A DNA stretch of 53,689 bases from Prorocentrum cordatum (taxonomy: Eukaryota): the NCBI GenBank assembly GCA_963575745.1, contig CAUYUJ010000299.1, forward strand, positions 62,001 through 115,689. Reading direction: 5' to 3'. The notes under the pieces are model-generated. The model did no database searches and had not been told where the DNA came from. It was given only the letters and a program-made list of their open reading frames with translations. The position numbers and the translations under genes are program-made. Position 1 is the first letter of the stretch. The number at the start of each line of letters is the position of its first letter. Of this stretch, positions 1 through 53,689 are shown piece after piece.

Positions 1-45
<45 letters not shown>

Positions 46-900
46 CCCCTCCCTATCCCCGTTGTCGCCGTTGTTGTCTTCGTCACCGCCCCTGCAGTCG
101 TCGTCGCCGTCGTCGTCGTCGTAATCGCCGTCATCGTCGCACCTCGGATTTCGTCGTCGTCGTCGTCCCTTCCCCGCCCCCTCCACTCCCAGCTCTCTCT
201 CACCGCTCCCTCCTCGCTTCCTCCCTCATCCCCTATACTTGCTGCGTGCGCCCCCCTGTCCCGCCGAAGCTGCGGTTGAGCATCTGGCGGCGTTTCTTGA
301 GCCAAACGACTGCGCGCAGACGAGGAGACGCCGCCGACGACGACGACGATGGCACCCAAGACGGCCCCCAAGACGACCCACCCAATGGGTCGTTCATGAC
401 CTTCAAAACCCCAAGAGGGCCCCCGAGACCCCGCCGACGACGACGACGACGCCGACGACCGACGACCGACGACCGACGACCGACGGCGACCGACAACGCC
501 CGACGACGACCGACGACGACGACGACGACTCCCGACGGCGCCCGACGACGCCCGACGACGACCGACTCCACCTTCTTCCTCGTCCTCCTCCTCGCCCCCT
601 GTCTCCCCTCCTCCTTGTTCTCCTCGTCCCTTCCTCCTCTCGTCGTCCCCCTCCCCCCCCTCCACGCCCTCGCCCTCCTCGGATGGGAAGGGCGGAAGCC
701 AGGAGAGGAGGAGGATGGGGGGGAGGAGGGGGGGAAGGATGAGAAGGAGGAGGATGGAGGAGGAGAGGGGTGGGGGGGGGAGGAGGAGGAGAAGGAGGAG
801 AAGGGAGAAGTAGGTGTAGGAGAAGAAGGGGGGGAGGAGGAGGAGGAGGAGGAGGAGGAGGAGGAGGAGGAGGAGGAGGAGGAGGAGGAGGAGGGAGGAG
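1..900. repeat. Low-complexity microsatellite mosaic: (GTC)n, (GAC)n, C/T-rich tract, (GAG)n
   Basis: Directly visible trinucleotide runs; the ORFs here are homopolymeric translations. Confidence 0.95.
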
Positions 901-1152
901 GAAGGGAGAGGCAGAGCAGCGGGGCCCGCCGCCCCTGCTGTCAGGTGCGTGCTGGAGACGCAGAAAGGCGCTGCACATGACGAGTGTGCCGAAAGGGCAT
1001 CATGGAGCTACCTATGGGGCCACTACAAAAAGAGACGCCCGACGACCATTGCCTAGCGACGTCCGACGACGACGCCCGACGCATTGGGGGTGAGAGGAGA
1101 ATAGTATTCATATTGAGCGCGTGTATAGAGGGGGGTGCGGCGGGCACACGAG

Positions 1153-1192
1153 GTTTCCATTCGGAACGGCCGAAGACGTTCCGAATGGAAAC
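1153..1192. other. Perfect 16-bp inverted repeat hairpin with 8-nt loop
   Basis: GTTTCCATTCGGAACG-gccgaaga-CGTTCCGAATGGAAAC. Confidence 0.9.
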
Positions 1193-1205
1193 GCGCGAAG
1201 GAAAC

Positions 1206-1220
1206 GCCATTTTGGCTCAG
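1206..1220 (+). other. Dinoflagellate spliced-leader (DinoSL) relic
   Basis: GCCATTTTGGCTCA is a 14/14 match to the core of DinoSL (DCCGTAGCCATTTTGGCTCAAG). Confidence 0.7.
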
Positions 1221-1449
1221 CGCGGTTCAGCCGCGGCTCAGGCTAATTATAAGTTGGCCTTAGGCCTGTAAAAACGTGTGTAGTCAGCGCAACGATGCTG
1301 TTACATGTGTGCAATCGACGCAACGACGGCGTGAACGTACCTCCGGTGCTCCGGTGAGGCCGTAGAACGCCACCGGAGCTCCGGTGGCGTTTTGATCGTC
1401 TCCGGGGGCGCTACAACCTCACAAAGAAGGCCACCGGGAGAGTCTAGGT

Positions 1450-2900
1450 GCTGGCGGGCACCACCACCGTCCGGCTTCTAATCTTAAGCCCTCTAGCTCT
1501 CAGAGAGCTCTCCGGGATCTAGTTGTGCGCCGTCTGCGCCCAAGCCAAGCGCCCGCATACTTCAGATTGCCCCGAATCACGATTCACTTCTGATTTCTGT
1601 GCGGGAGAGCTCTCAAGCTTATCGCAGCTCGAGTTAAGTGAAACGTTTCATCATGAGTTCGAAAAAAAATCGGTCGCATACGAAGGTTTGCGGACCTAGC
1701 TCGAGTAGCAGACTCTGTTCAGAGCTCTAGATTCTTCAGCCAAGCGCCCCTGATGATTCTGGATCGGTTTCTGTGCGTACCAACTCTGTAGCTCTGCTAG
1801 AGCTCGAGCTAAGTACAGAATACCGACAGCGCCTGTAGAGAACTTGAGAAAAACGAATAGTGTCGTGGACCTAGCTCGAGTAGCAGACCGAGTTCAGACC
1901 TCTCGATGCAACAGACGAGGGCGCCTGGTGATACTGAATCGTTTATGTGCGTACCAGCTCTGTAGCTCCTCCAAATCTTGAGTTAAGTCTAGTAAACCGA
2001 CAGTACTCGTCAAAATGACTCGAAGAATACGTATAGTTTTGCGGACGTAGCTCGAGTAACATACCGAGTTCCAGACGCGTGGACGCGTGCCGAAGACGCT
2101 CCCGGACCAGCTGCCGGCACGGGCGAACTGCTGCGGGGATCGTGGACCGGCGGAGATGGGCTGCTGGCGGGCACCACCACCGTCTGGCTTCTAATCTTAA
2201 GCCCTCTAGCCCTCAGAGAGCTCTCCGGGAACTAGTTGTGCGCCGTCTGCGCCCAAGCAAGCGCCTAGATACTTCAGATTACCCCGAATCGCGATTTACT
2301 TCTGATTTCTGTGCGGGAGAGCTCTCAAGCTTATCGCAGCTCGCATTGAGTGAAACGTTTCATCATTAGTTCGAAAAAAATCGGTCGCATACGAAGGTTT
2401 GCGGACCTAGCTCGAGTAGCAGACTCTGTTCAGAGCTGTAGATTCTTCAGCCAAGCGCCCCTGATGATTCTGGATCGGTTTCTGTGCGCACCAACTCTGT
2501 AGCTCTGCTAGAGCTCGAGCTAAGTACAGAATACCGACAGCGCCTGTAGAGAACTTGAGAAATACGAATAGTGTCGTGGACCTAGCTCGAGTAGCAGACC
2601 GAGTTCAGACCTCCCGATGCAACAGACGAGAGCGCCTGGTGATACTGAATCGTTTATGTGCGTACCAGCTCTGTAGCTCCTCCAAATCTTGAGTTAAGTC
2701 TAGTAAACTGACAGTACTCGTCAAAATGATTCGAAGAATACGTATAGTTTTGCGGACGTAGGTCGAGTAACATACCGAGTTCAGACAGACCTCTGGATGC
2801 AATAGACGCACACACCTGATGATTCTGAATTGGTTTCTGTAAGTATCAGCTCTCTAGCTTTTCTACATCTCGAGTTAAGTACGAAAAACCGTGAACGCTT
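1450..2900 (+). repeat. ~711-bp tandem duplication, each copy containing ~175-176-bp satellite monomers
   Basis: Anchor CTAGCTCGAGTA(G/A)CA recurs at 1696, 1871, 2047 and 2407, 2582, 2758; 1450-2070 is nearly identical to 2163-2780. Confidence 0.9.
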
Positions 2901-3229
2901 GTCAAGATGACTCGGAACACAGTTGGTTCCCTCAAGTGTTTTGATAATAATATTGCAGCTACGGACCTGAGAATTGAACTGGCAGACGCGGCATAACCCA
3001 CTACACGTGAGGAAAATCGGGTTTCTCAAAATGAATTGTCAAATATCTTTCAAATCTTACGAAAACCGACCCCAACTCACCATATTGTCTCTTAAGGTCG
3101 GGTCTGCCAACTAGCTCCACCCTGCGCCCGAATTCCTCTTAGCTCATCTTGCCAGTGAGCTCTACGAGGTACTTCATACTGTCCAAAACCCGGAGAGCAA
3201 AGAGACCCTCGGGGACGGGAAATCTTTTC

Positions 3230-6200
3230 TGGGGGGCTCTGGGGGGCTCCCCTGAAGCGCTTCGAAAGCGCTGCCAGGTACGCCTCCATGCGTGCCTGCA
3301 CGCGTGCAGGCACGCGTGGACGCGTGTCGGAAGCGCTCCCGGACCAGCTGCCGGCACGGGCGAGTTGCTGCGAGGATCGTGGACCGGCGGAGATGGGCTG
3401 CTGGCAGGCACCACCACCGTCCAGCTTCTAATCTAAAACCCTCTAGATCTCAGAAGCTCCCCGGGAGCACGAGGTACTAGCTCCACCCCGCACCGGAATT
3501 CCTCTAGCTCATCGATGCCGAAGAGCTCTACGAGGTACTCTTAAGCTTCCAGCAACTAGCTAAGGGAAGCTCTAGGAGTTGTTCCTCTAGCTCATCGATG
3601 CCGAAGAGCTCTACGAGGTACACAGCACACGCACGCGGCTCAGCGTGCGTGGAGACGTTGGAAATCTCGCGAGTCGGAGCTCTGGAGCCGCTGGAAAGCT
3701 TCCCTACGTTACTGCATGCTCTGGAGTAGCTGCCCTTCATAGCTCCAGAGGCTGCCCTGGAGCGCTTCTGAAGCGCCGCCAAGAACGCTTCCACGCGTGC
3801 CTGCGCGCGTGCAGGCACGCGTGGACGCGTGCCGGAAGTGCCCCCGGACCAGGCGCCGGCACGGGCGAACTGTTGCGACGATCGTGGAGCGGCGGAGATG
3901 GTCTGCTGGCGGGCACCACCACCGTCCGGCTTCTAACTTGGTAGCGTCCAAAACCCGGTGAGCGCAGAGACCCTCGAGGACGGGAAATCTTTCCTGGAGA
4001 GCTCTGGGGGGCTCCCCTGAAGCGCCTCGAAAGCGCTGCCAGGAACGCCTCCATGCGTGCCTGCACGCGTGCAGGCACGCGTGGACGCGTGCCGGAAGCG
4101 CTCCCGGACCAGCTGCCGGCACGGGCGAGCTGCTGCGAGGGTCGTGGGGCGGCGGAGATGGGCTGCTGGCGGGCACCGCCACCGTCCGGCTTCTAATCTA
4201 AAACCTTCTAGCTCTCAGAGAGCTCTCCGGGAATCTAAAACCCTCTAGCTCTCAGAGAGCTTTCCGGGACAATAAATGGTTACATATCTTTCAAATTTTA
4301 GCAAAACCGACCCAAAGTTACCGCATTGTCCGTCCGGGCCGGGTGGGCCAACTAGCTGCGCCCCGCGCCGGAAGTCCTCTAGCTCATCGATGCCGAAGAG
4401 CTCTACGAGGTATTTCTCTTAAGCTTCCAGTAACTAGCTAAGGGAAGCTCTACGAGTTATTACTCTTAAGCTTCCAGCAACTAGCTAGGGGAAGCTCTAC
4501 GAGTTACTCTCTTACCATCAGAACTCTACGAGGTACTAGCTCCACCCCGCGCCGGACTTGCTAGCCTCCAAAACCCGGAGAGCAAAGAGGCACTCGCACA
4601 ATGACAGCGCATGCACGCCGTTCAGCGTGCGTGGAGACGCTGGAATCTTCGCGCGACGCAGCTCTGGAGACGCTGGACAGCTTCCTTGCGAAGCTCTGAA
4701 TACTCTGGAAAGCTTGCTTAACGAGCTCGGTGGGGCTCTCTTGAAAAGCTTCTGAAGCACTTCCAAGCACGCTTTCACGCGTGCCTGCGCGTGTGCAGGC
4801 ACGCGTGGACGCGTGCCCAAAGCGTCCCCAGACGGGCTGCCAGGACCGGCGAGTTGCTGCGGGGATCGTGGACCGGCGAAGATGGGCTGCTGGCAGGCAC
4901 CACCACCGTCCGGCTTCTAATCTAAAACCCCATAGCTCTCAGAGAGCTCTCCGGGAAATTCCTCTTAGCTCATCGATGACGAAAAGCTCTACGAGGTATT
5001 ACTCTTAAGCTTCCAGCTACTAGCTAAGGGAAGCTCTACGAGTTATTATTCTGAAGCTTCCAGCAACTAGCTAAGGGAAGCTATGCGAGTTACTCCTCTA
5101 TCTCATCGATGCCGAAGAGCTCTACGAGGTACGCTGCACACGCACGCTAAGAGACGTAAGGAATATCGCAAGACGGAGTTCTGGAGCCGCTGGAAAGCTT
5201 CTGCGAGGCTGAAGGCTTTGGAGGAGAAGCTTTCCTTGAAAGCCCCGGGGCCCCCCGGGACCGCTTCTGAAGCGCTGCCAGGAACGCTCCCACGCGCGCC
5301 TGCACGTGTGCAGGCGCGCGTGGACGCTTGCCGGAAGCGCTCCCGGACCCGCTGCCGGCTCCGGCGAGGCGCTGAGGGGATCGTGGAGTGGTGGAGGTGG
5401 GCTGCTGGCAGGCACCACCACAGTCCGGTTTCTAATGTAAAACCCTATAGCTCTCAGAGAGCCCTCTGGGAAAAAAACCCGAGAGCAAAGAGACACTCTT
5501 ACCGGAAAGGTGTCCTGATCGGCCCTGGGGGGCTCTCCTGAAGCGCTTGTGAAGCCCTGCCAGGCACGCTTCCACGCGTGTCCGCGCGCGTGCAGGCGCG
5601 CGTGGACGTGTGCCGGAAACGCTCCCGGGCGGGCTGCGACCCCGGGCAGGTCGCTGCAAGGAACGTGGAGCGCCGTGGAGGAGCTGCTGGCAGGCACCAC
5701 CGCCGTCCGGCTTGTAATCTAAACCCTTATAGCTCTCAAAGAGCTCCCCGGGAACATTTCGTGACGGATGTCTGCAGCCGCTGGAAAGCTTCCCCGCGAA
5801 GCTCGGAAGACTCTGGAAATCATCCCTTCTGAGCCCTGGGGAGTTCTGCTAAAGCCCTTCTGACGCGCTGCCAGGCAAACTTTCGCGCGTGCCTGCGCGC
5901 GTGCAGGCGCGCGTGGACGCGTGCCGGAAGCGCTCCCGGACCCGCTGCCGGGTCCGGCGAGGCGCTGGGGGGATCGTGGAGCGGCGGACATGGTCTGCTG
6001 GCAGGCACCACCACCGTCCGGCTTCAATTCTAAAACCCTATAGCTCTCAGAGAGCTCTCCTGCAATTGTGGACAGCTTAGCTGGGGATCTCTGGGGGGCT
6101 CTCCTGACGCGCTTCTGGACAACTGCCAGCGGCGCTTCCCCGCGTAACCTGCACGCGTGCGGGCGCGCGTGGAGGCTTGCCAGAAGCGCCCCCGGACCCG

Positions 6201-6760
6201 CTGCCGGGACCGGCGAGTTGCTGCGAGGATCGTGGAGCGGCAGAGGTGGGGTCCCCTCTGAAGCCCTCAGCTCCCCAAGGAGCTACCCGGGAAAACCTGG
6301 AGGGCAAAACGTGCACTCACACTGGGAGGCTTTCCTGACGAGCTCCAGGGCGCTCTCCTGAAGCGCTTCTGGAGCGCTGCCAGCGGCGCTTCCACGCGTG
6401 CCTGCACGCGTGCAGGCACGCGTGGACGCCTGCCGGAAGCGCCCCCGAACCCGCTGCCGGTTCCGGCAACTCGCTGCGACGAACGTGGAGCGCCAGGGAG
6501 GAGCTGCTGGCAAGCACCACCGCCGTCCCGCTTCGAATCTAAAACCCTATAGCTCTCAGAGAGCTCTCAGAGAGCTCTTCGGGGAAAACCCGGAGAGCAA
6601 AGAGGCGCTCGCACCGGGGAGCTTTCCTGACGGGCCCTTGGAAGGAAGCTCTCCTGCAGCGCGTCTGAAGCGCTATCAGCGACGCGTCCACGCGTGCCTG
6701 CGCGCGTGCAGAGACGCGTGAACGCATGCCGGAAGCGCTCCGGGACACGCTGCGACCTCA
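3230..6760 (+). repeat. Array of ~260-300-bp GC-rich repeats with a 34-36-bp palindromic core, interspersed with short AGCT-rich modules
   Basis: Core TCCACGCGTGCCTGCACGCGTGCAGGCACGCGTGGA (perfect at 6391-6426) recurs near 3286, 3791, 4051, 4776, 5290, 5572, 5884, 6140, 6391 and 6688. Units end in GGCACCACCACCGTCCGGCTTCTAATCT. Confidence 0.92.
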
Positions 6761-6859
6761 AACGGGGCGCCGGCGGCAAACCGTCAACCTTTCTTACCGC
6801 CGGGAGACTCGTAGAGCTTCCTTGCCATATATTATGTCCAAAGAATTAGCAGAGAGCGA

Positions 6860-7910
6860 ATATGTTTTTCAGCCCGAGCGCGGATAGCAGACTCATCTCA
6901 GGCGTCTAAATGCATTTCACTACTGCCTCTGATAATTCCCTTCCCATTGCTGTGCTGAACAGTTCTGTAGCTCATCTGCAGCACGAGTAGAACCAAGAAA
7001 AACAACATCATTTCCAAGAAAGTAGCAGAATACAAATCGGTGTTCAGCCCTAGCGCTAATAGCAGACTGAGCGCGGGTGCCTAGATACTTTCAAATAGCG
7101 CGCATGATGATTATCTCCCCATTGCAATGCCTAAGAGCTCTCAAGCTCATCTGCACCTCGAGTTCAGTCCAGAAAACGAATTCCATCACCAGAAAATAGC
7201 AGAGTATGAATAGTTCTTTGGCGTCTGCGCTGATAACAAACCCAAGCCAAGCGTCTAGATACTTCAGACTAGCGCGCCTCATGATTTTCTCTTGATTTCT
7301 GTGCCAAAGAGCTCTCAAGCTCATCTGCAGCTCGAGTTAAGTGAAGAAATTCACCATGATTTCGAAAACAAATTGGTCGAATACGAATAGTTTTTCGGAT
7401 CTAGCTCGAGTAGCAGACCGAGTTCAGACCTCTCGATGCAACAGACGAACGCGCCTGATGATTCTGAATCGATTTGTGTGCGTACCAGCTATGTAGCTCT
7501 CCTACAGCCTCAGTTAAGTACAGAAAACCAACAGCACCTGTGAAGAGGACTCGAAGAATACGAATAGTTTCGCGGACCTTGCTCGAGTAGCCGACCGACT
7601 TCAGACCTCTGGATGCAACAGACGAACGCGCATGATGATTCTGAATCGGTTTCTGTGCGTACCAGCTCTGTAGCTTTCCTACAGCCCGAATTAAGTACAG
7701 AAAATCGACAGCACCTGTCAAGCTGACTCGAGCAATACGAATAGTTTCGCGGACCTAGCTCGAGTAGCAGACCGAGTTCAGACCTCTGGATGCAACAGAC
7801 GAACGCGAATGATGATTCTGAATCGGTTTCTGTGCGCACCAGCTCTGTAGCTCTCGTAAATCTCGAGTTAAGTACAGAAAACCGACCACGCGTGTCAAGA
7901 TGACTCGAAA
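6860..7910 (+). repeat. ~177-bp satellite array (same family as 1690-2900)
   Basis: Anchors at 7401, 7578 and 7755 (177-bp spacing), with diverged monomers upstream. Confidence 0.88.
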
Positions 7911-8171
7911 CGGCCGATCCCGCCCGGACGCTTTTTGGCAGTTGTAGGTACCCGATCGAGCTGAGATCAAGACGGCGAGCGGTAATAAGATCGAATATCA
8001 CGGGAACAAATATTAGATTTCGAACGAACGGTTGAATTTCGAGAACAAAATTTTCAACCGAGCAAAAGTCACCAAAAGGTCAGTCGATATTTTTCTTGCC
8101 AACTAGCTTTCCAGCGCGTTCGAATTACTCTTACGCTTCCAGCAACTAGCTAAGGGAAGCTCTACGAGTTA

Positions 8172-9689
8172 CAGGTCGCTGCGAGAATTCTGGGCTTCGA
8201 ATCTGAAGCCCTATAGCTCTCAGAGGGCTCTCGGGGAACTTTGTTGGGAGCCGCTGGAAAACCGAGCAAATTGCTGCGAGGATGCCTGCCCGGGAGCCTT
8301 GGACAGGAGCTGGCATAGCCCTGCCTGCCAGCTTCTAATTCCCGGAGGGCCCCTTGTGGGGCTTGAAAGTCGTTAGAGAAGAAGCTGGCGGGTGCGCGTG
8401 CTCTGGCGCTCTCCCGCCCTCGCCGCTCCACGATCCTGGCCGGGTGTTGCAGCGGGTCCGAGAGCGCTTCGAGCACGCCTCGCCGCGTGCCTGCACGCGG
8501 GGAAGCATGCGTAGATGCGTCGTTGCTGCGCTTCCATAGCGCGCCTGGAAAGCCCCCCAAGCGCCATCGCGGGAGTTTTCCAGCGTCTCCACGCACGCGA
8601 AAACGCGTGCGTCAGGTCGCCAACCACGCGTAAACCGTGCGCGTGAGCGGCCCGGGGAAGGACTCGGGTTGCGGCCCTGGCGCTGGGAGCCAGGGTTGCG
8701 GCCCGGGGAAAGAGACCCCAAGTTGCGGCCCTTTACGAGCCGGCGGCAAACCGTCAACCAGGTTACCGCCAAGACCCTCGTAGAGCTCTTTACACGCGTA
8801 GCGCTGCTCGGTGCACAGGGAGGAAGCTTTCTTTAGTATCGGCTTGAAAATTGGAGAATATATTGTTTTGGTTTTAATGCAAAGTCGGTTCCCCCAATTG
8901 TTTCGATAGTAGTACTGCAGCTGCAGACCTGAGAACTTCACAGGCACACGCGGCATAACCCACTACTGGTGCGAAAAATACTGGTTCCCAAAACGAATTT
9001 TCAAATCGCTCACAATCTTCGAAAACCGATCATCGCATTTTCCGCCCAAGCCGGGTGGGCCAACTAGCTCCACCCCGCGCCGGAATCCCACCAGCCCTCT
9101 GGGCGTAGGTGGTTCCGGGAATTTCCTCTTCCAACCTCCTTCATCCCCTTCGGGGAGGGGTTTACCCCTCCCCCTAACCCCCTCTCCTGGACTTGGACGG
9201 GGGGGGGCCGCTGGTAGTTCGAGCGTTCAAAACGGCCTCGGCGAGGAAGCCAAAATCATCGGTTTTACTACGGTTTTGGCCGATTTTGGAGGCTCCCGAG
9301 GAGGGGCGCTAATTGGGAGACCCCCTTTCTTTGATCGATCACCTCCAAAATGGCCCCAAGAGCGCTCCCAAGGCTCCCAAGAGCGCCCCAAGAGGGCCTC
9401 ATGAGGCGCCCAGGAGGTCCCAAGAGGAGGCCAGGAGGCCCCAAGAGGCCTCCAAAAGTCCCTCAAAATACCCCCAACAGGCCCCCGAGAGGCCCCAAGA
9501 AGCTCCCACGAGGCACCCAAGACGGTCCAAGAAGCTCCCAGGACCGCCAATAGGCCCCCAAGACGCCCCAAGAGACCTCAAAGAGTATCCCAAGAGACGT
9601 CCCAAGAGACTCCGCGAGGCATTCAAGAGGCCTTTGAGTCTTCTGATCGCCCTTATCCTCCTCCTCCTCCCCCTCATCATCACCATCAC

Positions 9690-9742
<53 letters not shown>

Positions 9743-10590
9743 CCATCACCATCGTCAAGACCACCACCATCATCGTAATCATCAACATCATCAATATCAA
9801 CATCAACATCATCATCCGCCTATTCCTCCTCCTCCTCATTCCTCCCTCCCCACCCTCATCCTCCTCCTCTTCTTCCGCCTCCGACTCCTCCTCCATCTCC
9901 CCCCCCCCCTTGGGGTACGACGGCCTCCCCAGCCCCTTGTTCCTCTGTATGCTGCCCCGCTTCCATGATCACGTCTACTCGCCTGGGCGTCGTTTCTGGG
10001 TGGGCTGGTGGGGATACGCGAGGCGTTAAGAATTCCTCTAGCTCTTCGATGCCAAAGAGCTCTACGGGGTACTACAAGTCTGAAGCCCTTTTATCTTTCC
10101 CAGAAGCTATCCGGGAAATGCAAGGCGCCCGGAGGGCGTGGAACGGCGAATCGAAATGCTCTGGAAGGACCTGGAGACCGCTGCGAAGGACTTTCTGGAT
10201 AGCTTGTGGGCACCCTTACTGGGGTGCGCTTAGGATAGGTCTGTCGGGACACGCTGCGGCGTCAAGCGGAGCGCAGCGGCTGGGGCTCCCAACAAAAATG
10301 ATCTCTGGGGCTCCCCTGCGGCTCCGGCTTCTTAATCTTAACTTTCCTATAGTTTTCCGGGGATTCAGAAGCCGGAGCCGCAGGGTAGCCCCGGAAGTCA
10401 TTTTGGCTTCTGGCAGGGATCCTCGGCGCGCCTGAAGCGAAGCTGCAGCGTTGTCCGGCAAGCCTTATCTAAGCGTGTCCCAGTATAGGCGTGCTGGGGA
10501 ACTCTGCAGAACGTCCTGTGGACATTCTCTCCAAGTTCTTCTGGAATTCTTCGACGGCCCTTTCCGCGGCCCTTTCGCGCCCTGCTCAGG
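8172..10590 (+). repeat. Complex interspersed repeat, uninterrupted copy 1
   Basis: Near-identical to the concatenation of about 31280-31840, 32311-32411 and 46596-48270; contains CCCAAGA motifs, (CAT)n and a hairpin. Confidence 0.9.
10293..10408. repeat. MITE-like hairpin with ~45-bp imperfect arms; second copy at about 47982-48095
   Basis: GGGCTCCCCTGCGGCTCCGGCTTCTTAATC ... GATTCAGAAGCCGGAGCCGCAGGGTAGCCC (28/30 complementary). Confidence 0.8.
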
Positions 10591-10766
10591 AACACGAACG
10601 GGCGCGCCCGGGGTCTCGCCCCCCGGGCCGCGCGAGCGCCAACCTTTGGTCCTCGCCCCAGGGCCGCGCGGGCCTAACGCGCGTCTAAGCGTGCGTGGAG
10701 GCGCTGGAAACCTCGCGTAGCGGCCCTCTGGAGGCGCTGGAAAGCTTCCCTGGCGAGCTCTGAATA

Positions 10767-10798
10767 CCCAGAGGTCTGGAAGGACTGTTTTTTAGTCC
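10767..10798 (+). repeat. Left terminal inverted repeat
   Basis: CCCAGAGGTCTGGAAGGACTGTTTTTTAGTCC. Confidence 0.93.
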
Positions 10799-10920
10799 GG
10801 TGATTATGTTATGTATGTTGGTCATTATTTATAGTCCCCTTACATATTCGTGTTACATGGTAGTTCGTTAGTTATATACAGTTATTGTTTTTTTTTGCTC
10901 TGCGCGAAAATGATTGACGG

Positions 10921-10978
10921 TTTGAGCCAAGATGGCCAGTGGATACACGATCGTGCACGCACCTTCTTGAGCCATAAC
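10921..10978 (-). other. Two tandem DinoSL-like relics near the left end of the transposon
   Basis: The minus strand reads GTTATGGCTCAAG and then GCCATCTTGGCTCAA (14/15 to the DinoSL core). Confidence 0.55.
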
Positions 10979-11468
10979 AAGAGAGCACGGCTCGAGGAGG
11001 ATGGAGGAAGAGGTCGAGGAGGATGAGGACGAGGTCGAGGGGACGAGGGAAGGGGGAAATGGAACGAAGTAGTGGAAAAAGGGGGCACGAGTGTGCGTGG
11101 ACCGTGACATGCATGCAACGCTTGGCTTTCGAAAACCTTTCCAGGCCCCAGGGCTGTCCAGGAGCGAAAATATCTGCCCGCGGGAAGGGCGCGACGCACT
11201 GGTCATCAAAAACCAAGCGTTGTGCATAATGGGGGCAATTCCACGTGCGCATCTTGCACATGGTTGTAGAAGAGGATGATCGGGGAGGAAGGGGGGGGCG
11301 AAGGGGGGGGAAGATGATAAGAACGAGAACGAGATAAAGTATGAAAGGGGGGATGGGGAGGACGATAAAGGAGAAAGAGGATAGGGAGGAGGAGGAGGAG
11401 GAACAAAAGGGGGATGGGGAGGATGAGTAGTCGTAGTAGCAGTAGTAGTAGTAATAATAGTAGTAGTG

Positions 11469-11514
<46 letters not shown>

Positions 11515-11928
11515 GAGGAGGAGGAGGAGGAGGAGGAGGAGAAATATGAGGGGGGGGGGGGAACATGAGGAGGGATAAGACGATTACGACTAATAATAAT
11601 AAGAAGGCAATGACCAGTAATAACACGAAACGTAAGAATAATACTGCGACGAAGACGACGAGAATTGGGAGGGGGAGTTGGATGGGGGAGGAGGAAGATG
11701 AGGAGACGCATGAAGGGGGAGGAGACAGGAGGAGGAGGAGGTGGAGTAGGAGAAGGAGCAGGAAACGCATGAAAAGGAGGAGAAGGAGGAAGAGAAAGAT
11801 GACGACACGCAGGAGAGGAGAGCCATCACAATTTCCACGCGACGACGGGCCGCAGGTCGTCTGTACTGCACCTGCGCCCGTGATTGACGCGCGGCGGCGG
11901 CGGCCGCCGCCGCCGCGTCTGGCTGGCC

Positions 11929-13720
11929 TCATCGGCTCCTCTGGCCGCGAGTCCTCCTGCGCCTCCTCCGCCGCCTGCCTTCTCCGCCTGGGCTCTTGGC
12001 CACGACCCGCGCTCCTTGGCGCAGTCCTTGCTCGCTCGTCGGAGCGCCCCTGGATGAGTCGGTCCTCGGCGTACCTCCTTTCACCAGCGATAGTGATCCG
12101 TTGTGCCACCTGACTGTGATGCCATCCTCCGTGATGGCACTGATGTTGCCCGTCTTGCCTTTGAAGGCGACGTCGTCGCCGACGCAGACGTGGCGCTCGA
12201 ATCTGTGCACGAGGCCGCCCTCGTGGGAACAGATGCACGGCCGCGTCGAGCAGAGACGGGAAGCAAGGTGGACGTGGGCGACGGGGGGAGGAGGATGATG
12301 AGGAGGAGGAGGAGGACGGAAGAGGATGAATGGGGATGATGGGGGGAGGTGGAGGGGGAGGGGGAGGCGGAGGAGGAGGAGGAGGAGGAAGAAGAGGAGC
12401 AGGATGATGAGATGGAAGGGGGGAGTGGATGAGGAGACGGAGGAGGATGACGGGGAGGACGAGGAGGGTCAGGATGAGGATGCGGTTGGTACCGATCATC
12501 GATTGTCACCGCTAACGGTGAACATCGATGAGTGTCGGTGACCACCGCCGTTGTGCGATGGACGGGGATGCAGCGCGAGCGAGGGTCCTGCGCATCCGCT
12601 GTCCTCCTCGGCAGCTTCCAGCAGTCTGGCGGCACCTTCCCGCGCCTCCGCACCCACTCGCCGCCCGTGTTCCTCTCCAGGAGCAGCTCGGCGGCCTGCT
12701 CAGCCTAAGAGGAGAGAGGCGAGAGGAGGGCAACACATAAGGAACACGCGAGGAGGGATTGATGACTCCAACCGTGTAGTCGGGGTAGGTGTAGTCGGAG
12801 CTGTGGCTGGAGCCCTCCACCTCGCTCAGCGCAGTGCCTCCTCCATGGGCGCCCTCGCTGTACTGGCTGCTGCGCGCCGCCTCCGCCGTCTGCATGGGCG
12901 TGCTCCTTGGCGCACGGCTCCGACCACGCTGTCCAGCATCGTCCGACACAGGCACCACCGTGCGTACCGAACGCCTGGAGCTGCTAGCAGGTATCTCTGT
13001 CGGACTTGGCAGCTCAGTCGGAGTGGGTATCTGAGTCGGACTGGACGGCGGCAGCCTCGACGCGGGCTCGGCGCGGCACCCCTCCGATTTCACCTCTGTC
13101 GACAACAGGGGGCGCATAGAGGAGGAGAAGGAAGCGGGTGAGGATGCGGATGATAAGGATGAATTTGAGGAGGCCGATTACACCGACGAGAATGAGGGAT
13201 AACGAAGATTATCAGGACTAATCGGAACATTACTAGCATATGACAATGCGAGGAGGAAGAGGACGAGACGGATTAGAATGACGGGGATGACCTCAACGTC
13301 GTCGTCGACGGTCGCCGCCAATGCCATCTGCACGTCCAACAAGTATTGCCGATCGAGCATCTCATCGGTCTCGGCCACTAGATCCTCAGTTGCCGTGTCC
13401 ACAGCGACTAGTTGTCTCCTCTGCCTATCTTTCTGCATGCCGATCAGCTCGCCGCTCAGAAGACGTTCTCGTAGTACTGCTTCGCGATGCTGATTGGCCG
13501 CGGTCGCCATCGCCTTGGCAGATCGCCGCGTGTCCTCCTCAGCCTTTGCCATGTAGATACGCTCCATGCGCTCTGCCCGCCTGGTGTCGCGCTCCTCCTG
13601 CTCCCGCTCCCTCTTCCGTGCCCGCAGCAGCTGCATTGCAGCCTCGAGGCGATCTGCGTCGACGGCGCTGGCGTCGCCGTCCACGTCCACGATGTCTGAT
13701 CGCCATGTCGCCCGCGCCAT
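11929..13720 (-). CDS. Transposon cargo gene D (~385 aa): coiled coil, low-complexity linker, C-terminal SH3/KOW-like beta barrel. Exons 13720-13292, 13093-12773, 12704-12588, 12219-11929
   Basis: All four exons join in frame at G|GT or G|GA donors and AG|G acceptors (DDVE|VKSE, PDYT|AEQA, ADAQ|GGLV). VGDDVAFKGKTGNISAITEDGITVRWHNGS resembles an SH3-like fold. The true start and end are uncertain. Confidence 0.6.
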
Positions 13721-15067
13721 CCTCCGCGGCGTCGTGCTCCTCCTCATCCTCCTCCTCCGATCAGCGCTCTCACCATCGTCACGTTCTCGGCGGCGGCCTC
13801 GACTCTCGCTCCGCCGCCTAGCCCTCCTGCCTGTGGATGAACGGGGCTGGGTGGGTATATAACGGGGGTGGGGAAGAGTGGTATTGGGATGGTGAGTGAG
13901 AGGATGCCCACCTTCTGGCCGAGAGCCAACCACGCTGGCGCTGACCAGGATGAGCCCCCGCCCGCTGTGGCCAGATGGCATTCGCAGCGGTGCCCCCCGT
14001 CTCCACGCGTGGCGGGGGGATGCGCCCGAGGCGCTCGAAGCCCAAGTGGCTGTGGGGGCAGCGGGTGGGATCCCACGACCGTCCCTTTCGACGTGATCGA
14101 CAGCCCCCTCCTCCTCCCTCCTCGTCGTCGGTGTCCTCATCGGCATCCGTGCCATCATCCCCCCTCGTGCTCATCTTCCCACATGCCTCCTTCATTCCCC
14201 GTCATCTGCACCCCCACCTCCTCCAGGCCGTCACGTGCTGGACATATGTCGGTTGCGACCCCACGCGCACGCCCCCCCGTTGCAACCGAGCCAGACCCAG
14301 GGAGTCTGCGGAAACACGGCTGGCCTGTGACGGGCTACGATGGCGATGAGGTTGTTGATGGTGGTAGTGATGATGGTGGTGTTGGTGGCGCGCATGTTGA
14401 TGATGTTGTTGATGATGATGGCGATGGCAACGATAATACATATGCTAATGTTGAGTGTGATGGGTACGATGCTGGTGTTGGTGATGCCAATGACGATCGT
14501 GATGATGGCTGCGTTGCTGATGAAGCTGCTGAATGTACACATGAGGATGTTGATGTTGATGATGATGGTGATGATAATGATGATGGCGGTGAGTGTGATA
14601 CCGATGGTAGTGGCCATGATGATGACGATGCGGGGATGATGGGTTGATCAGGAGCCCGATGATGTCTGGCCAATAGAAATAATTCCACCCCCAGGGTCGC
14701 GCGACGGTTACTGCTGCACGGGAGGAGCAGCATATAAAAGATAGTGGTGACAGGGAAGAGCAGGAGCCCCATCACTAGGGTTAGGCCTGATTGGGGCGAT
14801 GGTGGCTGGAGGGTGGACAGGGGGGTGACATGCGTCCTATGTGCGCCAGACTTGTCGGTGTGCTCTAGCATCTACGTCAACATGTGCATGCGAGCGAACG
14901 CTGTCGGTGATGTTGGCCGACCTGTCATCTGCGATTGTGTAGTTCACGTGTGATATATAGTGTCCGTATACTAGTGATGCGACGCGGGTCATTGGTGCGT
15001 CTGTGTCTAACAACCCATATCCATGCAGCCCCCGACAACGTTCGCCCGCCCGAGACACCCCCAAACC

Positions 15068-16429
15068 TCAGCGCGCGCTCATGGAGCGCCCGCTGTCAGA
15101 CAACAGAACGCGAACCACGATGTGCGCCAACATGGCGCAGACGTCGCTCGGGTAGTGCGCAGACGAACTCATGGCAGACCTGCGGCCGTTGTACCACCCC
15201 TTCTTGCTCCACCCAGTCGCACCAGTACTCTTGAACCTACGGCCCACTGGAGCTAGTGGGCGAGCGCGGTCACCCAATCTCGATTGCGCATCCTTCTTAG
15301 ATTTGACAAGCTGGCGTAGAGCTGCATCGTCACCCGTAGCCCACAGTACTGTTGGTTTCAGAGTAGGTGCTCCCCAGCCTCCCATCCAGAAGAAGTATCG
15401 TTTAGCCTGGATTCGGATCATTGCCTTGGCAACGGCTGCGTCGTGAAAGTACATGGAGCCGAGCGGCTGCTCGATCGCGACGTAGACGCCCCTACTCGTC
15501 GCCAGGAAGACGATGTACGACATGCAGGTGATGACACCACAACGCGCGACCGCCACAGTCCCTAGACTCGGAACTGCACGAGCTCATCGACGTTCACCGT
15601 GTTCGGTGATCATCGGTGAGCTTCGGTGAGCCCTGTCCCCCGTCCCCCTTCTGTACGTGTAGATTAAAACCAGACCCCACACTGTGCACATTTATTTACC
15701 ACATACATTGCTATCTACATAGTGTGCGTGCCCCCCGAGACGTGTTCAAGTCCGCCCGCAGACGTGATGTACGCCGTATAGTTAGCTTGGCGCACGTCAC
15801 GTCTCGAAGTGTCCCCCTCAGTGTTCTTGCGCGTACGTTTGGTGTGTCCAGCTGCTGCCCCTATCCACGTGCTGCACTGCGGCGCCATGTGGCAGACGCC
15901 GTTAGGTACCACAGTGCGCACAATGTACAAGCAGTAGAGGAGACCCACCTGTGGCCATATGCAACCATCTCCCACCATATACCATGAGGATGAAAGGGGT
16001 AGTTAACACGGGTGGGGGTGAGCTTGTTGCCACGGGCGATGGCGAGATGGGAGATGCACATGTTGACGAGGATGGCGGGGAATATGGATGACGATACACG
16101 GGTGAGTAATATGATGGTGTGATGGATGGTGTGATGATTGTCTACCCTTCGTTTACTATCCCAGGTGCAACCAACGTGTAGATATCCTGATGTGGCCCGT
16201 CGCACTTGTCGTACGTCAGCGCCCTGTACCTCAGTATCGAAACACAACGGGACGCTTCGCCTCGCCCTGAGAATACTTCCAGAAAGGCGGTGGTGCGTGG
16301 GATCGATGGCGCGTGGTCAAGTAGAAGGCGAACTGATGCCAGCAGCATTCGCCCACCATGCTCCAGAGTTGTGTCCTCTACCACCCCTTCAGTCCGAAGG
16401 CGAGCAGCTCCATCGACAGCCCGCGCCAT
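15068..16429 (-). CDS. C5 cytosine DNA methyltransferase-like protein (~298 aa). Exons 16429-16172, 15948-15764, 15521-15068
   Basis: Motif I FLEVFSGRG, YD/QDI (motifs II-III), catalytic motif IV APQCSTW, motif VI-like IEQP, GAPTLKPT and terminal SAHYP, in canonical order. Exons join in frame, but the last acceptor reads CAT instead of CAG. Confidence 0.85.
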
Positions 16430-16494
16430 ACCTGCACCGTGATGCGGAAGGCCAGCGCGCCCCAGACCGCAACGCTGCAGGAACACAGTGATGC

Positions 16495-19400
16495 TCAGAT
16501 AGGGCCAGATATAAGCACGAGACATTCCTGGCCCACGAAGTGTTCGCAGATCTGTAACTGAGCTTGCAAGTGAAACAACGAAAACACCCTGGTCTCGAAC
16601 CGCATTCTGTGTGCATACACTGCCACGTCTCTCAGCAGTGAATTTAGTGACTCGTCCAGGAAACACGTATACATCTTCGGCGACCCATGGTCGCTGATCC
16701 TGGAGCAGTGTTTGCACGCCGAGGTGAACTCGGAAACCTTCACGCCCAGACTAGCCCACGTCCAAACCTGACCCCACCCCCCTGGCAGACACGGCTGGTG
16801 CATCGTCCAGGCATTTCCGATGTCGTTGTTTTGCTTGGGGGAGACCGAGCTGCAGGACAGCGACCTGCTTGGGGCGACCGCGTCTAGCGGAACATTGCGC
16901 GTGCGATGCATGTCGCCGATGCGCCTGCTATTCGCAACACCCAGTAGTGGTCCAATACTCGGTCATCGTCAATCCTCCTCGTGGTAGCCTTCTACGTTGC
17001 TGTGCACCTACATCGTCCCGCCCAATCCCCGCCCCGCGCCCAACGCCCACGCGCCCTGTCCGACTTCCCCTCCCCCCGCCCAGCCGCGCCCGCAGCCATG
17101 GGCACAGCGCGCATGTTGGGGGGGGGGAGGAGTGTGGGCGTTAGGCGGGACATGGATGGGGCGACGCAGTGAGCGAATGCGCCCAGCATGATCGACAGAG
17201 GACCTAGGCGAGGCGAGGAGAGGAGGGATGTGGGAGGGAAGGAGGGGAGGTATGAGGCTGGGGAGGGAGGGAGGGAGGTAGGGAGGGCGGGTTTGATTTG
17301 AACTATCCGCTAACAAAAAAAACGCACGCCTGTAGATCAGGTGGCACACCAGGTGGTGCCTAGGCGTGTACGCGATGTGAGCCAGGCGGCAGCTCTTTAG
17401 GTGCACCCACATTGCCATCAGCATCTTGCGCATACTCTCAGGCGGCACGACGCACGTATGGGTGCGCATCTCTTCCAGAAATGTCCCCAACGACAGCCCA
17501 GCATCAATCAGGGCGTCGCCATACGCAGTCCGACCACCGTGTTTACTAAGCAGCTCGTTGGCAAATGGCACCAGGTATCCTATCTCGGCGGCCTTGAATG
17601 ACACAGAGCACCCAGGATGCATCCAGTCCTGCGGTCGGGGGGGAACTCGCTCGAACACTTGCAGACGTTGCGTCCCACTCGTGCCTGTCGACCCCCATGG
17701 CTCTTTATATCCCGTGTCCCACCGTGTGCATATGCAAACGCGTGCGCATCCATATACATGTATGTATATATCTATAGACATATAGCAGGCGCGCCCACGT
17801 CGTAGTTTCAGACTCGACCGCCGGCCTGCGTAGTTTTACACAGAACATGTAGGTGCATGTGTGCTACGTAAACCTGCATGCATAGTATGTGTAGCGGCGG
17901 GCTTGACTTGCTATGTGCACGCACGTGTCCACCGTGTGCGTGTGTCTGTGCGCATATACTAATACCATGGGTGGGTTATCTATCTCTCTCTCTCTATCGC
18001 GCTCTCTCTCTCTCTCTCGCGTGTGTATCTACCAATTCCACTCCGACATATGCACCCCCGCACCGCCATAACCACCCTACTAAAACCATGTGGCGCCTAC
18101 CCCCCGACATGCGCTGCAGTCGCGCGCGCACGCGTTGGGCAGCACCCGCACGCACGCCACATTGGAAACCAGAGCGGGGTCCTGCAGCGACCGACCCTTG
18201 CGGTCCCCAAGCATCTTGAGCGTGAACGTGCCGACCCTGATGGAATGTGGTATGCAGTGTTGTTCTTGCCACAACTGAAGATCAGCGTTTATGCGGCGGG
18301 AACCAAGCTCGAGAACGTTGTCCAGCGGGCCGCCGTACTTGAACGGATTTCGCAACACAATTCTCCACAATGCAGCGCTCACAAACCGTTGTAGTGGTCC
18401 GTAGTATAGGCAGTGCAGCGAATCTATGGCGAGAGACCGAACTGGACTGGTTCCCAAATGCCTACATAATAAAGGGCACCTGTGGCTCATCGGGTCCAAA
18501 ACTTTGCCACCGACGCCAACTGTTTCCCTCCAGAACGTGATCGTCAGTGGAAGCCGCACACGTTCCAACCAATGTGTGTCCATCAGAGACACAGATGGCT
18601 CTAACCTGTCTCCTGCTTTGAGGGCGATGCCGTTCACGATAAGGTCAGTGTCCAGAACTCGCCCGCCATGTGACTTCTTGGTTTTCCTAAACTTCAGCTT
18701 CGCCAGCAAATCCCTCCGATCTCTGTCGTGGCGCAATCGCACGTGCACCTCGCACGTCTCGCACGCTGTAAAGAACTCGTCATGTGTGCGAAGTGGCCAA
18801 GGCATCCCGTCGACTAGGTCATCGTAGGAGCCGTGCACCTCGTCCAAGCACATGTGGCAAAAGGAGCAGGGATTGTACAACGACGCCCAGCTCGACATGC
18901 CCAGTGTTTTCGAATGCTCGGACCAATCGCCTTTGATCCACACCAAGACCCCCTTGAACGAGAGTTCCATATGCGAGCCCAGTGGGTCGTTCGGTGGCCA
19001 GTCTGATCCGTCGTGCCGCCGCGGCGGTCTGCGTCCTCTTGTAATCGCTTCCATCTGCCACCTCGCCACCTCCAAGTGCGGGAATATGGTGCACCATCCT
19101 TTGCACCCGCACGCGCACATGTCCGATGAGCGGGTCACCGACATCAGGTGTCTCTTTCCCGACAATAAGTTGATCGCCCATATGCCAAGGGTGCTGTCGG
19201 TGCGGCCAGAAGCCGCGGAAATGTAGCGCACCCCGTCTAGATATATGGCGAGTGGAACGGGGAGGTCGTGCCCGTTGGCCACAGCGTCCACCACCACAGG
19301 ATGAGTGGTGTAGCAGGGGAGATCCAGCACGCACGGCTCGCGGACGTCAGGGTCGGAGTTTATCAAATCGAACGTAGCAGGCTCGGTCCGAATCTCGGTG

Positions 19401-19778
19401 TCGAGCGATTCGTACACACACTTCACAGGTACGGCTCTGATCGTGCGTGCAGGCCGCCTGTTCAGATTTACAGGCGTAGGGACACAGATGAGATCCGACG
19501 GTGATGGCAATACCCTGGACAGTAAATCTTGGTATTTGCCACTCTGTTTGCCTGGCGCCATGGCGTACTGTGCAAAGTTTGCGCCTGGCGTGTTCGCCTT
19601 GTCTGCATAATAACAGCTGGCGTAAATCTGTTGCTGTAAGTTTACATGGCGCGTATAAGCGCAGCACCATCCGTAGCAGCTCCGACCCTGCATCGCGTTC
19701 GCATTGGTCACTCTGTGCGTATAGTCTGGGCTTCCTGCATGCCGCGTCGGTGCTTCGGCAATGGGCGCGCTTGCCCAT
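16495..19778 (-). CDS. CMC (CACTA/EnSpm, Mirage, Chapaev)-like DDE transposase (~700 aa) with one frameshift near 19614. Exons 19778-18182, 17628-17330, 16699-16495
   Basis: LAIYLDG (D1), WIKGDW (D2), CSFC, IDSLHCLYYG, PRHHLVCH and GSPKMYTCFLDESLN (E). In-frame splices SLQ|DWM (GA-AG) and IYR|ISD (GC-AG). Restoring 2 nt (ctgTGttat) joins the MGKR...DLRQL N-terminus. Confidence 0.88.
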
Positions 19779-20546
19779 GGTTGCAAACTGCTTTGGGCCG
19801 TGGTATCATTTACAGTGTGGGTGCAGCATTGCTGCGGCGCACAGAAAACATCGGGGGGAGGGGCGGTGGTGGGAAGGAGAAAGGTATGAGGGCGGACGAG
19901 GGAGGGCGGAAGGACAGGGGGGAGCGAGAGTGGGGGAGCAGCGGCATCACACATGAAGGCATCCACATCGGATACCACATTCTTTAGAGCGTCTCGACAC
20001 ACACGATCGAAGTATCAGAACGTGCACAGCGCGCAACCGACGTGCACCACGCGGGTGGGGCACGTTGCACATGATTGGTGTGATACAGCACGTGCATGCG
20101 CATTCGCAACGCAATGCGTTCCCGTCGGCAGCACGGGCGGGCGGTTGCCCCTCGCCTCGCCCCTTTACCTGATCGGTGGGCCTTCGACCGAAGGTACTCA
20201 TTTGCAGCGGGGCACGTCTGTGTAGGAAACTCGGTGGCCACAGACTGCACATCTATATCCCTCCATCTCCCCATATCTCTGCATGCCGTTATACATCCAT
20301 CCCCCCATCATCGGCATCACCATGCTCCTCATGATTATCCTCGCCTCCACAAATTACTCGCCCTCATCCGTCTCGTTCGTTCTGATGCGGTCATCTTCGC
20401 TACCTTCGTTATCTTCGCACTCTTGCGCCGCCCAGTGACGCCGCTCGCGCCCCGCAACTCACCTGCAGATACGCAACGCACGCTTTCGAGAACCCTAGAA
20501 ACCTACACAGACAGCCATCTGAGGCTCGCCGAGAGACACCCCATGG

Positions 20547-20810
20547 CGCTCATCGGTGCTCATCGGTGAGGGGCTCATCGGTGCGGTGAGCTCATCGGCT
20601 CCGACCCTGTGATTTCACAGGTATGACGCTCATCGGTATCGATGAGCTCATCGGGGCTCATCGAAATCTCATCGGTGCCGGTGAGCACCGGTGAGCGCCG
20701 GTGAGCCCCCGATGAGCGCCGGTGAGCACCGATGAGCACCGGTGAGCGCCGATGAGCACCGGTGAGCGCCGATGAGCGCCCGATGAGCACCCGTGAGTCT
20801 CGATGAGCCC
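20547..20810. repeat. Array of 10-bp CCGRTGAGCR units in two opposing orientations
   Basis: CTCATCGGTG copies on the left and CACCGATGAG/CACCGGTGAG copies on the right, located between gene B and the transposase. Confidence 0.88.
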
Positions 20811-20963
20811 TACAAACCAGATATCCCATTGAGATTTCGGGCAACCCATCAAATTTTTCAAACAAACTGCGAAAATCCAATCGACCACCAAGATTTCCCC
20901 GCTGGATGGCACATTCGGTCCGAACCACTGAAAGTGTCAAGGCTGATGCAGCCTCGCGAGCAC

Positions 20964-23360
20964 CTACGCTGCCCTCCCCGACCTCTGGCTCTTCTGAGCC
21001 TTGGCGTCCAGCTTGCACTTGTGTACCTGCAGCAGGCACGTCACCAGGCCCGCGATCTTGTGGAGCTTGGGCTCGAGGTTGATGGCGTCCTGCAAGGCCG
21101 CCGAGAAGGGTCCATCCCCGAGCTCCTTCCTGAGCTTCCCAAGGTCGTTCGTCAGGATGCGCGACAAGTTCTCCTTGGTGTGCACGTGCTCCTGCAGCAG
21201 CCTGTGCTGCTTCTTGAGGGCCACGCCGTCATCGTCCTTCAGTGCCCACTGCCACGATTTGTCCGACTCCATGCCAGAGAGGATCGTCATCACATCCGAC
21301 ATCGTCGTCGAGTACATGCTGATGCGCTTCTTTGCATCTGCTGCCAGTTCCTTGATGGGGTCCTTCTCCCTCGGCGTCTTCGCCTTCTTGGGTTTCTCCT
21401 TGCCGCCTGCCGCCTCCTCACCTGCAGGCTGCGCCGCCGCCGCCTCGGCCCCAGCCTTGCCCGCCGCCGCGGGCGCAGCCTTCCTCGCCGCCTCCTCGGC
21501 CGCAGCTGTCGTCGCTGCCACGGCCGCGCCCTCCTGCTGCGCTGCCTCGCCAGCGGTCGCCGTGAGCGAACTCGGCCTCGTACCCGCCGTCACTGGGTCC
21601 TGGCTGGGATGACATACGGGGGCCGCCTGGCCCGACCCTAACCCCCCGCCAATCGTCTCAGATCAGGCTCAGGCAGGGGGGCGGGGAACGACGTTGCATG
21701 AGGCAGAGGATACGGCGACGCCAGAGGAGGACAGAGATGGGGATGATGAGGATTCATAATTCGGAGCAGGCATGAACGATTTAGGAGGGGTGTCCACGTG
21801 TCCTGCCCGCCAGCCGCGATCGCGGCCGTCGGCGCGCCTCCCGCGCAGCCAGTCGATGCCTGGAATTGCATGACTGTATAACGGGGGGGGGATCCACAAT
21901 GAATCTCCAAGGGCTCTTCCGACCGATTTACGATCCTGGGCGAAGTCGTGAGACGCATGCGGGGTCGGGGCACGCGGTGGGCGACGATGGGGAATTGACG
22001 AGGGGGGTGGGGGAGGGGATGGCAAGGTGAGAGGGGGTAGTATGAGTTGGAGTTGAAAGATGAGTTGGAGGAGGTGGAGGGTTAAGAGGAGGTTGATGAG
22101 ACGAGTTGGTCTATGTTCACACCCCTCAACGCCTGTTGACCCTCCAGGCGGCGATCCCGCATGACGTCGCTCTCGATGCTGTCCGACGTCCACTGCTCGT
22201 ACTTAGACCACGCCTCAGTGAACTCAGTGTTCACCCCCTCCGTCACGTACAGTGCCCGTAACGACCTGGTGGCGCTGTCGAACACCACCCATGGTGGACC
22301 TAACTGCATCGCCTGTGTAATGTACCTCACTGCCTGTGGGGCATCCGTACAGCTGGAAGTGGTGGCATGTAGTTGCCGATGTAACTTTGCACGTGGATAT
22401 GTAACGTTGTACATGGTTATGGATGTGGTTGCATATTGCTGCGCACTAGTGGTAGAACAGGTCTCGGTGTTGGTTGTGGTTGCGAGGAAGCGAAGTGAGA
22501 GGTGGTTCTTGACGTAGGCTGAGGTGGTTATCGATGCTCGCCGCCAGCGGCAAGCGGGGATGGTTGCATGGGCGGGAGGAGGGTGGCCGAAAACACTTGC
22601 ATTATAACTACAGTTGTACGGATTCGACCCACTGTGCCTGCATCCAGCCCAACTTGCCCCCGCCCTCTTTGTGGACGATGCGGCCTAACGGCATGTACTG
22701 CCCCTTGCGCCATTGCGACTTGACCAGGGTAGTGATCTTCTTCTTCACGACGACGTAGTTCTCGAACGTCTCCTTGGCCCAGTCCTGCCTGAACTGCATC
22801 TGCGCATCCTGGTTGCCCTTCAGGGCATCATAGTCCTTCTTCATCTGCGGGTTGGCCGCCTTGCGCCGCTCGAACCTCGAGGCGAGGGGGTTCCCAGCAG
22901 CAGCCCTCGCTGGAAATCGAAAGTTGGTCGACTCCGCCGCGCGCCACATAGCAAGCTCACCGAGTGCCTTCGCGTCGAAGCCTGTCGTGTCGATCGAGTC
23001 GAGCCGCGATGACTCTGCAACGGGCTCCACTCTGCCGTACCCCACCTGGTCGGTCGCCCTCGGCATCTTCACGCACTGCTCCGCATCAGCAAGCCCCGCA
23101 GCCATCGGAGTCAACTCGTCCCGACACACGCCCCTGGCGTCGAAGATCGCGCGCATGTCCGATGAGTGGAAGAACTCGAGCAACATGTTGTTGATCCCGA
23201 TCTCGTCCACAGTCGCCGCCAGTCGTAGCCCGTCCTCGAACCTCAAGAGCTGCGCCTCGATCGAGTGCTTGTGGCGCAGGACTCTCTTGGGCGGCGTCTC
23301 GAACGGCGTCTGTGGCCGCAGTGACATCCAATATTCCGAATCACCATCGATCATTGTCAT
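20964..23360 (-). CDS. Transposon cargo gene B (~519 aa), unknown function. Exons 23360-22638, 22333-~22133, 21599-20964
   Basis: Complex, protein-like ORF segments (FRQDWAKE...HKEGGG; WVVFD...LYV; helical Lys-rich C-terminus) join in frame at CAG|GC donors and CAG|G acceptors. Confidence 0.75.
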
Positions 23361-23429
23361 TCACCTCCTTGACCTCTCCTCGCCAGCATGACAGCCACCG
23401 ATGTTCACCGCCAGCGGTGGTCACCGATG

Positions 23430-24542
23430 CTAGCCAGTTGGGCGGGAAGAGGGCGGCGAATGCACACTGGAGTATCGACAGTGCTCAGGAGGATTGGAAG
23501 TGCGATGGCTGTGGAGATGGGAGGGAGGAACGACTCGGGCGAGCACCTCCACACGTGCGGGGAGTGCGCCACTATCTCCGCCACATGCCAGGGGTGCACT
23601 CCCAGTCGCCACTCCTGCAGCCGCCTCCGCGCCATCCTCACCAGACACACCTCCAGCCTCGTGGCCGCGCGGTGCCGCCTCGCCGCCTGCAGGCGCGGAC
23701 ATGCTGCCCCCGTCCGCGATGTCATCTTTGAAGCAGCGACGAAAGAGCTCGGGGTGGTCCGATGGGTTCGGCTGACGATCAGGATATTGACTGCCACCTG
23801 CGCCGCTGAGTCGGGTGTCCCAGCTGTGGCTCGCCTCTGGGTGCGGGGGGGTGCACGGAGCGCCCCTCGTCTCAGCCCGCGACTTCGTCAGGGTGCGCTC
23901 CATGTCCTCCTCCTCCTGCCTCGCCTGCTCCTCATCCTCAGCCGCGGCCGCCTGTGACGCAACCAGCGCTGCCTTCATGTCGGGGTCGTCGGATGCACCG
24001 CCTGCCTCCTCGGGGCTGTCGTCGATGATGATGGGCGTGGGGTTGTCAGTGGCCGCATCGTTGCCCTCCTCGATGCCGTCGGCCCGCTGCTTCTTCGATG
24101 CCGATGCCGATTCAGCTGGTGCGTCACGCTTCTTGGACAGCTCGCTCACCTGCATCATGAGATCGTTCATCTGCTGCGACTGCGTCTGGATCAGTTTCTG
24201 CATGGACTCGTTCAGCTGCCGCGCCTCCTCCAGCTGCCTGGGTTGACTGTCTGCGCGATCCTCTGCATCGCGCACTGCCCTCCACCTCGCATCCGCCTCC
24301 GCCCGCACGGCGCGGGCGCTCTCCTCACCCCCGCGATCAGCTGGCAATGGGACGGCATCGACATCGGACGTGTGCCTCAACTGCGCCAACGGAGCGGCGT
24401 CGTCGCCATCGAGCTGCGTGGCCGCGTTCACGGCCAGCGTCGGCGCCTGCTGCGCGGCGGCGAGCGCGGCAGTGCCATCGGCCACCTGGGTGGATGGTGC
24501 GGGCTCGGAGTCCTCCCTGGGATCACAGGCCGCCCCCGACAT
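23430..24542 (-). CDS. Transposon cargo gene C (~370 aa): acidic, disordered protein with a coiled coil and two UIM-like helices
   Basis: Single ORF; LNESMQKLIQTQSQQMNDLMMQVSEL coil; DDPDMKAALVASQ and EEDMERTLTKSRAE resemble ubiquitin-interacting motifs. Confidence 0.6.
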   Translation of the reverse strand: MSGAACDPREDSEPAPSTQVADGTAALAAAQQAPTLAVNAATQLDGDDAAPLAQLRHTSDVDAVPLPADRGGEESARAVRAEADARWRAVRDAEDRADSQPRQLEEARQLNESMQKLIQTQSQQMNDLMMQVSELSKKRDAPAESASASKKQRADGIEEGNDAATDNPTPIIIDDSPEEAGGASDDPDMKAALVASQAAAAEDEEQARQEEEDMERTLTKSRAETRGAPCTPPHPEASHSWDTRLSGAGGSQYPDRQPNPSDHPELFRRCFKDDIADGGSMSAPAGGEAAPRGHEAGGVSGEDGAEAAAGVATGSAPLACGGDSGALPARVEVLARVVPPSHLHSHRTSNPPEHCRYSSVHSPPSSRPTG

Positions 24543-25470
24543 GTCCCCGCCGACGCGGCTGGCGAATGCGCGGCCGATCGGTGTAGTGCGGAGTGGGCTC
24601 CGCGGTACAATGCCCCACTCAACACGGTGCATCACGTCTCGGGTAACTCAAACGGCAGCGAAGCTCGATCGAACCGATTCGATATCGATATGCCGACACA
24701 TGATGGTGACGATGTACCTCACACCGTGGCATGACCCTACCTAGTGGTGGTAATGTTGGTGGTGCGTATGGGTGGTAGCCGATGTGGTAGTACACTGGTG
24801 GGTCTACATTCACACCCGACCAACCGTGTGGAACGATCGTGTAAGATGTGTTGGTACAGTGATGGTGTCACGTGGTATGTATTGTGGGGGTGGTGGTGGG
24901 ACATACGTGCTGTCCATGCTTCTATACCATTCGTACCGAACTCATGCGGCATCTGGTCTATGCCCAGAGGGACCACGTTTTGCTGATGTCGCACAGCGCT
25001 CAGCGATAAACAGTCAGGCGTCCCGTGCAAGGTGCGCAGGATGCACGCCTACACCACGAGTGACCGAACTCATGAACTGAGTATAGAGAGGGATGGGGTG
25101 GGGACAGGGCGACCATGAGGAGGAGGATGCTGATGAGGCGGATGATGGTGATGAGGAGGAGTATGCGGAGGATGTCTCCACATAATAACATATAAGGTGA
25201 TGGTGAGGAGCAGGAGCAAGGGCGGGAGAACTGTAACAGCGCGATGGTGCAGCTGTACTTGCGTGCCTGCCGTGTTGGCCCGCTCTCTAGTACGTTGAAC
25301 TCCGTAACCGCCGACGTGCACACCCTTCGTGCATTGGCAAGTGTCCCTCAACCAAGACCCAAGACACCCCATCGCCCTGTCCAACGCAAACCCGCAACAC
25401 ATGCCAATACACGCACACACATCGCCTATACGCCCCTCTAGAGAGCAAGCTCGAGCCTTATGTGGCTCTA

Positions 25471-27293
25471 TCAAAAGTCTGGAATCTCAGTGCATCTGGG
25501 GGCCCTGGGACGCTGCGGCTGCACAGGCTGACTATCGGACAACGGAGCTGGACCGACTGGCGTCGGCGCCGTCTGCGACGCGACGGGCTGCTGGGCCGCA
25601 TCTGACGTGGGGGACTGGATCGGGTCCGCCGACGTCGGCTTCTTCGGCGTCTCCATCGCCTCGCCCGATCTGGGAGCCTTGGATGCATGCTCGTGGGCCG
25701 CATCCGATGCATCCGACGACGGCCGCTTCATGGCCGCACCTCCTGCCGCCGCTGGCCTCCTCCGCGTCGCCTCCTCGGCCTCATCCTCATCCTCGACCTC
25801 GGGCGGACATGTCTCCACCGTCACATCCTTGGTCAGGAAGGCTGCGATGACCGACTTCTCTTCGACTTCTGTGTCCGATATGGGCGACTCGTCCATGTCA
25901 TTGGTGGCCGCACCTGCATGGCTGCCCCCGCCTGCTCCTTGAACTGCGCCGACCTCGGCGGCCACATCTGAACTGGCCGCATCGCCAGCCTCCTCCTCTT
26001 CCGCTGCATCCTCATCCTCCTCAGCCCCATGCTCCTCATCCCCTGCTTCATCTGCAGCTGTGTCGTCCTTGACAGGCTGCCCGCCCTCGGCGGCCGCGGC
26101 CTCCTTTGCAGCCGCAGGCTTTTTCGGGCAAGCTGCCGCTGGCCGCTTCCTGGCGCCGCGTGCGTCATGAGCCGCGTTCTCCATGAGCCACTGCCTCTTG
26201 GCGTTCTCGAGGTTCGCCTTCGGCTCCCCCTTTGCGTACCTGGCACCCAGGCTCGTCAGGAACTGCGTCGCGTTCGACTTGTCAGCATAACCGACGAGCT
26301 GCATAACCTGTGTCTTTTTCCCCCTGACGGCCAACTGCAACCACTCCTTGTCGTGCTTCTTGACCAGCTTGACCTGCAGGGCGGAGTCCTCGTACGGTAT
26401 CTGCCACAACACTGCATCTGACACACCAGTTGCAGCCGCCAGTGTATCAGCTGCCGACGTACCAGGCACCTGATACGACGATCAGCCAAGACGAGCGTCA
26501 TCGGTATTCATCGATATCTCACTGGTATCGGTGAATGTCGGTGAGGCGTCGGGTCGGCCGATCGTCGCGATTGGGGGACGTGGTGTGTATTGTGAGCTCG
26601 TGCGCCTTCCACGTCATGGGGTCGGACTCGTCGGAACCTGGCCACGTAGCCACGAGCCGTTTGCTGTCACTGTATACACATGCTGTCGCGTAGTCCGGCT
26701 GCGCACTGGGATTGTCCACTGGTACTCGCCACGCCGCCTGGGAGAGTCAGGATATGCTACCCCCGCCCCCTCCAACCAGCGCACCGTACACGGATGTATC
26801 CATATCATGGCTGCTGCGATCGACCGATGGGGTACCCCCGACGCTGACCGAAGCTAGTGAATGCCGATGCGAGCACATGGCCCCCATAATCCCCCGACCA
26901 GTCGATCATCGCACCATGATTGGCACTCATTCATTCAGTTTGAACGTGGCGTGACTGAGCGAGTCGATACGGACGTAAGCCTACCCTCATCGTTCGAACC
27001 GATCGCGCGTGCTCACTACCCGTTGACATCTCAAGCGATTTGGGCAAGGACAGCGCGAGACGCTTCGAATAACACATGCGAACTCTAGGCTGATGGTGAT
27101 GATGAGCACGACGAGACGAGCAAAACCTTGTGTGATATCGCACGCATGGCGAAACGGTCACGAGCGACGATATCATCTAGTCGATCGTGTCTGGGTTGTC
27201 GCACGTGTTCGAGTCAACCGATGTGGATGAGGGTGATGCTGACACTGATGATGATGAGGATGATGATGATGATGATGCTGATGCTGATGATGC

Positions 27294-27326
<33 letters not shown>

Positions 27327-30091
27327 GGTTCGCGACTGACTTCGATGCGACTGCGGGACCCGATCGAATATTGGGGCAACCGACGGGGAATGGGACGGTG
27401 CATTGCGATGGTGTAGGTGTGGGGTGTGGAGCATGGTTATGTTGCATCTGGCCTGTAGCTCCTTATTGTAGCCCAGCTTGTAGCCGTTCTTCTCGTCAAT
27501 GAAGTCGATCATCTGGCTCTTCGCATGCTTCGTCACCGTGCGGCTGTCGGGCCGCTCCTTCGGGGCAGCGTGATGCCCCCTAGTGGCGGATGTCCGCCCC
27601 TCGGTGGCATCACGCCATCTCTACCTGAAGAGTTGCACGGCTAGCGTCAACTCTCAGACAGCAAATTCAGCACCACCATCATAATCAGCATACCCCGAAT
27701 CATCATCACCATCATCAGCATCATCAGCATCACCATCACCGTCAGCATCATCATCAGCAGCAGCACCACCATCACCATCAGCATCATCAGCATCATCATC
27801 ATCACCACCGTCAACGTCGTCGTCACCCTCAGCATCAATACCACCATCATCATCGTCGCTTGTACAATCATATCATCGCCGCACCATCGGCAACATTACC
27901 ACTATCATCACCATCATCTATACCACCCTCATCGTCATAGCCATTACCACACGCAGCGTCACCGCCGTCATCGGCACTGCCACCATGATTATCATCGCAC
28001 CCGCCACCATCCCCAATCATCATGATCATACGGTTTAGTCTCGCCAGAATACCCGCCGCCCGTGCTCACACTCTTCACCACCCCCCATTCATATACCACA
28101 GTCATTGTTCCGCATCCTAACCCCTGACCCATCTTCGTTGTTCCAACACGTACCTTCACGAGCTGCGCATTGTTCATCACATCGATAAGCATCTGGATTT
28201 CAGCATCTGGGACGTCGGCATCAATTGCGTCCCTCAGCACGTGCACTTGGGACTCCATCATCGCGTCCCACAGACCCTCCACGGCCTCAACCCACGCCCA
28301 CGCATCGTCACTCGCTTCCCTCATGGCGCTCAGCGCGAACTCAGCGATGTCCTCTGCTCGTCGGCCTCCTCATCCTCCGTCCTCTCCTCATCCTCCTCCT
28401 CGTCGTCCGCGTCCTGCTCCCCATCCCCCTCCTACAATCTCTCCCCCCATCACCCCCCCCGCCCTCATCGGCACCCTCCTCGTCCTCCTCCTCCGTATCA
28501 TCCTCCTATCCGTCCTCCCCCATCCTTCTCCTCATCCTCGTCCGCGTCCGCCTCCTCATCCTTCTCTTCGTCTTCTTCAGTATCATCATCCTCATGATCC
28601 TCATCGTCATCCTCCGCATCATCATCATACTCATCAGTGTCACCAAGCTCAACATCCTCCTCATCCGCATCCTCCTCCTCGCCCACATCATCTTCTTATT
28701 CCTCAGCATCCTCCTCCGTATCATCCTCCGCCTCCCCCTCATCATCATCTAACTCGTCCCCATCAGCCTCGTCCTCCTCCGTGTCTCCGAACCCCATCCA
28801 AACATACGCGGGTCCTTGTCGGTTGTCTGTTCGTCGTCCAGGGCAAACTGCTTGACCCACTCGGGCGACTTGGGCTTCCTGGCGGATGCCCGCCCCCGCC
28901 TACCCCCCATTGGCCGCCCGTCGTTTCTCATTGTTCCACTTGTGCCATCTGCGGAGATGGGCACAGGCAGCAATGACGAGACAACTGGGGCTGAGGATGC
29001 ATGGCGCGGCAGAGGATACGTAGAGTGAAGGGAGGGGGGAGGAGGAACTGGACAAGGGCTGAGGGACGCAGCATTAAGAACCAACGTGGAGGCGGGATGC
29101 ATGCGCCCTCAGCCCCGTGCATTCCCCCGTTTCGCTCAAGCCCGATATCCTGTTGATGGCCTTATTCACGTGGCGCAACATCGCCCTCATCATATTAGCA
29201 TTGTCCGTCGCCCACGCTCGAGTGGACTTGCTCAGCTTCCACCTGCTCTCATTCGCCAAGGCCACCTGCAGCAACGCAGCCTGCGCGAACGAACGAATGA
29301 ACGCGAGCCGCGACGATCGGCCGACCTGGACGTCATCGACGCTCACCGCATATCACCGAAATCGGTGAGCGTCGGTGAGCTCAACATCGGCCGATCGTCG
29401 CGACTCGGGAGAAGAGATGTTTAGGTTCGTGACGGAATGGATGTGATGAATAGGAACGGTTACCATTGTGTTAATAACCGTTCCTACCCACCACACCCCA
29501 GGGCTATGGCCTCGGCCACCTTCTGACATACACCTCCGACGCGGCACACTGCTCTGGTAGCCCTCAGCAAGTCCAGTTGTTTCACCAGCTCCTCTACATT
29601 ATGCTCATCCTCGAGATTTGTCGTGTAGTTCAACCTTATGCGGGGGGGCGCCATGAGATGGATAGGCACAGCATGATCAGTGACCATCTACGTATGAGGG
29701 GGAACGAGTCACCCAACGGACGATCAGCGTCATTGAGGGGGAGGACACGGGCAATCCCGCACAACAGGCTTAATCATAGCGAGGGGAAGCCCGACAGATA
29801 CGGGCAATGATACATGCAGGGCGTACAACGCTGATAATGTCAAGGTGGGGGGCCAAGGGTAGGATGCCAGGAGCGAGTATGTGCACGACGGGTCTGTCCT
29901 CAGCTCCTCTCTCACATCGTCATCCTCATCCTCATCCTCATCCTCATCTTCCTCATCAGCACCGACCGCCGCAGGGTATAAGGACGCGGCTTGTCTGGCA
30001 CTGTGATGTGCTCCGTCCACACTGCAGCTAGTTTCTCAGCGTCTGCATTACTGGCTGGCCGCGGGGGTGCCTTCGATCCTTTTGGGGGCAT
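25471..30091 (-). CDS. Transposon cargo gene A (~548 aa): KRPAA-repeat protein, putatively DNA-binding. Exons 30091-29991, 29634-29520, 29280-29150, 28878-28815, 27557-27453, 26737-26606, 26469-25471
   Basis: Seven exons keep frame across GC, GT and GA donors and AG|G acceptors (VPDK|LNY, CQK|AAL, INR|KPK, DK|ERP, ELQ|AAWR, TWK|VPG); basic RKRPAAA/KKPAAA/MKRPSS motifs in the tail. Confidence 0.7.
26476..26567. repeat. Intronic CpG-rich hairpin, copy 1
   Basis: Arms CGACGATCAGCCA ... TCGGCCGATCGTCG with inner CATCGGT/ATCGGTGA motifs. Confidence 0.75.
29305..29406. repeat. Intronic CpG-rich hairpin, copy 2
   Basis: GAGCCGCGACGATCGGCCGA ... TCGGCCGATCGTCGCGACTC (19/20), plus inner arms ATCGACGCTCACCG/CGGTGAGCGTCGGT. 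Confidence 0.85.
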
Positions 30092-30123
30092 CCTTACAGA
30101 CCACTCTTAGTCATGTGTGGGAT

Positions 30124-30142
30124 CTCAGCCAAAACGGCTGCG
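30124..30142 (-). other. DinoSL-like relic 32 nt upstream of the gene A start codon
   Basis: Minus strand CGCAGCCGTTTTGGCTGAG versus CGTAGCCATTTTGGCTCAA (15/19). Confidence 0.5.
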
Positions 30143-30454
30143 CACCGTTCTCCTCCCCTTCCTCAGCACAAGCATTTCTTTTCTAATCCTCTCTTGTCTA
30201 ATCCTCCTGCTCCACCCTCTCTCCGCCCCCCTCTTCCCCCGCTTTTTTTGTTTTTGTTTGAAGAAACACTGCGGACAAGGGAAAGGAACGCGTAACGCTG
30301 TGGACAAGACGGTCGAACGCTTGACGCGCACGGGCTATTAAGAACATGTCTGCAATTTATATGTAAAACAACACTTTTTCTGCACGCAGAACGCATCGGG
30401 ACTATTTATAGTCCTGGGTATTATTTTTAGTCCCGATGTTTAGTTAGCACAGCA

Positions 30455-30486
30455 GGACTAAAAAACAGTCCGGTCAGACCTCAGGG
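30455..30486 (-). repeat. Right terminal inverted repeat
   Basis: GGACTAAAAAACAGTCCGGTCAGACCTCAGGG; reverse complement CCCTGAGGTCTGACCGGACTGTTTTTTAGTCC. Confidence 0.93.
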
Positions 30487-30488
30487 TA

Positions 30489-31840
30489 CTGTGGACAGCT
30501 TTCCTGGGGAGCTCTGGGGGGCTCTCCTGAACCGCTTCTGAAGCACTGCCAGCGACGCTTCCACGCGTGCCTGCACGCGTGCGGGCACGCCTGGACGCGT
30601 GCCGGAAGCGCTCCCGGACCCGCTGCCGGGACCGGCGAGTTGCTGCGAGGATCGTGGAACGGCGGAGGTGGGGTGCCCTCCTCGCCACCTACCTCCGGCT
30701 TCTTCTCTGAAGCCCTCAGCTCTCCAAGGAGCTATCTGGGAAACACCCGGAGGGCAAAGAGGCACTCACACTGGAAAGCTTTCCTGACGAGCTCTGGGAC
30801 GCTCTCCTGAAGCGCTTCTGAAGCGCTGCCAGCGACGCTTCCGCGCGTGCCTGCAAGCGTGCAGGCACGCGTGGACGCTTGCTGGAAGCGCCCCCGGACC
30901 CGCTGCCGGTTCCGGCAACTCGCTGCGACGAGCGTGGAGCGCCAAGGAGGAGCTGCTGGCAGGCACCACCACCGTCCGGCTTCTAATCTAAAACCCTGTA
31001 GCTCTCAGAGAGCTCTCAGAGAGCTCTCCGGGGAAAACCCGGAGAGCAAAGAGGCACTCACACTGGGAAGCTTTCCTGACGAGCTCTTGGAAGCTCTCCT
31101 GCAGCGCTTCTGAAGCGCTGCCGGCGACGCGTCCACGCGTGCCTGCACGCGTGCAGGCACGCGCGAACGCATGCCGGAAGCGCTCCGGGACAAGCTCTGA
31201 CCTTAAACAGGTCGCTGCGACGATTCTGGAGCGCCGTGGAGGAGGTGCTGGCAGGCACCACCACCGTCCGGCTTCTAATCTGAAGCCCTATAGCTCTCAG
31301 AAAGCTCTCCGGGAACTTTTTGGGAGCCGCTGGAAAACCGAGCAAATTGCTGCGAGGATGCCTGCCCGGGAGCCTTGGACAGGAGCTGGCATAGCCCTGC
31401 CTGCCAGCTTCTAATTCCCGGAGGGCCCCTTGTGGGGCTTGAAAGTCGTTAGAGAAGAAGCTGGCGGGTGCGCGTGCTCTGGCGCACTCCCGCCCTCGCC
31501 GCTCCACGATCCTGGCCGGGTGTTGCAGCGGGTCCGGGAGCGCTTCGAGCACGCCTCGCCGCGTGCCTGCACGCGGGGAAGCATGCGTAGATGCGTCGTT
31601 GCTGCGCTTCCATAGCGCGCCTGGAGAGCACCCCAAGCGCCATCGCGGGAGTTTTCCAGCGTCTCCACGCACGCGAAAACGCGTGCGTCAGGTCGCCAAA
31701 CACGCGTAAACCGTGCGCGTGAGCGGCCCGGGGAAGGACTCGGGTTGCGGCCCTGGCGCTGGGAGCCAGGGTTGCGGCCCGGGGAAAGAGACCCCAAGTT
31801 GCGGCCCTTTACGAGCCGGCGGCAAACCGCCAACCAGGTT
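30489..31840 (+). repeat. Palindrome-core repeat units, then the first part of complex repeat copy 2
   Basis: 30540-31200 resembles 6120-6760; 31280-31840 resembles 8200-8764. Confidence 0.88.
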
Positions 31841-32304
31841 TGCGGGCTTTGCGGTGGGGTCCTCCAGCACATGCAAGCAGCGGTGCTCCCCGCGGCCACC
31901 AGGCGCAAGTGGCTCTACCGAGCGTGTGAGACGCTATCTATAACAGACGCAATCTGCGAGATTGCGTGAATTAGCTTCGAGGCGGCCGTTAACTCACAGA
32001 CCGTCACGGTTGACTCCCTATCGAGGCCAAACGCCTCCTCGGCAATCACGTGACACTGTATAGCATTTTTATGTTCTACAAAAGCCTGCAGCCACCAGCC
32101 TCCCCCAGCCCCAATATCCGAGGTGCCTCCGTCGAAGTAACCTCTCAATCCTAACACTTTCGAAGTATATAAAGGGGCAAGATACTCGTTTCTCTTCGAT
32201 GTGTGTGGGCAAGCTCTGCAAGCCCACGTGAGTTCATCAGCATAACTGTTACCCTCCCTATAAATATGTTTGATTGGGTCAGCCCCCGCGCACGCAGTTC
32301 TCAA
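31841..32304 (-). mobile_element. 464-bp insertion, probably a 5'-truncated retroelement end, with a CAGGTT target-site duplication
   Basis: CAGGTT at 31835-40 and 32305-10; single copy in the empty paralogue at 8759-8764. Confidence 0.8.
31915..32304 (-). pseudogene. Truncated RNase H-like coding fragment (end of one RNase H domain, then the start of a second)
   Basis: KHIYREGNSYADEL matches the C-terminal RNase HI motif; it is followed by YFDGG...GAGGGW...TVTVCELTAA, the N-terminal D and E motifs. Confidence 0.75.
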
Positions 32305-32411
32305 CAGGTTACCGCCAAGACCCTCGTAGAGCTCTTTACACGCGTAGCGCTGCTCGGTGCACAGGGAGGAAGCTTTCTTTAGTATCGGCTTGAAAATTGG
32401 AGAATATATTG

Positions 32412-33000
32412 GTTAAGCGAAGGCACGCGTGCACTAAACGGAGAAGGAGGAAGAGGAGGAGGAGGAAGGAGGACGAGGACGGAAGAAGGACAATGATGAA
32501 CTCTTTCAATGGCAAAGCGGCCACGCGCACCACCCTGATGGCGCGGGTCCGGCGGGACGCCGCGCCGCCCGCGCACGCGCGCAGTGGCGCGCGCGCGTTC
32601 TGGCACGCCCTGCTGCCGCACGGCCCGAGAGCCGAGCGGAGCTGGGTGCACAGGGAGCAAAGCGGGGTGGGTGGGCCCCCGAGTCCTGGCTCGATCTCGA
32701 GCCCACGACTACGGACCCCAAATGGCTATGGCAAAGCCCCCACTTCCCTACGCTGAACCTGCAGTCTACCAACATAACAGACTATACAAGTTAAGCGAAG
32801 GCACGCGTGCACTAAACGGAGAAGGAGGAAGAGGAGGAGGAAGGAGGACGAGGACGGGAGAAGGACAATGATGAACTCTTTCAATGGCAAAGCGGCCACG
32901 CGCACCACCCTGATGGCGCGGGTCCGGCGGGGCGCCGCGCCGCCCGCGCACGCGCACAGTGGCGCGCGCGCGTTCTGGCACGCCCTGCTGCCGCACGGCC
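32412..33000 (+). repeat. B2-spacer-A2-B1 terminal repeat block
   Basis: 32412-32625 matches 32790-33000; 32676-32789 is identical to 46482-46595. Confidence 0.95.
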
Positions 33001-33400
33001 AAAACCAAAAGAACGCAGCCGCGCGCGGGCGAAAGGCGCCCGAGCGCGCGCGACCACTGGCCTGCAAGCCTGAGGCCTTCCTGGAGCGGGCGCCAGGCCG
33101 CCCCGGCTGGGCAGCGCCCTGCCGGCGGCGTGCAACGCGCGCCCGAGCCGGCCCCCACGGCCTCGCCCAGGCGGGGGGGCTAAACGCTCCCCAGGGCCGC
33201 GCGTCGCCGGCCCGCCGGCGCGGAATCGCGCACGCGAAAAGCGCTAGCCGCGCGCGTCGCGCAGGACGCGACTCAGTACACGCAAAGAACGAGCGCGCGC
33301 ATGCGAAAGCGCACGCGCGAGCTGGAGGCGCAAGCTGGCTGCAGCCCAGTGGGCGCCACGAGGCCCGAGCAGCCCGTCGCTCCCCCCGGTCCTCCTCCTT

Positions 33401-36400
33401 CTAATCCTCGTCGTCGGGCGGCTCCTGTGTGGCGGACAGCGCGCGGCCCTCGATGCCAGTGCTGCCGGCGAACATGCCAACGTAGGTCGATCCGCTCGCC
33501 CCCGTCGTCGCGCCCTTCGTCGGCGCGCCAGTCGCCGCCGCAGTCAGCACCGTGGTCGCCGTGGCGGCCAGGGCCGCTGTCGACGCCGATGTCGGCGCGA
33601 CCGTCGGCGCCGCTGTCGGAGTAGCCGTCGGTGTCGTGACCAGTTCAGCCATCGGCGAACCGAACCGTGCATCTGCAGGTGCAGCGGCTAGTGCAACCGT
33701 CGTCGACGCTGTCCAGGCGGTTGTCTGTGCCGCGGCCAGGGCAACAGACAGACGACCCATCGGCGCTGCCGTTGGTGCAGCAATCGGCGAAGCCGTAGGC
33801 GACGAAGCCGGCGCAGCCGCCGCCGCCGCTGTAAACGGGGCGGCCCGAGCCGCAGCCGGAGCAGCGGTCGGTGCCGTAGACGGCGCGGCCGGCGGCACAG
33901 CGGTCAGCGCCGCGGTCGGCACGGCGGCCAGAGCTGCCGTCGGCGACGCTATCGGCGCGGCCGTCGGCGCCGCCGCCAGCGCGGCTGTCGGAGTGGCTGT
34001 CGGCGCCGCGGTCGGTACACTCGTCGGCGCTGCTGTCGGCGACGTTGTCGGCGCGGCCACCGTAGCCGCAGTCGGTGAGGCGGTCGGGGCCACCGTCGGC
34101 TCAGCTGTCAGCACCGCAGCCGCTGCCGCCGTCGGTGCCGCAATTGGCGCCGTTGTCGGTGCCACAATTGGCGCGGCTGTCGATGCTGCAGCCGGCATGG
34201 CGGTCGGCGTAGCTGGCGGCGCCGCAGTCGGAGCCGGAGTCGGGAAACCCGTCGGGGAGCTAGTCGATGTCCCCGTTGTCGCCGAGGTCGCCGTGGCTGT
34301 CAGTGCCGCATCCCCCGGGGCCGCGGTAGCCACCGCCTCTGGCGCGAGACGCCCGTCCCACATGGGCGGGACCGCCGCTGACCCGGAGGCTGGTGCGCGC
34401 CGGGCGCCCCTGGCGGGCGAGGGCGGGCGGGCATCCCTCGGGGCCGCGGCCGCAGCCGCCGCTGGCGTGCGCCGTCCGTCGCACATGGGTGGGCCAACGC
34501 CCGCCCCTGAGGCTGGTGCGAGCCGTGCGCCCCCGGCCGGTGCGAGTACGGTGGCGCCCCCCGGGGCCGCGGTGGCAGCTGCCTCCGGCGTGCGCCGCCC
34601 GTGAGGTCTGGGCTGCCTGGAGGCCGCCAGCGCAGACGCCAGCGCCGCTGTCGGTGCCGCCGTTGGCGCCTCGGCTGGTACAGCGGTCGGCGCATCTGTC
34701 ATTGCAGCTGTCGGTGCCGTGGTCGGCGCAGCTGTCAGCGAGGCCGTCGATGCAGCCGTCGGCGTACCAGCCGTCTTATGACCCGCCAGCGCAGCCTCGA
34801 TCTCCTCGGCAGCCTTTGGGCCGCTGTCCAGAACGTGCCAGTCATCCGAGGAGCCCTCCACGAGCGCGCCCTTCAAGTTCACCGCGCCAGCGCCGCTGTC
34901 GGCGCCGCGGCCGGTACCGAAATCAGCGCTGCAGTAGGGGCCGCTGTCGGCGCCCCCGTCGAGGATGCTGTCGGCGTGCCTGCTGGTGCCGCAGTCTGCG
35001 CGGCGGTCGATGCCGCAGCCAGCGCAGCGGTTAACGCCGCTGGCGGGGTGGCCGTCAGTGCCACCGTAGGTGCCGCGGTCGGCGCGGCCGCGCCCGCCGC
35101 CCGAGACGCCCCCCACGGGCACGCCCTTGCGGGTTGCCTCGTAGGCGCCGCCGTCGGCGCCGCGGTCAGCGCCGAGGTCGGTGCAGCAGTCGGTGCCATT
35201 GTCGGCGTAACTGACGAGGCTGTCGTCGGCGTGGCTGTCGAGGTAGCCGTCGGCGCGGCCGCCGGTGCCGCAGACAGCGTGGCTGCAGCCATTGGCGCCG
35301 CTGTCGGTGCCGCAGCCGGTGAGCCTGTCGGCGGGCCATTCGATCAGCCCGCTGGTGCCCTCGTAGGGCTCGCAGTCGGCGCGGCAGTCGGCGCCGTGGT
35401 TGGCGCAGCCGTCGGCGCCGCAGTCGGCGCGGCTGTCCGCGCCGCAGGCTGCGCCACTGTCCCTGCCGATGCCGTCGCAACTGCCGACGTCGTCGCGGCT
35501 GCCCACTGTGCCGCGGTCAGCTCGGCCGTCAGCGCCGCAGGCATAGCCGTCGGCGTACCTGTAGGCAAGGCGGTCAGCGCCACGGTCGTCGCAGCTATCG
35601 GGGCCGCGGCCGGCGTAGCTGCAGTTGGTGCCGCTGCGTCTGTAGCTGCCAGCCCCGTCGCTCGGGCGCGTGCCATAGGCACCCCGGGCCTTGACCCGCT
35701 GCCTCACCTTCGTAACGTGAGCGACAAGGCCGCCCTCCACCGGAGCGTTCCCAACCGAGAGGCCGCAAGCCTTCGCGACGTCGAACGCCGTGTCACCGCT
35801 GCTGACCAGCTCGCACTCGGCGTCCGGCACGGGCTCGATCGCCAGTGGCCTCACGCTCGCATCGGCGCTGTCCACGACGGCTGCCCTGCCAATGCCGCGG
35901 TTGGCGGAGACGCCAGTGACGCCGTCGGCGCGGTTGTCGGTGCCGTAATCGGTGCCGCGATCGACGCCGCCGTCGGCGCCGCTATCGGCGCGGCGGCTGC
36001 CGGTGCCGCAGCAATCGCAGGCGTCGGTGCCGCCGTTGGCGGTGCTGGCGGTGAAGCCGTGGGCGCGGGTGTCGGTGCAGCTGTCAGCGACGCAGTCGGC
36101 GCAGCTGTCGGCGAGGCTGCCGGTGCTGCAGACGGCGCGGGTGTCGGTGCTGCAGTTGGCAGAGCCGCCGGCGGAGCTGTAGGTGCGGGCGTCGGTGCAG
36201 CTGTCGGCGATACCGCCAGCGCAGCTGTCGGCGATGCTGTCGGGGCAACGGTTGGCGCGGCTGTCCGCGCCGCAGCCGGCGGGGCTGCTGACGCCAGCGT
36301 CGGCGCAGCTGCTGGTGCGGCTGTCGACGAGGTGGTCGGTGAGGCCGTCGCACGTCGCCGCGGCCGTGACCATGGAGGCCGGTTGCTCCCCTATCGGACC

Positions 36401-39400
36401 GTACATCGCAAACATGAAGGCCGAGTGCTCGCCCATCGGACTGTACCAGATGCCCGTCTTGTCGCAGACGGCGCCGCTGCCGGAGCGGATTTCGGCAAGG
36501 CTGTCGGTCCCGCGGTGGGCGTACCTGTCGTTGCAACCGTCGCCGTCGGTAACGCCGTCGGCGCCGCTGTACGCGCGACAGTCGTCGCCACTGGCGGGTC
36601 TGCTGCCGGTGCCGCAGTTGTCGGAGCGGCTGTCGGTGCCGTCGGCGCCGCTGTCGGTGATGCCGTCGGCGCCCCTGCAGGTGTAGCTGCATGCGCCGCG
36701 GTCGGGGCGGCTGTCGGCGCCGCTGTCGGCGCAGCCGTCGGCTGGGCCGTCGGCGCAGCCGGCGGCAGCGCAGCTGTCGGCGAAACTGTCGACGCCGCAG
36801 TCGGGGCGGCAGCCGACGTCACTGGAGGCGCAGCCGCCGACGTGGCAGTCGCTACCCTCTACGGTCGCCGTCGGCCTCGCTGGGCAGTCGATGCCGCGGT
36901 TGACGCAGATCGCGGCGAAACTGGTGGTGCGGCCCTCAATGCGGCCGTCGGTGATGCTGTCGACGCTGCTGTGGGCGGGGCTGTCGGCGCCGTCGTCGAC
37001 GCCGCCGCCGGCGCCGCTGTTGGCGCCACTATCGGCGAGGCTGTCGGCCGAAAGTCGCACTAAGCCGGGCAGGGTCGCCGCTGGCACTTCGCCCCTGAGG
37101 CTTGTCCCCACGCGGCTTGACCAAGCGGCGCCCTGGCCCTCAACCAGCAACGCCCCTCCCGCGTGAACCTCGCCCCTAAGGCTGGTCCCCCCGCGGAAAG
37201 GCCCGGCCGGGCCAGGGCCCGCAGCAGACGGTGGGTTGTCGTGGATGGCCCAATCAGAGAACGCCTCCTTCAAGCACGACCGCACTGGGAGTACCAGCGC
37301 ACGGTGGGGCACGCCCAGCATGTCCAGGAACGCCAAGGCGCCGTGGGACACCGGTAAGCCCAGGAGCACCCGCATGCCGTCGAGCACCAGCATGATCTGC
37401 ACCTCGGGCGAGCCGAGGAGTAGGAGCGTGCGCGTGGACGCGAGCGCGCCCCTGCGTCCCAGCGCGCCGGGGGGCACAGCCCCGCCACCAAGCACGCGTG
37501 CACCGTTGAGCACCGGCGCGCCTGCGAGCCCCCGCCCGCAGTGGATCAAGGGTAGACCCGCCGCTGGGGTTCCGCTCCTCGAGCTGATCCCCTCGCAACT
37601 GGGCCAAGTCGAGCCCCTTCCACCGCGATCCAGGCCAAAATCTCCAGAGCCGTCTCGGCCAGGTACGCACGCTGGCCAACGGCCGCCGAGGTTGGGCGTG
37701 CCAGGGGACGCGTGATCAGGTAGGTGTAGACGCGCTGCGACCGGCAGGCAGTCGAACATTCGCTTGCCCGTGAACTCGGTCGTCGGCGGGGATGACCTGG
37801 CCAAGGAGAAGTCGCGCTTGTCGCAATACATCAGCGTCGACGGGCCATCGAGCACGAGCATCGGGGCGCGCATGAACACCGGCGTGCTGTCAAGCGAGAG
37901 CGCCCGGGTGCAAAAGAGGGCCCGCACGTCGGGGAGCGCCCGGGCGCTCCAGGGTCCGTGCGTGTCCCTGAGCGCGACCACACCAGGCACCAGCCTGCCC
38001 AAGAAGAGCAAGGCCTTCGCGTCGACGCGTGTGCCAGAGCGGGTACCGGTGTCAGCGCCGCCGTCGATGTTGGCGATGATGCTGGCCGCTACGGCCTCGG
38101 GGACCACGCCGGGCACGCTTGGGGTCCTCACCCAGACATCGAGGGCGAGGCCAGTGCCGCGGTCGATGCCGCCGTCGACGCCGCGGTTGGCGCCGCCGTT
38201 GTCGAGGCCGACGGGGGGGTGTCGCGCCGCGCTGGGCGGGACCGCCGCGGTGGGCTTCCCGCCCCGCGTCGGCGCGATGCCGGGCACCAGGGCGCACGCG
38301 TGCGCCACGTCCTCGGAGGCGGGGTCGGTGCCCTGGGTGATGTAACTGACAGCGTCACTGACGGTGAAGCCGTGGGCACGGGTGTCGGCGCAGCTGTCGG
38401 TGATGCAGACGGCGCAGCTGTCGGCGGGGCTGACGATGCCGCAGACGGCGCGGGTGTCGGTGCTGCAGTTAGCGGGGCCGCCGGCGAAGCTGCAGGTGCG
38501 GACGTCGGCGCAGCTGTCGTCGATGCTGTCGTCGATGCTGTCGGTGCCCTCGGCGCTGCTGTCGGTGATGCCGCCGGCGCCCCTGCAGGCGTGGCCGCAA
38601 GCGCCGCGGTCGGGGCGGCTGTCGGCGCCGCCGTCGGCGCAGCCGTCGGCGGGGCCGTCGATGCGGCCGGCGGCAGCGCAGCTGTCGGCGAAACCGTCGA
38701 CGCCGCAGTCGGGGTGGCAGCCGACGCAACTGGAGGCGCAGCCGCCAGCGCGGCTGTCGGGGCCGCAGCCGCCGGAACGGCAGTAGGTGCTGCCGTCGAC
38801 GCCGCCAGGGCTAGTGGCGCAGCCGTCGGCCAGGCTGTCAGTGCCGCAGCCGTCGGGACGGCAGTCGGCGCCGCCGCCGGCCCAGCCGCCGGCGGGGCCG
38901 TCGGGGCCGCCGTTGTCGGAGCGGCGGCGGGTGCTGCCGCCGACGCCGCCGACGACGCAGCTGTCGGAGCGACTATTGGGGCCGTCGGCGCCGCTCTCGG
39001 TGATACCGTCGGCGCCGCTGCCTGCGGTGCTGTCGGCGCCGCGGTCGGGGCGCCAATCGGTGCCGCCCTCGACGCCGCTGACGGCGCAACGGCCGGTGCG
39101 GCAATGGACTCCGCAGCCGTCGGAGCGGCAGCCGGTGCCGCCTGAGTGGCTGTTGGGGCCGCAGCTGTCGGAGCGGCAGTCAGTGCCGCCGTCGACGCTG
39201 CCGAGGCTGTTGGGGCTGCTGTCGGCGAAGCTATCGGTGCCGCAGTTGTCGGAACGGCAAAGGGCGCCGCCGTCGGCGCTGCCGTGGGCGTGGCTGTCGG
39301 GGCGCCGATCAGTGCCGCCCTCGACGCCGCTGGCGGCGCAACGGCCGGTGCGGCTGTTGGCTCCGGCGGCGCCGCAGTCGGTGATGTCCTCGGCGCGGCC

Positions 39401-40624
39401 GTCCCCACTGTCGGTGATGTTATCGGCGCAGCCGTCAGTGCCACGGTTGGCGCGACTGGCGCCGTCGCCGCCGCTGTCGGTGAAGCCGTCGATGCGACCG
39501 GCGCCGCTGTCGGTGAAGCCGTCGACGCGCCCGTAGCCAGCGCGGCCGTCGGCGCCGCGGTAGGCGCCGCTGTAGGTGCCATTGCAGCCGCTGCCCGCCC
39601 GCCGTCGCCTCCCGATGCCGAGTCTTGGCGCGCATCGGGTCGAGGCGCCGCTGTAGGTGCCATTGCAGCCGCTGCCCGCCCGCCGTCGCCTCCCGATGCC
39701 GAATCTTGGCGCACATCGGGTCGCTTTTGAGCCACCCCGGCACGCCTCCTCCTTCGGGTCCGCCGAGGGTCCCGAAGAGGACGTGGTAGGGGGTGCCCCT
39801 CGGCCAATCCAATCACAACGCAGTCCATGGGGTCTGCCGTGGAGCCCGGCCATGCCCTCGAAGTTGGGCTGGGGCACGCTCTCGAATACCGGCGTGCTGC
39901 AAAGCCCAGGCGCGCTTCGGAATGCGAGCGCGCTGATGGGCGTCAGCGTGCCTGTCGGCACCCACGCGCTGCCGAGCACCTGCGTGCCCTTGACAGAGGG
40001 CCCGGCTCCACGCCTCGCCAGGGCGTGCGCGCAATCCTCCACGTGACCCGAAGGTATGCGAACGGTGAGGTCCTCCGCCACCAGTAACCCAGCCGCTGGA
40101 ACGTCGCCCCTCAGGCTCGTACCCTCGCGGCTAAGCCCCGCCGGCATGACCAACGCCAGCTGGGCGGTACGTGCAGCCACGAAGCTGAACCGAGCGACGC
40201 CCGCCTCGTGGTGCGTGCCTCGGTGTGCGACTACGCCCACGGTCGCGCCGTCGGCGTCGGGGGCGCCGTCGCTGGCGCCGGGGCCGGCGGTGGCGCTGGC
40301 GGAGGCGCGGACGCCAGTGCCAGCGCGGGCGTTGTCGGCGGTGCGGGCGCCGGTTCCAGTGTAGACGGTCGTGCCGACGTCGGCGTCGGTGCTGGTCTCT
40401 GCACTGGTCTCGGCGTCGGCGCAGGCGCCTGCGTCAGCGTCGGCGCTGGCGTCGCCGCTGTCGGCATAGGCGGCGCCGTCGGCGTCGACGTCGGCGGTGG
40501 CGGAGGCGGGGTCGCCCTCGCGGCAGTCCTCGCAACTGGGCAGGCGCGGAGCGGCATGCAGCGGTGGCAGCGAGGGCCGCTGCGACGCCCAGGCTGGGCC
40601 AGCCCCGTCGGCAGCGCGCGGCAC
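33401..40624 (-). CDS. Very long low-complexity ORF (2407 aa) built on a degenerate 12-bp repeat (PTAA / ADSG, depending on frame); coding status uncertain
   Basis: 7.2 kb without a stop, including non-repeat islands, and co-oriented with the other element ORFs. However, the GC-rich CCGACAGCGGCG repeat is stop-poor in several frames. Confidence 0.4.
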   Translation of the reverse strand: MPRAADGAGPAWASQRPSLPPLHAAPRLPSCEDCREGDPASATADVDADGAAYADSGDASADADAGACADAETSAETSTDADVGTTVYTGTGARTADNARAGTGVRASASATAGPGASDGAPDADGATVGVVAHRGTHHEAGVARFSFVAARTAQLALVMPAGLSREGTSLRGDVPAAGLLVAEDLTVRIPSGHVEDCAHALARRGAGPSVKGTQVLGSAWVPTGTLTPISALAFRSAPGLCSTPVFESVPQPNFEGMAGLHGRPHGLRCDWIGRGAPPTTSSSGPSADPKEEACRGGSKATRCAPRFGIGRRRRAGSGCNGTYSGASTRCAPRLGIGRRRRAGSGCNGTYSGAYRGADGRAGYGRVDGFTDSGAGRIDGFTDSGGDGASRANRGTDGCADNITDSGDGRAEDITDCGAAGANSRTGRCAASGVEGGTDRRPDSHAHGSADGGALCRSDNCGTDSFADSSPNSLGSVDGGTDCRSDSCGPNSHSGGTGCRSDGCGVHCRTGRCAVSGVEGGTDWRPDRGADSTAGSGADGITESGADGPNSRSDSCVVGGVGGSTRRRSDNGGPDGPAGGWAGGGADCRPDGCGTDSLADGCATSPGGVDGSTYCRSGGCGPDSRAGGCASSCVGCHPDCGVDGFADSCAAAGRIDGPADGCADGGADSRPDRGACGHACRGAGGITDSSAEGTDSIDDSIDDSCADVRTCSFAGGPANCSTDTRAVCGIVSPADSCAVCITDSCADTRAHGFTVSDAVSYITQGTDPASEDVAHACALVPGIAPTRGGKPTAAVPPSAARHPPVGLDNGGANRGVDGGIDRGTGLALDVWVRTPSVPGVVPEAVAASIIANIDGGADTGTRSGTRVDAKALLFLGRLVPGVVALRDTHGPWSARALPDVRALFCTRALSLDSTPVFMRAPMLVLDGPSTLMYCDKRDFSLARSSPPTTEFTGKRMFDCLPVAARLHLPDHASPGTPNLGGRWPACVPGRDGSGDFGLDRGGRGSTWPSCEGISSRSGTPAAGLPLIHCGRGLAGAPVLNGARVLGGGAVPPGALGRRGALASTRTLLLLGSPEVQIMLVLDGMRVLLGLPVSHGALAFLDMLGVPHRALVLPVRSCLKEAFSDWAIHDNPPSAAGPGPAGPFRGGTSLRGEVHAGGALLVEGQGAAWSSRVGTSLRGEVPAATLPGLVRLSADSLADSGANSGAGGGVDDGADSPAHSSVDSITDGRIEGRTTSFAAICVNRGIDCPARPTATVEGSDCHVGGCASSDVGCRPDCGVDSFADSCAAAGCADGPADGCADSGADSRPDRGACSYTCRGADGITDSGADGTDSRSDNCGTGSRPASGDDCRAYSGADGVTDGDGCNDRYAHRGTDSLAEIRSGSGAVCDKTGIWYSPMGEHSAFMFAMYGPIGEQPASMVTAAATCDGLTDHLVDSRTSSCADAGVSSPAGCGADSRANRCPDSIADSCAGGIADSCTDARTYSSAGGSANCSTDTRAVCSTGSLADSCADCVADSCTDTRAHGFTASTANGGTDACDCCGTGSRRADSGADGGVDRGTDYGTDNRADGVTGVSANRGIGRAAVVDSADASVRPLAIEPVPDAECELVSSGDTAFDVAKACGLSVGNAPVEGGLVAHVTKVRQRVKARGAYGTRPSDGAGSYRRSGTNCSYAGRGPDSCDDRGADRLAYRYADGYACGADGRADRGTVGSRDDVGSCDGIGRDSGAACGADSRADCGADGCANHGADCRADCEPYEGTSGLIEWPADRLTGCGTDSGANGCSHAVCGTGGRADGYLDSHADDSLVSYADNGTDCCTDLGADRGADGGAYEATRKGVPVGGVSGGGRGRADRGTYGGTDGHPASGVNRCAGCGIDRRADCGTSRHADSILDGGADSGPYCSADFGTGRGADSGAGAVNLKGALVEGSSDDWHVLDSGPKAAEEIEAALAGHKTAGTPTAASTASLTAAPTTAPTAAMTDAPTAVPAEAPTAAPTAALASALAASRQPRPHGRRTPEAAATAAPGGATVLAPAGGARLAPASGAGVGPPMCDGRRTPAAAAAAAPRDARPPSPARGARRAPASGSAAVPPMWDGRLAPEAVATAAPGDAALTATATSATTGTSTSSPTGFPTPAPTAAPPATPTAMPAAASTAAPIVAPTTAPIAAPTAAAAAVLTAEPTVAPTASPTAATVAAPTTSPTAAPTSVPTAAPTATPTAALAAAPTAAPIASPTAALAAVPTAALTAVPPAAPSTAPTAAPAAARAAPFTAAAAAAPASSPTASPIAAPTAAPMGRLSVALAAAQTTAWTASTTVALAAAPADARFGSPMAELVTTPTATPTAAPTVAPTSASTAALAATATTVLTAAATGAPTKGATTGASGSTYVGMFAGSTGIEGRALSATQEPPDDED

Positions 40625-43620
40625 GCGCCTGAGCTGGCCTCCACGGCCTCGCTCAGGCAGGGGGCAAACGCGACCCAGCCGCGCGGCGCCGGCCCGCCGG
40701 CGCGAGCCGCGCCCGCGAAGGGCGCCAAACTCGCGTCGCGCGCTAAGCGTGACCGAAAATGGAACTGGCAGCGCGTGCGCGCAAGAACGCCCGCACGAGC
40801 TGCGCGGCCGATGCCCGTGCTGAGATCTCTGTCGGCGCCGGCGTTAGTCCCAGCCCCCGCGTTGGTATCGATGCTGGCGCCGGCTCTCGCGGCGGCGTCG
40901 GCGCCGGTGCTGGCATCGGGGCTGGCGTTGATTTCGGCGTAGGCGGCGTCGCCGACAGCGCCTGCAGCGGCATCGGAGGCGCCGGCTTCGGCGCGGGCGT
41001 CGGTGCGGGTGCGGATGTTGGCGCAGGCCGGGATGCTGGGGCCGACCTCAACGCTGGCGTCGGCACCGGTGCCGGATCCCACGACGGAAAAACCGGTGCC
41101 AAGCCTGGACCAACCCATGGCCCAAACCTCGCTGGCCCAGACCTCGGCGTGGGCGATAGCGCCGGGGCTGGCGCCTGCGCTGGCAGCCGAGTAGGCGACG
41201 GCGCCCGCGCGAGCCCTGGACCCGAGGGCGTTGATGCCGACATCGGCGGTGACGCTGGGAGCGGTGGCGCGGGCGTAGGCGTCGGCGCTGGCGCCGTCGC
41301 CGGCGTCGATGTCGGTGTAGGCGGGGACGTTGGGGGCGTCGACGCTGGCGTCGTAGGAGGCGCTGATGTTGGCGCAGGCGGTGACGACGGTGTCGACGAC
41401 GGTGGCGGCGTCGGCGCTGGGAGCGGGGCCCCCGTCGGGGCCCGCGGCGCCGAGCCTGGCCCAGTCCATGTCCCAAACCTCGTCGGCCTCCACATCCGTC
41501 TCGGCCCCGTCCGTCCCCGCGGCCCTCCACGGGCCGTCGACGTCGGCGCTGGCGTCGGCGGTGGCGGAGGCGGAGTCGCCCTCGCGGCAGCCCTCGCAGC
41601 TCGGCAGGCGCGGAGCGGCCTGCAGCGGCGGCGGCGAGGGCAACTGCGACGCCCCGGCTGGGCAGGCCCTGCCGGCAGCGTGCGGCGCGCGCCTGAGCTG
41701 GCCTCCACGGCCTCGCTCAGGCGGGGGGCAAACGCGACCCAACCGCACGGCGCCGGCCCGCCGGCGCGAAGCCGCGCCCGCGATGGGCGCGAGACGCGCG
41801 CGCCGCGCTTGCCGCGACGGAAAGCAGAACTGGCAGCGCGCGCACGCGAGAACGCCCGCGCGAGCTGCACGGCGCCTGCGGGGCCAAGCCCGTGCGTGCG
41901 GAAGCGCGTAGCCGGTAGCGCAGTCGCCGACGTTGGGGCCAGCGTCAGCGCCAGCGACGGCGTGGGCGCCGGTGCCCGTGCCGACGTCCCTGTCGGCGTC
42001 GGCGTTGGTCCCAGCCCCTGCGCTGGCATCGGTGCTGACGCCGACTCTCGCGGCGGCGTCGGCGCTGGCGCTGGCGTCGGAGTCCGCAAGGTCGGCTTTC
42101 CGCGGCACGTCCTGCACGATGGAGTCGAGCTTGGCCGGAACAGCCGTCCCAGGTCCTACGGCCTGCTGGACATGGGCGGCGTCGGCCTTCGGCTGCACGT
42201 CCTGGCCGATTTCGACGAGCCTAGAATGGGCACCCGTGATGGACACCTCGCACGGCTGGACCCGGGCGGGGTCGAACCTCCACTGCGCGCCAGCTAAGAA
42301 GCGGAACTGAGCAGCGTGCACCCCATGGTGCGTGCCCTGGTGTGCGACCACGCCCGCGACCGCGACGTCGGCGCCGGTGGCGCTGTCGCTGGCGCTGGGG
42401 CTGGCGGCGGCGCCGGCGTGGGCACGGGCGCCAGTGCCAGCGCGGGCGCGGGCGCCGTCGGCAGCGCAGGCGCTGGTCCCAGTGCAGGCGGTCACGTCGA
42501 TGCCGGCGTCGGCGTCGGTCTCCGTGCCGGTTTCAGCGTCGGCGTAGGCGCCCGCGTCAGCATCGGCGCTGCCGTCGCTATCGGAGCAGGCGGCGGCGTT
42601 GGCGTCGACGTCGGCGCTGGCGTCAGCAGTGGTGGAGGTGGAATCGCCCGCGCGGCAGTCCTCGCGATTCGGCAGGCGCGGAGCGGCCCACGGCGGTGGC
42701 GGCGAGGGCAGTTGCGGCACCCCGGCTGGGCAAGCCCCGCCGGCAGCGCGCGGCGCGCGCCCGAGCTGGCCCCCACGGCCTCGCTCAGGCAGGGGACCAA
42801 CGAGCCCCGATCGCGCGGCGCCGGCCCGCCGGCGCGAAGCCGCGCCCGCGAAGAGCCCGAGACGCGCGCGTCGCGCTAAGCGCGACAGAAAGCCGAACGG
42901 GCAGCGCGCGCGCGCGAGGAAGCCCGCGTGAGCGGCACGGAGCCTGCGGAGCCAAGCGCGCGCGTGCGGAAGCGTAGTGCTGGTGACGCGGTCGCTGACG
43001 TTGGGGCCAGCGTCGACGCCGGCGGCGGCGCGGGCGCCGGTGCCCGTGCAGACGTCCCTGTCGGCGTCGGCGTCGGCCCCGATCCCTGCGATGGTATCGC
43101 TGCTGACGCCGACCGTCGCGGCGTCGTCGGGGCCGCCGCTGGGGTCGGCGGCGGCGTTGGTTTCGGCGTAGGCGGTGACGCCGCTGACGTCGTCTGCGTT
43201 GACGCCGATGCCGGTAGCGGGGCCCGCGTCAGCGCCGAGCCGGAGCCACTCTAAGTCCCAGACCTCGTCGTCCGTGCTGGCAAAGGCGCCGGTGTCGGAG
43301 CTGGCGGTGGTGCAAGCGTCGGCGCCGGTCGCGGCGTTGGCGGTCGCGGTGGCGGTAGCGCCTGCATCGGCATCGGAGGCGTCGGCGTTGGCGCGTACGT
43401 CGGTGCTGGCGCTGACGTTGGCGTAGGCCGTGGTGCTGGAGCCGACCTCGACGCTGGCGTCGGTGCGGGTGCCGAGTCCCACGTCGGAGCTCCTGGCGCC
43501 AGGTCTGGACCAACGCACGGCCCAGACCTCGCCGGCCTCCGAGCGGGTGAGGGCGATAGCGTCGGTGCTGGCGCCTGCGCTCGCGCCGGGTGCGCGGCGG
43601 CGCCCACGCGGGCCTCGCAA
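40231..43620 (-). CDS. Ala/Asp-rich repetitive ORF (1129 aa), probably a frameshifted continuation of 43251-46409
   Basis: Shares repeated modules (EVWDLEWLRLG, PRLPSCEDCREGD) with the ORFs on both sides and overlaps them in other frames. Confidence 0.35.
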   Translation of the reverse strand: MRGPRGRRRAPGASAGASTDAIALTRSEAGEVWAVRWSRPGARSSDVGLGTRTDASVEVGSSTTAYANVSASTDVRANADASDADAGATATATANAATGADACTTASSDTGAFASTDDEVWDLEWLRLGADAGPATGIGVNADDVSGVTAYAETNAAADPSGGPDDAATVGVSSDTIAGIGADADADRDVCTGTGARAAAGVDAGPNVSDRVTSTTLPHARAWLRRLRAAHAGFLARARCPFGFLSRLARRARLGLFAGAASRRRAGAARSGLVGPLPERGRGGQLGRAPRAAGGACPAGVPQLPSPPPPWAAPRLPNREDCRAGDSTSTTADASADVDANAAACSDSDGSADADAGAYADAETGTETDADAGIDVTACTGTSACAADGARARAGTGARAHAGAAASPSASDSATGADVAVAGVVAHQGTHHGVHAAQFRFLAGAQWRFDPARVQPCEVSITGAHSRLVEIGQDVQPKADAAHVQQAVGPGTAVPAKLDSIVQDVPRKADLADSDASASADAAARVGVSTDASAGAGTNADADRDVGTGTGAHAVAGADAGPNVGDCATGYALPHARAWPRRRRAARAGVLACARCQFCFPSRQARRARLAPIAGAASRRRAGAVRLGRVCPPPERGRGGQLRRAPHAAGRACPAGASQLPSPPPLQAAPRLPSCEGCREGDSASATADASADVDGPWRAAGTDGAETDVEADEVWDMDWARLGAAGPDGGPAPSADAATVVDTVVTACANISASYDASVDAPNVPAYTDIDAGDGASADAYARATAPSVTADVGINALGSRARAGAVAYSAASAGASPGAIAHAEVWASEVWAMGWSRLGTGFSVVGSGTGADASVEVGPSIPACANIRTRTDARAEAGASDAAAGAVGDAAYAEINASPDASTGADAAARAGASIDTNAGAGTNAGADRDLSTGIGRAARAGVLARTRCQFHFRSRLARDASLAPFAGAARAGGPAPRGWVAFAPCLSEAVEASSGACRALPTGLAQPGRRSGPRCHRCMPLRACPVARTAARATPPPPPPTSTPTAPPMPTAATPAPTLTQAPAPTPRPVQRPAPTPTSARPSTLEPAPAPPTTPALALASAPPPAPPPAPAPATAPPTPTARPWA

Positions 43621-46409
43621 CCGAGGGCGTTGACGCCGGCGTCGGCGGTGACGTTGGGAGCGTGGGCGCTGGCGCCTGCGCTGGCGGCCGCGGAAGCGGC
43701 AACGTCCTCATAGGCGTCGGAGCCGGGGGCGCGGTCGCCGGCGTCGGGCTCGGCGGCGGCCTCGGCGTAGGCGCCCGCGCTGGCGTCGTCGCTGGCGTTG
43801 TAGGCGGCGGAGGCGGAGACATTGGGGGCGTCGGCGCTAGCGTCGCAGGAGGCGGCCCCGGTGCCAGCCCGTGTTTCGGCGTCGATGTCAGCGTCGGCGT
43901 TGGCGTCGGCGCTGACGATGGCGCAGGCGGTGACGGCGGGGTCGACGACGGTGGTGGCGTCAATGCTGGGAACGGGGCCCTCTTCGGGGCCCGCGGCGCC
44001 GAGCCTGGCCCAGTCCAGGTCACAAACCTCGTCGGCCTCCACGACCGTCTCGGCCCCGTCCGACCCCGCGGCCCTCCTCAAGTCCTCGGTGACGCTCACG
44101 CCCGCGGCGCGGTGGCGGCGAGCCTCATCCAGCAGCGGCTGCCCCAACTCCAGGGCCCCCGGGGCTTCTCGGGGGGGCTCCTCGCGATCCATCGGCGCGA
44201 CCTCCCAGGTCTCGGGCACAACCGTCAACCAGTACTGCTTGGCCTCCGGTAGCGCCCGCCCCGCCGCCTCCGCAGTTGCCCGCTCAGAGCGGTGCCCCGC
44301 GAGCGCGCCCCCGGCCCCCTCAAGGGGCAGGGCGCGCCGGCGCAGCCGCGCTTTCAGCTCGGGGCCAGCGCCGCGCCGAAGATCCGGAGCCGGCGGCGGA
44401 GGCGCCGCGTTGCGATATGCGCCAGCTCCGGCATCGGCGTCGCCGGTCGCGGCGGCGGCGGCGAAAGTGCTGGTGCCGGCGGAGGCGTCGAAGTCGCGGC
44501 CGCCGGCGTCAGCGGGCGCGTCGCAAATGGCGTCGGCGTCGGCGCGGGCGCGGGCGCAGGCGATGGGGCCAGCGCGGGCGACGGCGGAGGCGTAGGTGTC
44601 GGTGCGGTCGTCGGCGCCGGCGTCGCCCAGGTGCACAGCGCCGAGCTCCACGTCCGCGCCTGTCCACGACCCCATGCGCGCCCCCCCGTTGCGGTACTCC
44701 CTGGTGTCAGAGTCGGCGGGGGCACGGGCGCCGGCGCTGGCGCCGGCGCGGGCCTCGGCGACGGCGCGGGCGCTGGCACCAGCGGAGCCCCAGCAACCAG
44801 CCGGCAACCGGGCGCCGTGGACGTCCTCGTGGGCGCGGACCAGTTTGACCTCTGACCCTCCCGGCACCCCCGCATCGTCGTCGCCATCGTCGCCCGCTCC
44901 CGGCGCCAGGCCCGAGGCAGCCGCGGAGTCGCCCAGGGCGCGATGTTCCCCGAGGCTGGTCTCCTCGGGCTCCTCGGGAATGAGCTCCCCCTGGATAGTG
45001 GTCCTCCTCATCCTCCTCCGCCTCCTCATCCTCGCTCTCGGAAAGACCTCCTCCCTCGCCGCTCCTTCGCCTCCGCCGCCCACTCCTCTTCCTCCTCTGC
45101 CGCCGGCCCCTTCGGTCGGAGCGACCCCGCCGGGCTCGCGCGAGGGCGGCGGGGCCGCCCGCTCGGTCTCATCGTCCCCAGCGGCGCGTGGCTCCGTGAC
45201 AAAGTCCGCGGTGCCTACTCCTGCCTCGCCCCCCGTCTCTGCGGCAGCCTCGAGCTCGTCGACGCGGGCCCGCAGGTTCTCGGCGATCATGGCCCCCAGC
45301 TCGAGGTTCGTCGCCAGGCGGTCGATCCATGCCAACAGGCCGTCGATCCACGCCCACAAGTTGTCGACGTCGACGTCCGCGCGGCTCCCCGCCAAGGCCT
45401 CCTCGGCACGGAATCTGCGCGCCCGCTCGTACTCGCACGCCTGGCTCTTCCCTTGGGCGAGCCTCTCGGCCATCCTCTGTCGCCGTGCCGTCTCCTGCCG
45501 GCGAGTCGCCTCCTCTTCGTAAGCCCGGCGCCACGCTTCGGCTCCCTCGGCGGCGCGAGACCGCTCAGCCTCCAGAGCAGTGCACCGCGACCGGGCCTCG
45601 GCCAGCTTCTCCCCGGCGTCGAGCGCCTCGGTCGCCCAAAGCTGCAGGTTGGTGCCTTTCTCGGCCAGCTCAGCCTCCATGCGGCGATGTCGGAACTCTG
45701 CGCCCAACGCGCAGCAGGCCAACCAGCCAGCAACCAGCCAGCTGAAGCGCAGCGGGTCGAAGCTCAGCGCTGCCTCGCCGGGCCCGTAGGTGCCCAGGGA
45801 CCCCGTCGGCTGGCCTGATGCCTCGCCGGGTCTCCCAGGATGCGTGGGCGGGGTGCGTGGCTCTTCCCTACTGGGGCCGCCCTGGGCACCCGACCCGCCC
45901 GCTGGCTCGGCCGCGGCTGGGCTACCCGAAGGTCCGCTCCCGCGCGCGCGGCCAACGCCAGTCGTAATGGAAATGGGGCCTGCGGGCCAGGCCGCGGCTG
46001 GGCTAACTGCGGGTTCGCCCCCGCGCTCGCGGCTCGGGCCGGGCTGCGAAGATGTCGTCGTAGTCGTCGACGTCGTAGTCGTCGTCGTGGTTATGGTAAT
46101 GGTGACCCCGGGAGGTTTGGCCGGCGGCCCTCGCCCCTTCCTTCCCGCAGGCGCGGGCTTGGCGGGCGGAGCTCGCCCCTTGCCATGCCCCCCGCCGCCC
46201 GCGGGCCGGAGTTTCGGCCCGGGCTGAGATGGCGGCGCCGGCGCTGGGGACATTGCGTCCCCCGCGCGGCCAAGAAGCCACCAACCCATCGCCCCTTGGG
46301 CCGAGAACGCCCCACCAACCGCCAAGATCACGGCATGCGCCCCGAGGAAGCCCACGGCCATGGCACCGCTGGCCCGCACACCCGCCACGAGGCTGGTAGC
46401 GCCGGCCAC
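43251..46409 (-). CDS. ORF1 of the split-direct-repeat element: hydrophobic N-terminus, predicted TM helix, ~130-aa coiled coil, Ala-rich tail
   Basis: Begins just inside repeat A1; FSWLVAGWLACCALGAEF followed by an EAELAEK...LRARVDELEAAA heptad region. Confidence 0.55.
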   Translation of the reverse strand: MAGATSLVAGVRASGAMAVGFLGAHAVILAVGGAFSAQGAMGWWLLGRAGDAMSPAPAPPSQPGPKLRPAGGGGHGKGRAPPAKPAPAGRKGRGPPAKPPGVTITITTTTTTTSTTTTTSSQPGPSRERGGEPAVSPAAAWPAGPISITTGVGRARGSGPSGSPAAAEPAGGSGAQGGPSREEPRTPPTHPGRPGEASGQPTGSLGTYGPGEAALSFDPLRFSWLVAGWLACCALGAEFRHRRMEAELAEKGTNLQLWATEALDAGEKLAEARSRCTALEAERSRAAEGAEAWRRAYEEEATRRQETARRQRMAERLAQGKSQACEYERARRFRAEEALAGSRADVDVDNLWAWIDGLLAWIDRLATNLELGAMIAENLRARVDELEAAAETGGEAGVGTADFVTEPRAAGDDETERAAPPPSREPGGVAPTEGAGGRGGRGVGGGGEGAAREEVFPRARMRRRRRMRRTTIQGELIPEEPEETSLGEHRALGDSAAASGLAPGAGDDGDDDAGVPGGSEVKLVRAHEDVHGARLPAGCWGSAGASARAVAEARAGASAGARAPADSDTREYRNGGARMGSWTGADVELGAVHLGDAGADDRTDTYASAVARAGPIACARARADADAICDAPADAGGRDFDASAGTSTFAAAAATGDADAGAGAYRNAAPPPPAPDLRRGAGPELKARLRRRALPLEGAGGALAGHRSERATAEAAGRALPEAKQYWLTVVPETWEVAPMDREEPPREAPGALELGQPLLDEARRHRAAGVSVTEDLRRAAGSDGAETVVEADEVCDLDWARLGAAGPEEGPVPSIDATTVVDPAVTACAIVSADANADADIDAETRAGTGAASCDASADAPNVSASAAYNASDDASAGAYAEAAAEPDAGDRAPGSDAYEDVAASAAASAGASAHAPNVTADAGVNALGCEARVGAAAHPARAQAPAPTLSPSPARRPARSGPCVGPDLAPGAPTWDSAPAPTPASRSAPAPRPTPTSAPAPTYAPTPTPPMPMQALPPPRPPTPRPAPTLAPPPAPTPAPLPARTTRSGT

Positions 46410-46481
46410 GTCCGCACACCCGCTCCCCAGAGCTGGCGGTGCAGGGCGCTGCGGTTTTGGCCGCCCCGCGGCCCCCCGGGA

Positions 46482-46595
46482 CCCCCGAGTCCTGGCTCGA
46501 TCTCGAGCCCACGACTACGGACCCCAAATGGCTATGGCAAAGCCCCCACTTCCCTACGCTGAACCTGCAGTCTACCAACATAACAGACTATACAA
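46482..46595 (+). repeat. A1 terminal repeat (114 bp)
   Basis: Identical to 32676-32789. Confidence 0.95.
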
Positions 46596-48270
46596 TTTTG
46601 GTTTTAATGCAAAGTCGGTTCCCCCAATTGTCTCGATAGTAGTACTGCAGCTACAGACCTGAGAACTTCACAAGCACACGCGGCATAACCCACTACTGGT
46701 GCGAAAAGTACTGGTTCCCAAAACGAATTTTCAAATCGCTCACAATCTTCCAAAAACCGATCATCACATTTTCCGCCCAGGCCGGGCGGGCCAACTAGCT
46801 CCACCCCGCGCCGGAATCCCACCAGCCCTCTAGGCGTAGGTGGTTGTGGGAGTTTCCTCTTCCAACCTCCTTCATCCCCTTCGGGGAGGGGTTTACCCCT
46901 CCCCCTAACCCCCTCCCCTGGACTTGGACGGGGGGGGCCGCTGGTAGTGAGAGCGTCCAAAACGGCCTCGGCGAGGAAGCCAAAATCATCGGTTTTACTA
47001 AGGTTTTGGCCGATGATGGAGGCTCCCGAGGGGGGGCGCTAATTGGGGGACCCCCTTCCTTTGATCGATCACCTCCAAGATGGCCCCAAGAGCGCTCCCA
47101 AGGCTCCCAAGAGCGCCCCATGAGGGCCTCATGAGGCGCCCAGGAGGTCCCAAGAGGAGACCAGGAGGCCCCAAGAGGCCTCCAAGAGCCCCCCAAAATA
47201 CCCCCAAAAGGCCCCCAAGTGGCCCCAAGAGGCTCCCACGAGGCACCCAAGACGGTCCAAGAAGCTCCCGGGATCGCCAAGAGGCCCCCAAGACGCCCCA
47301 AGAGACCTCAAAGAATGTCCCAAGAGACATCCCAAGAGACTCCGCGAGGCATTCAAGAGGCCTTTGACTCTTCTGATCGCCCTTATCCTCCTCCTCCTCA
47401 CCCTCATCATCACCATCATCATCATCATCACCATCACCATCGTCAAGACCACCACCATCATCGTCATCATCAACATCATCAATATCAACATCAACATCAT
47501 CATCCGCCTATTCCTCCTCCTCCTCATTCCTCCCTCCCCACCCTCATCATCCTCCTCCTCTTCCGCCTCCGACTCCTCCTCCATCCCCCCCCCCCCTTGG
47601 GGTGCGACGGCCTCCCCAGCCCCTTGTTCCTCTGTATGCTGCCCCGCTTCCATGATCACCTCTACTCGCCTGGGCGTCGTTTCTGGATGGGCTGGTGGGG
47701 ATGCGCGAGGCGTCAAGAATTCCTCTAGCTCATCGATGCCAAAGAACTCTACGGGGTACTACAAGTCTGAAGCCCTTTTATCTTTCCCAGAAGCTATCCG
47801 GGAAATGCAAGGCGCCCGGAGGGCGTGGAACGGCTAATCGAAAGGCTCTGGAAGGACCTGGAGACAGCGTCGAAGGACTTTCTGGAGAGCTTGTGGGCAC
47901 CCTTACTGGGGTTGGCTTAAGATAGGTCTCTCGGGACACGCTGCGGCGTCAAGCGGAGCGCAGCGGCGCTGGGAAGCGGAAGCAAAAATGATCTCCGGGG
48001 CTCCCCTGCGGCTCCGGCTTCTTAATCTTAACTTTCCTATAGTTTTCCGGGGATTCAGAAGCCGGAGCCGCAGGGTAGCCCCGGAAATCATGTTGGCTTC
48101 TGGCAAAGATCCTCGGCGCGCCTGAAGCGAAGCTGCAGCGTTGTCCGGCAAGCCTTTTCTAAGCGTGTCCCAGTAGGCGTGCTGGGGAACTCTGCAGAAC
48201 GTCCTGTGGACATTCTCTCCAAGTTCTTCTGGAATTCTTCGACGGCCCTTTCCGCGGCCCTTTCGCGCCC
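46596..48270 (+). repeat. Remainder of complex repeat copy 2
   Basis: Near-identical to 8866-10582, with a shorter (CAT)n tract. Confidence 0.92.
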
Positions 48271-48659
48271 TTCTATCGGGGTTTTAGACCCCGCAAATCT
48301 CTAACCACCTGAATTCTCAGAAAGCTATCTCGGAATTGCAACGGGTCCCGAAAGGCCTGTACTAGGCGTTTCCAAATGCGCGTGCCCGGAAGTTCTCCCG
48401 AAGGTCCTTCGGGAACTCGCTCGAATTTTTTCCAGAAGTATTCAGCAAACGTTCCACGGCCTTCGGGCGCCCTGCTCTCCAAGTTCTGGACCCCGCAAGG
48501 CTAAATTTCGAAAAGATATGACAGGTCATTTGCAGAAAGTGAATCGTCATTCCGTGTAGCGGGCTATGCAGCGTTCTCCTGCCTTAGTTTCAGGTCCTTA
48601 GGTACAACTACTTTCAAAACACTTCGAGCAACCTGCGTCGTGTGATATTATTTGTTTTG

Positions 48660-49650
48660 CACGCGCCCGGTTTGCACTTGATCTCGAAATTTAGAGCAGT
48701 TGCATCTGCAGAGCTCTCAGTCACACGAGTCGATTCAGCAGCTTTGGAAACCATGGATTACAGCCTCAAAAACTCTGAGCTCGGTCTCGTATCCGAGCTA
48801 TGATCGCACAACTACTAGCACTCTGTTTTTATTTGGTACGCGTTCGGTGTACGGATTTCGTTTTAATATTGAAAGCAGCTGCAAAGCTCCCAGTTACCAC
48901 AATCGATCCAGAAACATCGACAGCATTGGACTAGAGTATCAAAAGGCCTGAGATCGGTCTGGTACCCGAGTTATGACCGAACAACTATCCGTACTCTACG
49001 TTTTTTCGGGCACGTTCGGTTTAACGACTTGATCTAGAGATTTGGAGCGGCCACGAAGCTCTGAATCACACGAGTCGAGTCGGAACTATTGAGTGTATTG
49101 GTCTCGAGCATCGGGAGGCCTGTGCTCGGTCTTTTATCCGAGCTATGACAGAACAGCTGTTCGTACTCTGAAATATTATTAATACGCGTTTGGATTATAA
49201 ACTGGGTCTCAATATTTGGAGCAGTTGCAAAGCCCCCACTCACAGCAATCGATTCAGCAACATCGAGAACGCAGCTGTGGAGCATCGAAATGCATGAGAC
49301 AGGCGTGCTACCCAGCTATGACTGAAAACGAATAGCACTCTGCATCTTCTTTTGGGACGCGCTCGGTTTACGGACTTGATCTCGATCTAGACATGCTACA
49401 GAGCGCTTGTTCACGCGAGTCGATTCAGCAGGATCGAAAGCATTGGTCTGGAGCCTCGAGAGACCTGAACTCAGTCTCCTATCCGAACTATGACCGAAAA
49501 ACTACTCGCACTCTGCAAGTTATTCTGGTGCGCGTTCGGCTTACGGACTTGGACCGACATTCAGAACAACTACAGACCCCTGTTTAATACGAGCCGATTC
49601 AGCAGCATCGAAATCATTGGTCTAAGGCCTTGAGAGACCTGAGCTTGGTG
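48660..49650 (-). repeat. Diverged, inverted array of the ~175-bp satellite
   Basis: Anchor (G/C)A(G/A)(C/T)TATGA at about 48795, 48969, 49140, 49313 and 49485. CTGAACTCAGTCT..TATCCGAACTA is a diverged reverse complement of the left-side monomer anchor. Confidence 0.75.
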
Positions 49651-49823
49651 TCCGGCCCAGACACCCCGCCTGGAGAGACCAACCAACAAATTCAATATAA
49701 TTTTGCCCGCAAGGGTGTTCCTGGACTGTCCTGGCCCAGACAACTCACCGATCAAAAACATCGGAAATTACGCGACCGGGGAACCCCACATACCTATTCT
49801 ATTTCCCATGTGCACCATCGGTG

Positions 49824-50037
49824 CTTCTGCTGCTGCTCCTCCTTCTCCTCCTCGGTGTCCTTCTCCTGCTGCTGCTTCTGCTGCTGCTGCTGCTGCGTCT
49901 GCTGCTGCAGCTGCTGCTGCTGCTGCCGCTGCTGCTGCCCCACCTCCCCGTCCTCCTCCTCCTCCTCCTCCTCCTCCTCCTCCTCCTCCTCCTCCTCCTC
50001 CTCCTCCTCCTCCTCCTCCTCCTCTACCTCCTCCTCC
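49824..50037. repeat. (CTG)n and (CCT)n microsatellites
   Basis: Directly visible. Confidence 0.95.
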
Positions 50038-50047
50038 AACCTCCCGG

Positions 50048-51370
50048 CGCACCCCCTGTGGCGTCGAGGACATGCCACGCCTGCCACGCCCTGGGGGCCT
50101 GCAGCGCATAGGGCCCCCACCCCCAACGCACCCCCTGTGGCGTCGAGGAAACGCCACGCGTGCCACGCCCTGGGAGCCTGCAGCGCATAGGGCCCCCACC
50201 CCCAGCGCCCCCTTTGTGGCGTCGAGGAAATGCCACGCCACGACTGCGAGCTGCAGCGCTTTAGGAAGGCCCCCAACCCCAGCGCACCCCCTTGTGGCGT
50301 CGAGGAAATGCCACGCCTGCCAAGCCCTGGGGCCTGCAGCGCATAGGGCCCCCACCCCCAGCGCACCCCTGTGGCGTCGAGGGAAATGCCACGCCTGCCA
50401 CGCCCTGGGAGCCTGCAGCGCATAGGGCCCCACCCCCAGCGCACCCCTTGTGGCGTCGAGGAAATGCGCCACGCCCTGGGAGCCTGCAGCGCATAGGGCA
50501 CCCACCCCCAGCGCACCCCCTGTGGCGACGAGGAAATGCCACGCCTGCCACGCCCTGGGAGCCTGAGCGCATAGGGGCCCCATCCCCAGCGCACCCCCTC
50601 TGGTGTCGAGGAAGGGCCACGCCTGCACGCTTGAAAAGGCCCGAAGCGCATAGGGCCCCCACCCCCAGCGCACCCCCCCTGGTGTCGAGGAAATGCCACG
50701 CCCTGCCACGCTGTTGCGAGCCCGCAACAGATAGGGCCCCCACCCCCAACGCACCCCCTCTGGTGGTCGAGGAAATTGCCACGCCTGCCACGCCGCTGGG
50801 AGCCTGCAGAGCAAAAAAAAAGGGCCCCCACCCCCAGCGCCCCCCCTGTGGCGTCGAGGAAATGCCACGGCTGCCACACTTTGCGAACCTGCAGCGCATA
50901 GGGCCCCCACCCCCAGCGCACCCCTTGTGGCGTCGAGGAAATGCCACGCCTGCTACGCTTTGCGAGCCTGCAGCGCATAGGGCCCCCACCCCCGCCCCCC
51001 TGTGGCGTCGTGGAAGTGCACGCCTTGACCACGCTTTGCGAGGGCCCGGAAAACGCATAGGGCCCCCACCCCCAGCGCACCCACTCTGGTGTAGAGGAAT
51101 ACCACCCGCCTCTGCCACGATTGCGGCTCCCGAAGGGATCGGGCCCCCACCCCAGGCGCACCCCTCTGGTGTCGAGGAAGTGCCACGCGCCACGCTTTGA
51201 GAGCCGAAGAGCCATAGGGCCCCCATCCAGCGCACCCCCCCCTGGTGTCGAGGAAGTGCCACGCCTGCCACGCTTTGCGAGCCCGAAGCGCATAGGCCCC
51301 CCCCCCAGCGCACCCCCTCTGGTGTCCAGGAAGTGCCACGCCTGCCACGCTTTCGAGGAAGTGCCACGCC
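50048..51370 (+). repeat. ~78-bp minisatellite, about 16-17 copies
   Basis: GTGGCGTCGAGGAAATGCCACG...GCAGCGCATAGGGCCCCCACCCCCAGCGCACC at 50058, 50137, 50216, 50294, 50371, 50449 and onwards. Confidence 0.95.
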
Positions 51371-51711
51371 TTCTATGCCTGGACGACCGTCGTGCATAGC
51401 GGCCATATCGGGACGTGTCTCATGTGGGTGCCCACTAGGTGGCGCACACGTCGTGGATGTGTGATGCAGTGAACACGCCAGGCGCGCACTAGCGTTGTAT
51501 GGTGTGTGTGTGTGTGTGTTGTGTGCGAATGTGTGCATGCGTGTGGCTGTATGTAGACGCGTGTGTTATGTACTTGCCGTGCATGTGCTGAACGCGGGTG
51601 AGAAAAGGAAGAAGAGGGAGGAAGGGAGGTGTGAGGAGACGCGGGTGCGCCGTGGCAGGGAAGAAAATCATAACCCCACGAAACATGTGGGGAATTGATC
51701 ACATCTTGCGC

Positions 51712-52385
51712 GCATTGCTGCTCCCAGACGGTCTTGGCCCAAACACCCCACTGGGAGGGACGGGCCCGGAAATTTCAAACACTCTTGCGAGCAATGCTGC
51801 TCCCGCACGGTCCCGGCCCAGACACCCCACCGGGAAGGACCAAACAAGAAATTTCACGAAATCGTGCGCGCAATGCTACTTCTGGATTGGACGGAACCAG
51901 CCTAGACACCCCAGCGGGAAATACTATATTCAGTAATAATCAGGAAATACTATATATATATATATATATAGAGATATAAACGCAATGCTGCTCCCGGACG
52001 GTTTGGTAGCCGTTGCATGCCGGTCTTTGAAACGACACTCGGTGAATTTTTGCATGTCCGAGGTTTCTTAAATTTCCGTGTCGCTCCTCCTGCTGGGGCG
52101 TCTCGGACGGGACCGTCGGTCACCAGCATTACGCAAAATTTCGTATAATTTCTGGCTCTGGGCCGGGACGTGTCCGGGAGCATGATGAAACGCAGAATTT
52201 CATTGCATTTCCGGGTTGGTCCATCCCGATGGGGTGTCTGGGCGGGGACCGTCAGGGAGCAAACTTTGGCGTAAGATTTCGTTAAATTTCCCGGTTGGTC
52301 TTTCTTGGTGGGATGCTGGGCTGGGACCGTCAAACCCAGTGAGATGTCTGGGCAGGCACCGTCTGGGAACAGAATTGCTGGGATT
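51712..52385. repeat. Foldback-like structure: ~85-bp units forward, (TA)n centre, same units inverted
   Basis: ACGGTCCCGGCCCAGACACCCC on the left; GGGGTGTCTGGGCGGGGACCGTC on the right. Confidence 0.75.
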
Positions 52386-52944
52386 TTGTGTGTGTGTGTG
52401 TAACTTTTTTAAACTGTAGATCATGTCCTGCCGGAAGGTGGGCGGTTACCAGCTTGTGAAATTCCACGATGAGGTTTGGCGGTTTGTACTTGAGCCATGG
52501 AAATAGAAAGAGCTTTTACACAATTACCACTATTACGATTCCAATTAATACTATTTCCAACAATTCTACAACTACAACTACAGCAACAACAACAAACATT
52601 TTAAGACAGCTCGCCCTTATCTGCTCGAGTGTCCAATAACGCGTATTTTCCCAACCCTCGATGCCCGCCCTCTTCGACATCGATCGAACCCCTTTTGGGG
52701 GGTATACCTTTCTTCCCTGCAGGCTGGGCCCCGGCATGCGGCGGGGCCGCCGCGGACCGTCAGCCTGGCCAACGGCAGCGCTGATCTGCGGGGCGGCCGC
52801 GGACCGTCGACCCGACCCCAAGAGGGACGGACGGGACCACCCACGACGACGACGACGTCGACGACGACGGCGACGACGACGACGACGGCGACGACGATGA
52901 CGAGCGAAAGCGAGAGAGAACGACAGCAAGGCCGCAAAGACACG

Positions 52945-53645
52945 AAGCAGGCCACGAAGGGCGACAGCGGGGACACGAACGGAATGCGTATGGGGCCACG
53001 AAGAGCGCGAACGAGCGGGGGCCACGAAGGGCAGATAATGCGGGGCCACAGAACACAACGATGGGGCCACTGAGGGTAGCAATTGGGCCACGTAGGACAA
53101 TGAGGGGGCCAGAAACGGCGACAATGGGACCACGAAGGGCATGCGCATGGGGCCACACCGGGAGCGAACGAGCGCGGGCCACGAAAGGCATACGTATACT
53201 GGGCCGCGGCGGGCAAGGACGGGGCCAATGAGGCCAGCAACGGGGCCACGAAGGGCAGCGAGGGGGCCACGAAGGGCGACAGCGGGGCCACGAAGGGCAT
53301 GCACATGGGGCCACCACGGACGCGAACGAGCGGGGGCCACGAAGGGCATACATATATGGAGCTACGAAGGGCAGCGAGTGGGCGACGAAGGGCTACAACG
53401 GGGCCACGAAGGGCAGCGAGGGGGCCATGAAGGGCTGCAACGGGGCCACGAAGGGCTGCGACGGGGCCACGAAGGCCAGCGAGGGGGCCACGAAGGGCTG
53501 CAACGGGGCCACGGAGGGCAACGAGGAGGCCACGAGGGGCTGCAACAGGGCCAGGGCAGCGAGGGGGCCACGAAGGGCTGCAACGGGGCCACGAAACAAA
53601 GCGAGGGGGCCACGAAGGGCTGCAACGGGGCCACGAAGGGCAGCG
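52945..53645 (+). repeat. ~21-bp minisatellite GGGGCCACGAAGGGC(T/A)GC(A/G)A(C/G)
   Basis: More than 20 recurring GGGGCCAC units. Confidence 0.93.
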
Positions 53646-53689
53646 AGATCCCGATTCCTAGGTAATCTGTGAGGGAGTCCTAAGCGTGA

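Follow-up and report, generated by a model that had tools for sequence, protein, structure and literature searches.

Closely spaced same-strand genes in a dinoflagellate DNA transposon and their probable host-style expression

The stretch described here is the gene-bearing core of a large dinoflagellate DNA transposon. It lies in the window, that is, the whole 53,689 nucleotides of Prorocentrum cordatum DNA that were analysed. In the core are four or five genes in the same orientation, interrupted by spliceosomal introns: gene A, possibly ORF C, gene B (probably with D at its 3' end), a putative DDE transposase resembling RAG1/Transib, and a small gene resembling C5-methyltransferases (MTase). 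All the genes of the element are on the minus strand.

We consider that these genes are probably expressed in the manner of host genes, with a probability of about 0.55. Each gene would receive a 22-nt leader, the mRNAs would be polyadenylated and monocistronic, and the close pairs would come from a shared precursor. More precisely, each ORF would get the spliced leader by trans-splicing at an AG that precedes its start codon by anything from a few nt to about 100. Polyadenylation shortly past each stop would give monocistronic mRNAs with short untranslated regions. The leader acceptor of a downstream gene would lie in the 3' region of the gene upstream. Unusually short gaps aside, the arrangement is ordinary for a dinoflagellate. 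Same-strand genes and leader trans-splicing are the expectation for any dinoflagellate locus.

Gene content and introns

Table 1. Position, strand and characteristics of the features of the element (window coordinates)
Feature	Position	Strand	Remarks
Gene A, last or only visible exon	25471..26469	-	frame opens directly after TATCAG|G
ORF after gene A	25073..25372	-	100 aa; GC3 0.51; His/Pro low-complexity translation
ORF C	23430..24632	-	acidic, coiled-coil-like; 5' two-thirds coding in appearance
C-B gap	23361..23429	-	69 nt; five AG dinucleotides in last 22 nt; no A-run (sequence reading)
Gene B exon 1	22629..23360	-	ATG 23360; GT donor after TGG at 22629; GC3 0.82; tblastn of P0179
Gene B exon 2	22115..22333	-	acceptor CACAG|GCAGTG; 3' boundary approximate
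D, open frame	20964..21662	-	GC3 0.84, strong coding signal; without in-frame ATG near 5' end
Repeat array	20545..20808		10-nt repeat (CCGATGAG core), two inverted halves; between D and transposase
Transposase exon 1	18182..19778	-	ATG 19778; GA donor after 18182
Transposase exon 2	17330..17628	-	acceptor CCGCAG|GACTGG, GC donor; tblastn of P0001 and P0009; 18 loci match
Transposase exon 3	16495..16699	-	stop TGA 16497-16495; acceptor CTCCAG|GATCAG; P0009 residues 622-676 match
Transposase-MTase gap	16430..16494	-	65 nt; no A-run (sequence reading)
MTase exon 1	16172..16429	-	ATG 16429; motif EVFSGRG; P0031 residues 10-104 match
MTase exon 2	15760..15948	-	acceptor CCACAG|GTGGGT; motif APQCSTW; P0031 residues 104-166, 52% identity
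MTase exon 3	15068..15561	-	motif IEQP; P0031 residues 169-315 match; 5' boundary uncertain, phases of obvious sites misfit
ORF after the MTase	14840..14992	-	51 aa; GC3 0.53

The transposase has three exons. In 16 transposase sequences, D122, D225, E228 and D331 are invariant, together with Cys clusters. In 24 loci, long ORFs have a C-terminal end that matches its third exon, and the proteins of the relatives stop at the same place. The AF2 model (pLDDT 76.7) gave a best Foldseek E of 0.023. With VIA-align, the best 28 rows were RAG1 or Transib; the best Z was 7.3 (rmsd 7.5, 287 residues aligned), and none reached Z ≥8. Pfam returned no family for the window transposase and no transposase family for any of 16 members, and no relative was found in viral contigs. 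The putative ends of the element are imperfect inverted sequences of about 32 nt at 10767 and 30486, and the flanks share at most TA.

Exon 1 presents a frameshift at 19622-19616, where 7 nt stand in place of three residues of the relatives. With its transposase frameshifted, this copy may not be functional. The frameshift suggests a decaying copy, or it may be an assembly error.

The MTase belongs to a family of proteins of about 300 aa, with 177 relatives. All three exons are covered by the alignment of the full-length member P0031, whose Met16 falls on the ATG of the window gene. The family conserves the motifs EVFSGRG, APQCSTW and IEQP; we take them to be the AdoMet-binding FxGxG, catalytic Pro-Cys and ENV-like motifs of C5 MTases. 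The AF2 model of P0031 (pLDDT 82.7) has a Rossmann-type MTase fold that resembles DNMTs. Foldseek gave 24 matches at E ≤0.001 (best E 2.6e-5) with a low TM of about 0.3, and among the matches listed all were DNMT1, DIM2, MET1, ZMET2 or DNMT2. In Pfam, including its DNA_methylase profile, the three exons had no match with a cut-off of E 10, and 20 full-length relatives had none with a cut-off of E 0.1. Likewise, exon 3 found nothing below E 0.45 in a PDB sequence search and had no match in a word search against longer proteins. A transposase-MTase fusion through cis-splicing was considered and rejected: it meets an early stop in the frames, and the relatives' transposases end at the same point.

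In gene A, GC3 reaches 0.86 in its frame at 26400-26250. The first in-frame ATG comes no earlier than about residue 59, so its start codon is probably in an upstream exon. The stop of ORF C is only putative because its 3' third has no clear coding frame. Gene B has 4 homologues, one of them 99% identical; a 99% identical MTase fragment is also present in other public records, as is this B protein. Gene B does not end at 22608, and a conserved second exon follows from 22333 onward. There, residues 318-374 of the relative P0179 match 22339-22169 with 61% identity (tblastn), and the GC3 frame switches. As judged from sequence similarity, D is probably the last exon or exons of the B gene: B exon 1, B exon 2 and D give colinear weak matches to a single ORF (P0185) of locus L029.

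We compared these genes with a set of 80 metagenome loci that hold related transposases. Searches with A, C, B, D and the MTase (tblastn and blastp) found only a D-like ORF upstream of the transposase in locus L001 (E 9e-12) and the B-like ORF in L029. ORF C had no match among the 80 loci, and in L029 the first ORF is not significantly similar to A or C, nor is the second ORF similar to C. The MTase gene is absent from all 80 loci by tblastn, and an HMM of 90 MTase relatives matched the window alone. Since these loci hold no MTase, neither the pairing of transposase and MTase nor a leader on the MTase has been seen elsewhere. Pfam had no family for A, C or B and only a sub-threshold TASOR PIN match for D (E 0.0047). 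The protein atlas search gave no usable match for B and D.

The two remaining ORFs, after gene A and after the MTase, are each probably not a gene. Their GC3 (Table 1) compares with 0.71-0.84 in A, C, B and D. By chance, an ATG-led ORF starts within 100 nt of a random position at a rate of 38-58% for at least 50 aa, and 17-36% for at least 100 aa.

The transposase, the MTase and gene B all contain introns. Tblastn and sequence place their donors at GT, GC or GA and their acceptors at AG|G. AG|G stands at all five of the cis-splice acceptors that could be firmly placed in the element. The splice sites match the dinoflagellate splice statistics in the available text of PMC10666404, in which AG|G is the ordinary host intron-acceptor motif, at 79.7-97% of dinoflagellate introns.

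Spacing of the genes

The original prediction read this packing as an operon-like unit, resolved from one precursor by DinoSL trans-splicing, and its distances of 69, 65, 98 and 75 nt are borne out by the sequence coordinates. The stop of ORF C (23432-23430) is 69 nt from the ATG of B (23360). The last transposase exon stops at 16497-16495, 65 nt before the MTase ATG at 16429, in the context GTGCAG|GTATGG. Gene A stops at 25473-25471 and the next ATG is at 25372 (98 nt); the MTase stops at 15070-15068 and the next ATG is at 14992 (75 nt). However, the number of separate cistrons was set too high, as the ORFs behind the last two gaps are unlikely to be genes and B probably includes D. Likewise, the argument that little room is left for promoters holds at the 65- and 69-nt gaps, but not at the other junctions, which measure 0.8-1.3 kb.

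Co-orientation and short intercistronic distances, as in a polycistronic unit resolved by a spliced leader, are both present. The gaps are so short that the transposase and MTase (65 nt), and perhaps C and B (69 nt), very probably share a precursor; a single precursor for all 11 kb is no more than a possibility. Among the junctions, only that of the transposase and MTase has homologues on both sides. In this gap, the AG nearest to the ATG is at 16433-16432, which would leave a 2-nt leader; a further AG, behind a pyrimidine-rich run, is at 16476-16475 (45-nt leader). The C-B gap holds an upstream ORF of 10 codons, whose TGA overlaps the ATG of B. Both short gaps are without an A-run or the AAAAG/C polyadenylation motif given in the available text of PMC2488372.

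The repeat array may mark a boundary between two units. Its motif occurs 19 times in the window, where 2.8 matches are expected; 12 of the 19 lie inside the array. The RNA fold of the array has -163 kcal/mol (z -8.45).

Leader addition and alternative modes of expression

The relatives provide the evidence for leader addition. At up to 3 mismatches, the DinoSL pattern occurs 13 times in 12 of the 80 loci, every time on the transposase strand; the chance expectation is estimated at about 0.004. In 10 of the 80 loci, the relic is within 900 nt upstream of the transposase match, on the same strand, and most of these are intronless. The transposase match lies in a single open frame in 67 of the 80. 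Considering 14 relics, the distance from the leader to the first ATG is 0-103 nt. Locus L029 has a relic of its own before the B/D-like ORF and another before a different ORF; both ORFs are upstream of the transposase, and the genes are spaced 1.5-1.8 kb. Related retrocopies have short A-runs about 20-120 nt beyond the stop. The copy in L067 would derive from a monocistronic mRNA, because TA repeats flank it and it ends about 120 nt past the stop. These sequences give strong, though indirect, support to the view that the leader is added gene by gene in this kind of element. Pfam gave only a sub-threshold prothymosin match for the ORFs adjoining relics.

The window has no leader relic at up to 3 mismatches. 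Neither a 5' relic nor intron loss, the marks of DinoSL-relict retrogenes, is found in its copy. At up to 8 mismatches, 10 matches occur inside the element against 7.4 expected, and these relaxed candidates were rejected. Only two of them stand out (5 and 6 mismatches), near the element ends, and neither fronts a gene here. Rfam returned 0 matches for the whole window.

The prediction had also named AG|G sites as leader acceptors. Three ATGs do have AG|G in front of them: AAGGAGGTGA-ATG in B, CAGGT-ATG in the MTase and ACAGGGCG-ATG in the ORF that follows A. However, of 283 ATGs on the minus strand, 45 (16%) have an AGG in the 9 nt upstream, and with a 12-nt limit the count is 57 of 282 (20%). 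Its presence at 3 of 4 ATGs is nominally unusual, with a binomial probability of about 0.014 at p = 0.16, for sites that were chosen post hoc and one of which fronts a probable non-gene. As leader acceptors these sites fare poorly: G is the first base after the leader in only 3 of the 14 relics, and AG|G fits the element's own cis acceptors. So, DinoSL trans-splicing is supported for genes of such elements, but its use of the AG sites proposed is not.

A further form of the shared precursor concerns the transposase and the C5-MTase-like gene. They may form a true transposon-borne dicistron, whose precursor would be cut by leader trans-splicing at the AG 2 or 45 nt before the MTase start, inside the would-be 3'UTR of the transposase. 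We regard this as possible, although tentative. The 65-nt gap is also what a model of at least two independent transcription units leaves unexplained. Under that model, transcription would start inside the element, for example at or beside the inverted repeat array and possibly before other genes; co-orientation would reflect how the element was assembled, and leader trans-splicing would still trim the mRNAs. The conspicuous array exactly between D and the transposase agrees with it, as do similar short motifs upstream of A and within the MTase gene and the 0.8-1.3 kb junctions, roomy enough for initiation. Polycistronic expression 'appears rare' in dinoflagellates, in the words of the available text of PMC11453091. 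Nevertheless, the array could just as well serve for transposase binding or have a structural role, and no dinoflagellate promoter model exists to test against. We consider two units unlikely.

Two other explanations start from the reading of the ORFs. The 'operon' could be largely an artefact in a decaying, GC-rich and silent copy, with chance frames, a false end of C, B and D as one gene, and a broken transposase. The frameshift, the two ORFs without coding signal, the high chance rate of ORFs, the unclear 3' third of C and the missing start codons of A and D are consistent with this. However, B, D and the MTase retain open frames, high GC3 and conserved residues, the public records hold near-identical (99%) sequences of the B protein and MTase fragment, and homology supports the genes on both sides of the 65-nt junction. 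The frameshift itself may come from the assembly, and an artefact on this scale seems quite unlikely. It is improbable, finally, that one pre-mRNA yields several proteins by alternative cis-splicing, with the AG|G before B and the MTase joined as cis acceptors to an upstream exon, coding or non-coding. The motif is the one of all five firmly inferred cis acceptors, A and D begin at such acceptors without ATG, and C and B share a reading frame. Against this, transposase exon 2 joined to the MTase acceptor runs into an early stop, in-frame stops separate C from B up to the ATG of B, and relatives of the transposase, B and the MTase occur as stand-alone proteins. Host-style expression, with a leader for each gene, remains our preferred reading. 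Weighing against it are the lack of relics in the window, the lack of an MTase gene in the 80 loci, the two gaps without an A-run or AAAAG/C motif, the wider gene spacing in L029, the apparent rarity of polycistronic expression, the frameshift, and the repeat array, which could divide the element into two units.

Significance and comparison with known systems

Without a shared precursor, it is difficult to account for a distance of only 65 nt between two unrelated genes that are each supported by homology. If the dicistron is true, the cargo gene would be expressed without its own promoter, through the trans-splicing of the host. Among the intercistronic junctions described in dinoflagellates it would also be the shortest, and it would offer a compact test of the disputed polycistronic model in multiple copies. 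The relatives also show that the genes of a DNA transposon family undergo the mRNA processing of the host, and that mRNAs headed by the leader often give rise to new DNA copies. Cut-and-paste elements are thereby linked to the retroposition that shapes these genomes.

In the spliced-leader operons of nematodes and trypanosomatids, intercistronic distances are about 100 nt or less, and leader trans-splicing is coupled to the formation of the upstream 3' end. The short spacing is alike here, where the precursor, the leader junctions and the polyadenylation sites are putative. DinoSL trans-splicing in dinoflagellates was reportedly described by Zhang et al. in 2007 (cited in PMC10666404), and to our knowledge these organisms have one leader type. 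In maize En/Spm (CACTA), a single transcript gives TnpA and TnpD by alternative cis-splicing. Both are DNA transposons with several ORFs on the same strand, in which one precursor may serve several products. In contrast, the mechanism proposed here is trans-splicing, and this element is only a candidate member of the CMC superfamily.

Slamovits and Keeling are said to have described DinoSL-relict retrogenes, or 'recycled' cDNAs, in 2008. The transposase relatives and the B/D-like gene resemble them, as intronless copies headed by relics. Conversely, the window copy has introns and no relic before its genes, as expected of the unprocessed, DNA-transposed form. Song et al. 2017 also treat these retrogenes, as cited in the available text of PMC11453091. 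In Symbiodinium, retrotransposons carry DNMT genes (de Mendoza et al. 2018, PMC5890265, in the text available). The two cases share a dinoflagellate mobile element with a cytosine-methyltransferase-like gene. However, the carrier here is a DNA transposon, and its MTase is separate, contains introns and belongs to a family of short proteins missed by Pfam.

For dinoflagellates, the standard model, itself debated, is that genes are transcribed together and then receive the leader by trans-splicing (PMC10666404 and PMC11453091, available text). The dispute sets the usual polycistronic model of the former against the apparent rarity noted in the latter. The closest comparison is with the dinoflagellate DinoSL gene arrays of Bachvaroff and Place 2008 (PMC2488372, available text). 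Genes on the same strand, an AG acceptor without wider consensus, short UTRs, and relics in DNA copies (here, those of the relatives) are common to both. In those arrays the units are tandem copies of one host gene, whereas here different genes stand inside a mobile element. The ranges given for Amphidinium carterae are 42-143 nt for the 3'UTR, 85-982 nt for the spacer and 51-369 nt for the 5'UTR. Added together, the minimum lengths of the three come to 178 nt. This counts against the reading favoured here, as the stop-to-start gaps of 65-69 nt in this element are far below the A. carterae ranges.

Gene spacing and gene number

All the genes concerned lie on the minus strand, according to the ORF list and the sequence. 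The distances in the original prediction were correct. The C-B gap is 69 nt, and 65 nt separate the transposase stop from the MTase ATG, whose context is GTGCAG|GTATGG. Likewise, an ATG follows the stop of A after 98 nt and that of the MTase after 75 nt. The element, a proposed 19.7-kb DNA transposon, ends in imperfect inverted repeats of about 32 nt. Outside it lies a 13-kb block of 72-76% G+C. Both of its strands carry overlapping open frames of great length that are rich in Ala, Pro, Thr, Gly and Asp repeats.

Positions of the features discussed and third-position GC (GC3), the coding signal used for window ORFs
Feature	Position in window	Strand	GC3	Basis
A	stop 25473-25471	minus	0.71	
ORF after A	ATG 25372	minus	0.51	
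C	24632-23430	minus	0.73	ORF list, sequence
Upstream ORF in C-B gap	23361-23392	minus		
B	ATG 23360	minus	0.82	ORF list, sequence
B exon 2, conserved block	22339-22169	minus		match to P0179
D		minus	0.84	
Repeat array	20545-20808			
Transposase exon 1	19778-18182	minus		tblastn of relatives against window
Transposase exon 2	17628-17330	minus		tblastn of relatives against window
Transposase exon 3	16699-16495 (stop 16497-16495)	minus		tblastn of relatives against window
Further AG in 65-nt gap	16476-16475	minus		
MTase	ATG 16429, stop 15070-15068	minus		
MTase exon 2-3 junction	15561-15760	minus		
ORF after the MTase	ATG 14992	minus	0.53	
Leader-like sequences	10921-10941, about 10960-10975, 30123-30143	minus		
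Leader-like sequence	1207-1221	plus		
GC-rich block	33000-46500			

The number of genes is four or five, not seven. The frames after A and after the MTase have a GC3 of only 0.51 and 0.53. In DNA this rich in GC, 38-58% of random positions have an ATG-led ORF of at least 50 aa starting within 100 nt, and 17-36% have one of at least 100 aa. So, these two frames are no evidence of further cistrons. The ORF after A, translated as a His/Pro-rich string, is probably not a gene. The frame of A opens directly behind an AG|G acceptor and lacks an ATG there. C shows coding-like periodicity in its 5' two-thirds only, and no homologue was found in the sequences searched. Its stop is putative, as the 3' third lacks this periodicity.

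Four homologues of B were found, including one with 99% identity. The relative P0179 (394 aa) runs past the apparent stop of B, and this block matches the window further downstream with 61% identity; B thus continues in a second exon, which follows an AG|G acceptor. D lacks an in-frame ATG, but its coding signal is strong. The same is seen in L001, a metagenome locus where a coding-like, D-like ORF without in-frame ATG lies upstream of the transposase (E 9e-12). In another locus, L029, the protein P0185 is a single intronless ORF of 575 aa. It matches B exon 1 (E 4e-6), B exon 2 (E 0.056) and D (E 0.011; profile comparison E 0.0018 at 15% probability) in that order, each match being weak. Because the matches are colinear and D has no start, B and D are likely one gene.

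The C-B gap contains a 10-codon upstream ORF whose TGA overlaps the ATG of B (ATGA). The ten bases preceding this ATG, AAGGAGGTGA, look exactly like a Shine-Dalgarno sequence of bacteria, which is probably coincidental. The proteins P0028, P0182, P0001 and P0179 come from a public protein set, where they are filed as Pyramimonas sp., a green alga. Its entries include proteins 99% identical to the window MTase exon and proteins at least 90% identical to B, which suggests that this set contains dinoflagellate sequence.

The transposase and MTase genes

The transposase-MTase junction is the only one supported on both sides. Transposase exon 1 had 27 homologues in a word search. Metagenome contigs gave 549 pattern matches; 170 encode a transposase relative, and 80 were kept as loci. 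The C-terminal end of the relatives coincides with the end of exon 3. Therefore the stop is real, and a fusion to the MTase is ruled out. The two introns have GA and GC donors, and both acceptors are AG|G. Residues 6-36 of the relative P0002 match 19715-19623, and residues 40-526 match 19615-18179 in another frame (tblastn). Between them, at 19616-19622 (minus), 7 nt stand in place of three residues of the relatives, and about 52 N-terminal residues (from ATG 19778) are out of frame with the remainder. Either the window copy is frameshifted or the assembly is wrong here.

Pfam gave no family for the transposase nor for its relatives. The AF2 model (pLDDT 76.7) had no significant Foldseek match (best E 0.023). 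In VIA-align, the top 28 rows were RAG1 or Transib (best Z 7.3, rmsd 7.5, 287 aligned), with no row at Z 8 or more. These structural matches lend modest support to a DDE transposase fold.

On the other side of the gap, the largest MTase exon has 177 relatives at E ≤0.001. A full-length relative, P0031 (320 aa), can be aligned over all three exons. The window ATG falls opposite Met16 of P0031, which makes this a credible start. Pfam did not recognise the family, in window exons or relatives. It conserves EVFSGRG, APQCSTW and IEQP blocks, which we take to resemble C5 methyltransferase motifs I, IV and VI. The P0031 model (pLDDT 82.7) gave 24 structural matches at E ≤0.001 (best E 2.6e-5, TM about 0.3), those listed being DNA or tRNA cytosine methyltransferases throughout. 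On this model, the product is called C5-MTase-like. At the exon 2-3 junction the evident GC donor does not match in phase with any of the AG acceptors there. The junction would have about 12-14 extra residues compared with the family, or an unusual splice site.

Acceptor sites and leader addition

The original prediction noted AG|G before three ATGs and suggested trans-splicing of the 22-nt spliced leader (DinoSL). Between 13000 and 27000, 45 of 283 minus-strand ATGs (16%) have an AGG in the 9 nt before them; with a limit of 12 nt the count is 57 of 282 (20%). Its presence at three of the four predicted starts has a nominal p of about 0.014 (binomial, p = 0.16), in a tiny sample picked post hoc where one of three positives is a non-gene. 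All five firmly inferred cis acceptors are AG|G (A, B exon 2, transposase exons 2 and 3, MTase exon 2), likewise a sixth, uncertain one (MTase exon 3). AGG acceptors make up 79.7-97% of introns in dinoflagellates tabulated in PMC10666404; a further column there has 56.5%. In relatives' relics, the leader copies encoded in DNA, the base directly behind the leader was C in 6, G in 3, T in 3 and A in 2 (n=14). In A. carterae, an AG acceptor without further consensus is described, with flexible choice among AGs (Bachvaroff and Place, PMC2488372). AG|G is the cis-acceptor motif, so a G behind the AG is no sign of trans-splicing. In the 65-nt gap, the further AG, behind a pyrimidine-rich run, would give a 45-nt leader. 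From the sequence it seems at least as plausible as the AG 2 nt before the MTase ATG.

No relic at ≤3 mismatches was found in the window. Among the relatives, the pattern occurs 13 times in 12 of 80 loci, always on the transposase strand. It lies ≤900 nt upstream of the transposase match in 10 of 80; of the 62 loci that extend 400 nt or more upstream, 8 have it there. In 67/80 loci a single open frame holds at least 95% of the match, and 52/80 have a single ORF of at least 550 aa. Most are thus intronless, unlike the window copy. The distance from leader to first ATG is 0-103 nt, and several copies have short A-runs some 20-120 nt past the stop. By these features, the relic-headed copies arose as DNA copies of mRNAs that were leader-capped and monocistronic and had short UTRs. 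By analogy, the relatives support leader addition to genes of such elements, and the reading in the original prediction is right in part.

In locus L067, an intronless transposase copy (349-2510) has a relic at its start and a TA microsatellite on either side, as if the mRNA of a DNA transposase had been retrocopied into a TA repeat. L029 (1-8934) holds three same-strand ORFs of 343 aa, 575 aa (B/D-like) and 715 aa (transposase). A separate relic (at 574 and 3100) heads each of the first two, which both precede the transposase. L029 resembles a processed version of the window's element. Degenerate leader-like sequences also occur in the window (table). Two near both element ends, on the gene strand, have 5 and 6 mismatches in 21, with an estimated 0.2 or so expected per strand; the one at 10921-10941 is followed about 35 nt later by an A9 run. 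Transcripts that contain the leader are tabulated in PMC10666404 (Table S23) and could be informative on the expression of such elements.

One precursor or several units

The A. carterae minima of 3'UTR, spacer and 5'UTR sum to 178 nt (our sum from values in PMC2488372). A gap of 65 nt is too short for a 3'UTR, spacer, acceptor and 5'UTR of these sizes. By this analogy, the transposase and MTase are predicted very probably to overlap in one transcript. The packing speaks for a single precursor too: the mean intergenic distance given for dinoflagellate genomes in PMC10666404 is 7-26 kb, so the genes of the element lie far more densely than host genes. Several points are against a single precursor or neutral. 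Neither the 65-nt nor the 69-nt gap has an A-run, the MTase is beside the transposase in 0/80 related loci, and the L029 genes are 1.5-1.8 kb apart. Moreover, polycistronic expression is summarised as apparently rare in PMC11453091, citing Beauchemin et al. 2012.

An array of a 10-nt repeat (core CCGATGAG), in two inverted halves, sits between D and the transposase gene. The motif has 19 copies in the window versus 2.8 expected, 12 of them in the array. This is strongly self-complementary, with a predicted RNA hairpin of -163 kcal/mol (z -8.45), and might mark off two units within the element.

The same-strand arrangement is as expected in a dinoflagellate. One point is notable, the 65-nt junction of two unrelated genes inside a mobile element.
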